Below are positions 1 through 64,000 of a stretch of 64,000 nucleotides of DNA, one piece after another. Source of the DNA: Dehalococcoidia bacterium (GTDB lineage: Bacteria > Chloroflexota > Dehalococcoidia > Plut-88900); the NCBI GenBank assembly GCA_965207225.1, contig CBDBLV010000005.1, positions 1,440,001-1,504,000 on the forward strand. The letters run 5' to 3'. Position numbers and translations under genes: made by a program. Under the pieces are notes generated by a model that did no database searches, had not been told where the DNA came from, and saw nothing but the letters and a program-made list of their open reading frames with translations. Every line of letters starts with the position of its first letter. Positions within the stretch are counted from its first letter, which is position 1.

Positions 1-1
1 G

Positions 2-3000
2 CGACTCCGGGTCGGCAAGAGCCTCATCGGGGAGCAGGTCCCCAGCCCCGACCTCGATCTGGAAGCCGTTGATGAAGGGAGATATAACACCCGCCTCCGA
101 CAACATGCCTAGGAGTCGACCCAGGAGCCGCTGGTGCTCGTTAGCTATCTTCAGCCGCTGGATCAGCTCCTCCTGCGATACCGTTTCACCCGCCTTGCGT
201 TCCCATCCTAGCCTCTCCAGCGCATTAAGTGCGTAGGACTGGGAAAGCCGCTCCAAATCCTTCAGGAAATCCGCCCTGTCCCGGGATTCGACGCCCTCTT
301 CAAGTAGATAGTCATTAAAGCTGCGCGATTCTTGGGATAATCTTGCTGGGTCGGCCAGGAAGTCCGCGGGAGGCATGCCTTTGGTAAGGGGTTTTCCCCG
401 CCAGAGGACTTCGTACAGTATGTCCTTGAGACTATCCCTGGCAGAGAGCAGCGCAGCCCTGGTCGCTCTCTTCGCCGTGTACCCCATCAGGGCGCCAAGA
501 GGAGCGCCTTCCATGGAGTAGAACCGTACGTCCGCAACGACGGTCTCCGGCGGCCCGACAGATGTCGAGTCCACCCCTCCCCTCGATGCGGGATTCCTCA
601 GGGTGGAGTGACACAGGATCCTCTCCGGCATGGGCCCGGACACCCACAAACGCTCCCAACCAAACGGGAGGTAAACGGCCCCCTGCTCCACCTTCATCAT
701 GTGCCGTGCTATCGCCGAGATCTGGAAACAACCATCCAACAGAAGGGGATGCAGCTCTATGCCGGCCGCATCCACGGATTCCTGGAGCGCAAGTTCGCCG
801 AGGGATTCACCTTCCCTGGCCCAGAGTGCCCTTAGCGAGTGATAGGACGGCCCGAGATGAATCTCACCGCTCCACCTCATCCGGTAGAACGCGTCCGTGT
901 CCTGCTGCTCCAGTGCATCCTTTATTTCATCCGGGTTGACGGGTGCGAGTTGTTCAGAGTCAGACAGACCTGATGACAGCCTGCCTTCGGCATGAAGCGT
1001 CCAGCCTTCTTCGGTTTCACCTTTGCTGAAAATCTGGAAGCCACGCTCCGATGAATCCGCAGGGGCATCCAGAATTAGCTGCAGTTTGCGGCCTTCCTCC
1101 CTGCCGCCTTCTTCCGACTCTTCGTAGTCGAAGATCAGGGCGCTGTGCATCTGCACGTCATCCACCGTCGCTAAACCTTCGTGTTCGGCTAAGGATGCTG
1201 AAATAGGCATGGCGCCGTAGAGAGCGCCGGGCGCAACTATACGGTCGTAGACGAGGTGGTCCACCAACCAGGCGGGGTCCGACGGGAACATCTCCGTCTC
1301 GAACATCACCTCTCCGCGCGGCGACTCATGCCGAGTCCCCAGAAGAGGATGACCCGCATCCTGCCGTCGGCGCTTCGATGTCTGCACCCAGTGATGCTTC
1401 CGCTGGAACGCGTACGTCGGCAGCGACACACGGCGCCGCTCTTCCCCGCTGAACAGCCCTTCGAACCTGATGGGCAGGCCCGCTTCGTATGCTCCGGCCA
1501 CCGCCGCCACGAAACCGCCTCCCGTGTCTATAACTGGCTCATTCGGGTCCCGAGGCGGACGTCTTAGGCTCTGGAGCACTATAGGAGTGCCACTAGGCGA
1601 CGCCTCGGGCCACGTCATCGACACCACCGGTTCCAGAATCGCATGAGGCCCAAGCTCCACCACAACTTCCACCCCCATCTCTGCCAGCGTCTCGACACAG
1701 CTGCGGAATGCCACAGGCTCCCGCGCGTGGCGTCTCCAGTAGGCGGCATCCATCCGCTCATCTTCTCCGATTGGTCTGCCGTTCAGGTCGCTGATCAAGG
1801 GAACCGAGGGTGCGGGTGGTGTTCCGGCTATCTCTCCAACCGCTGCTGCCAGGTCATCCAGCGCAGGCTCCATCAGGGCGCTGTGATACGCCGGGCTTTT
1901 CCTCAACCGCCTCACCTTGACGTCTTCCGCTTCAAAGATCTCGACTACCGCATCCACGTCCTTGCCCGGCCCGCTCACTACCTGCTGCAGTCCATTGTCC
2001 ACCGCTACGCTCAGCCCGACGTCGTCGGAGTTGGCGTTGTGCTCCTCGACTACCGCCGCAACCCGCGAGGCAGGCGCAAACACCGCCGCCATTGCCCCGT
2101 CTTCTCTCGTAGACCCCAGCAGCGTGCCCCGCGCCGAGGTAAAGCGCAGCCCTTGTTCCAGGTTGAACACCCCTGCCGCCTGCGATGCCGCTATCTCCCC
2201 CAGGCTGTGGCCCACCACAACATCGGGCTTTATTCCCACGCTCGCCCACAGCGCTGTCAGCGCGGCTTCCAGCGAATAGATGGCGGGTTGCGTCCACTTG
2301 GGCTCATCCAACAAGCCTTCGGTCCCATTCCGACCGAACATCACATCCAGCAGCGACACCCCCCGCTCTTCAAAGAGCAAACGGTCGCACTGGTCCAGCA
2401 CCGCCCGGAACACGGGCTCCCTTTCGTACAATTTCTTGCCCATCCCCACCCACTGAGCCCCTTGTCCCGTGAAAACAAAGGCCACCTTGCTTGCGGCTCT
2501 TGTTTGTCTGTCCGAGTCGCCATCACCATCGGCCAGCGACTTTAACGCCTCCCTCAAATGCGCCACTTCGCTGAACACGACTCCTGCGCGATGAGAGAAA
2601 TGGCTCCTCCCCACGGCAGCGGTCCACGCTGCGTCCGCGAGCGCCGCCTCCGTACCCGTCGACTCAGCAGGTATCCCTCCGCCCTGTTCATCCAGCCATG
2701 CCAGGTACTGGGTTGCCATGTCTCGCAGCGCTTCGGGCGATTTAGCTGAAAGCGGCAGGACCCGGGTCTCCCGTTCGCCTCCTTTCTCCAGGTCTCTGCT
2801 AGCCGGTTGACACGGAACGGTCAATTCGGGACCCGAGGGAGGGGCCATAGTGGCCGGGTCTGAACAGACCAACGGCTGCCCATAGCCCTCTACAACTACG
2901 TGCGAGTTCGTGCCCGACCATCCGAAAGAGTTGATGCCCGAGAGGGGAAGCCTGCCAGAATTTACAGGCCACGCAGTGTTTGTGTCCGTCACACGCACGG

Positions 3001-4003
3001 GCAGGTTCTCCCAGTCGATCCGCGGGTTCGGGTCTCTAAAGTTGAGGTGTTTCGGGATAACTCCATGTCTCATTGCCAGAACGGATTTGATTAGGCCCGC
3101 GACACCCGCCGCAGGCCCCAGGTGTCCGATGTTGGTCTTTACAGAGCCAATCAGTAAAGGATTATCTTTTTCGCGCCCCATCCCATAGACCGCCGTCGCC
3201 GCATTCAGTTCGATCGGGTCCCCGACCACCGTCCCCGTGCCGTGCGCTTCCAGGTAGTCCATGTCAGAGGGGCAAATGCGTGCCCGGGCCAGAGCTTCCT
3301 CGATTGCCTTCTCCTGGGATGGTGCGCTGGGCACCGTAAGCCCCTGGCTCGCGCCGTCCTGGTTAACCGAGGTACCCCTGATGACGCCCCAGATGCGGTC
3401 TCCATCGGCCTCCGCCTGACTGAGAAGCTTGAGGACTACAAGCCCACACCCTTCGCCACAGACAAATCCGTCGGCCGATGCATCGAATGTCCAGCATTAG
3501 CCCGTGGGGGACAACATCCCGGCATTTGCGCGCAATTCCAACGGGCGACCCGCCAGGAATATATGGACCCCGCCGGCAATGGCCAGATCGGTATCATTTC
3601 TCTGCAACCCCGCCACCGCCTGGTGGATTGCAACCAGCGAGGATGAGCAGGCCGTGTCAATCGCCATCGACGGCCCTTCCAGCCCCAGCGCGAACGAGAC
3701 GCGGCCTATGGCCGTGTTCAAGGCAGTTCCCGTAACTGCATAGAGCCCGCCCGCAGCTTCCACACTCTCAGGAGAGTTGATTACCATCTCCCGGTAGTCG
3801 TAGTTGCTGATGCCTGCGTAGACCCCCGTACGGCTTCCCTTGAGGCTCTCGGGGTCTATGGCCGCGTCTTCCAGTGCTTGCCAGCTCACCTCCAGCATCA
3901 TGCGCTGCTGGGGGTCGAGCATCTGGGCCTCGATTGGTGAAATGCGGAAGAACTCAGCATCGAACTGGTCCAGGTCTTCTATGAACGCTCCGTAGCGGAG
4001 CGC
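2..4003 (-). pseudogene. Type I PKS (KS-AT-DH, continuing off the left edge), 5'-truncated, with an in-frame TAA at 3497-3499; SupA-like
   Basis: Manual translation of motif segments that share one frame. KS motifs: DPQQR, DTACSSS, (stop)CWTFDASADGFVCGEG, EAHGTGT, KTNIGH. AT motifs: VFTGQGAQW, GHSLG, AYHS. DH motifs: HPLLG and DHLVYDRIVAPG. The KS N-terminus is missing. Confidence 0.85.
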
Positions 4004-7000
4004 GCTGAAGCTGTAGATGTTCTGGTCGTCGTCTCCTACGGCAAACAGGTTCAATCGCTGGTCGTGGTCCATCTTGGTGCGTCCCGCCAGGGCTGAAATG
4101 AGCCTGTACTCCAGTTCCTTGATATCCTGATATTCGTCCACCAGGATCCATCGGAATCCGGCCAGCAGCCTTTCTCGCAGCTCGTCTCCTTCATCGGGCC
4201 CCGCGTTCCTTCCTTCAAGCAGGTCTATGGCCTCCTTAAGGACGTCGTCGAAGATGGTCTGCTGTCTGGCCTCGCCCTGGTCGACGGAACCAGCGAAGGT
4301 GGACCCCGCCAGGCGCATGGCGAGGGCGTGACAGGTGAGGACCGTCACCCCGGCGGCATCTTCTCCGATCAGGTCGTGAAGGCGCTGCCGAATCTGAACG
4401 GCCGCGTGCCGGTTGTACGCCAGTGCTAGGATGGACCTGGGGTTTTCTCTCCTTGCGCGAACCAGGTAGGCTATGCGGTGAACCAGCACCCTGGTCTTGC
4501 CCGAACCGGGCCCGGCCAATACGAGAACGTTGGCGTTCTGCCGGTTGTCCGTAACGATGGCACGCTGAATCCTGCTGTTCAGACTATCGACGATCCTGCG
4601 CCAGGACTCCGGTGTGGTCTGCCTGCCCAATTCGTGCTTTTTTTCGGACAGCCATTTGTCCAGGAAACGCTCCCTCGACAAGCTGAAGTAGTCCAGGGTC
4701 AGGCGCACGGCGTCGGCCACGGATGCCAGGCCCTTCTCCGCATACTCGGCCATGATGTGGATCTGCAGGGTCTGCTCGGCATAGTGGATCTGCAGGGGCT
4801 TGAAGTGGGACTGGAGAAAGCGGCCTTGATCCTTCTTCAGGCGGATGGTCATGGCTGACCTAAAGACCGACATTCCCCTGTTGAGGCGCAAGACCTCCTG
4901 GTCGTGCAGCCACAACAGGGCCTGCCGCAGGAGGCGGTCTGCGTCGACTGACCTGTCAAGCAACTGGCCAAAAGTCAGGGCTTCGGTTAGCTGGCCCACC
5001 GTGGTTTCCACCAGCAGATCGGCACCCCGTGCGCCCCTGTCCAGCTTTGAAAGCAGGTGCCTAAGAACCGAATCTGCGGCCTGGCGCCTTCGGAGGGAGC
5101 TGTCCCTTACCGAACTCCAATCCGTGAGCAGTGTTATGTGCATCACCTCGTTCCCGCCAGTGCGCACACGCATGTTCGTCCTGTTTTCGCCCTTCTCGAG
5201 TCCGTCTCCGGCGATGCTCTTCAGGCTCCGTTGCACGAGGAGGGGCAGAGCGTTCTTGTGACCCCCGTGCTTCAGGCGCTGGCTGGCCTCCCGCAGGTAG
5301 AGGGGCACGGTCTCATCCCTGTCCAGGTGTGGGGCCTGTTCCTGCAGCAGCCTTATCAGCTCCTCTTCCATAGCCGCAGCCTGGGAGAAACGCTCCAACG
5401 ATGGACGATGCACGCCCTGATGAACGTAGGCCGTTAGAATGGTGTCGTCGGAGACCAATCCCAGCCGGGCCAGGTCAGCCATCGCCTTCCGCACGCCCCC
5501 GACGGTGAGGCCGGTGATGCCGCCAAGTTCGTCGGTGGTTATGCCTTCGTCGCTGGCGGCATTGATCAGTCGCCGCAGAATCTGGACTAGCTGCTGCCTG
5601 TAGGTGAATTCGAGATTCCGATCGCCTTGTAATGCTCTACGGGCCTCCTCTATGGACCGGACCTGGAGGGAGGCGGGGAAGACCCTCACCTCGTTCTCGT
5701 GACGCGAGAGAAACTCCGCCTCTTCCAGCCAGGAGACGGCCGTCCTCACCCTGGTATCGTCGGTGGCCGTGTCCCTCTCGAAGTCCTGCTCCTCGTCCTT
5801 GAGGAGGATCTCCCCGGATGTGGCGACGACCTCTCCGTCAGTCCTCTTCCTGCGGTCCAGCTTCTTAAGGGCCCTGAGAACGGCGTTGATCTCGTGCTGG
5901 GCGAGGCGGGACCTGGCCGTCATCCGGTGCTGTCTCTCGATGTCCTGGTCGGCATAAAGGAGGACACAGTGGGCGGCATCGTTGTCACGGCCCGCCCGGC
6001 CCGCCTCCTGCAGATAGTTCTCCAGCGAACCCGGTATGTCCGCATGGACTACCAGCCGGACGTCGGGCTTGTCGATGCCCATGCCGAAGGCGTTGGTGGC
6101 GGCGATGGCCCTGAGCCTTCCGTCTATAAAGTCCTCCTGTACCTGCTTCTTCCTCTCCGGGGTCAGCCCGGCGTGGAAATGCTCCGCCTGGATCCCCTTG
6201 CTCGCGAGGTACTCGGCGGTCTTCTCGGCGTTTTTTCTTGTGGCACAGTAGACGATGGCTCCACCCTCCAGGTCACCGGGCAGGTAGCTCTCGATAACAG
6301 AGTGCAGGTGGGCCAGCCTGTGGGTCTCGGTGGTCTGGATCACAGCGAACTGCAGATTGGAGCGCTCCGTACCACCGTCTTCCACGTCCAGGTCGACGTT
6401 TACGGTCTCCCGGAAGTAGTCGACGATCTCCCGCCTTACGTCCGGCTTGGCGGTGGCGGTGAGGCAGAGGACGGGTGGGGGCTCTCCTCCATCCCGATGT
6501 CGATCTATAAAGCGCCCGATGTAGCGGTAGTCGGGCCGAAAGTCGTGTCCCCACTTTGAAAGGCAGTGGGCCTCGTCCAGGACCCATGCACCGATCTGCC
6601 TCTGGTCCAGTGCGTTCCTCAGCGACCTGCTCCTCAACTGCTCCGGCGAAATGAGCAGGATAGAGGCCTCTCCCAGCCGCACCTTGTCCAGGGCACTCCT
6701 CCTCTCCGGCATGGAGAGGAGACCGTTGACTGTAACGCAGGAGGTCACACTCCGCTTCTCCAGGTTTGCCACCTGGTCCGCCATGAGCGCAACCAGCGGC
6801 GAAATCACCACCGTAAGGGAGCCCGCCTTGTCGTACCGGGAAAGGGCCGGCACCTGGTAGCAGACAGACTTGCCCGCGCCCGTGGGAAGCACCGCCAAAA
6901 GATGCCGGCCCAGCATGGCCTTCTCGACAATCTTTTCCTGGAGTGAAACACCCTGCTCGTCCGCGGGCTCGGCCTTGAACTTATCGAAGTCGAACCACCG

Positions 7001-7861
7001 CTTAAGCTCCCTTGTAGGGTCGTGACGCTCCCGGCACCAGCCGCACTCCGGCCGCTGACATGGGCTGTCCCGCAGCCTCTTGACCATTTCGCCGGCCTGG
7101 GGGAACTGGAACAGCACCCATGGCGGCATCACTGAGTTTGTTCCGGCCACCGACAGCCAGGCGAGCACGTAGGCCAGGGGCCATTCCTGCTCCTCAACTT
7201 CGCCCAGGACCGACCGGGTGTAGATCTCGCAGCCCTGTCCCTCAAGCCTCCTCCGTATTGCCCCTTGCGCCTCGTCCAGTGTAGGCCTTATGGCGCGCCT
7301 CAAGGTCGAGAATACCAAGTCAAACCCGGCGCCGTCCTTACCCCCGGTCAGCCAGTGCCAGGCAGTGAGCAAGTTGGGCGGAGCGTCCGCCAATTCCTTT
7401 AACTGGTACGCGAAGGCCTCCGCGGCAAGCTTGCTGTCCAGCAGGGGATCGTTGAGCCCCCTTCGGACCAGCCCTCCGTCCTTGTAGTGCTTGACCAATC
7501 GGTGATAGGGGTGTTTGGGGAAGGCGAGGGGGTTGAGACGGAGGCTGTCCACAACCGGCATTTCGAGGAGCTTCAGGTGGGGATTCAGGGCCTTGAGATG
7601 GGGAATATCGAAAGCGATTACGTTATGGCCGAGTAGGAAGGACGCGCCCTCCGCGAGCCGATCGAACCGCTCGAGGTCACTGCCTTTGGGCCGGTCGGAC
7701 ATGGAGAGGGAGGCGTCGGTGTCTGGGCGGAAGGCGGCCGCTTGGAGGAGAGTACCGTCGTCGGTGGAGACCTCCAGGTCCAGGGATAGGCATCGACGAA
7801 GGGCCGGGTAGGGTACTTGGGGGATGGCGGGTTGACTTCGCTTGTTCGACGGGTTCTGCAA
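3497..7861 (-). CDS. Exonuclease-like/RecQ/UvrD multidomain helicase, truncated in UvrD and fused in frame to a KS fragment
   Basis: N-terminal LDLEV/GHN/DSL (DEDD-like). RecQ motifs PTGAGKS, DEAHC, WGHDFRPDY, ATNAFGMGIDK, QEAGRAGRD. UvrD motifs AGPGSGKT, VDEYQD, VGDDDQNIY. The sequence switches to KS at about 4003. Confidence 0.85.
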   Translation of the reverse strand: MQNPSNKRSQPAIPQVPYPALRRCLSLDLEVSTDDGTLLQAAAFRPDTDASLSMSDRPKGSDLERFDRLAEGASFLLGHNVIAFDIPHLKALNPHLKLLEMPVVDSLRLNPLAFPKHPYHRLVKHYKDGGLVRRGLNDPLLDSKLAAEAFAYQLKELADAPPNLLTAWHWLTGGKDGAGFDLVFSTLRRAIRPTLDEAQGAIRRRLEGQGCEIYTRSVLGEVEEQEWPLAYVLAWLSVAGTNSVMPPWVLFQFPQAGEMVKRLRDSPCQRPECGWCRERHDPTRELKRWFDFDKFKAEPADEQGVSLQEKIVEKAMLGRHLLAVLPTGAGKSVCYQVPALSRYDKAGSLTVVISPLVALMADQVANLEKRSVTSCVTVNGLLSMPERRSALDKVRLGEASILLISPEQLRSRSLRNALDQRQIGAWVLDEAHCLSKWGHDFRPDYRYIGRFIDRHRDGGEPPPVLCLTATAKPDVRREIVDYFRETVNVDLDVEDGGTERSNLQFAVIQTTETHRLAHLHSVIESYLPGDLEGGAIVYCATRKNAEKTAEYLASKGIQAEHFHAGLTPERKKQVQEDFIDGRLRAIAATNAFGMGIDKPDVRLVVHADIPGSLENYLQEAGRAGRDNDAAHCVLLYADQDIERQHRMTARSRLAQHEINAVLRALKKLDRRKRTDGEVVATSGEILLKDEEQDFERDTATDDTRVRTAVSWLEEAEFLSRHENEVRVFPASLQVRSIEEARRALQGDRNLEFTYRQQLVQILRRLINAASDEGITTDELGGITGLTVGGVRKAMADLARLGLVSDDTILTAYVHQGVHRPSLERFSQAAAMEEELIRLLQEQAPHLDRDETVPLYLREASQRLKHGGHKNALPLLVQRSLKSIAGDGLEKGENRTNMRVRTGGNEVMHITLLTDWSSVRDSSLRRRQAADSVLRHLLSKLDRGARGADLLVETTVGQLTEALTFGQLLDRSVDADRLLRQALLWLHDQEVLRLNRGMSVFRSAMTIRLKKDQGRFLQSHFKPLQIHYAEQTLQIHIMAEYAEKGLASVADAVRLTLDYFSLSRERFLDKWLSEKKHELGRQTTPESWRRIVDSLNSRIQRAIVTDNRQNANVLVLAGPGSGKTRVLVHRIAYLVRARRENPRSILALAYNRHAAVQIRQRLHDLIGEDAAGVTVLTCHALAMRLAGSTFAGSVDQGEARQQTIFDDVLKEAIDLLEGRNAGPDEGDELRERLLAGFRWILVDEYQDIKELEYRLISALAGRTKMDHDQRLNLFAVGDDDQNIYSFSALRYGAFIEDLDQFDAEFFRISPIEAQMLDPQQRMMLEVSWQALEDAAIDPESLKGSRTGVYAGISNYDYREMVINSPESVEAAGGLYAVTGTALNTAIGRVSFALGLEGPSMAIDTACSSSLVAIHQAVAGLQRNDTDLAIAGGVHIFLAGRPLELRANAGMLSPTG

Positions 7862-8304
7862 AGCGGCTGGGAGCTCCAGTTGATGGCTGGCAGCGGGGAA
7901 GTCTACGGGACTATATCACATGGGTACTCGTACAGCTGCTCGGTGGGCTGCCTATCACAGGATGCGATGGCGATGCATTCGAGAGTCCGGCGTGTATTCC
8001 AGATCAAGCCATAGCTATAAAACTTCAAAATAGCCCAATTGGCGACGGGGCTTCAAACAAATAATGTCAGGCAATTATACATGCTCCAATATATTGACGG
8101 TACCACTTTGTATTCATGTCATAGTGTGCACGATGTAAAATGCGTACATCGTGGTTTCCGGACCACCATAAAACGGAGATGACAAACAGGCACTCTGACC
8201 ATCTATTGCACTACAAAGAGACTTCGCGAACGGAAGAGCATGGAAGGACAAGTAGTGCGCATTGACTGTAGAACCCTAGCGTATTGAGTTGAGGGCCAAG
8301 TGAA

Positions 8305-8607
8305 ATGCAGGACGATTACAAGCATAAAGCGATCTCGCTGCTAAAGGCGGCTAGTTCGCCATGTGGACTTAGCGAATATCCTGATGATTTTTGGGCAGAC
8401 AGAGAAGATGAACGATCGATACTGACTGAACTTCACAAGAGAGGATACATAGAGGGGAATTACGCGACGCTCTATGGGAGGAACTACTTGGGAGAATTGA
8501 CAGCACGGAAGAAAACGTGGCTCAAGAAGAATTGGCATCCGATAGCTACGTTAATTGTGGGTGGGATTGCAATCTTCTGGCCGGTTCTTGCTCAACAGAT
8601 TTTCTAA
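8305..8607 (+). CDS. Hypothetical protein with C-terminal transmembrane helix
   Basis: 100-aa ORF with hydrophobic C-terminus IATLIVGGIAIFWPVLA. Confidence 0.5.
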   Translation: MQDDYKHKAISLLKAASSPCGLSEYPDDFWADREDERSILTELHKRGYIEGNYATLYGRNYLGELTARKKTWLKKNWHPIATLIVGGIAIFWPVLAQQIF

Positions 8608-9009
8608 CCTGAAGGAAACTGCACGATGACTACCAGGAATGCACCATGACTTGTCAACGACCTGGATTCGAAAGGACTTGAAACCAGACCATTGAGCAGG
8701 GCCACCCAACATGCCAAATCTCCATTTTCAAACGGAGTCCAATAGAGAGAAGACATCACCGATGGCCGATGGGAATTACATTTCCCGGGTTGATAAAGAT
8801 CAACCAGAGTGTGGTGAGCGAAGGCAGGTGAACAACTACAAACTAGGACATGGTGACGGCGGGAGTGGAGCGCCATCTTCCTCTGTCACCTCTGAGATTT
8901 TGATGTGGGCCGTATCCATGGATGTCCCGAGAAATGGCGACAACGTGGGGATCCCAGAGGTATCCTCAGAGGATGTCGTCCTAACCGTCGCGTGTAAGAC
9001 GATTGACTA

Positions 9010-9276
9010 ATGCAGGGACGAATTACGCGACTACCTGGGCCGGGAGCCCAAGAGAGATTCGTCCCTCAAGTATGTGATGATGACCGCTCCGTGTACCCGG
9101 GAAAGGCGGAGAACATTCCTGTCCAATGTGGCGGGTTACTAGTCTACAGCACCACTTTTGATGGGATTCCAGCCGGATACTACGACTGGGTGGAAGAAGG
9201 AGACGGTCAGACTCCGATGGCCAAAAACTTAGGGGCTCTAAGCTGGAAACAGACCCTCGTGGGAGTTCATAACTAG
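9010..9276 (+). CDS. Hypothetical protein
   Basis: 88-aa ORF coupled (TAATG) to the upstream ORF 8711-9010. Confidence 0.35.
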   Translation: MQGRITRLPGPGAQERFVPQVCDDDRSVYPGKAENIPVQCGGLLVYSTTFDGIPAGYYDWVEEGDGQTPMAKNLGALSWKQTLVGVHN

Positions 9277-9481
9277 CGAATGCGGAAGCCGAGTTGCCTC
9301 GATCCAACGCACCCAGTCGTGGCCCTTAAGGGAACCGGGATGCGATTGAAAATACTACGCCGCACGCTGGCCGAGCAGCCAGATCGGTTGTCGTCGATGA
9401 TGTGCTTTCCTCGTGACTGGACCAGATTAGGAACCTAGGATGAAATTCGGGAACACACCTTTTTGAGCATGAACCCTCAAA

Positions 9482-9745
9482 TTGGCTGCCAAAACCGCGG
9501 CCATAGAATACAAGCCGGTGGTGGAAACTAGCGGCAAGGTCAGAAAGAGGTGTATGTTGGATCCTTTCAAAACGGCAGAATGGGCGCTATCCAAGGCATG
9601 TAATGCCATGAGAGCCGGTGACGGATGTGAACATTCCGGATGTGCAGAAGCTTTGGATGCGTATGAAGTGCTGGGGAGACTTCAAAGATTTGAAGGTATG
9701 GATAATAACGGGCAACTGGTAAAGGGCTACATCATCGAAGACTAG
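9482..9745 (+). CDS. Hypothetical protein
   Basis: 87-aa ORF with no recognisable motif. Confidence 0.35.
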   Translation: MAAKTAAIEYKPVVETSGKVRKRCMLDPFKTAEWALSKACNAMRAGDGCEHSGCAEALDAYEVLGRLQRFEGMDNNGQLVKGYIIED

Positions 9746-10002
9746 GCGCTACGGTTTCATTGCCCTGAACGAGCATCAATGTTCAGGAGAATCCAGCAGT
9801 AGCTTTGGCAAGCACTTTCGGTGTCCTGCTTCTAGGCATCTATTGCTTCATAGGCGGATCTTTAGCTCGCAGACCTCAAAATGTTGGTTTGCGGGCGTTG
9901 AGTTGTTGCTTAATAGCCAGCCCATGCAGCCGCGGATGCCGGTCCCGTTGATTTGTGGTCGCTAGACGCTTTGCTCTGATCTGAACTTGCCTGGGACAAG
10001 CA

Positions 10003-13000
10003 CTAGGGAGGAAGCATTTTGAGCACGGTCTGTACACAGTAGTCGACGTCATCGCGGACTTGGTGATTCCAAAATCGGACTACACGCCAGCCCAAATTTT
10101 CCAGCCTTGCGTCCCTTTCAGCATCGACTCTGGGATCCAGGTGAGTGGACTCCCCGTCTACCTCAACATCGATGCGCACTTCACCGCTGACTATTGCGAG
10201 ATCAAGCCTGTATTGGTTGACAGGGTGCTGAGGCAACGGGTTCAGGCCCTCGGCAACCAGTGCGTCATATAGGGGCCTTTCCCATGGGCCGATGTGTTCT
10301 TCCGAAGCCATAGTCGTTTCATATGGATTCGATCTCGACATCTCAACTTCCGCACAGTAAGTTGCGAAATTCCGTATGTACGGTATCCCGGAGTGGATGC
10401 AAGCATCTTTATTCCCGACTACGTGCAGCAAGGAGCGGGCCCGGGTTAGTGTAACGTTGAAGAGATTGGAAGTGTTCTTCAAGAAATTCCTGGAGCTTTC
10501 CCGCAGATCATCAGATACGCAGGGAGAAAAGAACACTACGTCTCTCTCGTCACCCTGGAAGCCATGCGCGGTATCCACTATCAGCTGTGCCCGATTGAAT
10601 AGGTCAGGCGACACACGCTGGGAGATGCGCTCGAGGATGATATTGGCTTGAGGACGGAAAGGAGTTACGACTCCGACCGTTCCGTCAAACCGCTGGTCCA
10701 CCAGAAGACTTTCCACCTGGTTTACGACCTCTTCGGCTTCCGCCATGACATACACGCTGCCATCTCTCGGCCTCGTGGCACGGCCGCTTACCTCTGTCCA
10801 CCGCACTCCATATCTCCCGTCGGGCGGGGGCTTGAGCTTCCGATAATCGATCCAAACCCTCAACGAGTTCTGATACCACTGGCGGTTCGAAAAGCTGGTG
10901 ATGTCGGCATGCGAGCGGTAATGGTCCTGCAGCTGAATGGGAGCTCTCAGAGTTGTGGCCAAATCATAGAGCGAGTTTTGACTGAACGCGAATATCTGAG
11001 AATCGGCGTCCAACTGGCATTTGGCCTGCAGATGCTGGTCTCTATGCCGTTCTATCTTGGCTATATGTCGCAACTGGTTGGCGTCACCTATGATCACGGC
11101 ACGCCTGGAGCGATAAAGGAGAGGTAGGGCGGAGGGAATATCGCATTGGCTTGCCTCGTCAATGATGAGGAGGTCGAACATGCATGGCTCAAGGTCAAGG
11201 CTGCTCCTTACCGACAAATTCGTCACGCACCAAGCAGGGATTTGGCGGGAAACATCATGAAACAAGCGGGCCATCTCTCGTCTGAGCCTGGCATATTCCC
11301 TTCCCCCCAAAAGGTCTCCCGCTAACCGTTCCTGGAGTGCTCTGAAATTGCCAATTGCCTGCCGATCAGCCGGACTCATTCGACTTGGAGAGAGTCGAGC
11401 GAACAGATCAATGAGCTTTGCGCCCGAGTCCGCGACCTCATCCTCGACTCTTCGCAGCTGCCGAGCAACTTCGTCCCTGGTCCTTAATGCGCGCAGTGCT
11501 GTAAGGCCGTCCCTATAGTTTGCGATGGCATCTAGCGCGGCCGCTCTTGACAGGGACTTCCTCGTCCAAGTCTGCCACGACTCAAAGGATTGGTCGGGGG
11601 TTGGAGACGGCCCAAGCACAGAGCACCCCTGGATCAACCGAGAAGCTATCGCCCTGATTCGATTACGGTCTCTGGAAGCAGCAATCCGAAGCATTAGCCT
11701 GCGAAGGAGGCCAACCTGCTGTTCCGTGTGCTTACCGACTAGCGTTTCTATTGCTTCCAGTAAACCCGGGTGCGGCCGTCCATGGGCCTTTTGCAATTGC
11801 TCCCATTCATGGGGAGTGTATTCCGCCATGAAGCGTTGCTGGGTGTCATATGAAGAGCTGACCCTGGAATTGGCCAGTCGGATTTCCTGCAATTCGGACC
11901 ACAGCTTTCTTTGCTGCTCCTGGGACAGTCTATATTGCGCCCTTAAGTCCTTATGTTCTTGGTGGTCAGCATTCGAGGGATTAAACGCCAACATCGATGC
12001 CAGCCGATTCGAAAGTTCATGGCGCAGATTCCTGGTCCCAGCCCTATTGCCCGTTCTTACCATTATGGGATTGGTCGAGAGAGATGACATTCGGTGCTCG
12101 ACAACGTCAACGGCCTTGTTATTCCTGCTCGTGAACAGAACGCTCTCGCCGCGCATATATGCATCGGCAATCATGGAGACAACGATCTGGGATTTGCCCG
12201 TCCCGGGCGGCCCGGTAACAACAGTCAGTGGGGAACGCATAGCCTTTCTCACAGCGTCGCGCTGTTCCTCGTTTAGTGGTACCACTTCAATGGGAACGCG
12301 CTCTTCCCCATCATTAGCCTTCCCCTCACCCATCAATGTTCCGAATGCGGTGCTCTCCCATCCGGGAGAGTTGCGGTCAACCATCTCAGTGAGATCGCGG
12401 ATCAGGCCCCTGGTGTAAGTTGGCTGTTTCGTCGCGAATAGCGCAGCGCAGTTATAGATCCCCGGCCGGTCGAAACCACTTCGGGCAGACATTGAAGATA
12501 GTTCTTGGGGATTAATCTGTTCGCGCAGGTTCTCAAGATAGCCCATCCCATCCATGCGGTTAAGCAATTCAACTATGAGCGTGATAGGGAGATCATTCGT
12601 GACATCAAGCAGGTCCAGTGAATCAAGTATCTGCCACCGCTCTTCCGCTGTGCGCGCCAAACGGCTCAGGTATTCTGGATTCAGCTCAGGCCACTCCGGG
12701 GTAACCTGGAGCCAAATTTCCTGGCCGTTTAGCTCATACTCCAGAGGCCAGGAGAACAGCGGGATGACTTGGCCGGAATCAACATCCATGTACGTGGGAT
12801 ACCCATACAGGAGAGAGCCGGTCGAGGGAGCATTTGACAACTCATAAGCGAATCCGGATTGGTCTTTTCCTATGCTGATCCGCAGATCAGCGTTATCCAG
12901 GCATGACAAGTCCGACGAAAATGGCCAAGGAATGAACTTCTTGCCGGCCTCATTCAAAGATGGGCCTATGGACTGACCCTCGTCTCGCCTTACACACTCG

Positions 13001-13074
13001 ATGTAATAGCGCAACAAGTTCTTGACGCGGACGGGTAAGGGAGGATTCACGGTTCTCGAATATCTAGAGGTCAC
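10003..13074 (-). CDS. SF1 (DNA2/NAM7, Upf1-like) helicase with C-terminal DUF559/Vsr-like endonuclease
   Basis: GPPGTGKS, SRNNKAVD, IIDEASQ, GDANQL, HYRSH, GVVTPFRPQ, DTAHGFQGDERD, NVTLTRAR; C-terminal YRLDLAI..VEVDGESTH..ERDARLENLGWRVVRFWN. Confidence 0.9.
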   Translation of the reverse strand: MTSRYSRTVNPPLPVRVKNLLRYYIECVRRDEGQSIGPSLNEAGKKFIPWPFSSDLSCLDNADLRISIGKDQSGFAYELSNAPSTGSLLYGYPTYMDVDSGQVIPLFSWPLEYELNGQEIWLQVTPEWPELNPEYLSRLARTAEERWQILDSLDLLDVTNDLPITLIVELLNRMDGMGYLENLREQINPQELSSMSARSGFDRPGIYNCAALFATKQPTYTRGLIRDLTEMVDRNSPGWESTAFGTLMGEGKANDGEERVPIEVVPLNEEQRDAVRKAMRSPLTVVTGPPGTGKSQIVVSMIADAYMRGESVLFTSRNNKAVDVVEHRMSSLSTNPIMVRTGNRAGTRNLRHELSNRLASMLAFNPSNADHQEHKDLRAQYRLSQEQQRKLWSELQEIRLANSRVSSSYDTQQRFMAEYTPHEWEQLQKAHGRPHPGLLEAIETLVGKHTEQQVGLLRRLMLRIAASRDRNRIRAIASRLIQGCSVLGPSPTPDQSFESWQTWTRKSLSRAAALDAIANYRDGLTALRALRTRDEVARQLRRVEDEVADSGAKLIDLFARLSPSRMSPADRQAIGNFRALQERLAGDLLGGREYARLRREMARLFHDVSRQIPAWCVTNLSVRSSLDLEPCMFDLLIIDEASQCDIPSALPLLYRSRRAVIIGDANQLRHIAKIERHRDQHLQAKCQLDADSQIFAFSQNSLYDLATTLRAPIQLQDHYRSHADITSFSNRQWYQNSLRVWIDYRKLKPPPDGRYGVRWTEVSGRATRPRDGSVYVMAEAEEVVNQVESLLVDQRFDGTVGVVTPFRPQANIILERISQRVSPDLFNRAQLIVDTAHGFQGDERDVVFFSPCVSDDLRESSRNFLKNTSNLFNVTLTRARSLLHVVGNKDACIHSGIPYIRNFATYCAEVEMSRSNPYETTMASEEHIGPWERPLYDALVAEGLNPLPQHPVNQYRLDLAIVSGEVRIDVEVDGESTHLDPRVDAERDARLENLGWRVVRFWNHQVRDDVDYCVQTVLKMLPP

Positions 13075-13275
13075 TGATAAAGTCCACTTTGAACTATCCT
13101 GCCGGGGCCATTAGATATTGGCCGTGTTCTTCAAGGGCCATGCCTCCCTCTTGGGCCGCCCCATACCGGATTTATTGGCATCCTTTAGGGTATCGGTGGC
13201 ACCGAACACACTTCCGATTCGCGAGTCATGTTGATCTGGGATACTGTTTCCTAAGGTCTGTTCACGTTCAAGCGG

Positions 13276-13680
13276 TTAGAACAAAACTTCGCGGCCAGCC
13301 TCTTGCAACAGTACTTTCATCCTGTCCAACAGGGCCTCCCTCTCGTCCAATATTAGTCTTGTTGCATCCCGTGATCCCTCTCCTGCTTGAATGAAAAGCT
13401 CAAAATCCGCGCCCACACGCTGGACATCCAAGGCCCGCCAATTCAATCGACTCCCCAAGTTGTTCAAGTTGTCGACGTCTCTGTCGCAGCTCGGATGCCA
13501 TTCCCACACGAACAAGGTCTTGTAGACCTCCAAGCGGGCTTCCTGCTCGTAGAACCGCTCTTCCAGTTCGGCGTCACCTGGCGCCCCACACCCTGTGAGA
13601 AGCGCCTTCCCGAAGACGCATACGAGAGGAATTAAGAGTCTTCTTATTTGGTCGCACGCGGGCCAATTGCAGATTGGCAC
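13276..13680 (-). CDS. Hypothetical, possibly lipoprotein
   Basis: Hydrophobic stretch ending in LLTGC (lipobox-like). Confidence 0.45.
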   Translation of the reverse strand: MPICNWPACDQIRRLLIPLVCVFGKALLTGCGAPGDAELEERFYEQEARLEVYKTLFVWEWHPSCDRDVDNLNNLGSRLNWRALDVQRVGADFELFIQAGEGSRDATRLILDEREALLDRMKVLLQEAGREVLF

Positions 13681-13702
13681 GGTTCGTGACTGGCATCCTA
13701 GC

Positions 13703-14125
13703 TCAGTCCTCGTGCCTTTTCAGGTAGGCTTCCCTATCTGCACCTTCCGGAAGCTCTAGGCGTCCCGTCAAACGGAATCCCTCAACGGCAGCTTCTAGCT
13801 CACTCGCCATTGAAGGATTCCCCATTTCGTTCTGCTCCCACACCCAGCAGGTGAGTTGATATGTCGGCTCCACCAGCGCTTCCCAGTCTCCGGGCTTGTA
13901 TTTCTTCACTTGCCAAGAAGAGTACTTGCCACTCCCAAGACGTTCTTGCAACAGATGGACCTTCGCTATGAACTTTCCGCCCGCCTTTATCGACGTCCAA
14001 CCTCTCGTTTCGTGCATTTGCACGAATAGGCCCAACTCATTGCACCATCCCCGTAATTCAAAAGGCATAAGCCTCTTGAGAGAGCCAATGCCTAGCAGCA
14101 TGCCTATAGTGTCTTGTGAGACCAT
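13703..14125 (-). CDS. Hypothetical protein
   Basis: 140-aa ORF with a GAGG RBS upstream of the ATG. Confidence 0.55.
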   Translation of the reverse strand: MVSQDTIGMLLGIGSLKRLMPFELRGWCNELGLFVQMHETRGWTSIKAGGKFIAKVHLLQERLGSGKYSSWQVKKYKPGDWEALVEPTYQLTCWVWEQNEMGNPSMASELEAAVEGFRLTGRLELPEGADREAYLKRHED

Positions 14126-14470
14126 TTCTGCCTCAACTTGGAGGGAGTGCCTCCCTTCGCGCTAACCCTTCTGGCTGCCATCATTCTCTATGATGGCCGT
14201 GGTGACTTCTAGTGGCTCCAACGCTGTGAGCATTGTCGGAGACCTGTCGTCGACAGGGCCCGTGTGTCTATCTATGACGTCCATACCGCGGAAGCTATCC
14301 GGAGGGACACCTACTCCTTCGGTTTCGGTGGGTTCCGGATCCTGGAGCTCAGAATATGAGCACACTCTCACTGTGAGCGAAATCTATGTCATTCAGTCTG
14401 GCGGAGGCGATTGTGTCGTCGACGGCACTGAACGTTTTGATCGCATTTCTAGTCTGCCCGTGCACCACAA

Positions 14471-15043
14471 CTAAAGGGGTATCCAACAATTTCCTTCCCA
14501 TTTGAATAACGAGGGATTCTTGGGTCCTTTTGACCACTTTCTTGGATGCTCCAAAAAACACACATATAGGATTCCACCACAGCTACTAGCGACCTTGGAA
14601 AACATGCGCAGGGCTTGTTTCTGGCGTTCACCTTGGTAACTCGAAACGAACAGCTTGTTCTCCGAGCGGCCCATGACGAGCTTACTGAAATCTTTGATGA
14701 CCTCCCTGCTGTTGCCATTGAATTCGGACTCGACTTGCCAGAGGCACTTTTGAATGTATGGCAGTGGCTTCCTTTTGACTATCGACTTGACACATCCAAT
14801 CTGACACACCGATATATCGAACAATAACTCATTCAACTTGAAATCTTTGTTACATCCATTGTTCCTCCAGAACACTCGTTGATCCTCATTGGGATACACT
14901 TCCTGAAAGGCTTCCCCTAAGCAATTAATCCACGCGGTGGCCCTGTCCCCGTGAGTCTGCCCACGAGATTTGTTGGAATGGGCTCCCTGCTTCACTCTCT
15001 CCCAAGACTTTTCTATGAGAGCTTTAGGTTCAAAGGGGGTCAT
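14471..15043 (-). CDS. Hypothetical protein, possible PD-(D/E)XK-like nuclease
   Basis: 190 aa with GAGGAG RBS; pattern ELLFDISV...QVESEF...KDFSKL. Confidence 0.55.
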   Translation of the reverse strand: MTPFEPKALIEKSWERVKQGAHSNKSRGQTHGDRATAWINCLGEAFQEVYPNEDQRVFWRNNGCNKDFKLNELLFDISVCQIGCVKSIVKRKPLPYIQKCLWQVESEFNGNSREVIKDFSKLVMGRSENKLFVSSYQGERQKQALRMFSKVASSCGGILYVCFLEHPRKWSKGPKNPSLFKWEGNCWIPL

Positions 15044-15345
15044 CAGGGTTACTCCTCGTTTTCACAACGATGGTCTATACGCTCATCAAGCCGATAACGG
15101 CCCCAGATCTGGTTCCCGCACTCGCAACAATAGGCCGCACCCTAGCTCTAGGACCCAAGCTAGTCTTCACCACGAAAAGCCCGCATTCAGAGAATCCAGC
15201 CCAGGAGCAAAAACAACCCAATCGAGGGCAAGGGCATCCACTGGTCCTGCGTACTCAGTCCTCCCTGCTCCACAAAATCCGGTATATAGTCCATTCCATA
15301 TGCCATGGTTACGACTTCCCCAAGATAGCGTAGGCCACGCGTGGC

Positions 15346-17745
15346 TCAGGTGGTAGCGTGCGGCTCACCTATCGGCGCTCCTTCCTTTGCCATCCGGTAG
15401 CCAACTCGGGGCTCGGTGAAGATATACCTTGGATTGTTGGCGTCGTCCCCGAGCTTGCGGCGCAGGTTCTTGACGGTAGCGCGTAGCAATTCATTCTCGG
15501 TTGAATACGCCTTTCCCCAGACCCGCTGCAGTATCTGGAGTTGAGTTAGGGTGCGACCAGCATTGGTAGAGAGTTCGGAAAGAAGTTTGTACTCCAACGC
15601 GGACAGATGCACGGGATTGCCGGACAAGGAGACGCTCCGTTGCGCGTAGTCTATACGTAAATCACCCTCGTGATAGAACGGGCCGGAAACCGGCGTATCG
15701 GCTGGTCTTTGCTTCCGAAGGGATGATGCGATTCTGGCCAACAGTTCGGTAGAGGAGAACGGCTTGATCATGTAGTCATCGGCTCCCATCTCAAGGGCCT
15801 TCACGACGTTCTCCTCCTGGTCGTTCGCGGACAGGAAGATGATTGGTGCTTCCGAAACCTCGCGAATTCGTTCCATCAGTTGGAATCCACTGGTACCGGG
15901 CAACATCAGGTCGAGCAGGACAAGGTGGGGTTGTTCAATGTCCAGCAGGTGCATCATCTCCTCTGCGTTGCTGGCTCCAAGAAGCTTGTACCCTTGTTTG
16001 GACAGGATGTTGCGGAGGAGCCAGAGTACCTGTGGCTCGTCATCTACGGCCAGGATTTTCCTCTGTTCGACCTGCGCCGAGACCAATGCTGTACTATTCG
16101 CCTCCAGGGAAACATCGGTGGCCTCCGGAATCGCAAAGGATATCCGAGTGCCGCAGCCCTCTCCATCGCTCTCGGCCCAGATGCGGCCGCCATGCGCTTC
16201 GACTATGCCCCTGCAGATCGCAAGTCCGAGCCCTTCCCCTGCAACCTTCTTCTTCGCTTCCCTGTCATCCAGGCGAGAGAACTTCTTGAACAGCCTGGCC
16301 AGTTGATTGGTAGGTATTCCTCTTCCTTCGTCCGTTACGGATATGACCACGAAAAACCCTTCTCGTGTTCCGGTTATTCTGATCCTAGAGAACTCCGGCG
16401 AATACTTCGATGCATTGGTCAACAGGTTGTCCAAGACCTGGGTGATTCGACGTCCATCCGCTGAGATCATGGGCAGGTTAACATCGAGGTCCATGTCAAC
16501 CGTGTGACGCGCCCCCCTACGCAGAAATGCGGTCTTTGCTTCGCTAACCAGGGATGCCACCTCCGTAGGTTTTGGAGTTACAGATAGGGCCCCAGCCTCT
16601 ATTCGGGTCATATCCAGCAGGTTGTTGACGAGTCCTCGCAGGTGGTCGGACTGTTCATCAATCATCCGGAAGTACTGGAGTAACTCGGAGATGTCCAACG
16701 GCTCGGAGCTACCCAACACTACACCTGTGCATCCCTTGATGGTTGTCAGGGGAGTCCGCAGTTCGTGACTCACCATCGCCAGGAACTCGTTTCGCAGGCG
16801 TTCCATTTCCTCAAGGGGCGTCATGTCTTGGACAACGGCGATAGCCGACACGATTCCCCCTGCGTCAGAATAGATCGGGGTTGCATTGACCAGGGTGGTC
16901 ACCTTCCGTCCGCCTGGGAGATCTACGAGTATCTCTTCGGCTCGCACGACCTCGCCGCGGTCCAGGGCTCTCGCCAGAGGTCGATCGTGGTCCTCATACC
17001 TCTTTCCATCCGTCCTCCGATAGATGGCTACCTGGTGATAGTCAACAAGCGTTGACCCCGGCTCGGGCGACATGCCGAGGATCCGTTCCGCCTCCTGATT
17101 GACCCAGGCGAATGTCCTGGTCGCCGCGTCGACCACCATCACGCCTACCGGCGAGGACTCCACCAGAGCCACCAACCGACGCCTCTCTGTCTCCAGGGCA
17201 TTCCTTGCTTGTTGCTCCTCCTCATGTCGCATGACGTTGCTGATTGCAATGGCAGCCTGGGAAGCAAACATGACCAGGGTCTCTTCGTCTTCTTCCGAGA
17301 ACTCTCCGCCTTCCTTCTCGGTGAGGTATATGTTGCCGACGGGTTTGCCAAGGTGTCGAATAGGGGCGCCCAGGAAAGTCTTCATGGGTGGGTGGTTCTC
17401 CGGGAAGCCGACGGACCGGCAATGTGAAGAGAGATCCCCAAGTCGCAGTGGCTTCTGAATCTCGTTCAAGTAGCCGAGGATTCCCTGGCCCTTGGGCAGA
17501 CTGCCCAGCAGGCGGCGCTGCTCCGGGGTAATGCCTGAGGTGATGAACTTCCGAACGCGCCCGTCCTCATCGAAGACGCCGACTGCACCATAGCGGGCGT
17601 CGGTCAGCGAACGGGCCCCGTCAACGACTTCCTGAAGCACCGTGTCCAGGTCCCAGCTCTCGGTGATGCGGCGGCTGACCCGGCTCAAGGTGGCAAGGCG
17701 CGCCCGCTGCCTTTCAATCTCTCGTGCTGCCGAATCGTCTCTCAT
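15346..17745 (-). CDS. Hybrid GAF-PAS-histidine kinase-REC-OmpR winged-helix regulator (copy 1)
   Basis: SHELRTPL, NLLTNASKYS, DEGRGI, GLGLAIC, VDDE/LLDLMLP/KPF, C-terminal LRRKLGDD..YIFTEPRVGYR. No transmembrane segment seen. Confidence 0.93.
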   Translation of the reverse strand: MRDDSAAREIERQRARLATLSRVSRRITESWDLDTVLQEVVDGARSLTDARYGAVGVFDEDGRVRKFITSGITPEQRRLLGSLPKGQGILGYLNEIQKPLRLGDLSSHCRSVGFPENHPPMKTFLGAPIRHLGKPVGNIYLTEKEGGEFSEEDEETLVMFASQAAIAISNVMRHEEEQQARNALETERRRLVALVESSPVGVMVVDAATRTFAWVNQEAERILGMSPEPGSTLVDYHQVAIYRRTDGKRYEDHDRPLARALDRGEVVRAEEILVDLPGGRKVTTLVNATPIYSDAGGIVSAIAVVQDMTPLEEMERLRNEFLAMVSHELRTPLTTIKGCTGVVLGSSEPLDISELLQYFRMIDEQSDHLRGLVNNLLDMTRIEAGALSVTPKPTEVASLVSEAKTAFLRRGARHTVDMDLDVNLPMISADGRRITQVLDNLLTNASKYSPEFSRIRITGTREGFFVVISVTDEGRGIPTNQLARLFKKFSRLDDREAKKKVAGEGLGLAICRGIVEAHGGRIWAESDGEGCGTRISFAIPEATDVSLEANSTALVSAQVEQRKILAVDDEPQVLWLLRNILSKQGYKLLGASNAEEMMHLLDIEQPHLVLLDLMLPGTSGFQLMERIREVSEAPIIFLSANDQEENVVKALEMGADDYMIKPFSSTELLARIASSLRKQRPADTPVSGPFYHEGDLRIDYAQRSVSLSGNPVHLSALEYKLLSELSTNAGRTLTQLQILQRVWGKAYSTENELLRATVKNLRRKLGDDANNPRYIFTEPRVGYRMAKEGAPIGEPHATT

Positions 17746-17765
17746 AGATGGCCGCCCTATTTCGA

Positions 17766-17889
17766 CTCTATCATACGTTAACGGGACGCCTTGTGAAGAG
17801 CATTCACGGAAATATCCCCAATTTTCACGGATGCTTTCACGAGAATTGGGTTGCTTTTCACGGCTGTTTCACGCGGAAGGTCAATAATG
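17766..17889. promoter_or_regulatory. Bidirectional promoter with five TTCACG direct repeats
   Basis: TTCACG at 17803, 17824, 17836, 17857 and 17868, flanked by -10-like TATGAT (minus strand) and AATAAT (plus strand). Lies between divergent genes. Confidence 0.7.
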
Positions 17890-17952
17890 AGCGATGTCGC
17901 AAGCAACTAAGCGCTTATTCGACAGCGGAAGGGATATTGAAAGGAGCAAGAG

Positions 17953-18756
17953 ATGAAGGCTAGAGGGTTCTTTTCCATTCTTACTGGTGTTGCGATGATC
18001 CTTGCTCTTGGCGTGGTCCTCACAATCCAGCTTGGAGGTCAAGAGGAGGTAAGTGCCGCTACGTTGACGCAACGTGCAGAATCGCAGGCCAACGTGTTGC
18101 TGGATGAGTTAAGGCCAGGGGACGTTTTGCACATTCGGTGGGAACACTACAAGCGGCACGGTCCAAAGGCAGCTTTGATTCAATCATTCCCGGAGGCATT
18201 TCCAGAACGCTTCACTTCTGATCTCTGGATTGAGGCAGGCGAAAACAATACGGGGACTAAGCAGCACACGATAGTTAGGGACTCGGAGGGGGTGATAATT
18301 CAGGAGTCTTTTGTGTTGGACGGCCTCTTTGTCACCCGCTTCCCCCGAATCAGTCAGCAGGAGAGTGAGCCTTCATCTGGCATCACCTCCCCCGCTTTGG
18401 TGCTAAATTCCGCGGGGAAGCTAATCGGTTCCCTGGGCACAAGGCAGTACGCCAACACGGGTAGGTCGCAGTTGGGAGAAACGGATGCCGTGGTGCTTGA
18501 ACTGAGTACGCCATACAGTGAAAGTGATCTGGGGACGGGGAGTTTCCGCATTCCCACGACTTTTGACCTGAATCCGTCCCAGAAGATTCAAAGGGTAGAG
18601 ATAGTAGAGACCAACCCTTTGATCTACCGGTCGACTACGTGGGTAGTGGACGCAAATGGCTCGAAGACCCTCGTTTCAGAGACTAAGGTAACCGAAGTCG
18701 AGGTCCTAAGCGCAAATCAGTTGCCGACCGGGGTATTCAGTCCATACAGCGAATAA
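17953..18756 (+). CDS. Secreted or membrane-anchored hypothetical protein
   Basis: AAGGAG RBS; N-terminal hydrophobic helix; 267 aa. Confidence 0.75.
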   Translation: MKARGFFSILTGVAMILALGVVLTIQLGGQEEVSAATLTQRAESQANVLLDELRPGDVLHIRWEHYKRHGPKAALIQSFPEAFPERFTSDLWIEAGENNTGTKQHTIVRDSEGVIIQESFVLDGLFVTRFPRISQQESEPSSGITSPALVLNSAGKLIGSLGTRQYANTGRSQLGETDAVVLELSTPYSESDLGTGSFRIPTTFDLNPSQKIQRVEIVETNPLIYRSTTWVVDANGSKTLVSETKVTEVEVLSANQLPTGVFSPYSE

Positions 18757-18821
18757 AGGACCAGAAGTGCTTATACAAAGAGTGAAGATAGCTCATCAAA
18801 CCTTGTCCCGGGGGGTGTTCC

Positions 18822-19280
18822 ATGAAAAGCATGACCCTGAAACTACTAACATTGGTTATAGTCGTAGCACTCTCGATTGCGGGCGGTTCGGTTGCCTATG
18901 CTCACAGCAGCCAGACGTCCTCGTCCACTACAGTCAGTGGAGTGAAATTGACCTGGAAGGAAACAATTACCCACGGCGCCGAATGGGGCGGTGTGTCCAC
19001 CACAAAAACCGATGGTACGAATATCGACAACATCACGGCTGCCTCTGAAGGGCGGGAGATTTGCTTTGGCGTCGTCTACCATAACGAGTGGTACCAACAG
19101 AACACACGGTTCAATACCTGGATCGTAACTGCCGGCGGCGGCAACGACATGGAACCCACCTGTCCTCTATTGGATGATCAATTGAAAGTGTTGGGGTATC
19201 ACGCATGGGAGGATGACGATATCCCAGAGACCGAAGAAGTCGACACACATACTCACCCTCATCCAAATATACCGGTGTAG
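18822..19280 (+). CDS. Secreted hypothetical protein
   Basis: Signal peptide ending AYA; 152 aa with two Cys. Confidence 0.7.
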   Translation: MKSMTLKLLTLVIVVALSIAGGSVAYAHSSQTSSSTTVSGVKLTWKETITHGAEWGGVSTTKTDGTNIDNITAASEGREICFGVVYHNEWYQQNTRFNTWIVTAGGGNDMEPTCPLLDDQLKVLGYHAWEDDDIPETEEVDTHTHPHPNIPV

Positions 19281-19492
19281 GCAATTACACGCCCGGTTGT
19301 CCTTTCCTCTGCTCTGTTATCCGCCTGGTCTCTCATAAAGTGGAAAACGGGGTGGATTCCAGAAGGAATTTCCTACCAACTGAACAACTATAGGACTGGC
19401 CCTGTGTGCGCATCCTCTATTTGGGGGTGCACGCAAGGCCAAGCATAGTGCTGACCCACGGCGCAAAATGCGGGCAATAACTGTGAGGTTTT

Positions 19493-20365
19493 ATGGCTAA
19501 CAGTCCCATCGCAAGAGGGCTTTTGTCGGATCGTAGACGATGCCTTTCTGGAGTAGTATTGGTAATCGGCTTGCTGTTGACAGTGGCCTGTTTCCTTGTG
19601 TTTATAGGTCGTGGCGGGTTTACGGGGCGCGGCGAAGTGAGAGTAATGCATGCGAATTGGCATTCCTCGCAGAGACTTGATCTCATCGTCGCCTCTTGCA
19701 ACAGAAACCCGGTAGTATCGCTTTTGCGCGAGACGGATGTCGACGTGCAAGTCAAGGTCAAGGCTGACTCGGATTTCCGGTGGAGTGGGGGGGACTGCGC
19801 AGATATCGTTGAGGTCCGTCTTCAAGAGCCACTAGGAGACAGGGCCATAATTGACAAGCACACAGGGAAATCGGTGAGCATCATAGGCTTGATCCCGCAC
19901 ACTGTTGCAGACGCACAACCCTCGCCGGACTGGAGAGTCGTGGAGGTCCCGGGATGGCCAGATCAAGGAGGATTTACTCTGCAATTGCCTCCCCGGTGGG
20001 AACTGAATGTGATCAAGGAGATTGAATACATCGAATACTACGAAGGCGAAATCGCCGGCGAGGGAGTCCGGCTGGCCTTTGATTTCGGCGGGCGTTCCTG
20101 GAGCCGGTCTCCTTCCGATGATCCAGAGCACACCTACGTCATGGGCTACGAAGACATCGGTGACGTCAGAGCGAGTTTGCTCATTTCCATGGAACCCGGG
20201 GCCGGGTACACCGCTGCCTTCTTCCACAGGTCGGGTGGTCCCCACCTCCACATTGTGGGCGAAGACCTGACGCCGGAGCAGCGGCGAACTGCTGTCTCCA
20301 TATTCAGGAGCATACGCATTCTCGGGCAGGGGACAGGGAGGGAAGATCATGAAGGGCACGAATAA
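19493..20365 (+). CDS. Membrane-anchored hypothetical protein
   Basis: N-terminal TM helix; 290 aa. Confidence 0.7.
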   Translation: MANSPIARGLLSDRRRCLSGVVLVIGLLLTVACFLVFIGRGGFTGRGEVRVMHANWHSSQRLDLIVASCNRNPVVSLLRETDVDVQVKVKADSDFRWSGGDCADIVEVRLQEPLGDRAIIDKHTGKSVSIIGLIPHTVADAQPSPDWRVVEVPGWPDQGGFTLQLPPRWELNVIKEIEYIEYYEGEIAGEGVRLAFDFGGRSWSRSPSDDPEHTYVMGYEDIGDVRASLLISMEPGAGYTAAFFHRSGGPHLHIVGEDLTPEQRRTAVSIFRSIRILGQGTGREDHEGHE

Positions 20366-20511
20366 GCTCAATTTTATGAACACGCCAGAGTCGTCGGATG
20401 GATGTCGGCCTATTGAATGGGACTGGGTTGAATCTGCGTCGCAACCATTAGACGAGCAAGCCAGAGAGAAAAGTCCTGTTTAATGCGATTGGCAAACAGA
20501 AGAACCGAACT

Positions 20512-21162
20512 TTGTTGCTGATGTTGACGGCGATACTAGCTTCGTTGCTGGTCTCTTCCATCTGGCTCGTTGCACGGGAAGACGCCGAGAGCCCCGGAAT
20601 TGCTATGGAGACAGACATGCCGGTCTACTCATCTGTAGAAGGGCTATCAAGCGTGTCTGATCTGGTTATTGTCGGAACAGTGGGAGAGATCGTGGCCCGG
20701 GACGTTGATTACGGAGAAGAAAAGCCTCTGGAGGGAGCAGACTGGGGCATTCCGGTGGTGTTTTATTAGACCTCGGTGACCGAGGTGTTAAGAGGCTAAC
20801 TTGGCCAAGATACGGGAGCGATCCTTGTGGGGGCGACAGACGTGGACTGGCTGGATATAGAGTATAGAACAGTCTTACTGAGTGGACAGCAGGTACTGCT
20901 GTTTCTTAAGGAGAGCGATGCACCTGGCATAACTGCAGGCGACGACCATTACGTGATCGTAAGCATGGACAATGGTGTGTTTGACATTCTGGAAGGTGAC
21001 AACGTAGTAGGGCCAACGGGAATAGTAGACGACTCCATTGTCATACACCCGAGAGGCACAGGTGCAGATATGTTCGGAGACGCTACATTCAAGATGTCTG
21101 AGATCAGGAAAGCCATCGAACCCAAATCGAAGGAAGTGGGTCCGACAGGCAGCACCAACTAG
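20512..21162 (+). pseudogene. Secreted hypothetical protein with two in-frame stops
   Basis: ORFs 20512-20769 and 20827-21162 share a frame; the link reads VVFY*TSVTEVLRG*LGQDTGAILVGATD. Confidence 0.7.
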
Positions 21163-21184
21163 CAGTTCGGATAGAGGCAGAGCT

Positions 21185-21391
21185 ATGGCAACATTGCTGT
21201 TCTTACTTGGCGTCTTCATACCAATTTCCGTGGCGCTGCTAGTCGCGGGGTTCTGGGCGATAAGGAAGAAACCTGAAGTTGGGTATCAGGTTTTAGGCGC
21301 CGTGGCAATCGTAGCAGGGGTGGTGTTGCTATTAACAACCCTCCTTATGGTGTTTTTCGGCGTCGGTGAGACAAGTCGGGCGATGCCCTAA
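21185..21391 (+). CDS. Small two-TM membrane protein
   Basis: MATLLFLLGVFIPIS..., two hydrophobic segments. Confidence 0.6.
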   Translation: MATLLFLLGVFIPISVALLVAGFWAIRKKPEVGYQVLGAVAIVAGVVLLLTTLLMVFFGVGETSRAMP

Positions 21392-21419
21392 TAGCCTGGA
21401 TGCAAGGAGTACAATTCCC

Positions 21420-22253
21420 ATGGCAGGGATGCTTTTACTCGACGCTTTCGGAACTCTCTCCCCAGGTGCGAACCTGATCGATATCCTGGAGGAAGACCTC
21501 TACAGTGTTTTCAGATCACGCAGCGAATTGATGGGCTGGTACGACGGTCCCTCCACCAAGCCGGCTGGTCGCCGCGCGTCGCTCTGGAATATGCATGAGG
21601 CCGAACTGACCGCAGGTGACGGCACATCCCGGATCGGATGGGTGAAGGTGGGGCTGGACGTTGGAGACCTTGAACGAACGCAGGTGCCGCCACCACCTGG
21701 GCCAGGTTTTTATTTCGCACCGCTCGGATTTCAACAACGCTCAATCGAACCGGCTGTGATTCTGCCGGCCCTGACCCACTGCTTTATCGACTCACTGGAC
21801 CGCTTCGGGTCCATTGAGCTGACCGGGCTCCAGGTGACGGCGGGATACCTGGAGCCCGGCACGCCGCCCCACGGCGATGACCTACCGTCTGGACACAACT
21901 GGTTCCACACCAGTCGGAGGACCACAGTGGATGCTCACGTCGCCTTTAGCCAGGAGCTTCTCGCGAATCATGACAAGGTGGACCTCGTGACCGGCCTAAG
22001 TGGTAGGAGGCTGGGACGGTTCGAGTTTGGACCGGCAGTCACCGTGCCTGAACAGCATTGGATCTTGGCAGAGGCCGAGAGTTATCTCTCTCGTTTCGTT
22101 TCACCTGCGCGCACGGAAACGGGTTTGTCTGTAAGGATGCCGGAATGGACGGCGAGCGCCGTGGGGTGGGTTCTCGCAATTGTTTTTGACGCAGCGCGCG
22201 CCGTCGTGCCTGATGTCCCTCACTTTGCAGTCAGAGTGACACGCGTTCGTTAG
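21420..22253 (+). CDS. Hypothetical protein
   Basis: AAGGAG RBS before the ATG at 21420 (MAGMLLLDAFG). Confidence 0.65.
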   Translation: MAGMLLLDAFGTLSPGANLIDILEEDLYSVFRSRSELMGWYDGPSTKPAGRRASLWNMHEAELTAGDGTSRIGWVKVGLDVGDLERTQVPPPPGPGFYFAPLGFQQRSIEPAVILPALTHCFIDSLDRFGSIELTGLQVTAGYLEPGTPPHGDDLPSGHNWFHTSRRTTVDAHVAFSQELLANHDKVDLVTGLSGRRLGRFEFGPAVTVPEQHWILAEAESYLSRFVSPARTETGLSVRMPEWTASAVGWVLAIVFDAARAVVPDVPHFAVRVTRVR

Positions 22254-22380
22254 ATCCGCCAATTGTTCTTCCCTGCAGCCGAGGTGCCTGGCCGCTCGCA
22301 CACGACGCCGGCACTTCCGCCGTCTCGTGAACTCGGCGCCATCGCCTACGGAAACCCCACAAATGGGCCTGTGCTGTCCA

Positions 22381-22505
22381 CTCTATCGTACGTCAGGACG
22401 ACGCCTTGGGTAGAGCTTTCACGGAAATACCCTCAATTTTCACGGGTTCTTTCACGGAATTGGTATTGCTTTTCACTGCTGTTTCACACGGGAGGTTTAC
22501 TATGG
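22381..22505. promoter_or_regulatory. Second copy of the TTCAC-repeat promoter
   Basis: Aligns nearly without gaps to 17766-17889, with five TTCAC repeats and a TACTAT -10. Confidence 0.7.
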
Positions 22506-23554
22506 GAAAGGTCAGCGGTGAAAGGAGAGCAAAAAATGGATAAGCCGACGATCCATATCGAAGCTCACTTTAGAATGGAGTGCAGATGTTAATGCCCCTG
22601 CGGGCTCCAGATGAGAAGGCGCTGAAGGCTGCTTCTTGTCCGGGCCAACAGGGGCAGAGTACCGGTTAATGAAGAGTTCAGTGTTCCAGGGCAAATCCCG
22701 AGAATGAAGGGAGCGAGCAATGACCAAGCGGGTTCGAATCACAGGAGCGGTGGTACTAGCTCTAGTCGGCCTCGCGGCCGTCTCAGCCGTCCGATGGCGT
22801 CGCCGGCAAGATTCCTTTGCATGAAGGATGCCTAGACGTTCAGGATGCCATAGACGCATTGGGGGGATGAGTAAGGATGACGGCCGGGCGATTGCCCGGC
22901 CGTCAACTGAGCAGGCGACGGCAGAAAAAACTTGTACCCGGTGCACGATCAATCCCGCACCAGCCATGGCGTGAGAATATAAGGAGTGCGACGGATAACC
23001 GCTGCAGGCAGCAATCTATCTGAATAATAATTTCCGGGATGACACAGGTCTGGAGATAGCCAGTGTTTTCCCACATGAGACTGGAGAGTCAGTCTGGACT
23101 GAAGACCTAGTGGTCGGACCGCCAACATTTTGTAAAGGCAAACAGGAGGTGCATCATGACGTTATGGCAGCTCCAAGAGATGATCGATGTGCTGGGCCCC
23201 GACTTCCGGGTCCGGTTCCTGGTGAGGAACGGGCGGAAAGTATCTTCACGTCCTGCGTTGGGCCATCCAGAATCGGTCGGGTCCCGCACGAATACTCGGA
23301 TTCTCCAAGACGCTGCTACATTGGTAGCCGGGCGCAAGCGCGTGGACTGCCCAGCCTGGAAAGATTAAGGCATGCCTTCAGCTGCCGCTTGGGGGCTATA
23401 CAACGGGATATTCTCATCCGAGCAGGTGTCATACGATCTCAACACCGACCAGAGACCGCCGAATGATAGTGCCGACTCTTTCCACCGATTTCTGCTGCAG
23501 GGACCTTGCCCGGAGGTCACTCCATCCGCGGCCAACCAGCGACTAGGAGGGGCT

Positions 23555-24583
23555 ATGCGGCTACTGGTTCTGCCAATACTTCTCTTGTTGGCCTGTACCT
23601 CCGGGTCCTTCGCCAACCCTGACCCCGACCAGTATCTTGATCGCGTGCGCCAGATGCACGCCGAGTACAAAGAGCGGTTTGGACACTTAACAAGAGTCAC
23701 CCTGGCTGTGACGCCCCGACCCGAGACTCCCGGGCCCATCCCTACCCTTGAGGAGTGGCAACAAGAGTTCCTTCCAGGAATGGCCGTGATACTGGCTGAT
23801 TTCTCCCGTGTCAACCGCTTCCAGCGCGACGGTCTTGATGAACTCAGGTCTATGGTGGTGCCCCAGGAACACGAGGGCATCCATTATGACCTAATAGAAC
23901 TGTGGGAGGCGGGCATCGCATGGACGAATCGCTGGATGGTGGAAACCGAGAATTTGATCAGTGCAGCGCATAATGTGGAGTGGGGGTATTTTGACGTTGA
24001 GACCGATGAGGAAATATCCGCCTACAGCAAGATTCACGCTCGACATGTAGACGCCTGGGCGCGGGTGGACTTTGTGCTATTGGGCACTCCAGAGCCGCCA
24101 CCCTATGATATTCAGGGATCGGCCACAGCCTGGGCATTGACTCCATTTCCTGAAATACCCACTGCTACCCTGGGCCCCTCGCCAACACCGATGCCCGGGT
24201 CCACCTCCACCGGGGAGTATGGAGATTCCACGGGTCGGAAAGAGGCCCTGACGTGGTTCGCCGAGGCCGCCTGCGGCCCCGAAAAGTTGGACCTTCCGAC
24301 CATTGGCTGGCCGAAACTGGAGGGCGAACTATCGTGGACGATGCTACTGTTGAGGCATGACATACCCCGAGGCCTAGGGGGCTTTCGAGATGTCCTATGG
24401 GACTATTACGAGACCCTCAAGATATTTGCCGAGAAGCAGGACCGCACACTCAAGGTCGACGAGGCCTTGTTCATGTCGGACCAGGACGTTGTGCAGAAGA
24501 GGATGGCGGTCATAGAGGCTTTCGAGGCCCTGCCCGAGCCCGACCAACTGGCCCTTAAAGGGGCCGGCTGCGGCTTTGACTAA
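23555..24583 (+). CDS. Putative lipoprotein
   Basis: AGGAGG RBS; MRLLVLPILLLLAC lipobox; Pro/Thr linker. Confidence 0.7.
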   Translation: MRLLVLPILLLLACTSGSFANPDPDQYLDRVRQMHAEYKERFGHLTRVTLAVTPRPETPGPIPTLEEWQQEFLPGMAVILADFSRVNRFQRDGLDELRSMVVPQEHEGIHYDLIELWEAGIAWTNRWMVETENLISAAHNVEWGYFDVETDEEISAYSKIHARHVDAWARVDFVLLGTPEPPPYDIQGSATAWALTPFPEIPTATLGPSPTPMPGSTSTGEYGDSTGRKEALTWFAEAACGPEKLDLPTIGWPKLEGELSWTMLLLRHDIPRGLGGFRDVLWDYYETLKIFAEKQDRTLKVDEALFMSDQDVVQKRMAVIEAFEALPEPDQLALKGAGCGFD

Positions 24584-24941
24584 CTCGGCGGCACATGGGT
24601 GGCCCTTGACAAGTCGAATATGCAGTAGCGAGCCCTTCTGGCAGAGCTCGCTACCTTCGGAACACACGGAGTGCGCTCTGGACGACTCATAAGTTGTAAT
24701 CTCGAAGCAAAATGCTCGGGGCCCGTATGCTTGGGCCGGACGTTGTGTTCCGATATCCATTCCATGGATAGGAGCCACCCCGCTATCCCACTGTCCATAC
24801 TTAGAAGACCAGGAGAACGAATTCTGGTACTCAGCATGTAACACGTACACCTGGCAGAACTGCCACGTCATGCTAAAGAGAGATCCCGAATATTTCAGCG
24901 GAGATAACCATCAGAGAGCTTTCGTGGAAAGGTGTTTGACG

Positions 24942-25874
24942 ATGTTGAGATCGACTATTCTGACAGTTTCGCTGCTCGTTGTGCTCCTGTATGTCGGATG
25001 CTCAGATGTTTATCCAGCGACTACTCCCGTACCTACCGTGACGGAGGCTCCTGAGACCGAGGAAGAAAGCGACGATGAGGTTAGGATTGCTGTTCAGCGG
25101 CTCTTCGAAACTTGGGATCGGGCACTTAGGGACAAAGACGCGAAGCTTTTCCGCTCCATCCTGACGCGGGATATCGCCGCAGGCTGCGGGCTAAACGACT
25201 TGCAGTCCTGGCTCGACCAAGACTTGAAGATTCTCAGGGAAGTGGTGGTGCGCTCAGTGTTCGTAGATGTCGCTGACCCCAGCCGAGCATTGGCTGATAT
25301 CATCCCTATGCGGGACCCTGGTCAATCTGGAGAACCTCCGATTTATCCTTGGCCGTTGACGCGGGAAGACGGAGAGTGGCGGGCAGGATTCATTTACGGC
25401 TCGACCGGCGAACGCTGCCCGTTTACGGCTTACTTCCAGTCTGCTGAGCCCGACGGTAGGGAACACGATTTCCCCCAGATACCTGGCTTGGACCTGGACC
25501 GGCGTGAGGATATTCTCGCTGTAGTGCCGGGGACCAGGGTCCTACATGGAAGTTTTGCGGGCGAGAATTTCGGCTCCAGCTTCAGTACCGGCAACTCAAT
25601 GTCCGGTTATAGCAATCAAGTGAACATTTTCGCAGAAGTAGAGTCTGACCTGGATGCCGCCGAGCTAGTGCGCCTTTACAGCGACGGTCTGAAGCATTCA
25701 AGTTGGGATGCTATCGACGAGGGGACCTCCGGCGACTTTGGCTGGTTCTCGTGGACCGTCCTCGACGACGTTGATCGGCTATGGCACGGCAACCTCGTGG
25801 CGGCACCGTCGAATGAGGGTTGGAGACATGTGTGGTTATCGCTGTATTCCGATGATTCGGGCGGAGGTCAGTGA
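24942..25874 (+). CDS. Putative lipoprotein
   Basis: MLRSTILTVSLLVVLLYVGC lipobox; Pro/Thr/Glu linker. Confidence 0.7.
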   Translation: MLRSTILTVSLLVVLLYVGCSDVYPATTPVPTVTEAPETEEESDDEVRIAVQRLFETWDRALRDKDAKLFRSILTRDIAAGCGLNDLQSWLDQDLKILREVVVRSVFVDVADPSRALADIIPMRDPGQSGEPPIYPWPLTREDGEWRAGFIYGSTGERCPFTAYFQSAEPDGREHDFPQIPGLDLDRREDILAVVPGTRVLHGSFAGENFGSSFSTGNSMSGYSNQVNIFAEVESDLDAAELVRLYSDGLKHSSWDAIDEGTSGDFGWFSWTVLDDVDRLWHGNLVAAPSNEGWRHVWLSLYSDDSGGGQ

Positions 25875-26010
25875 TCCATGAACCTGGTTCTAGCTGCCGA
25901 CGCATCATGCCAGAGAATTCTGCCTGGAAAACTGGGTTCTTTCAGAAAGTAGTGTTTGCCATCCATAAGGCAAATGTTTGTGCCCGCTGGCAAAAGCCCT
26001 AGCGCTTCCC

Positions 26011-27052
26011 TCAATCTAGGTTTTTCTGGCTATGGGCCGCTTCCCCTAGGCAACGGCTTTCCGCTCCCAGCTCCCTACCCAAGAACAGCATGGCTTGCCG
26101 TCCGCGTGGCTTGGTGCGCCGTCTGCCTGGCTTCTTCTTCCGCTTGAATCCTGGTAGTCCTTTGGCCGTCTGGCCTTTGGTACTCTCCCGATTGCCTCCA
26201 ACTTGTGGGCCACCTCCTCCCAGTTGTGGAATGGGGGGGTTGGCCTTTGCCACACTAGCGGGGGTGGCCTTCCCCATTACCTATAGGTGAGGCCCGAGAA
26301 AGTTGTAGTTTAGCACCCACCCGTCAACGTACTGTTGGGCAGACTCCAGCCGCTTGAACCCCCTGAACACCTTGTCCCGTTCCTTGACGGTCCCGTTCAG
26401 CCGCTCGATAAGGCTGTTATTCACGACGGCGGCCAGTGCCTCCGTCTGCATGTGATCTACCTAGCCGTCAAACACGGCTTTGATTGCGGTGGGGCAGGAT
26501 TTCATCTTGTAGGTGCATATGAACTCAGGGAGATTGGCGGCAGTGTTCTTCGCCATTGGCATCACCCTAACGATTTGTCGGACATCCCGCCTGTGCGTCA
26601 GCAGGGCCGCAAGGATGTATAGGGAATCATCGTCCATGACAAGCCACAGCCAATTGTACTCCCTGTCTATCGTCACGTCCGTCTCTTTTGCCGACCATAC
26701 GGGGCCGGCCTGGGCCTTCACATCTTTGACTGCCCTTACTGCCTCGTCTGCGTAAGCTTGCACCCACTGGTAGATCGTGTTTTCGCTTGGCGCGGCTATT
26801 TCAAGGGTGTTCTTCAACTGCCTAGCGGTTTCGCAATAAGAAAGCCCTTCGAAATATGACTGAAGCGCCGTGCCGATTTGCTTGATGGAAAACTGCTTAC
26901 TTTTGGTGATGCCCGGGGCGCGAAACTTAGTCCGGCATTTCTTGCACTGGGTAGCGTTGATGCTTGCCCTACATCCCGACCTTGATGACCTTCCCTCCGT
27001 CCTTATTGGGGCATCCGATTGTGTAGGTTATGTTCTCGGAAATCTCAGTCAT
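26011..27052 (-). mobile_element. Degenerate IS6-like DDE transposase (fragmented)
   Basis: Fragments in several frames: N-terminal Cys motif CKKC, GLSY..TIYQWV HTH, WLWLVMDDDSLYILA, NNSLIERLNGTVKERDKVFRGFK, NYNF. Confidence 0.75.
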
Positions 27053-27295
27053 GTCTACTCCAAGAGTATAGGGCAGTCAACGGCGATAATTCTATGTATG
27101 AAACATTTACATCGGGCGCGCGCCCCGCCACAGACACCCGCAAATTAACATGAACTAATGAACATAACGGCGACGGGTTGTCTCAATAACGGACCGTTAA
27201 CGGAATGTCGGCCCTTTCCTTATGGCAAGTCGGAGGGGCCGTTTGGTGTGAGAAAACTCCAGCGAAGACCCATAACACGCATAGTTCGAAGTGCG

Positions 27296-27880
27296 CTACC
27301 CGCACCACGTAGCTATGGCGGCGGTACGCCGGATATTCGCCTGGGCCAACAAACGCCCGCCCTCGTCGAAGGCGAGTATCCCCCGGTCAAAAGTGGCCCC
27401 GTCGATGTGCCAAACACCGTCGGTCATCATCCGGGCCCCAGCTTGGAACTGAGCAGCGGCGGCCCGCACGCCTCCACGCCAGATGCGCAACTCCCTTTCC
27501 CTCTCGGGCGGCATCTTGAAGTTCAGCCTGGGAAGGTCCAGCAACCTCTCGGATTCCCTCTCCAGATCCTCCAGCAGGTTAAGCATGTCAACCTGCCAGT
27601 TTCCCTCGAAGCTCGTGTCATTCTCCGTCAGCAGCTTCTCCATCACAATCTCCGCTGCCTCCCGTTCTGCCAAGTAAGTTTCGATGCGCCCCTCCACCTC
27701 CTTAATGAAGGCTTGCTCCTGGCTGGTGAGACAGCCGGTTTCCGAGCTGCAGGCGGCTATTAGCAGGGCACCGATAATCGCCCCGACGCTCAAGATTTTG
27801 GTCATCATCGATCGCGCCTTCCTTTCACTGGGGTCTAACGGCGTATTACCAGCTCCAAAGTGGCCAACGGGAGCATCCAA
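27296..27880 (-). CDS. Putative lipoprotein
   Basis: MMTKILSVGAIIGALLIAAC lipobox (the true start is probably this internal Met); helical body. Confidence 0.65.
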   Translation of the reverse strand: MDAPVGHFGAGNTPLDPSERKARSMMTKILSVGAIIGALLIAACSSETGCLTSQEQAFIKEVEGRIETYLAEREAAEIVMEKLLTENDTSFEGNWQVDMLNLLEDLERESERLLDLPRLNFKMPPERERELRIWRGGVRAAAAQFQAGARMMTDGVWHIDGATFDRGILAFDEGGRLLAQANIRRTAAIATWCG

Positions 27881-28258
27881 TTCGCATTGGGGTCCGATAG
27901 CTCTGTATTATGTTGGTATGCTTGAAGAAGCAACCTACCTACCTAATCATCATTGTTGGGTTGCTCGCCTGCCTCATTTTATTGACGATAGGTATAAGGC
28001 AACTAGCATCAGCACTCCACCGATTGTCCAGCACCACTTTGCCAGCCTCCGATACAGGCGATACTGGAACTCCTTGGGTAGATAACTCTGTTTCCAACGG
28101 GAGAACAGGTACCCCAGTGCAACGACAGTAAGACTCGCTGCACCAACTGGCACTGCCCCTTCCACTACGCAAATTTTCCGGCCCGCTCATACCATGTCCA
28201 GTTCCATGCCTTGTCCGCCATGCGCCTTTCTTCAGTTTCGCTAGGGTAAGCCGTCGGT

Positions 28259-28525
28259 TTAGTCCACCACGCGATAGACACCACGCCGGACACGTTCTAA
28301 GTGACCTCTAGTTGCCATACGCGACACAGCCGCTCTTACCGCGTGCCGGTAATTAGGCCTGCTGCCCCATATGCCCGCTACTGCCCATTCTCGTACCAAC
28401 AAGTCTTCGTGTTCCTCCAGCCATGCGTACACCTCTGCTAGAGAGGCTTGGCCTTCATAAGCGTATAGGGCCTTAACTATTCGCAAGGTCCAGAAATCGT
28501 GTGGCCTTCTAAAGCGCACCATCAT
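28259..28525 (-). CDS. Small winged-helix protein
   Basis: IVKAL...ASLAEVY...YRHAVRAAVSRM...LERVRRGVY pattern. Confidence 0.55.
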   Translation of the reverse strand: MMVRFRRPHDFWTLRIVKALYAYEGQASLAEVYAWLEEHEDLLVREWAVAGIWGSRPNYRHAVRAAVSRMATRGHLERVRRGVYRVVD

Positions 28526-28871
28526 TCCGCAATCTCGCGGAGTGGCCTAGCGATTGAGCTTGTCGGTATTGGGCATATCAGGCTTCAATTCTGCGACGGT
28601 GCTTTCAATGTTTGGAGTCGTCCTCCCGCAATGCTCCACTTTGGGAAAGGCGACTCTCCAGCACAATTAGAAAATCTAGCGTTTCTTGCAGATGGGTTAA
28701 GATCAAATCGTGGAAGCCCTCATTCTTTGACCATCTCCGTTGCTCGATTTGCAATTGCTTCAGATTGTCTTGTAATGATTGAAGACGAGCCCCTAGGTCG
28801 TCTGTGTCACCATTAGACGCGGGCGCCTTAGCCATATCAATCCGCCTTGCTTATCACTGATTCTCTAGTCA

Positions 28872-28911
28872 AACAACCTCCCTTGCCCGAGACTTGGACA
28901 GGGAGGTTGTT
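28872..28911. terminator. Stem-loop, possible terminator
   Basis: Perfect 12-bp inverted repeat AACAACCTCCCT...AGGGAGGTTGTT. Confidence 0.5.
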
Positions 28912-29442
28912 GTCGATTGCGCTATGCTCAAGTCTTGGATAAACCCCAAGAGCTTGGCCAGCCCGATGCCTGCCTGTTTCAAGTGTCGGCGTGCCGCTCG
29001 ACGTCTCAAACGTCGAGTGACACTTTTTCGTTGGATGATATATTAAGATAGCCTATTGGTTATGACAAGCGCGTAATTGGGCCTCGTACAGTATAAAACC
29101 TTATGGGAAGAGCCCTGTTGTATTGCGGCTCCTCTCCCCTAAGGCCCCTAGGGGGTCAAACCCTACTTCCAAAAGAACGATTTTATCCAGACTGGTGGGC
29201 CGCCGCGTACTGCACTGCCAACTCTTCGGTGGGAGGTTTCTATCTGGGTGACACCATCACGATCAGCGAAACAATCTGACTGGTTCGAATACGGCCGGAG
29301 GGCACGTTGGAAATCCGTGCGAGAGTCGTCTCGTAACATAAACAGCCGGTTTGTCCACCTAACTGGGGCTGACGGAACTTACTAACGAACCTAGGATGTT
29401 TACTGAACATTTCTGCGGAGATTTAGAACATCGAGAGGTTGT

Positions 29443-30321
29443 ATGAACATTTCCACGCAAGTCCCTTCAGTCAATTTCCACCTGTGGAAGCCCTGCAACA
29501 TGAAATGCAGATTCTGCTTCGCTACCTTTCAAGATGTCGGACACCAGGTCCTACCTGAAGGACACCTTTCCCGTGAGGATTCCCTCGCGGTCGTGGAGAC
29601 TCTTGCTAAGGCCGGCTTCAGCAAAATCAATTTCGCCGGTGGGGAACCCATCCTTTGCCCATGGCTTCCTGATTTGATACGGCGAGCCCGAGAATTGGGG
29701 CTCACCACCTCCATGGTCACTAACGGCAGTTTCGTCACACCTGAATGGCTGGATCGTGTAGATGGCTGTCTGGATTGGGCGGCGGTAAGCATAGACACGG
29801 TGGACCCGGAAAAGTTGATACGCATTGGGAGAAGCACGCGGACCGGTCCAATGAGCGAGGCCGACTACCTGCGGGTCATGGATATGCTCAGACAGCGCGG
29901 CATACGGCTGAAGGTCAACACTGTGGTGACGAGGATCAACTACAATGAGAAGTTGGCTGGATTTATAGTCAAAGCGGGGCCGGAACGCTGGAAACTACTT
30001 CAAGTGCTGCCTGTCGGGGGCCAGAATGATGGATCGGTGGACAACATGTTGATAACCAGCGAAGAATTCGCCCGCTATGTAGCACGAAATCGATACGTGG
30101 AGTCCAGGGGCATTGTGGTGGTGCCGGAAAGCAATGACCTGATGACCGGCAGCTACGTGATGGTCGACCCGGCTGGACGCTTCTTCGACAATGTTGCCGG
30201 CACCCACGTCTACAGCCGCCCTATGAACCAGGTCGGCGTTCATGCTGCGCTGAGGGAGGTATTGATCGACACAGACAAGTTCGGGTTGCGGGGTGGTCTG
30301 TATGAGTGGCAACGAGCCTGA
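29443..30321 (+). CDS. Prokaryotic viperin (pVip), antiviral radical SAM enzyme
   Basis: SVNFHLWKPCNMKCRFCFATF (CxxxCxxC), KINFAGGEP, KVNTVV, RWK, ESNDLMTGSYVMVDPAGRFF, C-terminal FGLRGGLYEW. Confidence 0.9.
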   Translation: MNISTQVPSVNFHLWKPCNMKCRFCFATFQDVGHQVLPEGHLSREDSLAVVETLAKAGFSKINFAGGEPILCPWLPDLIRRARELGLTTSMVTNGSFVTPEWLDRVDGCLDWAAVSIDTVDPEKLIRIGRSTRTGPMSEADYLRVMDMLRQRGIRLKVNTVVTRINYNEKLAGFIVKAGPERWKLLQVLPVGGQNDGSVDNMLITSEEFARYVARNRYVESRGIVVVPESNDLMTGSYVMVDPAGRFFDNVAGTHVYSRPMNQVGVHAALREVLIDTDKFGLRGGLYEWQRA

Positions 30322-32887
30322 AGCCGACATAACTGAACGCGAGGTCACACCCCGGCTTCCCACTAGCGGCCAGATACTGGGAGCAGTGGTCAAAAAACTG
30401 GGCATCAAACATGTCGAACTCCAGAGTAGAACAGCCCGCCGATTTTTCTCAGCCGATCCGGAATACCTCGTTAAGGACTCTTCCAGAGAAAAGATCATAG
30501 CAACGATCGCTGAAGTGCTAACTCGCTCCGGGCTGGTTGCATCGCCGCGGGAAGGCGCGGATGACTACAGGCAATCTGCGTTGGCCTCCATGCTCCGCTG
30601 GCATGCCGACCACTGGGACCTGCTGCGATCTTTCGTTCGTCGCAGGACAATGAGAGTCCTGCCCGGAAACTTGCCCAAGGTCTGGGAGGCATACGTCAGG
30701 CTCGCCATTATCGACCTTGCCCTTAGGGTAGCCGCCCACCTGCATCTCGCCGGCTCGTCCCCGGCAGCGCTGGATTTCCTCGCCTCGTCGAGCCACACAG
30801 GCCGAGGAGAATATCTCAACCAAAAGCGTCAGCAGACTTCCCTCTCTCTGGAGGAGTTTGCAGAGGCTGTGGGGGTAACAGACAACACCGTCGATGCCTG
30901 GATGTATCACGGGGCTCGGCCGTCCAGTGATAACCTTGCGAAGATAGCCGAGACGCTGGCTGACGAAATTGCAGATTCAAATTCAGCGGAAATTGCCCTT
31001 GAACTGCGGGCCCTGTACTGGGTCAGTGACGTCGTCGATCTGTTGTCCGAGCACATAGGAGACCGGGCTGCCGGCGAGGTCATCGGGCAATTGCGCCGGT
31101 ACGCTGAAGCAACCTATCGTGCAATCGAAGATCAGTTTCCAACCGAAAACCGGTCTGAAGACCTCATGGTGCTGGCGGACTTGGGAGTTGGCGCCCGCCT
31201 TGCGAAACCCCTGCTGTCTTCATTAATCCAACAGGAACAGGATGACGGTTGGCGGGAGGACCTTCGGGCCACCGGCATGGACTGGGTCCGCCGCGTCCTT
31301 TCGGTGAATCTGGGCGTTCACCTTGCCGAGGTGGATGACCTCATCCGGAAGACGGATGGGCGTCTTCTTGGGGACTGGGATGTTAGCAACCCCGAGGCTT
31401 ATGCCCATTACCGGCGTTCCCTGGAATTGCGGATGCAGGGGAGACTCCCCGAGGCCCTGGCCGAGGTCGAGATTGCTGCCCGGCTGGACCCTCTGGATCC
31501 GGCGAACCACTGTACGCTGGGGTCAGTGAAGACGGACATCGGCATTGCGAGTGAGGATACGGCCCTCATCAAAGAGGGCCTGAATGCGTTGTGGCTGGCG
31601 GTGACCCTTGACCCCAGCTGGAGCCTCCCATGGACCGAAATAGGCATAGTGTTGCACCATACCGGCAGGTCGGCGGAAGCGGTGGAGCACTTGCGAAACG
31701 TAAGTCCGGGATGCGGACGCCTGGATTCGAAATACCACAGCGCGTTGGGGGCTGCGTGCTGGAAGCTGGGTGAGCTGCCTGAAGCCCTGGCAGCTTTCGA
31801 GGTGTCACTCGAACTGGACCCTGAGGAGACCTCCGCTTTGCTAGCGGCATCAGAGCTCGCCTTGTTGATTGGCGACGACGAAAAGCACAGGCGGTATCTC
31901 AAAAAGGCCAGGCATTTCGGAGCAGACGAAGACACCCTCAGAGTTTGGGAACTGCTGCGGCGGTTCGGAGGGAAGGGTCAGGACAAGGCTGAAACGGCCG
32001 AACATGACCGGACGATCGCCGTCATGGATGCAGTCATCAAGCTGAACACCGAAGACGACTACGCCTACTTCGCCAGAGCCCGGTCGCATTTCGCCAAGGG
32101 TGACGAAGACCGCGCCATCGAGGATTTGGACGCCGTTCTACGGTTGAACCCCGACCATGAGGATGCCCATCTGATACGGGGCACTATTTTGGGAAACCGG
32201 GGACAGTGGAAACGTGTGATCACCGACATGACGGAACTTATCCGGCTCAGACCTCATGACCCTGAGGCTTACTATCGTCGGGGCATGGCCTATGGCGAAC
32301 TGAACCTGTCGGATGAGTCGCTAGTCGATTTATGCGAGGCCATCCATCTTAACCCCGATCACGCCGACGCCTACCGTTCCCGAGGTGACTGCCTTCGATA
32401 CAAGGGAGAATACGATAAGGCGATCGTCGACTTCAATGTCGCGCTAGTACTCGACCCGAAGAATGCGGCAGCGCACATAGGCCGGGGAGGAGCATATCGC
32501 ATGAAGGGTGATATCGACCTGGCCATTGCCGACTACGACGCCACGATGCGACTCAGACCCCGAGACCCGCTCGCCTATAGGTTTCGTGGAGACGCCCACA
32601 TTGCCAACAAGAACTACGACCAGGCTATTTCGGACTGCGACATGGCGTTGAATCTCAATCCTTGCGATCCGATAGCCTACTTCACTCGGGGCAATGCTCA
32701 CCTGTTCAGTGGAAAACTCGAACCGGCGCTAGCGGACTTCAATGCAGCAATTGAACTCAAGCCCGTCGACGGGTGGTACTTCCACGGCCGCGGGCTGGTT
32801 CGCGAGTTGTTGGGGGACGCAGTAGGCGCTAGTGAAGACTATCAACGGGCCAGAGATCTGGGGTATAACGTTGAAGCTACTGAATGA
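30302..32887 (+). CDS. XRE-type HTH plus tetratricopeptide repeat protein
   Basis: SLEEFAEAVGVTDNTVDAWMYHGARP (XRE HTH) followed by many TPRs (AYYRRG, AIADY, LNP). Overlaps the end of pVip. Confidence 0.85.
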   Translation: MSGNEPEADITEREVTPRLPTSGQILGAVVKKLGIKHVELQSRTARRFFSADPEYLVKDSSREKIIATIAEVLTRSGLVASPREGADDYRQSALASMLRWHADHWDLLRSFVRRRTMRVLPGNLPKVWEAYVRLAIIDLALRVAAHLHLAGSSPAALDFLASSSHTGRGEYLNQKRQQTSLSLEEFAEAVGVTDNTVDAWMYHGARPSSDNLAKIAETLADEIADSNSAEIALELRALYWVSDVVDLLSEHIGDRAAGEVIGQLRRYAEATYRAIEDQFPTENRSEDLMVLADLGVGARLAKPLLSSLIQQEQDDGWREDLRATGMDWVRRVLSVNLGVHLAEVDDLIRKTDGRLLGDWDVSNPEAYAHYRRSLELRMQGRLPEALAEVEIAARLDPLDPANHCTLGSVKTDIGIASEDTALIKEGLNALWLAVTLDPSWSLPWTEIGIVLHHTGRSAEAVEHLRNVSPGCGRLDSKYHSALGAACWKLGELPEALAAFEVSLELDPEETSALLAASELALLIGDDEKHRRYLKKARHFGADEDTLRVWELLRRFGGKGQDKAETAEHDRTIAVMDAVIKLNTEDDYAYFARARSHFAKGDEDRAIEDLDAVLRLNPDHEDAHLIRGTILGNRGQWKRVITDMTELIRLRPHDPEAYYRRGMAYGELNLSDESLVDLCEAIHLNPDHADAYRSRGDCLRYKGEYDKAIVDFNVALVLDPKNAAAHIGRGGAYRMKGDIDLAIADYDATMRLRPRDPLAYRFRGDAHIANKNYDQAISDCDMALNLNPCDPIAYFTRGNAHLFSGKLEPALADFNAAIELKPVDGWYFHGRGLVRELLGDAVGASEDYQRARDLGYNVEATE

Positions 32888-33798
32888 GAGAAGCGGACGC
32901 ATTAGCTGCCGGAAGCTGCCACTGGCCTAGCGTGGCCTAACCTCTGACAAATTGAAGCGATAAGGCATCCTCGTAGGGATCTGGAGCTAATTTGGGAAGC
33001 CGCACCTCCACGGCCTCACCAATGCTCCATTGCAGAGGCCAACGCAGCTTTTGCAGGGTAGCTTCCCGCCTGTCCCGGCTACTTTCTCCGGGAATTGGCT
33101 GAACCCGCAATCTGGCATGAAATGATACCTGTCGAACCTATTGCTGGTGCCTTCCCCAAGAACAGAACGAGGGTTATACAGTAGCCCGCCAGCGAAAGTC
33201 AAACCGACTCAGTAAGCCTGTGATCATTCCCTGTGTTGCTATGGCGACCATACATGCCAGCGGAAGGACTCCGCTCGCTATAGCGAAATGCCTTGCCGCC
33301 CCCAGGGTTGGCCGCAGGAATCGCCGCACCCATAAGTATGAACCGACCAGTACAACCAGCCACACGATATCGTCAGGTAGGTTGAGCCATAGAAGAAGGT
33401 CTACCCCGAGAGTGTGCACTTGTGATGGGATGACCCTATGAAACAGTCCTTGGGCCGACCGGATAATATCGAAGAATTAGGTAAAGTTCCTTTGGCATGA
33501 GCCTTTTTTTGACTTGGGACGGACTAGCCCCGCCCTATTGGACCAGAGCGACTCTCAATCCAAATGGTCCTGCCTCCATTGAGTCTGGTGAGAGGCCCCG
33601 TACCGTACCGTGAACTCTTCGGTGGGGAATCCAGAAATAGGACCAGTGCACTTAGTTGGGCTAGGCCATCAAGATTTGTGAGCGGTCCGGGCGGGCTGGT
33701 TAATGCTCCCAGGTCAATGATCGTAATTCCACAAAGAAGACATGAAGGCCCGTGCGGGCCCCATCCAAGAGTTAGATTCGAACCTCTTTACCACGGAT

Positions 33799-35136
33799 TC
33801 ATATGAGCCATTCACTTAGTGTTTCTCTCGGAAGTATCCCTTTGTTTACGAGAGTTGCCCTGACCGTCAAAGGCGAGACTTTAAAGAAGTCGGCGGCATC
33901 ATCTATGTCTTCGTCACTGGGAGAGTCCCTAAAATACAGATACTCCCTCAAGTCATCTATGGGGCACAGGAATTCCTGGGCGAAAGCTCTCTGGAATTTC
34001 TGTCGGCTGGTCTTGGCCTGTGTGCTTGGCAGGAGAGCCTCATCCGGCGCAGCCATGAGGCTATCGCCGACCAGTCGGCTTAACGTGAACCGACGACCTG
34101 TTTCGCGCCTCTGGCCAAGGGATACCCGAAACGTTGACGCGTCCTCATTCTCTCGAAGTCCTGCCGATAGACTCCGTAGTTCGATTGAAGCTGGCGAATC
34201 ATTGACAAGAGATTGTGATAGCGGCACTCCGAATAGATCACTCATGGTGGACGTAGAAACGGGCCCGGAAGGCAGACCCCAAACGCTCCTTGCTATCCGA
34301 GCGGCTTGGGCTGCTCGGCGCCAGGGAACATCTGTCTGGTTTATTTCCTTATTGCAGATTCGTAGGAGTTTTTCGTAATTGCCTAGGCTAACTACGCTCT
34401 GTGAGTTCAGTATGCGATCTTTCAACTTTTTCAATCCATCGACAGCCTGGTCCTGGGTCGCAGCTGCTAACTCATGAACTGCATCCGGCCCATAGTAAAT
34501 GCAAGCCCTTTGCAGTGCCTCAATCAGCCCCTCTGGTGCTTCGGCTGGATCATAGCCCAGACACGCTTCTAGTTTGCGAAGCGCATATCGCTCGGCGTCT
34601 CTGCGCTCACCATTGACTTCAGCCCAGAGCTCTTGCAAAGTGGCTTCACCCTTACAGTAGCGCGAAGTCCTTTCAACAGTTGCGCCGATGAATTGATCTA
34701 TTCCATGTTCGAAGACGGCTGAATCGATTATCCAGCTGTGCTCTTTCAGGTACCGGATTGGTTCTCTGTACCCCAAAGGTGTTGCGGTTGATTCCACCGC
34801 GACAGTATCGCCATCACTCCTGAACCTCAGTACAGGCCAAAGATATCCTCCTCCAGCTGCGGCCAGATTGTGACTCATCTCCCAGTCGAAACTTGGCGAG
34901 CGGTCCGGTTCCCAACGCAGCCTCCACCAGTTAACCGCGAACCAAGTTGCCAGCCAATCTGCAGACAATCCAGGTGAGTGGTCGATATCCCCCGAAGACC
35001 GATCTTCGAAGGTGGTGACGCATTCATCATTAACCCAAATGGTAAGTTGGGCCTGCATATCAAAACCCGCATCATCTCCCGGGTCCGGCCTCAGCCAGTC
35101 ACACTGAACTACGAAAGTGTTGCTCATTGAATGCAC
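33799..35136 (-). CDS. Hypothetical with C-terminal ImmA/IrrE-like domain lacking HExxH
   Basis: RRFTLSRLVGD in place of FTLAHELGH; QRAFAQEFLCP; AADFFKVS HTH-like tail. Confidence 0.7.
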   Translation of the reverse strand: MHSMSNTFVVQCDWLRPDPGDDAGFDMQAQLTIWVNDECVTTFEDRSSGDIDHSPGLSADWLATWFAVNWWRLRWEPDRSPSFDWEMSHNLAAAGGGYLWPVLRFRSDGDTVAVESTATPLGYREPIRYLKEHSWIIDSAVFEHGIDQFIGATVERTSRYCKGEATLQELWAEVNGERRDAERYALRKLEACLGYDPAEAPEGLIEALQRACIYYGPDAVHELAAATQDQAVDGLKKLKDRILNSQSVVSLGNYEKLLRICNKEINQTDVPWRRAAQAARIARSVWGLPSGPVSTSTMSDLFGVPLSQSLVNDSPASIELRSLSAGLRENEDASTFRVSLGQRRETGRRFTLSRLVGDSLMAAPDEALLPSTQAKTSRQKFQRAFAQEFLCPIDDLREYLYFRDSPSDEDIDDAADFFKVSPLTVRATLVNKGILPRETLSEWLI

Positions 35137-35555
35137 CAGCGAGTCAAGATTTCGGATCGGAACGGGTCTCCCTTGGGAACGGGATAACCATGATATTCGC
35201 CTTTCTCTTGGTTTTCCAGTTGGGCTTCAAGGGGGTCGCCGCTATCGGTAACGGCCCAAATATTCTGTGGGAATTCCCCGCGTCTCTGTTCGCTTATTAA
35301 TCCCTTTACCGCCCCCAGCCTAAGCATTCGCAAGGCCTCTTTCCTAGTGAAGATTCCGGCGTCGTCGCAAAGGGTCTTTCTAGGCATCGGTCGTGAAGGC
35401 GGATCGAGGCCAAAATCACCAGGATTGCGCTTGTGAGCTGGATTTCCGCCGTATTTGAGGCGCTTGGCCAGCAAAGCCAACTCTGCAGCGTCTGAATTCT
35501 GTCTGATGCGCCGTTTGCGGTTGAACGACCGTCGATGAGAAAAGGAAGGATTCAT
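35124..35555 (-). CDS. Small basic hypothetical, toxin/nuclease-like
   Basis: YGGNPAHK...LEN...EYHGYP; overlaps the start of the downstream gene. Confidence 0.65.
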   Translation of the reverse strand: MNPSFSHRRSFNRKRRIRQNSDAAELALLAKRLKYGGNPAHKRNPGDFGLDPPSRPMPRKTLCDDAGIFTRKEALRMLRLGAVKGLISEQRRGEFPQNIWAVTDSGDPLEAQLENQEKGEYHGYPVPKGDPFRSEILTRWCIQ

Positions 35556-35686
35556 GGGATTTTCGCCTTTTCGTGGTCGTCAAATTCTAGTCCTTGTGTC
35601 AACAGCAGCTTAGCTTTGCAGGTAGATGCAAGGTGCGCTCCAATGCCAGGGTCTTCCGCTGGACGAGTTCGAGGAACTGACAGGCC

Positions 35687-37135
35687 CTATATATCCAGCA
35701 CTCGCCCGACGAATAGAATAGCCTCGGTTCCCCGGTCCCGGATCAAGAAGATGAATGGCCGCTCCACCCTTAGGGTCACCGGACTCGGGGGAGCAGACTC
35801 GAGTTGCACCACTACGGCGGTGGCCGCAGCTGCCTCCGTCCCTGCTTCGTCCACCGACACGAATGCCTTGTGTACCACCTCCCGGATGTACAGGCACCTG
35901 GAGTCTCCCGCGAGACATGAGCGGCCGTCCATGCCGGAGAAGTCGGAAGCGCCTCTGTCGAAGGCGTCGGACATACCCATGGCCTTGAGGGTTTCGCTCA
36001 GCTGGAATTTTGACTCGAACTCGAACTTCGGTAGGTCAAGCGTAACGTAGCGGTATTCGAGCCCAGCAATGATCCGGTCCACCAGTAGGCTGTCCAGGGC
36101 ATCCTCGAACTCTCGGAACTGCCCCCTGTCCGGGACGATGACGGTCATGGACAGCTCATGCCCGACGTAGGGTAGGTCTACGGCCTGGTACCCATCTCTC
36201 GACGCATAGAGGAACTCTTCCTGCATACTCATCATTGGAACTCCGACATTGCTCCCGTCCAGAAGGTGGAAGGGGCGTTCTCGGGTGTCCGATTCGTTGA
36301 AAGGGAAGAGCCATGAAGCGTTGAAGTAGATGGCGTTGGTCAGCACCATCCGGGTCAGCGGATTGATGATACCGGAGGGTATCAGGTCCTTGACTCTGTC
36401 TTCCGTGTTGTCTGCGACCCAGTCGTTGATCAAAAGCCTCGACTCCTCGGGCTCGCCCTTGAAGTCCGTGGGCCTCACACCTGCTCCATAGTTCTCCGCG
36501 AGGACATTAAGAAACGACTCCCGGAAATCGTGGCCTTGCTGGCCCCAGACGGCGTTGACGATATTCAGCCTGAAGGCCTCTCCACCCCTGTCCCGAATTA
36601 CCTCGCCGCGAGATACAAGCTCTTGGGCGAGGGCTTTGAACGTAGGGTGAAGCCTGTGCTGTGGCAGAAGAAAATGGAAAGTGTCAGCCATCTGGCTTGC
36701 CGTCTGGCCATTGGCCCCTGCGTAGGCCATGGCGATGGCTTGCGAGATGCTGTGGGGCGAATAGAACAGGTTTCCGTCCTGCGCCTTAATAACCTGATAA
36801 AGGTCGAAGGCGAAGATGCTGTTACCACCCACGAGTTCAGTAACCTCCGTATCCAGGGCTGATGGAACTGCACGCTCCTTGTCCGAGCGGACCTCGGAGT
36901 ATGTTGCTCGGGTGACCGTAGGCCCCGACTTAACGGATTGGGGGGCATCAGTCGAATTCGAGTTGTTCGAACTGGGCGCGATTGTCGAATTTGCGGATCC
37001 CGTTGGGGAGTCTGACTCCTGCTCGCCGCCGCAAGCAGCAACGAGAACGGCGGCCGTCAAGCACACGACCATGGCGGTGATGGCAGAGTATCTCCACCAG
37101 CTCGATCTGATTAAGGGGAGAGTAGTCTTTCCCAT
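35687..37135 (-). CDS. Serpin (lipoprotein)
   Basis: NLFYSPHSI, NAIYFNASW, LPKF, hinge EAGTEAAAAT, ERPFIFLIRD, ILFVGRV; lipobox LVAAC. Confidence 0.95.
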   Translation of the reverse strand: MGKTTLPLIRSSWWRYSAITAMVVCLTAAVLVAACGGEQESDSPTGSANSTIAPSSNNSNSTDAPQSVKSGPTVTRATYSEVRSDKERAVPSALDTEVTELVGGNSIFAFDLYQVIKAQDGNLFYSPHSISQAIAMAYAGANGQTASQMADTFHFLLPQHRLHPTFKALAQELVSRGEVIRDRGGEAFRLNIVNAVWGQQGHDFRESFLNVLAENYGAGVRPTDFKGEPEESRLLINDWVADNTEDRVKDLIPSGIINPLTRMVLTNAIYFNASWLFPFNESDTRERPFHLLDGSNVGVPMMSMQEEFLYASRDGYQAVDLPYVGHELSMTVIVPDRGQFREFEDALDSLLVDRIIAGLEYRYVTLDLPKFEFESKFQLSETLKAMGMSDAFDRGASDFSGMDGRSCLAGDSRCLYIREVVHKAFVSVDEAGTEAAAATAVVVQLESAPPSPVTLRVERPFIFLIRDRGTEAILFVGRVLDI

Positions 37136-37740
37136 GCTTTCCCTCCAGCCTTAGCGTTTCCTGAGCCGTTTTGTACTTGCTACATTCCAGTTGATGCGTC
37201 CCCTTATGACGTATCAACCGATGAAATAGTTCCCACCGTGCCCAACGCTAAGCCCTAAGGCGAACATACCTGGTCACAAATTGATTTCGCAGTTGCAGGA
37301 ATTCCGGCATCGACCAAGTCTCGCGAACCGGGTCCGCCCTCAGACCAGCTGGTTGAGCACTCTACATGGAAACCCCAAGGGCCTTGACTGCAAGGTGTTG
37401 CGGAGACGGTGGGCTGCTGCTTGGCTGAGGCCCTCATCCGCTATTCATCAATCGGATGTAGATGGTTCCCGATTGTCCGGCCGCACAGGCTTTCGATCTC
37501 CAAGAAACCATTCTTTACATCACACAGAAAGTTAATACGAGTCACAATATACAACAGACGCCGACGATAGCTCCGTCATTGATATCCTATGATATTATCT
37601 ACCCGCGATAGGTACCGTCCGGCCCGCTAGGCCGGAGAAACCAAGGCAAAAAGACTGCAGGGGTTGGAGGAATCCCTAGGCAGTGGGATACAGGGGATAG
37701 GTACCGAGAGAAGACAGTTGTGCAAATCAGGCCCAGCCAC

Positions 37741-37830
37741 ATGAGCGACAAGGCTCAGTTCCTATTGCTGATGCTCTTGTTCATTGTGATGGCGGTAATT
37801 GTCGCCTCCGTCATCTTACTGGTCTTCTAG
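37741..37830 (+). CDS. 29-aa single-TM peptide
   Basis: MSDKAQFLLLMLLFIVMAVIVASVILLVF*, immediately upstream of the HNH gene. Confidence 0.4.
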   Translation: MSDKAQFLLLMLLFIVMAVIVASVILLVF

Positions 37831-37839
37831 GGGGACCGT

Positions 37840-38253
37840 GTGCTCGGATGGTGGGGCCAACCCCGACGCCGCATAAAGATCCCGAAATGGTTCAAGGAAG
37901 ATCTCTATGAGCAGCAAAATGGTGCTTGCATGTATTGTGGCATCAAGATGGATATCGCCTACTTCGAGGCAGACCACAAGACCCCGTTCTCACGGGGTAG
38001 CCGCGATACCCCGGGCAACTTCCGGCTCCTTTGTGGCCCGTGCAACAAGTGCAAGTCGAACCTGACCAACTCAGAGTTCCGCAATTTATACGAGCTGACT
38101 CCCGCGCGAATGGCCAAAGGACCTCCTACACGCATCATCCCACGCAAGCACTTTGGCCGGATAACAAATGAGCTCAAGAAGGAGGCGGCCAGGGAACGGC
38201 GGGCAATGAGGAGAGAAGAAGAGGAAGCCTTTTTCGATCTATTGGGGCCTTAG
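37840..38253 (+). CDS. HNH endonuclease
   Basis: CMYC...DHKTPFSRG...N...LCGPCNKCKSN. Confidence 0.85.
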   Translation: MLGWWGQPRRRIKIPKWFKEDLYEQQNGACMYCGIKMDIAYFEADHKTPFSRGSRDTPGNFRLLCGPCNKCKSNLTNSEFRNLYELTPARMAKGPPTRIIPRKHFGRITNELKKEAARERRAMRREEEEAFFDLLGP

Positions 38254-38538
38254 CGAATGAGCAAGCCGGGCGGCAGGAACCTCCGATCAAAGAACCGTGA
38301 TTCAGTCGTGTGCCAGTGTCGTGGATTTTAAAAAACAGCTCGAGCACGATTTTGATTTCACCAAGAAGAAGACGCACCCATGCAGGGTGACCCTCCCGGC
38401 ATTGGGAACATTAACGCTGGTTTTTGCCGTGGCAGGCATCGGGTGAGGGTCCTGGCACAGGTGACCACCGCTCTGGGATAGAGAGGTTTCTGAAGCACCT
38501 ATTATGAGAATGTTTAGTGCTAGGTAGGGTGGCAAGTT

Positions 38539-38754
38539 ATGGCCCTGTACGCGGTAGACGCTGATGTTCCCACCGGCCAAGTGACCTTGCATAGATCGCA
38601 TTGTATGCAAGGGCAGCCCGTGGACAAGATGGAGCGTGATGGGGGCTGGCGGGAATTCGAAACCCGGAGTGCGGCCCTCAACTGGATGAACTCATGGCAC
38701 ACCACTAGCCAATTGAGAATTCACTTTTGTCACCATTGCGCTCCCATGGATTGA
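38539..38754 (+). CDS. Small Cys/His hypothetical protein
   Basis: H..C...DGGW...CHHC; paralog at 42221-42409. Confidence 0.55.
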   Translation: MALYAVDADVPTGQVTLHRSHCMQGQPVDKMERDGGWREFETRSAALNWMNSWHTTSQLRIHFCHHCAPMD

Positions 38755-38774
38755 GAAAACAGGAAGTACAGACC

Positions 38775-39200
38775 ATGCCGTTAAGTCAGGACCAGTTACG
38801 CCGGTTAAAGGAGGAGTACAACTCGCTAAGCGGGTATGTCTGGCGAGCTTCACAGGGTGAGCTACTGGCAATGATCCCGGAAGTGCACAAGAGACCGGAT
38901 AGATTTGTACACCTCTTGTCTAAGCAACAATCCCTAGTGTGCCAAGGCGGGACGTTGACGAGCTTTGCCCATTCAACGTTGTCGCAGTCAGTTAAATTGG
39001 CTGTTCCAAGCCCATTCCCGGAAAGCGAGATGGTGCTAGTAACTTCAACGGCCCGACGGGCAACCTGTGCCCTGTGCGTTTACACCCTCAACGCAGACAT
39101 GAAGGCTATGACGGCGTCTTGTAAGCCGCTTTTTGCGATGTTGGCGGTAATAGCCTTAATCATCACAGCTATTGTATTGGCGGTCGTGTTAGTCGTTTAG
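38775..39200 (+). CDS. Hypothetical protein with C-terminal TM helix
   Basis: AGGAAG RBS; MPLSQDQ start; hydrophobic C-terminus. Confidence 0.5.
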   Translation: MPLSQDQLRRLKEEYNSLSGYVWRASQGELLAMIPEVHKRPDRFVHLLSKQQSLVCQGGTLTSFAHSTLSQSVKLAVPSPFPESEMVLVTSTARRATCALCVYTLNADMKAMTASCKPLFAMLAVIALIITAIVLAVVLVV

Positions 39201-39225
39201 TTGGAGGCCGCAAAGGCGAAGAGCA

Positions 39226-39567
39226 TTGAAAACGCACGAATGGACTGGCAGCAGCGGCCGCAGGTACGAATGTCAAGTTTGGAATCAAGGACAGGGCGGG
39301 TACACCGATGAGCACGGACATCCGCTAGCCATTCCGGGTATATTCATCTACGCCAGCGGTGACGACTTATTGGGCTATCGAGCTCTGTACGTGGGGGAAT
39401 CCGATAACATTATTGTTGAGCGGGAAAGAGTGCCAACAGCAGTGTTGGAATGCGCCGTTAAGCATGATTTGTCCACACTCCACGTCTTCTTCCAGAGCGG
39501 CAAGACACAACGGGGAGATGGACAATGCGACCTAGTTGAGGGCTGCCGGCCGTCTTGCCAGCCGTAG
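39226..39567 (+). CDS. GIY-YIG-like small protein
   Basis: PGIFIYA...ALYVGESDN resembles the GIY/YIG hairpin. Confidence 0.5.
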   Translation: MKTHEWTGSSGRRYECQVWNQGQGGYTDEHGHPLAIPGIFIYASGDDLLGYRALYVGESDNIIVERERVPTAVLECAVKHDLSTLHVFFQSGKTQRGDGQCDLVEGCRPSCQP

Positions 39568-40166
39568 TCCTTCCGGCGTGTATCTAAGCGGGACTGCCTC
39601 GGTGGGTCCGCCGGGTGTTGGGGAGCTAGTAGAGTTATTGGGAATGAGTGGTCACTCTACTTCTGGTAGACCCCCTAAAACACTAGGATTCCTCGTCCGC
39701 GGAACATTTATCGTGTTGCAAGAGTTGGGTCAGTCAACCAATTTCAACAATTACCGCGTTGTTCGGCGCTTCGTGTTGCACATTACGCTGATGGCATCAA
39801 TTACCTTTTTGAGTATCGCAAATGAATGTGAAGCCAAGGAAAGACCTCCGTGTAACACAACGGCAGTGAGTGCTATCTTGGGGTCATTAAATTCGAACTC
39901 TTGAACAAAAGGCGCAGTGAAACCCAGGAGCTTAAGCGAGTACAGGAATATCGAAAGAACTGTTAACCACCACGCATATCCACACGCAAACCGTACGAAG
40001 TAAGCAAAGACAAACATTGCGCATGCGTCGTCTCTCGGATTACTTGAAGGAGTTGGGCGTCTTTTGGACAAGAGGCGTTTAATCGTTTGCTTCACAATGG
40101 TCTCACCTTTTTGGTCTATTACGAAATTCTTGTGTAAACAGATCTTATAACTTACGGAACACTGTA

Positions 40167-40212
40167 TAGCGGAGACGAGGGTGGGGTTTGAACCCACATC
40201 TCCCGCCTCCAA
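40167..40212 (-). other. tRNA-like 3' fragment (T-arm)
   Basis: Minus strand GTGGG-TTCAAAC-CCCAC followed by CCTCGTCTCC. No canonical D-arm or 5' half found. Confidence 0.35.
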
Positions 40213-40431
40213 TCCCCAATCCTCCTGGGCAAAGACAGCGCGAAGGGTAGCCCTGTCCCCCAGGAGCCGCGGCTACCTTCGCTCAATGTCGATAGATCGT
40301 TGAGTGACATGGAGGTAGGTCGGAATGCAGCGGATAACGCATGTGGTAGCCTCTTGACTCATTACCTTTACCCCAAGCGGGCTGAATGGGACGGAGGATA
40401 TTTAGATATCATCAGTCTCGGAGACCCCGCA

Positions 40432-40958
40432 TTAATCCGACATATACCGAAGAGAGGATTCCTGATGTCCTAAGGACCACGAAACCCTTTCACTAAACCC
40501 GGCCTCCCACACTACCCGGGAGAGTCTTACCAAGGGAATAGTTTGGCGAGTCGGGACAATAATCCGCTGTCGGCGCGGGCCTTTATGGATTTGATGGCGT
40601 CGTTGAACTAGCGCCCGTGCGCCTCGACCTTTCCCATTCCTGGAGTGTTGCTGACGGCGATGTGGGCGAGCTCGTGAAGGACAACTTCCTTTACTTTTCG
40701 CCAGGGCAGCGTCTCGAAGCCTTCCGTCTGCAGCCAGATTGTGCTGTGCCCCGCCTCGCCGCATGCCCCGGCGTTCTGAAGGTACTCGCTGAATATCAGC
40801 AACGGAACCTTCATATCGAGGGTGCGGCAGATTCCTTCCATGTAGGTCTGCGTCTCTTGCTGCCGCGTCTGCCCTATGGTGATGGGGTCGGGGCGTGACA
40901 CCCTGGCCAACCGGCGCCGGTTGCATTGAATACAGGTGTGGTAGACGGGGTGATTCAT
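40432..40958 (-). pseudogene. SprT-like zinc metalloprotease with premature stop
   Basis: VVLHELAH...AHGR*FNDAIKSI; the TAG at 40608-40610 sits where E of HGxEF is expected. The 3' end is approximate. Confidence 0.55.
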
Positions 40959-41121
40959 GGCTTATATCCCAGGGTCGTCGATGCTGGCCTGACTGGCCAA
41001 GCGGTCTCCAGAGGGGTCTGCGCGGCGTGTGGGGTCGGCTGTCCTTGCAAGCAGGTTTTGAGCGCCTTCTTGAATATCTCTGTCCCCGCCGAGACACATC
41101 TACGTGTTCCCTCGAAACAAC

Positions 41122-41532
41122 CTACCGCTCGAAGAGCAATACCTCCCCGTCCGCGCCATAAAGCGTGAGTCGGCTCCCTGAGACCTCGAAGCGCTCTATC
41201 GTCGCCAACACCCTCTGTATCCGTTGCTCCTGGTGGAACTGCGTCATGGTGCGGCAACCCGCTTCCGTACAACCCAGGTCGCCAATGCTCAGGTTGGCCC
41301 TCTGCAAGCTGTACTCTCCAGCACAGCTGTTGCAGCCCGTCCAAAGGCCGATCTCGGTCGCAGAGAATTCCACATCTGGCTCCCCCACAACGGCGTCGGG
41401 GCTTTCAGCATCCCCCAACCCGACCAGCCGCCATTCCGTATCTCCTAACGGGTTCCCTTCGCTCTCACATGCTGCTGATAGAAACAGGGCACTAAGGAGA
41501 AGCAGGACGCTTAGCATTATGCGGTTCGACAT
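41122..41532 (-). CDS. META (HslJ-like) domain lipoprotein
   Basis: LSAAC lipobox; TEWRL, GCN...Y...G.TEAGC, QE...L, LLF. Confidence 0.8.
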   Translation of the reverse strand: MSNRIMLSVLLLLSALFLSAACESEGNPLGDTEWRLVGLGDAESPDAVVGEPDVEFSATEIGLWTGCNSCAGEYSLQRANLSIGDLGCTEAGCRTMTQFHQEQRIQRVLATIERFEVSGSRLTLYGADGEVLLFER

Positions 41533-41568
41533 GACGACCCCTTCACCAAAGTCCCAGCGTCTATGGAC

Positions 41569-41826
41569 TCAAGTCAATCTGTTCTTTTTGACCTTGTGGC
41601 CTACGTGGTATCTATTGCAGCGCCTGCACAGGTACGACGTTGGAACCTTTGAATCCGGCAAATAGACAGTCGTATTTTGCATTAGATCAGCAATCGCCTC
41701 TGCCTCTTCTCTGGTGCTGTATGTCACCTTAGAGGTGCAGTAACGCTGAACGCGTGTCTGCAAGTTATGGGGTCTGGCACGGAACCTGCGGCCCTTCCTT
41801 CTCTCCCTCTTCCTTCTAAGTTTCAA
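41569..41826 (-). CDS. Small Zn-finger-like protein
   Basis: CTSKVTY.TREEA...YLCRRCNRYH. Confidence 0.5.
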   Translation of the reverse strand: MKLRRKRERRKGRRFRARPHNLQTRVQRYCTSKVTYSTREEAEAIADLMQNTTVYLPDSKVPTSYLCRRCNRYHVGHKVKKNRLT

Positions 41827-42220
41827 ATCTCTACCTGTCGCTCTCCCCCTCTAAAGACTCTTCTGAGCAGCGGGTCACTCGGTCAGCGCCTCTGCTTCCG
41901 TTCCCTATCCTTCGATCGGAAAGCGTCTATGGGCCGCTCACCGTTGGCAGTGGGCCAACATCTCCCGCCTATAGCCCTAGCCGTGAAAGCCCGAGTCAAT
42001 TCCGCAAACTGAGATCCCTAAAGGTGGATGTCTACCTTTAGACGATCCCGCCTTAATCCGCTGGTGATGAGGTCGTTAAGAAACCGTCCCCTCCCCTCCA
42101 GTCTTTGTAAACACTTGGACGTCAGCTGCTCGTAAACCGAGGCCTGTGTAGTCACCTGTATGAGCCTCCGGTCCACCAAGGTCAGGTCCGAGTTGTTTCC
42201 TACGCCGCGAATCTTCCGGA

Positions 42221-42409
42221 TCATGTACTAGTACCTATCAAGGGCCTCATAGGTCTGCAGTTGTAACAGAAGTTGAGCTTCAGCTGGTTTGTGGAGCGCC
42301 AAGAGACCATCCAGTTCAGGGCAGCGCTGTGCCTCTCAGACTGATTCAGGCCCCCATCGCTCCTCAGCTTGTCTCGAGGTTGGCTGTCCTTACAGGAAAC
42401 GCTTTTCAT
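42221..42409 (-). pseudogene. Degenerate paralog of 38539-38754
   Basis: Shares QP.DK..DGG, SAALNWM.SW, QL..FC..C.PM. Confidence 0.5.
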
Positions 42410-43217
42410 AGTGATTAGCCGTGAGGGGATGCCAGCGTTAGCGGAGAAGGGTTCCAGGGCAATAATTCCTCCCTCATTGGGGAACGGGTCGTCAAACTTG
42501 GTGCTTCATGAATGCTTCCAGCAGGGACTTAGGCATATCCCGAGCTCCCTGAATTGAACGGACAAGAATCGCTATCGGCCCTGGCTCTCATTCATGTAAA
42601 TGGGGAACCAGGTATTTCCCAGCCACTGAGGCAGTTGTCACCGCGATCATTGACTAGGGCGACGGGGAACTCGCCACCGATTTCGCCAAGCCGAACGCTC
42701 GTTGTTTTCGGCTTTTCCTATACTCAGGACTAAATTGCTCGTAGGGCAGACATTGCCTGGATTGTTTTATCAAGAGCCCTCCCGGGCCTTCAGCCGGATG
42801 GAGGTAGTGAGCGTTCCAACATCTACGAACCGTGTCTACTCAATTCAGCAGCGATCCTCTGTACTTTGCGCACGGGTGCACCATCAAGAGGCGCTCACGC
42901 TTTTCGCTTCTGTCTTCGCCTGAGAACAGATTATACATATATCTATACCGTCAATGAACAGCTTTATACTCTGACAATAGCCGCAATGTTGTACAATTCG
43001 CTTTGACTTTGAAACGACTCCTATAGAAGGGCAGTGCCAAGGCCATAAAGGCACCCGCGGAAAGAAAACTCAAAGTCCAGCCTACTGCTGCCTAGGGTAG
43101 ACCTCTTTGTCACCTGTCCCCGACAACTAGCGTTGAACGGCCGATCGTGAGGGTGGAGGAGCTTGGCTGTCCGTCGGTTGCCCCGGTGTTACATGGCTCG
43201 CACAGGAGGAAAGGGTA

Positions 43218-43433
43218 TTGAAAACTCGCATCGACAGACTTGGCGGGGACAAGACCTACATTGAACTAGAAACAAGATACGGTAGCCGAGGCTTCCTTGT
43301 GATAAACGCGACCATAGGTCCACCACGGCGCGACGGCAAGGATATCACCATGACGTTGAGCCGTAGGCAGGCGTATGAGATCGCCGACACCCTTCGGGCT
43401 ATGGCCTTCTCGGTTGACGAACGGTTGGGCTGA
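43218..43433 (+). CDS. Hypothetical protein
   Basis: AGGAGG RBS; first of three tandem small ORFs. Confidence 0.5.
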   Translation: MKTRIDRLGGDKTYIELETRYGSRGFLVINATIGPPRRDGKDITMTLSRRQAYEIADTLRAMAFSVDERLG

Positions 43434-43439
43434 GCGCTT

Positions 43440-43736
43440 TTGGAGACGGTGATCACAGAAGCGCTGCTGGAGGCAGAGGCTCAGGGTTATGGTCACGATG
43501 CCCTTGTGACTATCCGGCTATATCGCGATGGTTGCCTACTGGTTGAAGGCATCGTCGAGACAACGGGCATCGGTCGGCTACTGGCCGGGGCGCAGGGCCC
43601 CTGCACCTTGTATGCCCGACCTGACACTTCTCGTCACCACCTGCTGCCTCGCCTGGAGCGTGGACGAGGCAGCGTAGATATAGAGCTTAAGCAATTCAAG
43701 CTCTACTGGCTCCTGCAAGACTTCCTCAAGAGCTAA
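43440..43736 (+). CDS. Hypothetical protein
   Basis: 98 aa, in tandem with its neighbours. Confidence 0.45.
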   Translation: METVITEALLEAEAQGYGHDALVTIRLYRDGCLLVEGIVETTGIGRLLAGAQGPCTLYARPDTSRHHLLPRLERGRGSVDIELKQFKLYWLLQDFLKS

Positions 43737-43755
43737 CAAAGGGAGCGATGAACTT

Positions 43756-43932
43756 ATGGAACAACTGCAACGAGTTGGCAAATGGGCCGCCTTGGGGATG
43801 GCAGCTGTGGTCGTTCTCCCAGCACTGGTGCTGGTTCTGATCTTCGCCGCCTACATCGCCCTTACCGTCTACGTACTCCGGGAAACGAAGTTAGGAGATG
43901 TAGTTGATCGGCTGACCTCGGGGGAGATGTAG
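43756..43932 (+). CDS. Small membrane protein
   Basis: MEQLQRVGKWAALGMAAVVVLPALVLVLIFAAYIALTVYVL...; 58 aa. Confidence 0.5.
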   Translation: MEQLQRVGKWAALGMAAVVVLPALVLVLIFAAYIALTVYVLRETKLGDVVDRLTSGEM

Positions 43933-45085
43933 GGGCTAGGCAGCAATGGGTCCACGCTAAGCAGGTAAGTGAAAGCAGCATTGCCGCCGACTTGTTACAG
44001 CCCTAATCGCTACAGCAGACTAGTTTACCGCCAAAGCAGAAATCACTGTCCGTTGCACAGATACAAGCGGGGGCGGAGAAATGGTGCACCAAGCGAAATA
44101 TAAACGAGGGCAGCGGTAGATGCCCCACAATACAGGGTATGAAAGTCGAAGAGCCAACGAGTGCTGATATAACCTATCTCTTCCACTACCGTTTGGATCG
44201 TCAGCAGATCCTAGGTATGTTCTGGCGGAGGAAGGGACCTGAAAAGGACACAGCTCATGGCGCTACGTCTGACACCGTGAGATTTGGCACAATGAAACAA
44301 TCAAGATTCCATTGCAAGATTCCAATGATTGTAGGCACAATCCGAAGAGCATCAGGCCCCAAATGACTCTTGATCGCAGGAATAGCCTTAACCGCCGGTA
44401 CCGGTTGCTGGCAAAGCTCTCGATTCCTGGGGAGAGAGCCGCTCTGCAATGCGCCAAGGCGCTTTAGGTGGCTCCCCATGTTGTTGCCTTTGGCTTTCAA
44501 TTTGTCTCGGCGTACCGATAGACCAGGGTGTCCGAGGGCGAAAATACAGGGTAGGGCAATGCTGTACTTAGTGTCACGGGCCTCACTCCCTTAAAGCCAA
44601 GCTTCTTCCCGCTGGTTGGAGTTGTCGGCATGTATGTAATTCTTCGGCATCCCATCGGAGTCCCCCCTGCAATCCCCTACTGGCTTCAAGGGCCAGCAGA
44701 CGGTATAACTATCCCTCTAGCCCTCCGTTGGCCAAAGGGTCCCAGAAGGAGACAGCAAGGTACCTAGGGAAAGGACAATTTGTCTATCGTGTACTCGGCT
44801 CTAGAGCAATTCTTCAAATGATTTGTTGTATGTTCCTCTGGCGGGGCATGGCCTTACGAGCAAAGAACCAAAGATCTCAACTAGAAAAAATGATGAACTG
44901 AACAGAGCAGCCTGCTGGGGCAAGTCCGGAGGCGTAGGGGCGTGGCTAGCATCCGACTGAGCCCAGCCTCCAGACCAACTAGATGCCGGAGTTCAGCACG
45001 GTGCGAGGAGGGGGAGCGGGACGAGGCCGAAGTTCCGCTACCTTGTAGGGAGGCTGCGATGGACTCTGCCTGCCGGTGGGGTCGG

Positions 45086-47462
45086 TTAGTTTGCTGTACC
45101 CTTAGCCATCCGATAGCCCACGCGGGGCTCGGTGAAGATGAAGGCAGGATTGTCTGCGTCGTCCCCTATCTTGCGGCGGAGCCTCTTCACCACATCTCTA
45201 ACCAGCCAGGGCTCGCCCACCCTTTCTGGACCCCATATCCGCTGGAGGAGGACGCTGTGAGTCAACACCCGGGGTGCATGGACCGCCAGTTCGTAGAGTA
45301 CGGCATACTCCGTGGCGGTCAACTCGACCGGCTCCCCGGCCACCGTCACGAGGCGTTCGGCGTAGTTGATATCCAGGCCAGCGGCGACATATGGTCCCGT
45401 CGGCTCGCCTTGGAAGGGCTCTAGTCGCTTGCGCAGGGCTGCCCGCATCCTAGCAGCCAGCTCCGTTGGCGAAAATGGCTTGACTACATAGTCGGTCGCT
45501 CCCATATCAAAGGCCCTGGCGATGGTCTCATCCTGGCCATATGCCGACAGGAAGATGACCGGCACATCTGCCGCCCTACGGATATCGTTCATCAACTCGA
45601 TACCATCGCTGCCTGGCAGCACAAGGTCCAGAAGCACTAGGTGCGGCTTCTCCTCGGCCATTAGGCGGGGAACCTCAGTGGGGTCGCTGGTCGCAATGGG
45701 TGCGTATCCCGCCCTGGAAAGCACATCTCGAACGTACCTCAGCGCCTGGGGGTCGTCGTCCACAGCCAGGACGCGGACCTTGCCGCGGGTCATTGGCCTG
45801 ACACGAGGGGTTGCAGGAGCGGAGGCAGCGGCGTCCACCGCCGGCAAGGTGAAAGTGAACCGCGCACCCAGATCCTGCCCTTCGCTTTCGGCCCAGATTC
45901 GGCCTCCATGGGCTTCTACGATGCCCTTGCAGATGGCGAGACCTAGGCCCGATCCGTCGACACCCATCCCGGGACCTGCATCATGCGCCCGCGAGAACTT
46001 GCGGAACAGCCCCGGCAGCAGCTCTGCCGGAATGCCCCGACCTTCATCGGCAACCGAGACCTCAACATGAAGTCCTTCCCGCACCGCGGTCACCACTATC
46101 GGCGACGCTTCGGGTGAATACCCGGCGGCATTGGAGAGCAGGTTGCTTAGCACCTGTACGATGCGCCGCCTGTCGGCCATAACGAGAGGCAGATTCTCTG
46201 GCAGGTCGATCTTCAGTGCGCTGCCGGCACCTCCGGACAGGAATCTGTTCGTGGCCTCCTCGACCAATACTTGAACATCGGATGGCTCCGGAACAACGGG
46301 AAGCGTGCCTGTCTCGATGCGGGCCACGTCCAAGAGGTCGCCGATGAGGTAGCGCATCTGGTCCGATTGGTCGCGAATGATGTGGAAGAACTGGGTCATT
46401 TCGGCCGGGTCCAGATCGTCGGCCGATTCCAGCAGCGTGGTGATGGAGCCCTTGACCGCAGCCAGGGGGGCCCTGAGTTCGTGACTCACCATGGCCAGAA
46501 ACTCGGCCCTCAAACGTTCCTGCTCCTCAAGCGGTGTCATGTCCTGCAGCGTGACGATGAAGGAAGCAAGCTAGCTGGCCCTCCTCGGAGTGGATCGGTG
46601 TGGCGTTGAGCAGGGCACTGACGCTCCGCCCGTCGGGGACGCGCAGCACTATCTCCTCGGCTCTCACCGTTTCTCCGCCCTCCAGGGCCTCGGCCAAGGG
46701 CAGGTCGCCAAGGGAGACCTCTCGGCCATCCGAACGGACGCATGTCACCAGCTCAAGGAGTTCCTCGGGAGGCTGTTCTTCATCTCGCAAGCGGCCTACG
46801 ATGCGCATTGCCTCCCGGTTGAATGAAACCGGCGCCCCAGTCCGGGTGTCGAGGACGACCACGCCCACCGGCGAGGTGTTTATCAGGGTTTCCAGGTCCG
46901 CCCTCAGCCGGCGTTCCTCCCGGTGCGTACGAGCATTGGCGATGACGAGGGCCGCCTGGGATGCAAACATCACGAGGGTCTCCTCGTCGGCCCGGGTGAA
47001 CTCCCCTCCACCGTCCTTGTCTCCCACGAAGACGTGGCCCACCCGGGTGCCCCTGTGGAACATGGACGAGGCCATGAAGCGGAAGACTCCCACAGGAAGG
47101 GGTATGCTGAACTCGGTAAAGCCCTGAGCGCGTACGTACTCCAACAAATCGGGCACTCGAATGGGCTCCGAAATCGCGGTAAGGGCCTCTAAGATGCGTT
47201 CCCCTTCAGGCATACGCCACAGATTCTCGTTCTCCACGGCGGTCAGCCCAGACGATAGGAAGTCCTGTACCCCACCCTGGTCGTCGAGCAGGGTCATCAC
47301 TCCATAGCGAGCCGCCGTCAGGAAACGGGCGGAGTCCAGGACCCCCTGGAGCACGGCGTCGAAGTCCAGGCTTTCGTTGATGCGAAGGCTGGCTTCGCTG
47401 AGGCGGGACAGGCGCTCCTGAAGCGCCTCCAAATCCCGGTTCCGCTGGTCTGGGCGAACCAT
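45086..47462 (-). pseudogene. Hybrid GAF-PAS-HK-REC-OmpR regulator (copy 2), frameshifted
   Basis: Two ORFs (46527-47462 and 45086-46540) collinear with copies 1 and 3; 4-bp duplication AAGCAAGC at 46564-46571. Confidence 0.9.
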
Positions 47463-47903
47463 TCAGACCCTCCTTGAGGCCCAGTATCGCTGCATTATAC
47501 AAAATGCCATACAAATATACACAGTCAATCATCCACTATTTCACATAATTGACACGCTCATGATAGAGGCCAACCTGTAGCATGCCAACAGCTGCTTACG
47601 CTTGATGGGTAGCGCAGGCTCGCAACGAGTTGGCGTGATGATTAAACCAGGGCACTTCCCGTCACTTACTGCTCCAGTTCTTCTTTCGAACCAGACATCT
47701 ATGGTGAAACCCACAAAAGATGGGAAGCTTGGCTCGATTCCATTGACCCGGGGGGCAAATCAACCGTTCGGCGATCATTGTGGCTTAGGGATATTGCCAA
47801 ACGAAGTCATCATCGATTGAGGGACGTCCACATTCAGATTGGAGACTTAGGAGATAACTAAGTCGTACGGGGTTACTATCCGCTATATGTCGTTCAGTTA
47901 GGG

Positions 47904-48791
47904 TTGCTAATCGTGGCTATCTGCAAGAATTGCGGTGTTGAAGCAAAGATCAAGTTCTTGTTCTGTCCGATCTGTGGGATCCGAGGTGCTTTTGAGTTTC
48001 CTCAAGATGCAAGGGACGAGGGTTGGGTTCAGAGGGTTAGGAAGCGCCTGTTCAAGTCAGACGTCGAGAAAGCCATAGATGAATTTTTCCAGTATATGAC
48101 GCCGTTTGGCTATCCGGAGGGGGAAAGAAATTTAGAGTGTCTTCTTCACCAGCCTGGCACTCATTCTCTGAATTCAATGCAGAAGGAGAGAGTAAGGGCA
48201 GCTCTAGCCCTTGGGTACGGTATTCGAGCTCAATTTGCGGAGTGGGAAAAGGGTGACCCTGAAGAAGCCATAGAAGTCTACGGAGATGCAATTAGGGCCG
48301 CTCCGAAGGAAGCGCAATGGTACGAAGCGAAAGCAGATGCTACTTACAGGTTGGCGCGGTATCTGGACAATTATCAGAAGCACCATTTTGCAACATTTAT
48401 GGGGCCCAACATCGGAAAGCTGCAAAAGATGCTTGCTTCGAAGAAAACACCCGAGGAGCTATATGAGTACGCTCTAGAAGCATATAGCAATGCCATCCAA
48501 TGCGATCCGTACCACGCCCCGGCGTTGATTGGAAGAGCTAAAACCCTCGATGAATTGGGCAACAAGCAGGAATCACGTGAAGACTACAAGGCTGCCATTG
48601 CAATCTTGACTCGGGCTTTATCTGTCAACCCTGGGGACCTTGCCAGCCTCAAGGAACGTGCAGAGGCCTTTGAGGCGCTTGGTCAAATTGACAGGGCAAT
48701 AATGGACCTCAAAAGCAGCATCGCCCTGAAAAAGGATGAATGGTTGGAGAGACGGATAAAAGAACTGGAAGACATCACCGGCTCGACTTGA
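47904..48791 (+). CDS. Zinc-ribbon plus TPR protein
   Basis: CKNC...FCPICG at the N-terminus; TPR repeats (AYSNAIQCDP, AIMDL). Confidence 0.8.
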   Translation: MLIVAICKNCGVEAKIKFLFCPICGIRGAFEFPQDARDEGWVQRVRKRLFKSDVEKAIDEFFQYMTPFGYPEGERNLECLLHQPGTHSLNSMQKERVRAALALGYGIRAQFAEWEKGDPEEAIEVYGDAIRAAPKEAQWYEAKADATYRLARYLDNYQKHHFATFMGPNIGKLQKMLASKKTPEELYEYALEAYSNAIQCDPYHAPALIGRAKTLDELGNKQESREDYKAAIAILTRALSVNPGDLASLKERAEAFEALGQIDRAIMDLKSSIALKKDEWLERRIKELEDITGST

Positions 48792-48914
48792 CAAAGGAAT
48801 CAGCCAACGACTGTCCCGTATTCGGAGTCACGATTGACGACACGCCCCATGTGTCCCGGGTCCTGGCTCAAGTAAGCCCTCATTGCAATCTTATTCTCCT
48901 TAGAGGACATCGGG

Positions 48915-49167
48915 GTGGGGGTCAGGGCCCGGGACGAGGACGACGGTCTGCTTATCTACACCTTGAACGGCGCGGATGCTGCATTCTTCCGGATAGGGCG
49001 TAACGACGGCCAACTGAAGACTGAGGCTTCCCTGAACTACGAGGCCAGAGGTGCCTACGCGGTGGTGGCCGCTGCCGGTCCTTCTTGGCGCCACTGACAA
49101 GATACTGGTGACCATCAACGTCACCGATGTCGACGACCCCGCGATGATAGCAGTGGTCAAAGGGTAA
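48915..49167 (+). pseudogene. Cadherin-like repeat remnant
   Basis: ARDEDDGLLIYTLNGADAAFFRI..GQLKT...LNYE, then frameshifted VTINVTDVDD. Confidence 0.7.
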
Positions 49168-49426
49168 GCCCGGCGGCAGGAGTTTCCGTAGAGACCTATC
49201 AACTGTGTAGGTTGTTGAATTCTGTTCCGTAGCCTAATCAGGCTGACCTAGTCCGAACACAAACCGAATTTTCCCGCCTACACCTTCAGGCTGAACAACA
49301 CCGCGAAAGTCTCGATTTCGCCAGGACTGCCGAGGGATCTAGTGCTCAGGCCACCCCTATTCTGAGGAACGACGGGGCATACCGCCTAGAGAACAGCGTA
49401 GACGATCCCTGTATGAATGTGGGAGT

Positions 49427-50149
49427 TCAGCAGAATGGTAGCCCGACTTTGGAGAAGTCGTTGCGAGGGACATTCTGGAGGGATGCAGGAATGCAGTCCG
49501 TCAACAAGTTGCCGCGGAGCCACAGCTTTCTCAATTTCCTCAGGTTCCCTAGTTCCCCGGGAATATCTCCACTCAATCGGTTCTCTCTCAGCGTTAAGGT
49601 AAGTAGATTTGAGAGGTTACCCAGTTCCGGAGGGATCTCCCCACTTAAACTATTGTATTCAAGCATCAACGATTCCAGATGCGTCAGGCTGCCCAACTCA
49701 GGCGGGATTTCCCCACTGAGCTCGTTGTGTTCCAGATTGACCCAGCCCAAATCCTTGAGTTTGGCAAGCTCAGGCGGAATCTCGCCGGTAAGCCGGTTGT
49801 CTTCCAGGTTTAACCAAGCCAGGTTCTTCAGATCACCCACCTGAGGTGGAATCTCCCCGACCAGCGCAGCGTGGATCCAAATGACCCGTAGTTGGTCCAG
49901 CCTCGCCAGCTCTGCAATGGGTATCTTTACCTCCGAGTGACCACCGTACAAGATAAGTCCGGTGACGCGGCCTCTTCCGTCCACGAATACACCCTCCCAT
50001 TCGCCAAGTGGCTTATCGTTTAGCCGGTCAGTGTTTTCCTCCCAATGCGGGCCATTGGTTGCTATGCAAAAGTCCGTCAACGCCGCCCTATCCCGATCGT
50101 TGTCAGGCATCTCGATCGAATTACCGGATAAACCGATGGCCGGCCTCAC
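49427..50149 (-). CDS. Plant-type leucine-rich repeat protein (possibly N-truncated)
   Basis: LRRNT-like DRAAL...W..GV, and repeats of LxLxxNxLSGEIPPELGxL. Confidence 0.88.
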   Translation of the reverse strand: MRPAIGLSGNSIEMPDNDRDRAALTDFCIATNGPHWEENTDRLNDKPLGEWEGVFVDGRGRVTGLILYGGHSEVKIPIAELARLDQLRVIWIHAALVGEIPPQVGDLKNLAWLNLEDNRLTGEIPPELAKLKDLGWVNLEHNELSGEIPPELGSLTHLESLMLEYNSLSGEIPPELGNLSNLLTLTLRENRLSGDIPGELGNLRKLRKLWLRGNLLTDCIPASLQNVPRNDFSKVGLPFC

Positions 50150-50214
50150 CGCCTAAGTCGGCACTCACCTAATCATTGTGGGACTACCTCTATATGAGGC
50201 GATTCCCCCTAATG

Positions 50215-52602
50215 CTAGCGGTCTCCGCCACCCTCCCCCTTGGGCATCCGGTAGCCGACGCGGGGCTCGGTGAAGACGTAGGTGGGGTTCGAGGCATCGT
50301 CGCCCAGTTTGCGCCGCAGCTTGCGCACGATGGTGCGCATAGGCCTCAGGTCGCCAACGCCCCTCTCCCCCCACACTCGGTCCAGGAGATGTTCGTAGGT
50401 CAGCACCCGTCCGGCGCTGGCCGAGAGCTCGGTCAACATCCGGTACTCCAGGGGGAGCAAATGCACCGACCGACCGGCCACTGTCACCCTGCGGTCGGCA
50501 TAGTCGATGATCAGGTCTCCCAGCGCGTACGGCACCTGAGGTTCAGGGATCTCCCGTCGGCGAAGGGCCGCTGCGATCCTTGCCGAAAGTTCCGTCGGTG
50601 AGAAGGGCTTGACCACGTAATCGGCTGCGCCCATGTTGAGGGCCGTAGCGACGGTCTCGTCCCGTCCGTAGGCGGATAGGAAGATCACCGGCACGTCCAC
50701 CATCTCCAGCACATCCTTCATGAGCTCGATGCCGTCGGTCCCGGGAAGCATGATGTCCAACAGGACGAGATGAGGCCGCTCCTCCTCCACGAGGCGGAGC
50801 GCCTCTCCCGGGTCCCCGGTGACCGTAGGAGCGTAACCCGCCTGGATGAGGGTGTCCTGGACGTAGCGAAGGTCCTGGGGGTCGTCGTCCACCGCAAGGA
50901 CCCGTAACCGTTCTCCCTTCGCTTCCCGCTCATGCCGCGAAGAGCGCGCCGGCGCCGGCGCGCGTCCACTCCCAGCGCCACTCCCGGCGTCAGCAACCGT
51001 GGGCAAAGTGAAGGTGAAGCGGGCTCCGAGGCCAGGCCCGCGACTCTCCGCCCAGATGCGGCCGCCGTGGGCCTCCACGATGCCCTTGCAGATGGCCAGA
51101 CCCAGGCCTGTGTCCCCCGCCTGAACATCGGGCTGTATGCTGGAGAACTTGCGGAACAGGTGGGGCAGGCTTTCTAGCGGGATGCCACGTCCCTCGTCGG
51201 TCACCGAGACCGCCACGTGAACACCGTTCTCCACAGCGCTCACCCGGATCACCGACGACTCGGGGGAGTGGCGGGCCGCGTTGGAGAGCAGGTTGCCCAG
51301 CACCTGGATGACGTGCCGCCGGTCGGCCATCACCAGGGGAAGGTCCGGGGCGATGTCGATATCGAGCCGGTTTCGCCCCCCTGCGCTGGTGAAGACGCTT
51401 CTCGCCTGGCCTACCAGCACAGCCATCTGCGCGGGTTCGGGACTGACCGCCAGCGTGCCCGTCTCGATGCGGGCCACATCCAGGAGGTCGGAGACCAGGC
51501 GGTTCATGTGATCGGCCTGGTCCCCGATGATGCGGAAGAACTGGCGCACCACCGCCGGGTCCAGGTCCGTGGGCGACTCCAGCACCGTGGCGGTGGAGCC
51601 CTTGACGGCCGCCAGCGGCGTCCTGAGTTCATGGCTCACCATGGCTAGGAACTCGGCCCGCATGCGGTCCAGCTCCTCGACATTTGCCATGTCCTGCATG
51701 GTGACCACCACCGACTCCACTTTCCCCTGGCCGGAGCGTATGGGCGTGGCGTTGACGAGCACGGTCACGCTGCGCCCATCGGGCACGGCCATGACGATCT
51801 CCTCGGCGCGGACGGCCTCGCTCGAGCTCAGGACGCTGGCCAGGGGAAACTCCTGCAGGGAGACCTCGCTCCCGTCGGCCCTGCGCACGGTGAGCAGTCC
51901 CAGGAGGTCCTCCGGTGCTTGGTCGGGATCCCGCAACCCGTCGACGATCCTGCGGGCCTCCGGGTTGAAGGACGCTGGGGTCCCCGTTTTCATGTCGAAG
52001 ACGACGACGCCCACAGGGGAGGTATCGATGAGGGTCTCCAGTCCCGCCCTGGCCCGCTGCTCCTCTCGATAAGTGCGGGCGTTGGCGATGACCAGGGCTG
52101 CCTGGGATGCGAACATCTCCAGGATCTCCTCGTCGGCCTGGGTGAACTCCTCGCCGCCGTCCTTGTCGCCCACGAATATGTGGCCCGCCGGGACGCCCCG
52201 GTGGAACATCGGCGCCGCCATGAAGCGGAAGACCCCCACCGGCATGGGTATGGTGAACCCGGTGAAGCCCAGGTCCTGCAGGTGACTCGTCAAATCAGGG
52301 AGCCTCGTGGGTTCGGAGATGACGGTCAGGGCCTCGAAGATGCGCAGGCCATCCGGCAAAAGCCAGAGGGTCTGGGACTCCTCAGTGGTTAGCCCGGACG
52401 ACAGGAAGTCCTGCACCTCGCCATGGTCGTCGAGCAGTGTCATAACGCCGTATCGGGCGGCGGTCAGTGACCGGGCGGAGTCCAGCGCCCCCTGGAGCAC
52501 CGCGTCGAAGTCCAGGTTCTCGTTGATGCGCAGGCTGGCCTCACTCAGCCTGGAGAGGCGGTCGCGCAGGGCGGCTTCGTTCTCCGATATCGGTCGGTCC
52601 AA
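50215..52602 (-). CDS. Hybrid GAF-PAS-HK-REC-OmpR regulator (copy 3), divergent from the RiPP exporter operon
   Basis: Same motifs as copy 1. Start taken at TTG 52602 after a GAGGTG RBS (LDRPISENE). Confidence 0.92.
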   Translation of the reverse strand: MDRPISENEAALRDRLSRLSEASLRINENLDFDAVLQGALDSARSLTAARYGVMTLLDDHGEVQDFLSSGLTTEESQTLWLLPDGLRIFEALTVISEPTRLPDLTSHLQDLGFTGFTIPMPVGVFRFMAAPMFHRGVPAGHIFVGDKDGGEEFTQADEEILEMFASQAALVIANARTYREEQRARAGLETLIDTSPVGVVVFDMKTGTPASFNPEARRIVDGLRDPDQAPEDLLGLLTVRRADGSEVSLQEFPLASVLSSSEAVRAEEIVMAVPDGRSVTVLVNATPIRSGQGKVESVVVTMQDMANVEELDRMRAEFLAMVSHELRTPLAAVKGSTATVLESPTDLDPAVVRQFFRIIGDQADHMNRLVSDLLDVARIETGTLAVSPEPAQMAVLVGQARSVFTSAGGRNRLDIDIAPDLPLVMADRRHVIQVLGNLLSNAARHSPESSVIRVSAVENGVHVAVSVTDEGRGIPLESLPHLFRKFSSIQPDVQAGDTGLGLAICKGIVEAHGGRIWAESRGPGLGARFTFTLPTVADAGSGAGSGRAPAPARSSRHEREAKGERLRVLAVDDDPQDLRYVQDTLIQAGYAPTVTGDPGEALRLVEEERPHLVLLDIMLPGTDGIELMKDVLEMVDVPVIFLSAYGRDETVATALNMGAADYVVKPFSPTELSARIAAALRRREIPEPQVPYALGDLIIDYADRRVTVAGRSVHLLPLEYRMLTELSASAGRVLTYEHLLDRVWGERGVGDLRPMRTIVRKLRRKLGDDASNPTYVFTEPRVGYRMPKGEGGGDR

Positions 52603-52670
52603 CTGATCACCTCTATGCGACCGGGGAAGCACCCCTCTCCGGGGCCGCAGGGTATGGCGTCTATCGGGAT

Positions 52671-52760
52671 GATTATGCCAGTACTGGCGGTACATCACAA
52701 TAGGTCATACAAAACACATCGATAAGTCATGGCTATGTCATAAATGCGTAGTACGCTACC
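52671..52760. promoter_or_regulatory. Bidirectional promoter A with TCA(C/T) repeats
   Basis: CATAAT on the minus strand, four TCAY repeats spaced 10/22/11 bp, TACGCT -10 on the plus strand. Aligns ungapped to the reverse complement of 63537-63626. Confidence 0.75.
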
Positions 52761-53151
52761 AAGTGACTTTGCCCAAAAGAGGGGAGGTGCCCGTATGTCT
52801 CTCGACCGAAACGAGCCTAACCGGCGGGAGACGCCTGTCACCATCCCCCCGGTTCTCCCATCCTGAACAGGGGCGGCTCCGGCATGACACGGGCCCTATC
52901 CACCACCACGTCCTTCCCGCCCCCCGGCCGCCGCACCGGCGGTCTTGCCCGTTCATGGTGCTTCAGCCCGGGTAGGGCGGCTGCTCAGCGCTCTGCGGAA
53001 CATACAGCTCACCTCCGACGATCAACGGCTGCCGCTGACCTTGGGCGAACGTGGCAGGGACAGTCGAAAGGCGGGAGTTCACCGCTAGGGAGTCAGCGCC
53101 GGAACGTGTGACGTGACGGGGTCTGTCTGACGAAGGAAGGGGTTATACGCA

Positions 53152-54045
53152 GTGTTCTTCAACAGGCTATTTCGTGAAAAGGCCCTGGCAAGGCGACGGA
53201 GGCAGGAGCCGCTCGACGACCGGTTGCAGGTAACGGCCCCCCACGAGTGGCTGTTGGTGGCCGGGCTGGGCGTGATGTTCCTGGCGCTGCTCGTGTACGG
53301 CGCTGTTGGCAGCGTCGAGCGCAGCCTCTCCTACGATGCGGTGGTGGTCTTTCCCGGCGAGCGCCACACGGTGTCCGCACCTGTCTCCGGCACGGTGATG
53401 GAAGTCCTGGCGGAAGTGGGAGACACCATTGAGCCGGGACAGGTCATCGCCCGGGTTCGCACGGCCGTGGAGCAACAGAGGGAATCCCAGGCGCGTCGGC
53501 TCTCCGAGTTGCTGACGGAGCAGGCGGGCCAAGACGACGAAACGGAGCTGTTCATGCTCCTGCTGGCGCTGGCGGGCGAAGGGGGCGCAGTAGGATCCGA
53601 CGCTGCGGTGAATGTCGTCAGTGTGGCCGGGGGCGAGATCATGACCCTGAGCCTCGCGCCGGGGACGCCCGTCGGCGCCGGTGAGCCGGTGGCGCTGGTA
53701 CGGGCTGCTGCCTCCGGCACCCCCGAAGCCCTTGCGCTGGTGCCGTCCGATGATGCCTGGCGCATCGAGGTTGGGATGGGGGCGCGGGTCAGCGTAACGT
53801 GGGTCAACCGGGAGGCCGGAACCTACCCGGCAGAGGTGGCCGCCGTCTCCGAGCGTGCTGTCACGCCTCCTGCGTGGCTCGACGCGTTGGGCCTGTCTGC
53901 GCAGGCCGGTTCCCATCTGGTGCGCGTGCCGCTAACGGATGACGGCGTGACAGACCTCGTGGCGGACGGCTCCACGGGGTCGCTTCGCGTGGTGGTGGGA
54001 CGGAGTTCTTTCCTGTCCCTCCTTGCGCCGGGAGGCGGCTACTGA
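53152..54045 (+). CDS. NHLM bacteriocin system secretion protein (HlyD-like)
   Basis: LFREKAL...EPLDDRLQVT..W motif, TM helix, barrel-sandwich hybrid (APVSGTV...VGD). Confidence 0.88.
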   Translation: MFFNRLFREKALARRRRQEPLDDRLQVTAPHEWLLVAGLGVMFLALLVYGAVGSVERSLSYDAVVVFPGERHTVSAPVSGTVMEVLAEVGDTIEPGQVIARVRTAVEQQRESQARRLSELLTEQAGQDDETELFMLLLALAGEGGAVGSDAAVNVVSVAGGEIMTLSLAPGTPVGAGEPVALVRAAASGTPEALALVPSDDAWRIEVGMGARVSVTWVNREAGTYPAEVAAVSERAVTPPAWLDALGLSAQAGSHLVRVPLTDDGVTDLVADGSTGSLRVVVGRSSFLSLLAPGGGY

Positions 54046-56246
54046 TGCGGATGCCGTACCTGATTGGCGGGCGCCGCGGGCCCCGCAGGGCGCGGACGCC
54101 CCTGATGCTACAGATGGAGGACACCGAGTGCGGCGCCGTCTGCCTGGGCATCGTCCTAGCCTACTTCGGGCGTTGGGTCTCCGTGGAGGAGCTGCGCGAG
54201 TCGTGCGCCGTCAACAGGGACGGCTGTGACGCCGCCGACATCACGCGCGCCGCCCGCGGCTACGGGCTGGAGTCACGGGGCTGGCGCCGGGAGCCGGAAC
54301 AACTCGGCGACATGACCATGCCGCTGATCATCTTCTGGGAGTTCAACCACTTCCTGGTGCTGGAGGGGATCCGGGCAGGCAACTACCTGGTGAACGACCC
54401 GGCCAACGGACACCGGACGCTGACCGCCGAGGAGTTCGACCAGGGGTTCACCGGAATCGCGCTGAGCTTCGAGGCCGGACCGGACTTTCGTCCCGGAGGC
54501 TCCCGCCCCGGCGTCGTCCGCAGGCTGTGGCCCTGGCTCTCGGACGTGACCGGGCCGCTGGCATTCGCGCTGTTCTGCGGGCTTCTGCTGTCGCTCCCGG
54601 TCGCCGCCCTGCCGTTCCTGCTGAGCGTCTTCGTCGACCACGTGCTGAGCGGGCGGGAGCCCCAGTGGGGAGCTGCGCTGGCGGGAGGAGTGGCTCTGGC
54701 CGGCGGCCTGGTGTACCTGCTGACCTGGCTGCGGCAGCGCTGCCTCAGACTCCTGGCCGTGCGGCTCTCGGTGGACCACGCAGACCGCTTCATCAGACGG
54801 CTGTTCCGTCTGAAGATGCGGTTCTTCACCAACCGATACGGCGGTGATCTGACCTCCCGGATCCAGCTGATCGACCAGGTCTCCAAGGTGGCGACCGAGC
54901 AGTTCGTCGGGGTGGCCATCGAGCTGGTCACCAGCGCCGTATTCCTGCTGTTCCTGTTCCTGTACGACCCGTTGCTGGCCGGGGCGGTGGCGGCGCTGGG
55001 CGCGGTCAACCTGTATGTCATGCGCCTGCTCACCCGGGGACGGGTGGGCGAGAACCGACGCCTCCAGCGCGAGCAGGGCAAGCTGCAGGGCGTGGGGATG
55101 TACGGCCTGAGCAATATCGACACCCTGCAGTCGACCTCCGGCGAGGTCGGGTTCTTCTCCCACTGGAGCGGCTACCAGGCCAGGGAGCTGCTGGCCCGCC
55201 AGCGCTTCGCGGAGATAGGGCACCTCATGGGAGCACTGCCGGGCGTGTTCGTGATCCTGGGCAACGCCGTCGTGCTGGGGGTGGCGGGCTGGCGCGTGAT
55301 GGAGGGCGACATGTCCCTGGGCATGATGATGGGGTGCTACGTCCTGGCGACGTACTTCCTGATGCCCATCGGACGTCTGGCGCTGTTCGCCGACCTGTTC
55401 CAGGTCCTGGAGGCCAACCTCCAACGGATCGAGGACGTGATGGATGCCCCGGAGGACGCCTACTTCCAGGAGGACGGAGAGCGGCCCTCCGAGAGCAGCG
55501 CCGCTCTCAGCCGGACGGTGCGCCTGAGCGGGCAGCTTGAGTTGCGCAACGTGGAGTTTGGTCACAAGGCGAACCGGGAGCCGATGTTCCAGGACTTCAA
55601 TCTGACCATAGAGCCGGGCCAGAGGGTTGCCCTCGTCGGCCCGTCCGGGTCCGGCAAGTCGACGCTGGCGCTGCTGGCGGCGGGCGTCCACCAGCCCTGG
55701 TCGGGAGCGGTCCTCCTGGACGGCCACCCTCGCTCTGAAGTCCCCCGCAACCTGCTCGGCAGCTCGGTGGCCATGGTAGACCAGCGCATATTCCTATTCG
55801 CCGGCACCGTGCGGGAGAACCTGAGCCTGTGGAACCTTGAGATCCCCGAGCATGACCTGGTTGCCGCGGCCGCCGACGCGGCCATCCACGACGAGATCAT
55901 GGCGCGGGCGCAGGGCTATGATGCGCCCGTGGACGAGGGTGGGCGGAACTTCAGCGGCGGCCAGCGCCAACGCCTAGAGATTGCCCGCGCCCTGGTGGGC
56001 AACCCGTCTTTGCTGATACTGGACGAGGCCACCAGCGCGCTGGACCCGATAACCGAAGTGCGCATCGACGAAGCCCTTCGCCGGCGCGGATGCGCCTGCC
56101 TGATAGTGGCGCACCGCCTCAGCACCATCCGCGACTGCGACCTGATAGTGGTCTTGGACGGCGGGCGGGAAGTTCAGCGGGGCACGCACACCGAGCTGAT
56201 GACGGACCGGGACGGCCTCTACCGCCACCTGATGGAGACGGAATGA
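54045..56246 (+). CDS. NHLM-type ABC exporter with C39 peptidase
   Basis: LQMEDTECGA (catalytic Cys), WEFNHFLV, NDPA; TM domain; GPSGSGKS, FSGGQRQR, LDEATSALD. Confidence 0.95.
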   Translation: MRMPYLIGGRRGPRRARTPLMLQMEDTECGAVCLGIVLAYFGRWVSVEELRESCAVNRDGCDAADITRAARGYGLESRGWRREPEQLGDMTMPLIIFWEFNHFLVLEGIRAGNYLVNDPANGHRTLTAEEFDQGFTGIALSFEAGPDFRPGGSRPGVVRRLWPWLSDVTGPLAFALFCGLLLSLPVAALPFLLSVFVDHVLSGREPQWGAALAGGVALAGGLVYLLTWLRQRCLRLLAVRLSVDHADRFIRRLFRLKMRFFTNRYGGDLTSRIQLIDQVSKVATEQFVGVAIELVTSAVFLLFLFLYDPLLAGAVAALGAVNLYVMRLLTRGRVGENRRLQREQGKLQGVGMYGLSNIDTLQSTSGEVGFFSHWSGYQARELLARQRFAEIGHLMGALPGVFVILGNAVVLGVAGWRVMEGDMSLGMMMGCYVLATYFLMPIGRLALFADLFQVLEANLQRIEDVMDAPEDAYFQEDGERPSESSAALSRTVRLSGQLELRNVEFGHKANREPMFQDFNLTIEPGQRVALVGPSGSGKSTLALLAAGVHQPWSGAVLLDGHPRSEVPRNLLGSSVAMVDQRIFLFAGTVRENLSLWNLEIPEHDLVAAAADAAIHDEIMARAQGYDAPVDEGGRNFSGGQRQRLEIARALVGNPSLLILDEATSALDPITEVRIDEALRRRGCACLIVAHRLSTIRDCDLIVVLDGGREVQRGTHTELMTDRDGLYRHLMETE

Positions 56247-59182
56247 GCAGCGACTTCGAAAAGGCCATCGACGCGACGGCTACGCACCGCATGGCCCAGC
56301 TGGCGCTCGCCCGCGGGGAACCAGCCCCCGGTGGCGGCAACCGCCCCATCCACCTCTCCGACCCCGGTGTCATGTGCTTCGTGGAGGAGGGACCGGTGGA
56401 CGTGTTCGCGGCCCGACGCCGGGCCGACGGGGTGCCGGCCAACTTCAAGCATCTGCTGCGTGCCGGAACCGGGCGGCTGCTGTTTCCCGCCGCGGAGAGC
56501 CTGACCGGGACGGTGCTGGTGATCAAGGGCCTTCCCGGCTCCGCGCTGCGCCTGTTGCCTCTGGACGCGCTCGACGGCGCCGGGTGCGATGGACTGGTCG
56601 TCGAGCAGGCGTGGGACTGGGTCTCCGAGGTCTCCGAGGCGGTGACGCGAGAGTTCACCTATCGCCCGCGCATAGACCGGCTCCTGTCTACGGAGCGGGT
56701 GGAGCAGCCGGTGGAGGCCGGGCAGGCGCTGTCGGCGCGCCGGGGCGTAGTGTGGGTGTCCAGCGGTGACGGGAGCCTTGTCTACCTCGGCACCGAAGAG
56801 GGTGACCCGGACGGCCCCGGCGTGGTCCCGGTCACGTCCGCGAGCTGGGTGACGGCGTCGAAGGATGCCGCGGTGCGCTGCCTCTCCACGACGGAGCTCC
56901 ACGGGGAGGGGCGGCTTATGTCCGCCCTGACGGCCTTCAACGATCTGGCCCTGAGCGCCGACGACCTCAACCGGCGCCTGCTCCTGGCCGACGTCGCCAA
57001 CTTGCAGACGAGCACCGCCGAGTACCGCCAGAGGGGTGAAGAGAACGCACGCCGCCGCCTCTTCGGGGTGCTGGGACCCGGGGTTGGGCGAGAGGGAGAC
57101 GACCTGGCCCTCCCCGGGGCGCTGCAACTGGTCGGCCGCTACGAGGGCATCGCCTTCCGCATGCCCCATGGCCCGGCGCAGCGCCCGGGGTCCGCCGCAG
57201 AAGGGCCGTCGCTGGCCGACGTCCTGCTGGCCTCCGGGGTGCGCATGAGACGGATCGCCCTGCGCATGGAGCAACGCTGGTGGCAGGGGGACAGCGGCGC
57301 GATGCTCGCCATCCGCGCGGGAGACGGCGCGCCCGTGGCCCTCTTGCCGGGGCCCCTGGGATACTACCGGATGGTCGAGCCGGAGTCCGGCCGCCTCCGG
57401 CGGGTCACCGCCCGGCGGGCAGAGTCGCTGGAGCGGGAGGCCTATTTCTTCTACTGTCCGCTGCCCGACGACGAACCGGTCGGGGCCCGGCAGCTGTCCG
57501 GGTTGGCATTCCACCGGGTGGGGGCCGACTTTGTCCGGATGGTCGGGGCCGGGATGCTTGCCGGCCTCGCAATGCTGGTGCCTGCCGTCCTCCTCGGGGC
57601 CTTCGTGGGGCGGGCGCTGCCCTCCGGCTCCCTGCAGATGCTGGGGGCGCTGACCCTGGGAGCCGTTCTCATCGCCCTGCTCCTGGGTGTGCTGCAGATG
57701 TTCCAGGGCACGGCGCTGATGAGGCTGGAGGGCCGGGTGACGGCGCGCGCCGGAGCGGCAATGTGGCACCGGATGCTGGACCTGCCGTCGGGGTTCTTCC
57801 GACGCTTCACCGCCGGCGACCTGGCCACGCGGGCGATGGCGTTCTACGAGCTGCGGGACCAGGTGTCGGGAGTCGTCGTGGGCGCGCTGCTATCGGTCCT
57901 CTTCCTGCTCCCCACCTTCGCCCTGCTCTTCCTGTATAACGCCGCCCTGGGCTGGCTGTGCCTTGGTCTGGGACTGGTCTGCCTGGGCGTCACCCTCGCG
58001 CTGGGCCTGATGCAGACGCCATACCATCGCCGTCGGCTGGCCGTCACCCGGCGGCTGGCGGGGACGCTGCTCCAGCTGATAGGCGGGGTGGGCAAGCTGC
58101 GGACCGCGGGCGCCGAGGGAATGGCCTTCATCATGTGGGCCCGGGGATACCGGGAGCAGAAGCAGACGGAGATGAGGCTGGGGGCGTACCAGGAGCACCT
58201 GATGGCCTTCACCGCGGCCGTGCCGCTGCTCGCCTCCGCAGCGCTGTTCGCCCTGGCATTGACGATTGGCGGGGACGACCTGGCAGTGGGCGGCTTTCTG
58301 GTGGTGTACGCCGCCTTCATGGTGTTCAATGGCGCGGTCGTCCAGCTCGGCGGGGCCTTCTCCGCCCTCGCCGCCATACTCCCTGCCGTGCAGCAGGTGC
58401 AGCCCATCCTGGCCCAGCGCCCCCGCAACGTCTCCTCGGACCTTCCAGCCCCCGAGCTGAAGGGCGAGGTGCTGCTGGACCGCGTGAGCTTCCGCTACTC
58501 TGACGACGGGCCGCTGATCCTCAACGACGTGACCATCCACGCCCTGCCGGGAGAGTTCATCGCCCTGGTCGGGGAGTCGGGCGCGGGAAAGAGCACGATA
58601 TTCCGTCTGGCCCTGGGACTTGAGAGGCCGCAGCTCGGCGCCGTCTACTACGACGGCCACGACTTGAACAGGCTCAACTGGAGCTCGGTGCGCAGCAGGA
58701 TCGGCACTGTCCCTCAGGACGCCCACCTGCGCCCACAGACGATTCTGGACAACATCATCGGCATCGACGGGGAGCTGAACGAGGACGACGCATGGCGGGC
58801 CGCCAGGCTGGCACGGGTGGAAGCCGACATCGCGGCAATGCCCATGCGCATGTACACCGTCAGCAGCGAGAGCGCCGCGGCCTTCTCCGGCGGCCAGGTG
58901 CAGCGCTTCATGCTGGCCGCCGCCCTGGCTCGGGATCCCAAGGTGCTGCTGCTGGACGAGGCGACCAACTGGCTCGACAACCGGACCCAGGCCGACATCA
59001 TGGAGCAGATCGAGCAGCTCTCCGTGACCCGCATCATCAGCGCCCATCGCCTGTCCACCATTCGGCGGGCCGACCGCATCTACGTGCTCCAGGGCGGGCG
59101 GGTTGTCCAGGAGGGGACCTTCGAAGGGCTGATGGAACAGGAAGGCGTCTTCCGGGACCTGGTCAGGCGGCAACTGACGTGA
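56243..59182 (+). CDS. NHLM-type ABC transporter, second subunit
   Basis: ATGA overlap with the previous gene; WWQGDSGAMLA; GESGAGKS, FSGGQ, LDEATN. Confidence 0.93.
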   Translation: MSSDFEKAIDATATHRMAQLALARGEPAPGGGNRPIHLSDPGVMCFVEEGPVDVFAARRRADGVPANFKHLLRAGTGRLLFPAAESLTGTVLVIKGLPGSALRLLPLDALDGAGCDGLVVEQAWDWVSEVSEAVTREFTYRPRIDRLLSTERVEQPVEAGQALSARRGVVWVSSGDGSLVYLGTEEGDPDGPGVVPVTSASWVTASKDAAVRCLSTTELHGEGRLMSALTAFNDLALSADDLNRRLLLADVANLQTSTAEYRQRGEENARRRLFGVLGPGVGREGDDLALPGALQLVGRYEGIAFRMPHGPAQRPGSAAEGPSLADVLLASGVRMRRIALRMEQRWWQGDSGAMLAIRAGDGAPVALLPGPLGYYRMVEPESGRLRRVTARRAESLEREAYFFYCPLPDDEPVGARQLSGLAFHRVGADFVRMVGAGMLAGLAMLVPAVLLGAFVGRALPSGSLQMLGALTLGAVLIALLLGVLQMFQGTALMRLEGRVTARAGAAMWHRMLDLPSGFFRRFTAGDLATRAMAFYELRDQVSGVVVGALLSVLFLLPTFALLFLYNAALGWLCLGLGLVCLGVTLALGLMQTPYHRRRLAVTRRLAGTLLQLIGGVGKLRTAGAEGMAFIMWARGYREQKQTEMRLGAYQEHLMAFTAAVPLLASAALFALALTIGGDDLAVGGFLVVYAAFMVFNGAVVQLGGAFSALAAILPAVQQVQPILAQRPRNVSSDLPAPELKGEVLLDRVSFRYSDDGPLILNDVTIHALPGEFIALVGESGAGKSTIFRLALGLERPQLGAVYYDGHDLNRLNWSSVRSRIGTVPQDAHLRPQTILDNIIGIDGELNEDDAWRAARLARVEADIAAMPMRMYTVSSESAAAFSGGQVQRFMLAAALARDPKVLLLDEATNWLDNRTQADIMEQIEQLSVTRIISAHRLSTIRRADRIYVLQGGRVVQEGTFEGLMEQEGVFRDLVRRQLT

Positions 59183-59247
59183 GTCGCCCGTCCCGCCAGA
59201 TAAACGATGGAGGCATGGAGGAGGCAGACGAGAGTGAGGAGGACTGC

Positions 59248-60339
59248 ATGAAGGCAAGCGAGACAGGGCCGGGAAGCGGGCTCTCCAGCGAGGCGCCCCA
59301 CGGCTCCTTTGGCGAGTTCCTGGCGGAGCTGCACAGCCTGTTTCCTTCCGCGCTGCTCAGCGGACCCGGCTGGGAGCGTCTGCTGGTGCTGGCGCATCGC
59401 CTGCCCATCCACGTGTTCGACCAACGTTTCGGTTTCGAGTTCGATCTGTGCGTCCCCGACCCGGCGGCGGACTTCTGCGTGGTGCCGCCTCCCGGCTCCC
59501 GTCTTGCCGAGTTCTACGCCCAGCAGGGCCAGCTTGCCCCACGGGGGTCCGCAGAGGCCGCGCTGGGGGCGTTTCTCGCCGAACAGTCAAGCGACCCGCA
59601 GGCTTTTCTGGCAGGGCGAAACGGCGGCGTGATACTCGAGTACGATCTGGCCGGGATTCCGTCGGAGCAACCGGCCTCGCCCGGGATCTTCATAGTGCCT
59701 CGGGATGCGCAGGAAGAGTCCTGCATTGAGGGGTTATTCGGCGACCTGGAGCCTGTCATAGCCGCCCTGTGGGCGGTCGCCGGGTGGACGCCCGACGCCG
59801 CGATCCTGCGGCAGGTACGCCGGGTCTACCAGACCATGCCCCCGATGGGCTTGGTCACCCAGGCAGGCGTCCTGCCCAGCCGCGCGCAACGGGCGGTCCG
59901 TCTCATCATAGGCACGGGTTCCGGCACAGATGCCGTTGAGCTCTTGTCACGGCTCGGGTGGTCCGGTCCCCCTGCGGACGTGCTCGCCGTGTACGAGAGC
60001 CTGGAGGAGATGACGAGCCCGGGCGTCAGCCTGAGCGTTGACGTTACCGCGGAGGGGGTATCTCCCCGCCTTGGATTGGAGTTCCACCGGCCCGCCCAGT
60101 GGTACGAGCTGGACCGCTCCGGGTGGAATCGGCTGGTCGATCGGTTGGAAGAGAGGGGATGGTGCCTTCCGGGGAAGGCCCGCGGTCTGAAGGCATGGCC
60201 GCGAGTGGAGCAGGTCTTCGATCAAGCCGGAGTGTTCATGGTCCGGCAGAGCATCAATCATGTAAAGGTGGTTGTGAACCGCGGAAGAACTGAGGCCAAA
60301 GCCTACGCCGGCACGGCTATCTCGAAGGCGATCCCGTAG
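59248..60339 (+). CDS. Uncharacterised RiPP maturase, putative PT-barrel (ABBA) prenyltransferase
   Basis: Last gene of the exporter operon. Motifs GFEFDL..ADF, LEYD, R..RL, RLGLEF, NHVKV, EAKAY. Alternative start GTG at 59179. The function is an inference. Confidence 0.6.
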   Translation: MKASETGPGSGLSSEAPHGSFGEFLAELHSLFPSALLSGPGWERLLVLAHRLPIHVFDQRFGFEFDLCVPDPAADFCVVPPPGSRLAEFYAQQGQLAPRGSAEAALGAFLAEQSSDPQAFLAGRNGGVILEYDLAGIPSEQPASPGIFIVPRDAQEESCIEGLFGDLEPVIAALWAVAGWTPDAAILRQVRRVYQTMPPMGLVTQAGVLPSRAQRAVRLIIGTGSGTDAVELLSRLGWSGPPADVLAVYESLEEMTSPGVSLSVDVTAEGVSPRLGLEFHRPAQWYELDRSGWNRLVDRLEERGWCLPGKARGLKAWPRVEQVFDQAGVFMVRQSINHVKVVVNRGRTEAKAYAGTAISKAIP

Positions 60340-60407
60340 GCCTGCGCCGCGCCGTTAACGGCCAGCCGCCGATCGACCCTGTCGTCGCCGATATGCCTGC
60401 CGCGTTA

Positions 60408-60677
60408 CTAGCTTGGGTTCCCCCATTCCTTAACGTAGGGGAACCCGCCGGCTATCTTCTCCAGCTCCGTCTCCGTGAGCTCCGACGATGGCGGCAGCAC
60501 CAGGTGGGCGGTGGTGGCGCTGTCCTCGTGCACAACCACGTCGAAACCGTCCGGTATGACCGTGCCTATCTCGGAGGCGATGGCGCCCTTCGGGTCGGCG
60601 ATAAGGCGGGTGCGGAACTCGCTGTCCACCTCCGCTTTGTCGAGTATCCGGTCCTTCATTTCGGTTGCTGTCGTCAT
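60408..60677 (-). CDS. NHLP-leader precursor 8, core FPYVKEWGNPS
   Basis: FRTRLIADPK, HLVLPP, ELEKIAGG cleavage site. Confidence 0.92.
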   Translation of the reverse strand: MTTATEMKDRILDKAEVDSEFRTRLIADPKGAIASEIGTVIPDGFDVVVHEDSATTAHLVLPPSSELTETELEKIAGGFPYVKEWGNPS

Positions 60678-60724
60678 TGCTCTATTCCTTTCTCTCTTCT
60701 TCGTTTCAGATAGTGGCTCCCCAT

Positions 60725-60784
60725 TCAGGGAAAGGGGGGCAGAACCAGGTGAGCGGTGGTGGCGCAGTCCTCGTGCACCACGAC
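60725..60784 (-). pseudogene. NHLP leader fragment
   Basis: Translates VVVHEDCATTAHLVLPPFP* with no start. Confidence 0.75.
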
Positions 60785-60799
60785 ATGTCATGTCGTTCT

Positions 60800-61063
60800 T
60801 TACCATGGGCTCTGGCCTCTGTAGGCGCGCCCTCCTGCGACCGTCTCCAGTTCGGTCTCCGTGAGTTCCGGCGATGGCGGCAGCACTAGGTGGGCGGTGG
60901 CAGCGCTGTCCTCGTGCACCACCACGTCGAACCCGTCCGGTATGGCCGTGCCTATCTCGGAGGCAATGGCCCCATTCGGGTCGGCGATTAGGCGGGCGCG
61001 GAACTCGTCGTCCTCCGACGCTTTGCCCAGAATCTGCTTCTTCAGTTCGGCTGCCGTCGTCAT
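60800..61063 (-). CDS. NHLP-leader precursor 7, core RAYRGQSPW
   Basis: Conserved leader; ELETVAGG. Confidence 0.92.
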   Translation of the reverse strand: MTTAAELKKQILGKASEDDEFRARLIADPNGAIASEIGTAIPDGFDVVVHEDSAATAHLVLPPSPELTETELETVAGGRAYRGQSPW

Positions 61064-61159
61064 TGCGCTACTCCTTTCTCTCCTGCTCGTTTCGGGTAGC
61101 GGCTCCCTGCATTCGAAGGTGGGGATGCCACGCCAAGTGATCCTCTTGGCTTCCCCAAC

Positions 61160-61210
61160 CTAGGCGCCACCTTTGCCCCATGGCGTCACTCCCCAAGCAG
61201 CTCCGGCGAC
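61160..61210 (-). pseudogene. Orphan (untranslated) core cassette VAGA-AWGVTPWGKGGA*
   Basis: Lies 4 nt after the stop of precursor 6; homologous to the core of precursor 4. Confidence 0.8.
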
Positions 61211-61214
61211 AGGT

Positions 61215-61493
61215 TCACCCGGTCGGTGGAGTCCACTCCGGTGTCTTCGCTCCCCAAGTAGCTCCGGCGACCATCTCCAACTCCGCATCCGTGAGCTCCG
61301 GCGAGGGGGGCAGCACCAGGTGGGCGGTGGTGGCACCTTCCTCGTGCACCACCACTTCGAACCCGTCCGGTAGGGCCGCGCCTATCTCGGAGGCGATGGC
61401 GCCCTTCGGGTCGGCGATGAGACGGGTCCGGAACTCGCCGTCCTCCGACGCCTTGCCCAGAATCTGCTTCTTCAGTTCGGCTGCTGTCGTCAT
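61215..61493 (-). CDS. NHLP-leader precursor 6, core TWGAKTPEWTPPTG
   Basis: Conserved leader; ELEMVAGA. Confidence 0.92.
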   Translation of the reverse strand: MTTAAELKKQILGKASEDGEFRTRLIADPKGAIASEIGAALPDGFEVVVHEEGATTAHLVLPPSPELTDAELEMVAGATWGAKTPEWTPPTG

Positions 61494-61698
61494 TGCTCTA
61501 CTCCAATCTCTCTTGTTCGTTTCGGTTGGCGGTTCCCTGCATTCGATAGTGGGTATGGATACCTCACCACACGATTGTCAACATGCCGCCCGTTGCCTTT
61601 CCAACTCGGCCTAGGTCAGCGCCGGCATTAGCGCCGGGACGCCGGCTTCAGGGCTTCCCAATCGGCTTCCGCCCGCGACCAACCTGCGCCCTCCTTGG

Positions 61699-61965
61699 TC
61701 AAAAGTCATCGGACGCGTCCCAACCAGCGTTTCCGCCGGCGACCATCTCCATCTCGGCCTCGGTGAGCTCCGGCGAGGCCGGAAGCACCAGGTGGGCGGT
61801 GGTGGCGTCATCCTCGTGCACCACCACGTCGAACCCGTCCGGTATGGCCGTTCCGATCTCGGAGGAGATGGCGGCCTTCGGGTCAGCGATGAGGCGGGCG
61901 CGGAACTCGCTGTCCACCTCCGCTCTGCCCAGAATCTGCGTCTTCAGTTCGGCTACCGTCGTCAT
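61699..61965 (-). CDS. NHLP-leader precursor 5, core NAGWDASDDF
   Basis: Conserved leader; EMEMVAGG; AAGGAG RBS. Confidence 0.92.
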   Translation of the reverse strand: MTTVAELKTQILGRAEVDSEFRARLIADPKAAISSEIGTAIPDGFDVVVHEDDATTAHLVLPASPELTEAEMEMVAGGNAGWDASDDF

Positions 61966-62061
61966 TGCGCTGCTCCTTGCTCTCCTGTTCGTTTCGGATA
62001 GCGGCTCCCCGCATTCATAGGTGGGCATGTCACGGCAAGTGATCCTCTTGGCATCCCCAAC

Positions 62062-62334
62062 CTAGGCGCCGCCTTGGCCCCATGGTGTCGCTCCCCAACC
62101 AGCTCCGGCGACAGCTTCCAGTTCCGCATCCGTGAGCTCCTGCGAGGGAGGCAGCACCAGATGGGCGGTAGTGGCGCCGTCCTCGTGCACCTCTACGTCG
62201 AACCTATCGGGTATGGCCGTGCCGATCTCGGAGGCTATGGCACCCTTCGGGTCCCTGATAAGGCGGGCGCTGAACTCGGCGTCCTCAGCCGCCCTGCTCA
62301 GGACCTGTGTCTTCAGTTCGGTTGCTGTGGTCAT
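62062..62334 (-). CDS. NHLP-leader precursor 4, core GWGATPWGQGGA
   Basis: Conserved leader; ELEAVAGA. Confidence 0.92.
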   Translation of the reverse strand: MTTATELKTQVLSRAAEDAEFSARLIRDPKGAIASEIGTAIPDRFDVEVHEDGATTAHLVLPPSQELTDAELEAVAGAGWGATPWGQGGA

Positions 62335-62430
62335 AGCCTTACTTCTATTCTCATCTTCGTTCCCCATGGTGGCTCCCCGTGTTGGAAGGGGACCTGCTGC
62401 CGGACCACCTCCGGACTCAGCCTTGCTGTC

Positions 62431-62688
62431 CTAACCCCACAGGCCGGTATGGTGGCCTCCGGCGACGGTCTCCAGTTCGGCCTCCGTGAGCTCCGGAGAG
62501 GGGGACAGCACCAGGTGGGCCGTGGTGGCAGTGTCCTCGTGCACCACGACGTCGAACCCGTCCGGTATGGTAGCTCCGATTTCGGAGGCAATGGCGGCCT
62601 TCGGGTCGGCAATGAGAAGCGCGCGGAATACGCCGTCCTCCGACGCCCTGCCGAGTATCCGGTCCTTCATTTCGGTTGCCGTGGTCAC
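62431..62688 (-). CDS. NHLP-leader precursor 3, core HHTGLWG
   Basis: GTG start after AAGGAG; ELETVAGG. Confidence 0.92.
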   Translation of the reverse strand: MTTATEMKDRILGRASEDGVFRALLIADPKAAIASEIGATIPDGFDVVVHEDTATTAHLVLSPSPELTEAELETVAGGHHTGLWG

Positions 62689-62757
62689 GGCTCTCCTTCT
62701 TTCACTATGTGCTCCAAGAGACTTCACCCTGGGTTGCTGTATCCGAAAAGGTATCCG

Positions 62758-63018
62758 TTACCAGGCCATATAGCCCCCGATGCCGCCGGCAACTGACTCC
62801 AGCTCGGCCTCCGTCAGCTCCGGCGAGAGGGGCAGCACCAGGTGGGCGGTGGTAGCGCTGTCCTCGTGCACCACCACGTCGAACCCGTCCGGTATGGCTG
62901 ATCCGATCTCGGAGGCGATTGCAGCCTTCGGTTCGGCGATGAGGCGGGCGCGGAACTCGCTGTCCTCGGCCGCCTTGCTCAGGACCTGTCTCTTCAACTC
63001 GGTTGCAGTGGTCATCAT
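62758..63018 (-). CDS. NHLP-leader precursor 2, core IGGYMAW
   Basis: GAGGTG RBS; ELESVAGG. Confidence 0.92.
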   Translation of the reverse strand: MMTTATELKRQVLSKAAEDSEFRARLIAEPKAAIASEIGSAIPDGFDVVVHEDSATTAHLVLPLSPELTEAELESVAGGIGGYMAW

Positions 63019-63102
63019 TCACCTCGTTTTTGACTATTTGGGGGTCTCAACTGGCCCCGCCCGGCGGCCAACCCGAGGTCAGCCGGCGCCAAATCCGGTC
63101 AG

Positions 63103-63143
63103 AAAGACAGCGCCAAGGGGGACGTCCGGTGGCGCCGTCCTTT
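63103..63143 (-). terminator. Stem-loop after the first precursor
   Basis: Minus strand AAAGGACGGCGCCA-loop-TGGCGCTGTCTTT, with G-U pairs. Confidence 0.55.
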
Positions 63144-63152
63144 TGCGGTACG

Positions 63153-63422
63153 CTAGCCGTTCGGGTTTACCTTCTGATCCCAAAGATTCCCGCCCGCGAC
63201 CATCTCCAGCTCCGCCTCGGTGAGCTCCGGCGTGGGTGGCAGCACCAGGTGGGCGGTGGTGGCGCCGTCCTCGTGGACGACCACATCGAACCCGTCCGGT
63301 ATGGCCGTTCCGATCTCGGAGGCTATGGCCCCCTTCGGGTCTGCGATGAGGCGGGCGCGGAACTCGCCGTCCTCGGCTGCCTTGCTCAGAATCTGGGTCT
63401 TCATTTCGGTTGCCGTGGTCAT
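63153..63422 (-). CDS. NHLP-leader precursor 1, core NLWDQKVNPNG
   Basis: AAGGAG RBS; ELEMVAGG. Confidence 0.92.
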   Translation of the reverse strand: MTTATEMKTQILSKAAEDGEFRARLIADPKGAIASEIGTAIPDGFDVVVHEDGATTAHLVLPPTPELTEAELEMVAGGNLWDQKVNPNG

Positions 63423-63536
63423 GGTATTGCTCCTTTTCTCTCATTCGCTCCAGATCGTGGTTCTCTCAATCGAGGAGGGACACCCTTTCAACGTGGGATC
63501 GGCTTCCCTTACCTCATCCCATAGCTGTAAACCCCT

Positions 63537-63626
63537 GTAATCCTACAATATATGTATGATATTAAGGTGACTTGTGGGCTAAATGTTCGTGACCTATTGT
63601 GATATTTGGCCAATGTTGGCATAATC
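63537..63626. promoter_or_regulatory. Bidirectional promoter B (inverted copy of promoter A)
   Basis: The reverse complement reads GATTATGCCA..ATCACAATAGGTCA..AAGTCA..TCATA..TAGGAT, in the same register as 52671-52760. Confidence 0.75.
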
Positions 63627-63693
63627 GTCGCGACTAATGCGGGTTCTTGAGGTCTTGTAGGACGAGCCTCCGCGGCCGGATCGAGGTGAAGAG

Positions 63694-64000
63694 TTGGACC
63701 AACCGATATCGAAGAACGAGGTCACCGCACCTGAAGAGCTTTACGGCAAGCGCTACGTTCGGCCGTACGCGGCCCTCTATATCAATCACCCGTTGTGGGA
63801 GCCTAAACTGCAATGCAACGTAGCACTGCTAAGCAGGCTGTTGAAGTCGTTGGGCAACTGGCTGGACACTTGCTGCGGGCAAGGGTGGCACCTGGCGCAG
63901 TTTCCCAACCACCGGCGGATGGGCATTGACCTCAGCGCGGCCCAACTCGAAAAGGCGAGGCTGCAGAACCCCGGAGTCCCCTTCATCCAGGCAGACATCA
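63694..64000 (+). CDS. Class I SAM-dependent methyltransferase (partial, runs off the edge)
   Basis: TTG start after GAGGTG; MDQPISKNE...WLDTCCGQG...GIDLSAAQL...FIQADI. Not in the ORF track because it has no stop in the window. Confidence 0.8.
   Translation, partial: MDQPISKNEVTAPEELYGKRYVRPYAALYINHPLWEPKLQCNVALLSRLLKSLGNWLDTCCGQGWHLAQFPNHRRMGIDLSAAQLEKARLQNPGVPFIQADI

Follow-up and report, generated by a model that had tools for sequence, protein, structure and literature searches.

The window, by which we mean the whole stretch of 64,000 nucleotides analysed, carries an array of eight short peptide genes on the minus strand between positions 60408 and 63422, all of which were confirmed as open reading frames. 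The array lies between an operon of transporter genes and a methyltransferase gene, as listed below.

50215–52698, minus strand: soluble hybrid sensor kinase/response regulator (GAF-PAS-HisKA-HATPase-REC-winged helix)
52577–52707, minus strand: shared block, copy 1 (about 130–150 nt), at the 5' end of the hybrid kinase gene
53152–54045, plus strand: short HlyD-like membrane-fusion protein (HlyD_3, 1.5e-8; TIGR03794, 81 bits, cut-off 156)
54045–56246, plus strand: NHLP-family export ABC transporter with N-terminal C39 peptidase (TIGR03796, 891.6 bits, cut-off 853.3; Peptidase_C39, 7e-32)
56090–59182, plus strand: second NHLP-system ABC permease/ATPase subunit (TIGR03797, 697.6 bits, 12 bits short of the 709.4 cut-off)
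59248–60339, plus strand: unannotated 363-aa protein with a predicted ABBA/PT-barrel prenyltransferase fold (alternative ATG at 59215)
60408–60677, minus strand: NHLP precursor 8, core FPYVKEWGNPS following IAGG (TIGR03793, 68.3 bits)
60729–60784, minus strand: isolated 56-nt leader fragment, ninth copy of repeat D2, between precursors 8 and 7
60800–61063, minus strand: NHLP precursor 7, core RAYRGQSPW (TIGR03793)
61215–61493, minus strand: NHLP precursor 6, core TWGAKTPEWTPPTG following VAGA (TIGR03793)
61699–61965, minus strand: NHLP precursor 5, core NAGWDASDDF (TIGR03793)
62062–62334, minus strand: NHLP precursor 4, core GWGATPWGQGGA following VAGA (TIGR03793)
62431–62688, minus strand: NHLP precursor 3, core HHTGLWG (GTG start at the canonical position)
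62758–63018, minus strand: NHLP precursor 2, core IGGYMAW (TIGR03793)
63153–63422, minus strand: NHLP precursor 1, core NLWDQKVNPNG
63590–63719, plus strand: shared block, copy 2, upstream of and into the methyltransferase gene
63694–64000, plus strand: 5' part of a class I SAM methyltransferase of 235 aa (Methyltransf_25, 1.1e-12), whose gene extends past the window to 64401

All eight precursors matched the leader model TIGR03793 (leader_NHLP) at 63.4–75.9 bits, above its cut-off of 50.9 bits, and the 4.03-Mb genome contained no further matches to this model. The leaders, about 78 aa long, contain the motif ELTEAEL and end in VAGG, IAGG or VAGA in every case, a double-glycine-type cleavage site, after which the cores read exactly as listed in a preliminary description of this DNA. 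That description had called the leaders near-identical; eight NHLP leaders are indeed present, but they are only similar, with 76–84% protein identity to the first copy. It had also proposed comparing the divergence of leaders and cores, and here the result was clear: mean pairwise DNA identity was 0.83 across the 234-nt leader, 0.24 over the first 30 columns past the Gly-Gly codons and 0.56 in the 60 nt 5' of the ATG. Precursor homology thus ends sharply at the leader/core boundary, and a family of 300-nt repeats starts exactly at this junction. The isolated leader fragment at 60729–60784 is probably what remains of a precursor gene that has disappeared.

As previously claimed, Trp is present in all eight cores (7–14 aa), an outcome with a chance probability of about 7e-9, given a background Trp frequency of 1.0% and an expectation of 0.78 Trp-containing cores out of eight. 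Trp and Gly are the only residues common to all eight; Trp occupies the C-terminus in only two of them. The accompanying claim, that every core contains Gly and none contains Cys, is true of these eight cores, but Gly is no special feature, since it is near background in the cores of related loci (13.6% of residues vs 11.2%) and is absent from some of them, such as IAMIIW, MIIVW and HHEWV.

The transporter genes are those of an NHLP-type export system. The product of 54045–56246 is predicted to be both the Gly-Gly leader protease and the exporter, and the second ABC subunit carries an N-terminal extension of about 340 aa. The gene for the 363-aa protein is part of this operon and convergent with the precursor array. 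Scanning the open reading frames from 45 kb to the window's end and 9 kb beyond, we found no LanM, YcaO or radical SAM maturase and no terpene cyclase, fused or separate. The 363-aa protein is the sole plausible maturase at the locus, with the SAM methyltransferase as a possible second tailoring enzyme.

Sequence comparison did not place the 363-aa protein in any named family. It had no match in Pfam, NCBIfam or PDB sequences; among 65 members of its family, none matched any Pfam model at E<=1, PF11991 (Trp_DMAT), PF11468 (PTase_Orf2) and PF19156 included, and PDB profile and sequence searches returned no prenyltransferase at E<=10. The family is large: 1196 cluster representatives were recovered at E<=1e-3, a number that falls to 99 when the threshold is set at E<=1e-30, and among the matches listed the names given by the source were all "hypothetical protein". 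No fused forms of at least 637 aa were found in it, which is weak evidence.

The predicted structure was more informative. The AlphaFold (AF2) model, of high confidence (pLDDT 92.3, pTM 0.91), consists of beta hairpins alternating with helix pairs, and Foldseek returned 91 PDB matches at E<=1e-3 with a probability of 1.00 and a best E of 2.3e-6. Among the matches listed, all were ABBA prenyltransferases: DMATS1 (2.3e-6), FgaPT2, IptA, AnaPT, PriB, CymD, MpnD, AmbP1, CloQ and EpzP, with moderate TM-scores of 0.41–0.59, rmsd of 6–8 A and 10–16% identity. Similarly, the named neighbours in the language-model Atlas included PF11991 Trp_DMAT (0.91) and the PF11468 and PF19156 clusters. In ABBA prenyltransferases, the diphosphate is held by basic and Tyr residues that line the barrel. 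The conserved charged or aromatic residues of the family (E64, D75, E131/D133, R212, R218, H338, K340, K351 and Y353) lie mostly on predicted strands or hairpins, and R212, R218, K310, H338, K340, K351 and Y353, most of them on predicted strands, are invariant or nearly so. We thus predict an ABBA (PT-barrel) fold for the 363-aa protein and propose it as a candidate peptide Trp prenyltransferase. The preliminary description had held Trp to be the modified residue, a view that gains indirect support from the predicted indole/aromatic prenyltransferase fold of the only candidate maturase.

Trp enrichment in homologous arrays had been set beforehand as the test that could refute this view. We collected 29 loci, from at least nine named lineages, whose enzyme homologues are 40–73% identical to that of the window; NHLP precursor genes lie within 10 kb of the enzyme in 29/29, and 86 of the 92 NHLP precursor cores contain Trp, although these counts overstate independence, many of the loci being relatives of one another or sharing an assembly. 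When only unique short cores were considered, 67 of 72 contained Trp (6.6 expected), and Trp made up 11% of the relatives' core residues compared with 1.0% in the background, an 11-fold enrichment. Of the six cores without Trp, one is truncated and the other five have Tyr, at a comparable place (VDVYPV and IDYDPNIS vs VDVNWDTVNIS). Loci L030 and L036 are nested within a PT clade, the other members of which use Trp. The test therefore did not refute the view that Trp is modified. As a small control, we took seven NHLP precursors from those genomes in the same phylum sample that lacked a match to the enzyme; they fall into three core families, one of them with Trp, and only two of the seven contained Trp.

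These data bear on the possibility that the ABBA-fold enzyme is a peptide prenyltransferase with a target other than indole, namely the N-terminus exposed by cleavage or another side chain. Trp would then be retained for the sake of the mature peptide, which might use it to insert into membranes or to bind a receptor. In favour of this reading, the enzyme has a methyltransferase nearby both in the window and in 12 of the 29 related loci, and some cores lack Trp. We nonetheless regard it as unlikely: Trp is strongly enriched and is, apart from Gly, alone in being shared by all eight cores, Trp-less cores substitute another aromatic prenyl acceptor, and the core N-termini are not conserved.

The pairing of enzyme and precursors also speaks to a second alternative, by which the peptides would be exported unmodified, as bacteriocin- or pheromone-like double-glycine peptides, with the ABBA-fold protein serving small-molecule prenylation, immunity or chaperoning. 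A C39-bearing transporter would suffice for processing and export of Gly-Gly peptides, and genomes G045 and G057 carry more distant enzyme homologues but no NHLP precursor genome-wide, so that the wider enzyme family is not tied to NHLP substrates. Against this, the enzyme gene lies within the transporter operon and adjoins the array, enzyme and precursors are paired in every one of the related loci across phyla, and in L034 six precursors alternate with four enzyme paralogues, indicating that enzyme and substrate genes were duplicated together. Moreover, maturases use NHLP leaders in all the characterised cases considered, as far as the accessible parts of the sources describe them. We therefore hold unmodified export to be quite improbable. 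Related loci contain 5–14 precursors per single enzyme. Elsewhere, the neighbours of the enzyme family include enzymes acting on Trp or isoprenoids: in L056 (genome G097, srp-type) a protein containing a squalene-hopene-cyclase-like region as well as a Trp halogenase, and in L023 and L025 FAD oxidases with a cytokinin-dehydrogenase domain.

The methyltransferase itself could be the main maturase, acting on the indole, the N-terminus or the C-terminus, with the ABBA-fold protein as an accessory. Its homologues in the related loci are 64–84% identical; in the closest loci their identity (80–84%) exceeds that of the ABBA protein (71–73%), and in L018–L020, L030 and L036 the gene directly follows the ABBA gene. 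The protein also bears a weak resemblance to BioC and Tam, which are carboxyl O-methyltransferases (E ~2e-6, far below cut-offs). However, 17 of the 29 loci lack it within 10 kb even though the ABBA enzyme stands beside Trp cores there as well, which makes this assignment very improbable in our judgment.

Individual cores were found to be conserved between genomes. The core HHTGLWG occurs in the window and in four other genomes (L010, L011, twice in L014, and L017), and GSHKGYYW occurs in four genomes; every DNA difference in these two cores is synonymous, while their leaders are only 74–82% identical in nucleotides. Cores resembling that of precursor 1, of the form (G)NLWQNSMPSHMGG.., were seen in L010, L012 and L013, and cores resembling that of precursor 7 (RGYRGNINW, RGYRGQHSFPW and RGYMGSPIW) in L012–L014. 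Identical cores recur across phyla (Chloroflexota and Nitrospirota). Since cores recur with synonymous changes only while leaders have diverged, the array appears to be a stable repertoire under purifying selection rather than a hypervariable library. The earlier proposal of a prochlorosin-like diversity library consequently stands in part: the architecture is the same, but cores that recur unchanged across phyla do not fit diversity generation.

This conservation also weighs against the cluster being a recently imported island in decay whose function has been lost. Import would be in keeping with the GC content at the cluster (0.61–0.71, compared with mostly 0.50–0.59 in the preceding 42 kb) and with our failure to find the enzyme in 40 relatives, eight genomes of the same genus among them; the leader relic and the GTG start of one precursor could be taken as signs of decay. 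Yet the eight precursors, the enzyme, both ABC genes and the methyltransferase are all intact open reading frames, about half of the leader codon differences over all pairs are synonymous (467 vs 464 non-synonymous), and HHTGLWG is kept with synonymous changes alone. We consider loss of function extremely improbable.

Taken together, we consider it probable that the precursors undergo leader-guided Trp prenylation and optional methylation, and that the NHLP-type C39 ABC system then cleaves them at Gly-Gly and exports the products. The stand-alone ABBA-fold enzyme (59248–60339), guided by the NHLP leader, would transfer a prenyl group onto the Trp indole of each of the eight short linear cores, with methylation by the adjacent SAM methyltransferase as a possible further step. 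Cleavage behind Gly-Gly or Gly-Ala by the C39 domain of the transporter would then release prenylated peptides of 7–14 residues, to be exported through ABC1/ABC2/HlyD. Given Trp-core precursors beside a predicted Trp-prenyltransferase fold, the locus is most likely a RiPP cluster yielding lipid-tagged secreted peptides.

The candidate regulator of the cluster is the GAF-PAS hybrid kinase, which probably starts at a TTG at 52602, has an N-terminus that is not hydrophobic, and has homologues of 71–75% identity at the same position in L010–L013. Its gene and that of the methyltransferase share the block listed above, which contains promoter-like hexamers, GAGGTGA, the TTG start and the first nine or so codons; copy 2 carries the sole sigma-70-like match within 60300–63750. 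One might speculate about a fixed "vocabulary" of 5–14 different short lipopeptides, all matured by one leader-guided and promiscuous Trp prenyltransferase, that would act not as antibiotics but as shared ComX-like signals, sensed through the soluble hybrid kinase. The kinase, whose gene has the promoter block in common with the methyltransferase gene, would be co-regulated, and HHTGLWG and GSHKGYYW would be kept letter-perfect through transfer of the entire cluster among members of the community. We think this reading unlikely. Short cores exactly conserved across phyla do point to a specific ecological role.

To our knowledge, the first account of Trp prenylation in a long-leader ribosomal peptide dates from 2023 (PalQ), with NctPC following in 2024 and MppC in 2025. 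The locus appears to represent a simpler and apparently unstudied form, in which a stand-alone enzyme of predicted ABBA fold would serve many substrates, each with a short linear core. If this is true, one leader would allow at least eight unrelated cores to be accepted, an attractive property for a peptide-lipidation tool. Neither Pfam nor NCBIfam holds a model for this large enzyme family, and because no family model recognises the maturase, annotation pipelines may mis-score clusters of this kind.

Among known systems, prochlorosins combine the maturase ProcM with many Nif11/NHLP-type precursors, conserved leaders, unrelated cores and double-glycine export, and their chemistry is lanthionine formation on Cys, Ser or Thr. 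The window resembles them in that a single maturase faces many precursors, whose leaders are conserved and whose cores are unrelated, and differs in that individual cores are conserved between genomes and phyla. Lacking a LanM and Cys in its cores, it was ruled out as a prochlorosin-like lanthipeptide system.

The product of the srp cluster type is said to have been called cryptic in a 2021 paper. As described in the accessible parts of two reports, srp clusters encode the precursor SrpE with core LCCCW, the YcaO protein SrpC and the brominase SrpI, which acts on Trp-6 (PMC10858898, PMC10286304). These clusters and the window both centre on Trp in a short NHLP core; the window was rejected as an srp cluster, having no LCCCW core or other Cys in its cores, no YcaO cyclodehydratase and no Trp-6 brominase or other halogenase. 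Locus L056 does have the srp make-up (an NHLP precursor ending in LCCCW, a Trp halogenase and a YcaO), and the protein encoded between halogenase and YcaO belongs to the same family as the window's enzyme, scoring E 4.8e-92 with the family profile. The window's enzyme family thus also occurs inside an srp-type cluster, and the accessible parts of PMC10858898 and PMC10286304 make no mention of it or of prenylation in srp clusters.

In Paenibacillus alvei, the NHLP precursor PalX receives a prenyl group on its C-terminal Trp from the enzyme PalQ (Miyata, Ito, Fujinami 2023, PMC10853753). According to the portions of that report at hand, the PalP-PalX-PalQ system shares with the window an NHLP-type precursor, a short core (DNVRRFFW), a prenylated Trp in a leader-enhanced reaction and a histidine kinase alongside. 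As far as described there, PalQ has an isoprenoid-synthase (ComQ-like) fold, acts on a single precursor and is selective for C-terminal Trp, whereas the window has a predicted ABBA fold, eight precursors, few cores ending in Trp, and a kinase of the soluble GAF-PAS hybrid type unlike that of the PalQ system. A PalQ/ComQ-type system was excluded by the predicted fold.

The substrate of NctPC, an enzyme reportedly presented by Hubrich et al. in Chem in 2024, is said to be a proteusin. A review, in its accessible part, describes NctPC as an enzyme of alpha-beta-beta-alpha fold that places geranylgeranyl onto Trp (PMC13290415). NctPC reportedly carries a fused terpene cyclase and takes geranylgeranyl diphosphate as its donor, while the window's enzyme stands alone, with no cyclase found at the locus.

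A further parallel is MppC of Moorena producens PAL, a leader-dependent ABBA prenyltransferase that geranylates Trp at C5 in a Nif11 lanthipeptide (Wakeel, McShan, Agarwal 2025, PMC12715784). Like the proposed system, MppC and its substrate MppE combine a soluble alpha-beta-beta-alpha prenyltransferase, a long structured leader that is required, and a short core modified at one Trp (PMC12715784); the MppE leader has an L(x)4L motif before its double-glycine-type site, where the window's leaders have ELTEAEL. The leader of MppE is of Nif11 type, and the lanthionine synthetase MppM cyclises its core before the prenyltransferase acts, in contrast to the NHLP leaders, Cys-free cores and missing LanM of the window, and, unlike MppC, the window's single enzyme faces eight different cores, a comparison made by description and predicted fold. 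With a predicted ABBA-fold enzyme beside long-leader precursors with Trp cores, the window shows the MppC/NctPC-type pattern.

The minus-strand array at 60408-63422 consists of eight precursor ORFs. A four-gene plus-strand operon (the HlyD-like protein, two ABC genes and the 363-aa protein) converges on it, and a methyltransferase gene diverges from its far end. The features of this region are as follows.

Genes at and around the precursor array
50215-52698, minus strand: soluble GAF-PAS hybrid kinase/response regulator, 827 aa
53152-54045, plus strand: short HlyD-like protein, in the operon upstream of the array
54045-56246, plus strand: NHLP-family ABC exporter with a C39 peptidase domain (TIGR03796, 891.6 bits)
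56090-59182, plus strand: second NHLP-system ABC subunit (TIGR03797, 697.6 bits, slightly below cut-off)
59248-60339, plus strand: 363-aa protein with no Pfam or NCBIfam match
60408-63422, minus strand: eight NHLP precursor ORFs
63694 to 401 nt past the window end, plus strand: class I SAM methyltransferase

The precursor ORFs form a 300-nt direct-repeat family with a spacing of 327-472 nt. All eight exceed the cut-off of the NHLP leader model TIGR03793 and are the only genes to do so in the 4.03-Mb assembly. The remaining matches stay below it and fall on a different contig, within a 208-aa frame that resembles a genuine nitrile-hydratase alpha subunit. The eight core strings read exactly as first listed, unrelated to one another behind leaders that are alike, although “near-identical”, as the preliminary description had it, overstates the likeness (76-84% identity to the first copy). 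The leaders end in VAGG, IAGG or VAGA, and in the DNA the change at this point is abrupt: mean pairwise identity among the eight precursors is 0.83 in the leader and 0.24 in the 30 columns past the Gly-Gly codons, with 0.56 in the 60 nt 5' of the start codons. Only Trp and Gly occur in all eight cores, and Cys is absent from every one. Gly, which had been proposed as a shared feature alongside Trp, was dropped because it is not enriched. For Trp, at a background of 1.0%, fewer than one core of eight would be expected to contain it, and the chance of finding it in all eight is ~7e-9.

Within the array, a promoter and terminator scan found no minus-strand element above shuffled expectation. Between precursors 8 and 7, the best-conserved part of the leader occurs on its own for a ninth time (56 nt, 60729-60784), probably left behind by a precursor gene since lost.

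The 363-aa protein, our candidate modifying enzyme, has many relatives: a library clustered at 50% identity contains 1196 representatives of its family at E<=1e-3, of which 99 reach E<=1e-30. Among the matches listed, all names supplied by a source read “hypothetical protein”, and no match carries a Pfam domain. A profile of 65 family members retrieved no prenyltransferase among PDB sequences at E<=10, and for none of the 65 did a threshold as loose as E<=1 yield a relevant Pfam match. Its fold was predicted with AlphaFold2 from the 65-member alignment (pLDDT 92.3, pTM 0.91), and in this model beta hairpins alternate with helix pairs. A Foldseek search of the model against the PDB returned 91 matches at E<=1e-3; those listed are all ABBA (PT-barrel) aromatic prenyltransferases, the majority acting on indole or tryptophan, and include DMATS1, FgaPT2, IptA, AnaPT, PriB, CymD, MpnD, AmbP1, CloQ, EpzP and 5-DMATS of Streptomyces coelicolor (probability 1.00, TM-scores 0.41-0.59, identity 10-16%). 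An independent language-model comparison placed clusters with PF11991 (Trp_DMAT, score 0.91), PF11468 and PF19156 among the nearest named neighbours. The invariant or near-invariant polar residues of the family (E64, D75, E131, D133, R212, R218, K310, H338, K340, K351 and Y353) lie mostly on predicted strands.

Longer fused forms of 637-2000 aa were not found, which is weak evidence for their absence. Two members of ~490 aa (P0003 and P0059) have low-complexity tails without a Pfam match, and the N-terminal stretch of a third (P0022) is weakly squalene-hopene-cyclase-like (E 0.076), a lead only. In a distant member (locus L058, G045:C108, 7886-8944; profile match at E 1e-28), the C-terminal HIK...EAKAY motif is retained. 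This member adjoins an 886-aa protein in a low-GC genome without any NHLP precursor; the wider enzyme family therefore extends beyond NHLP substrates.

To follow the association of enzyme and cores across genomes, we applied a pattern-plus-tblastn scan with A3, the closer family alignment, to one genome per species. Enzyme relatives at 40-73% identity were recovered in 29 loci, whose hosts by record name are Dehalococcoidia, other Chloroflexota, SAR202, Nitrospirales, Vicinamibacterales/Acidobacteria, Gemmatimonadetes, Latescibacterota, Acidimicrobiia, a Rhodobacter and a gammaproteobacterium. Searched with an HMM built from the leaders of the window, all 29 contain NHLP precursor ORFs within 10 kb (92 ORFs in total). 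Trp occurs in 86 of the 92 cores; the refuting case named in the preliminary description, homologous arrays that often lack this residue, is thus not what is seen. Several of these loci come from close relatives or from the same assembly, so that the counts of loci and cores are not counts of independent events. Among unique cores of up to 25 aa, 67 of 72 contain Trp where 6.6 would be expected; Trp makes up 11% of core residues (background 1.0%), and it is the C-terminal residue in 27 unique cores of the relatives and the window together. As a control, we took NHLP precursors above the family cut-off from those genomes of a 400-genome phylum sample that had no enzyme match at E<=1e-10. Trp was present in two of seven (one of three by core family), the rest being Cys-rich cores without Trp. 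Small as it is, with seven precursors, this comparison of sequences shows that NHLP cores do not contain Trp as a rule.

Export of unmodified peptides is an unlikely alternative, given the presence of precursors in every one of the 29 loci and the concentration of Trp in their cores. A predicted complex between the enzyme and the HHTGLWG precursor reached an ipSAE of 0.17 and 0.13 (A2, the broad family alignment, and alignment A4, respectively; the mark is 0.32, and there were no control runs) and carries no weight for or against binding. A further alternative, also unlikely, is that a prenyl group is attached elsewhere than on the Trp indole. Six cores lack Trp. One is truncated (GSL), and the other five contain Tyr: VDVYPV (twice), IDYDPNIS, IDYEPNIS and VEMYRF. 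They come from three loci, two of which (L030 and L036) pair with 100/100 support in the enzyme tree and are nested in a clade, also supported at 100/100, whose remaining members use VDVNWDTVNIS. Given this nesting among users of Trp cores, the change from Trp to Tyr appears to have replaced one aromatic acceptor by another inside one enzyme lineage.

The preliminary description had likened the array to a diversity-generating library of the prochlorosin kind. The likeness holds in that cores are unrelated within one array of the window's type; hypervariability does not, since identical cores recur between genomes. HHTGLWG is found in the window, in three Dehalococcoidia assemblies (twice in one) and in a Nitrospirales assembly, and GSHKGYYW in four assemblies. 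All DNA differences within these two cores are synonymous, and the adjoining leaders share only 74-82% DNA identity (88% between the two copies in L014). Other cores have recognizable relatives: RAYRGQSPW resembles RGYRGNINW, RGYRGQHSFPW and RGYMGSPIW; NLWDQKVNPNG resembles GNLWQNSMPSHMGGNG; and IGGYMAW resembles IGGMVTLW. Duplicate cores are present in loci L012, L013 and L014, and the window has its leader remnant at 60729-60784. Judged by these features, the arrays are conserved repertoires growing by tandem duplication, not hypervariable libraries.

Gene order in the four closest loci (L010-L013) is that of the window: kinase-regulator, HlyD, ABC1, ABC2, enzyme, 5-14 precursors and methyltransferase. 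A different arrangement is seen in a gammaproteobacterial MAG (L034), where four enzyme paralogues, 42-46% identical to the window's enzyme, are interleaved with six NHLP precursors whose cores are Trp-rich (e.g., GHWYHGYW and RSWMYDRAW). This locus consists of repeated enzyme-substrate cassettes rather than one enzyme with many substrates. Elsewhere, the gene after the enzyme encodes an FAD oxidase with a cytokinin-dehydrogenase-type domain (L023, 11130-12551; L025, 10848-12443) or a family III CoA-transferase (L024, 10911-13663; L028, 11004-13604), the latter followed in L028 by an FAD_binding_4 oxidase (13608-15026). The CoA-transferases belong to the clade with xWCSPV cores. These FAD-linked oxidases and CoA-transferases may provide further tailoring steps.

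As for other maturation enzymes, the ORFs scanned, from 45 kb to the window end and over a further 9 kb, include no LanM, YcaO or radical SAM protein. Methylation as the main maturation step is a very unlikely reading: homologues of the methyltransferase (64-84% identity) accompany 12 of the 29 loci, and the enzyme and precursors occur together in all 29. The methyltransferase weakly resembles the carboxyl O-methyltransferases BioC and Tam (E ~2e-6), which hints, no more, at an ester as its product.

Another kinase and regulator pair lies immediately past the methyltransferase gene. The flanking kinases were considered as membrane receptors of the ComP/PalP type and rejected as such, their N-terminus being hydrophilic and their sensor domains GAF and PAS. 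A block of ~130-150 nt is present in exactly two copies in the genome, inverted at the cluster's two outer ends: at 52577-52707 (minus strand), 5' of the hybrid kinase-regulator gene, and at 63590-63719 (plus strand), 5' of the methyltransferase gene. It contains a sigma-70-like TTGTGA-17-CATAAT with an upstream TG, a GAGGTGA and a TTG start, after which the first codons are alike (MDRPISENE and MDQPISKNE). This duplication points to co-regulation of the two genes and to 52602 as the true start of the kinase gene. Two overlapping minus-strand ORFs at 45086-47462 jointly have the domain order of the 827-aa kinase (GAF-PAS at 46527-47462; HisKA-HATPase-REC-winged helix at 45086-46540) and, by that order, are a split or frameshifted paralogue of it; a third paralogous kinase and regulator is located at L009:1070-3794. 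A leucine-rich-repeat protein (49427-50149, minus strand), weakly matching XopAC/XopAE-type effector LRR regions, and a TPR protein (47904-48791, plus strand) are encoded just outside the high-GC cluster, with no link to it seen.

GC content is 0.61-0.71 from 50 kb to ~7 kb past the window and mostly 0.50-0.59 over the preceding 42 kb. Further high-GC patches exist in the genome; window positions 1-8000 form a second such stretch (0.61-0.62), with two very long minus-strand ORFs of 1111 aa (open-ended) and 1454 aa. A search of 40 related genomes (eight from the same genus, three from the same family, 29 from the same class) did not find the enzyme, and among 400 other genomes in the phylum sample it was found in only five. 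The enzyme tree disagrees with host names, placing the window's enzyme and that of a Nitrospirales assembly inside a Dehalococcoidia clade (support 100/99). Compositional bias, patchy distribution and this mismatch together suggest that the whole cluster moved by horizontal transfer. That the cluster is a dead island is very unlikely, given the recurrent cores with their purely synonymous differences. A sequencing-run search gave four matching runs from one study and sample, none of those listed being RNA.

Overall, the reading we favour, with moderate confidence, is leader-guided prenylation of core Trp by an ABBA-fold enzyme, with optional methylation, C39 cleavage and ABC/HlyD export. The enzyme would dock the structured NHLP leader and draw on a prenyl diphosphate to prenylate the core Trp on its indole; the methyltransferase may then add a methyl group, the C39 domain would cleave past Gly-Gly or Gly-Ala, and the ABC/HlyD system would export the product. 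With eight unrelated cores to serve (up to 14 in L013), a single enzyme must recognize the leader and little beyond an aromatic side chain.

Leader-guided Trp prenylation of long-leader RiPPs is itself already known since 2023-2025. Six of the core strings were not found in a literature search, and in the literature searched (with supplements, Hubrich 2024 and Nguyen 2021 outside its scope) a combination of this kind, in which a stand-alone ABBA enzyme goes with NHLP arrays of short linear cores and an optional methyltransferase, across phyla, is undescribed. One relative of the enzyme sits in a setting whose make-up is that of the published srp clusters. In L056 (G097:C1:839000-857500, 6909-13471), an NHLP precursor ending in LCCCW, a Trp halogenase, the family member (E 4.8e-92) and a YcaO protein follow one another, and a 450-aa protein with an NHLP-like N-terminus and a weak squalene-hopene-cyclase-like match is also encoded. 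The passages of PMC10858898 and PMC10286304 drawn on here describe the corresponding SrpE core LCCCW, the YcaO protein SrpC and the Trp brominase SrpI, whose Trp bromination is strictly leader-dependent; they mention no prenyltransferase. Among known RiPP Trp prenyltransferases, MppC depends on the complete Nif11 leader and attaches geranyl to C5 of one Trp (PMC12715784), and PalQ acts on the NHLP precursor PalX, whose C-terminal Trp it prenylates (PMC10853753). By its make-up, we would set the present cluster type beside MppC and NctPC.
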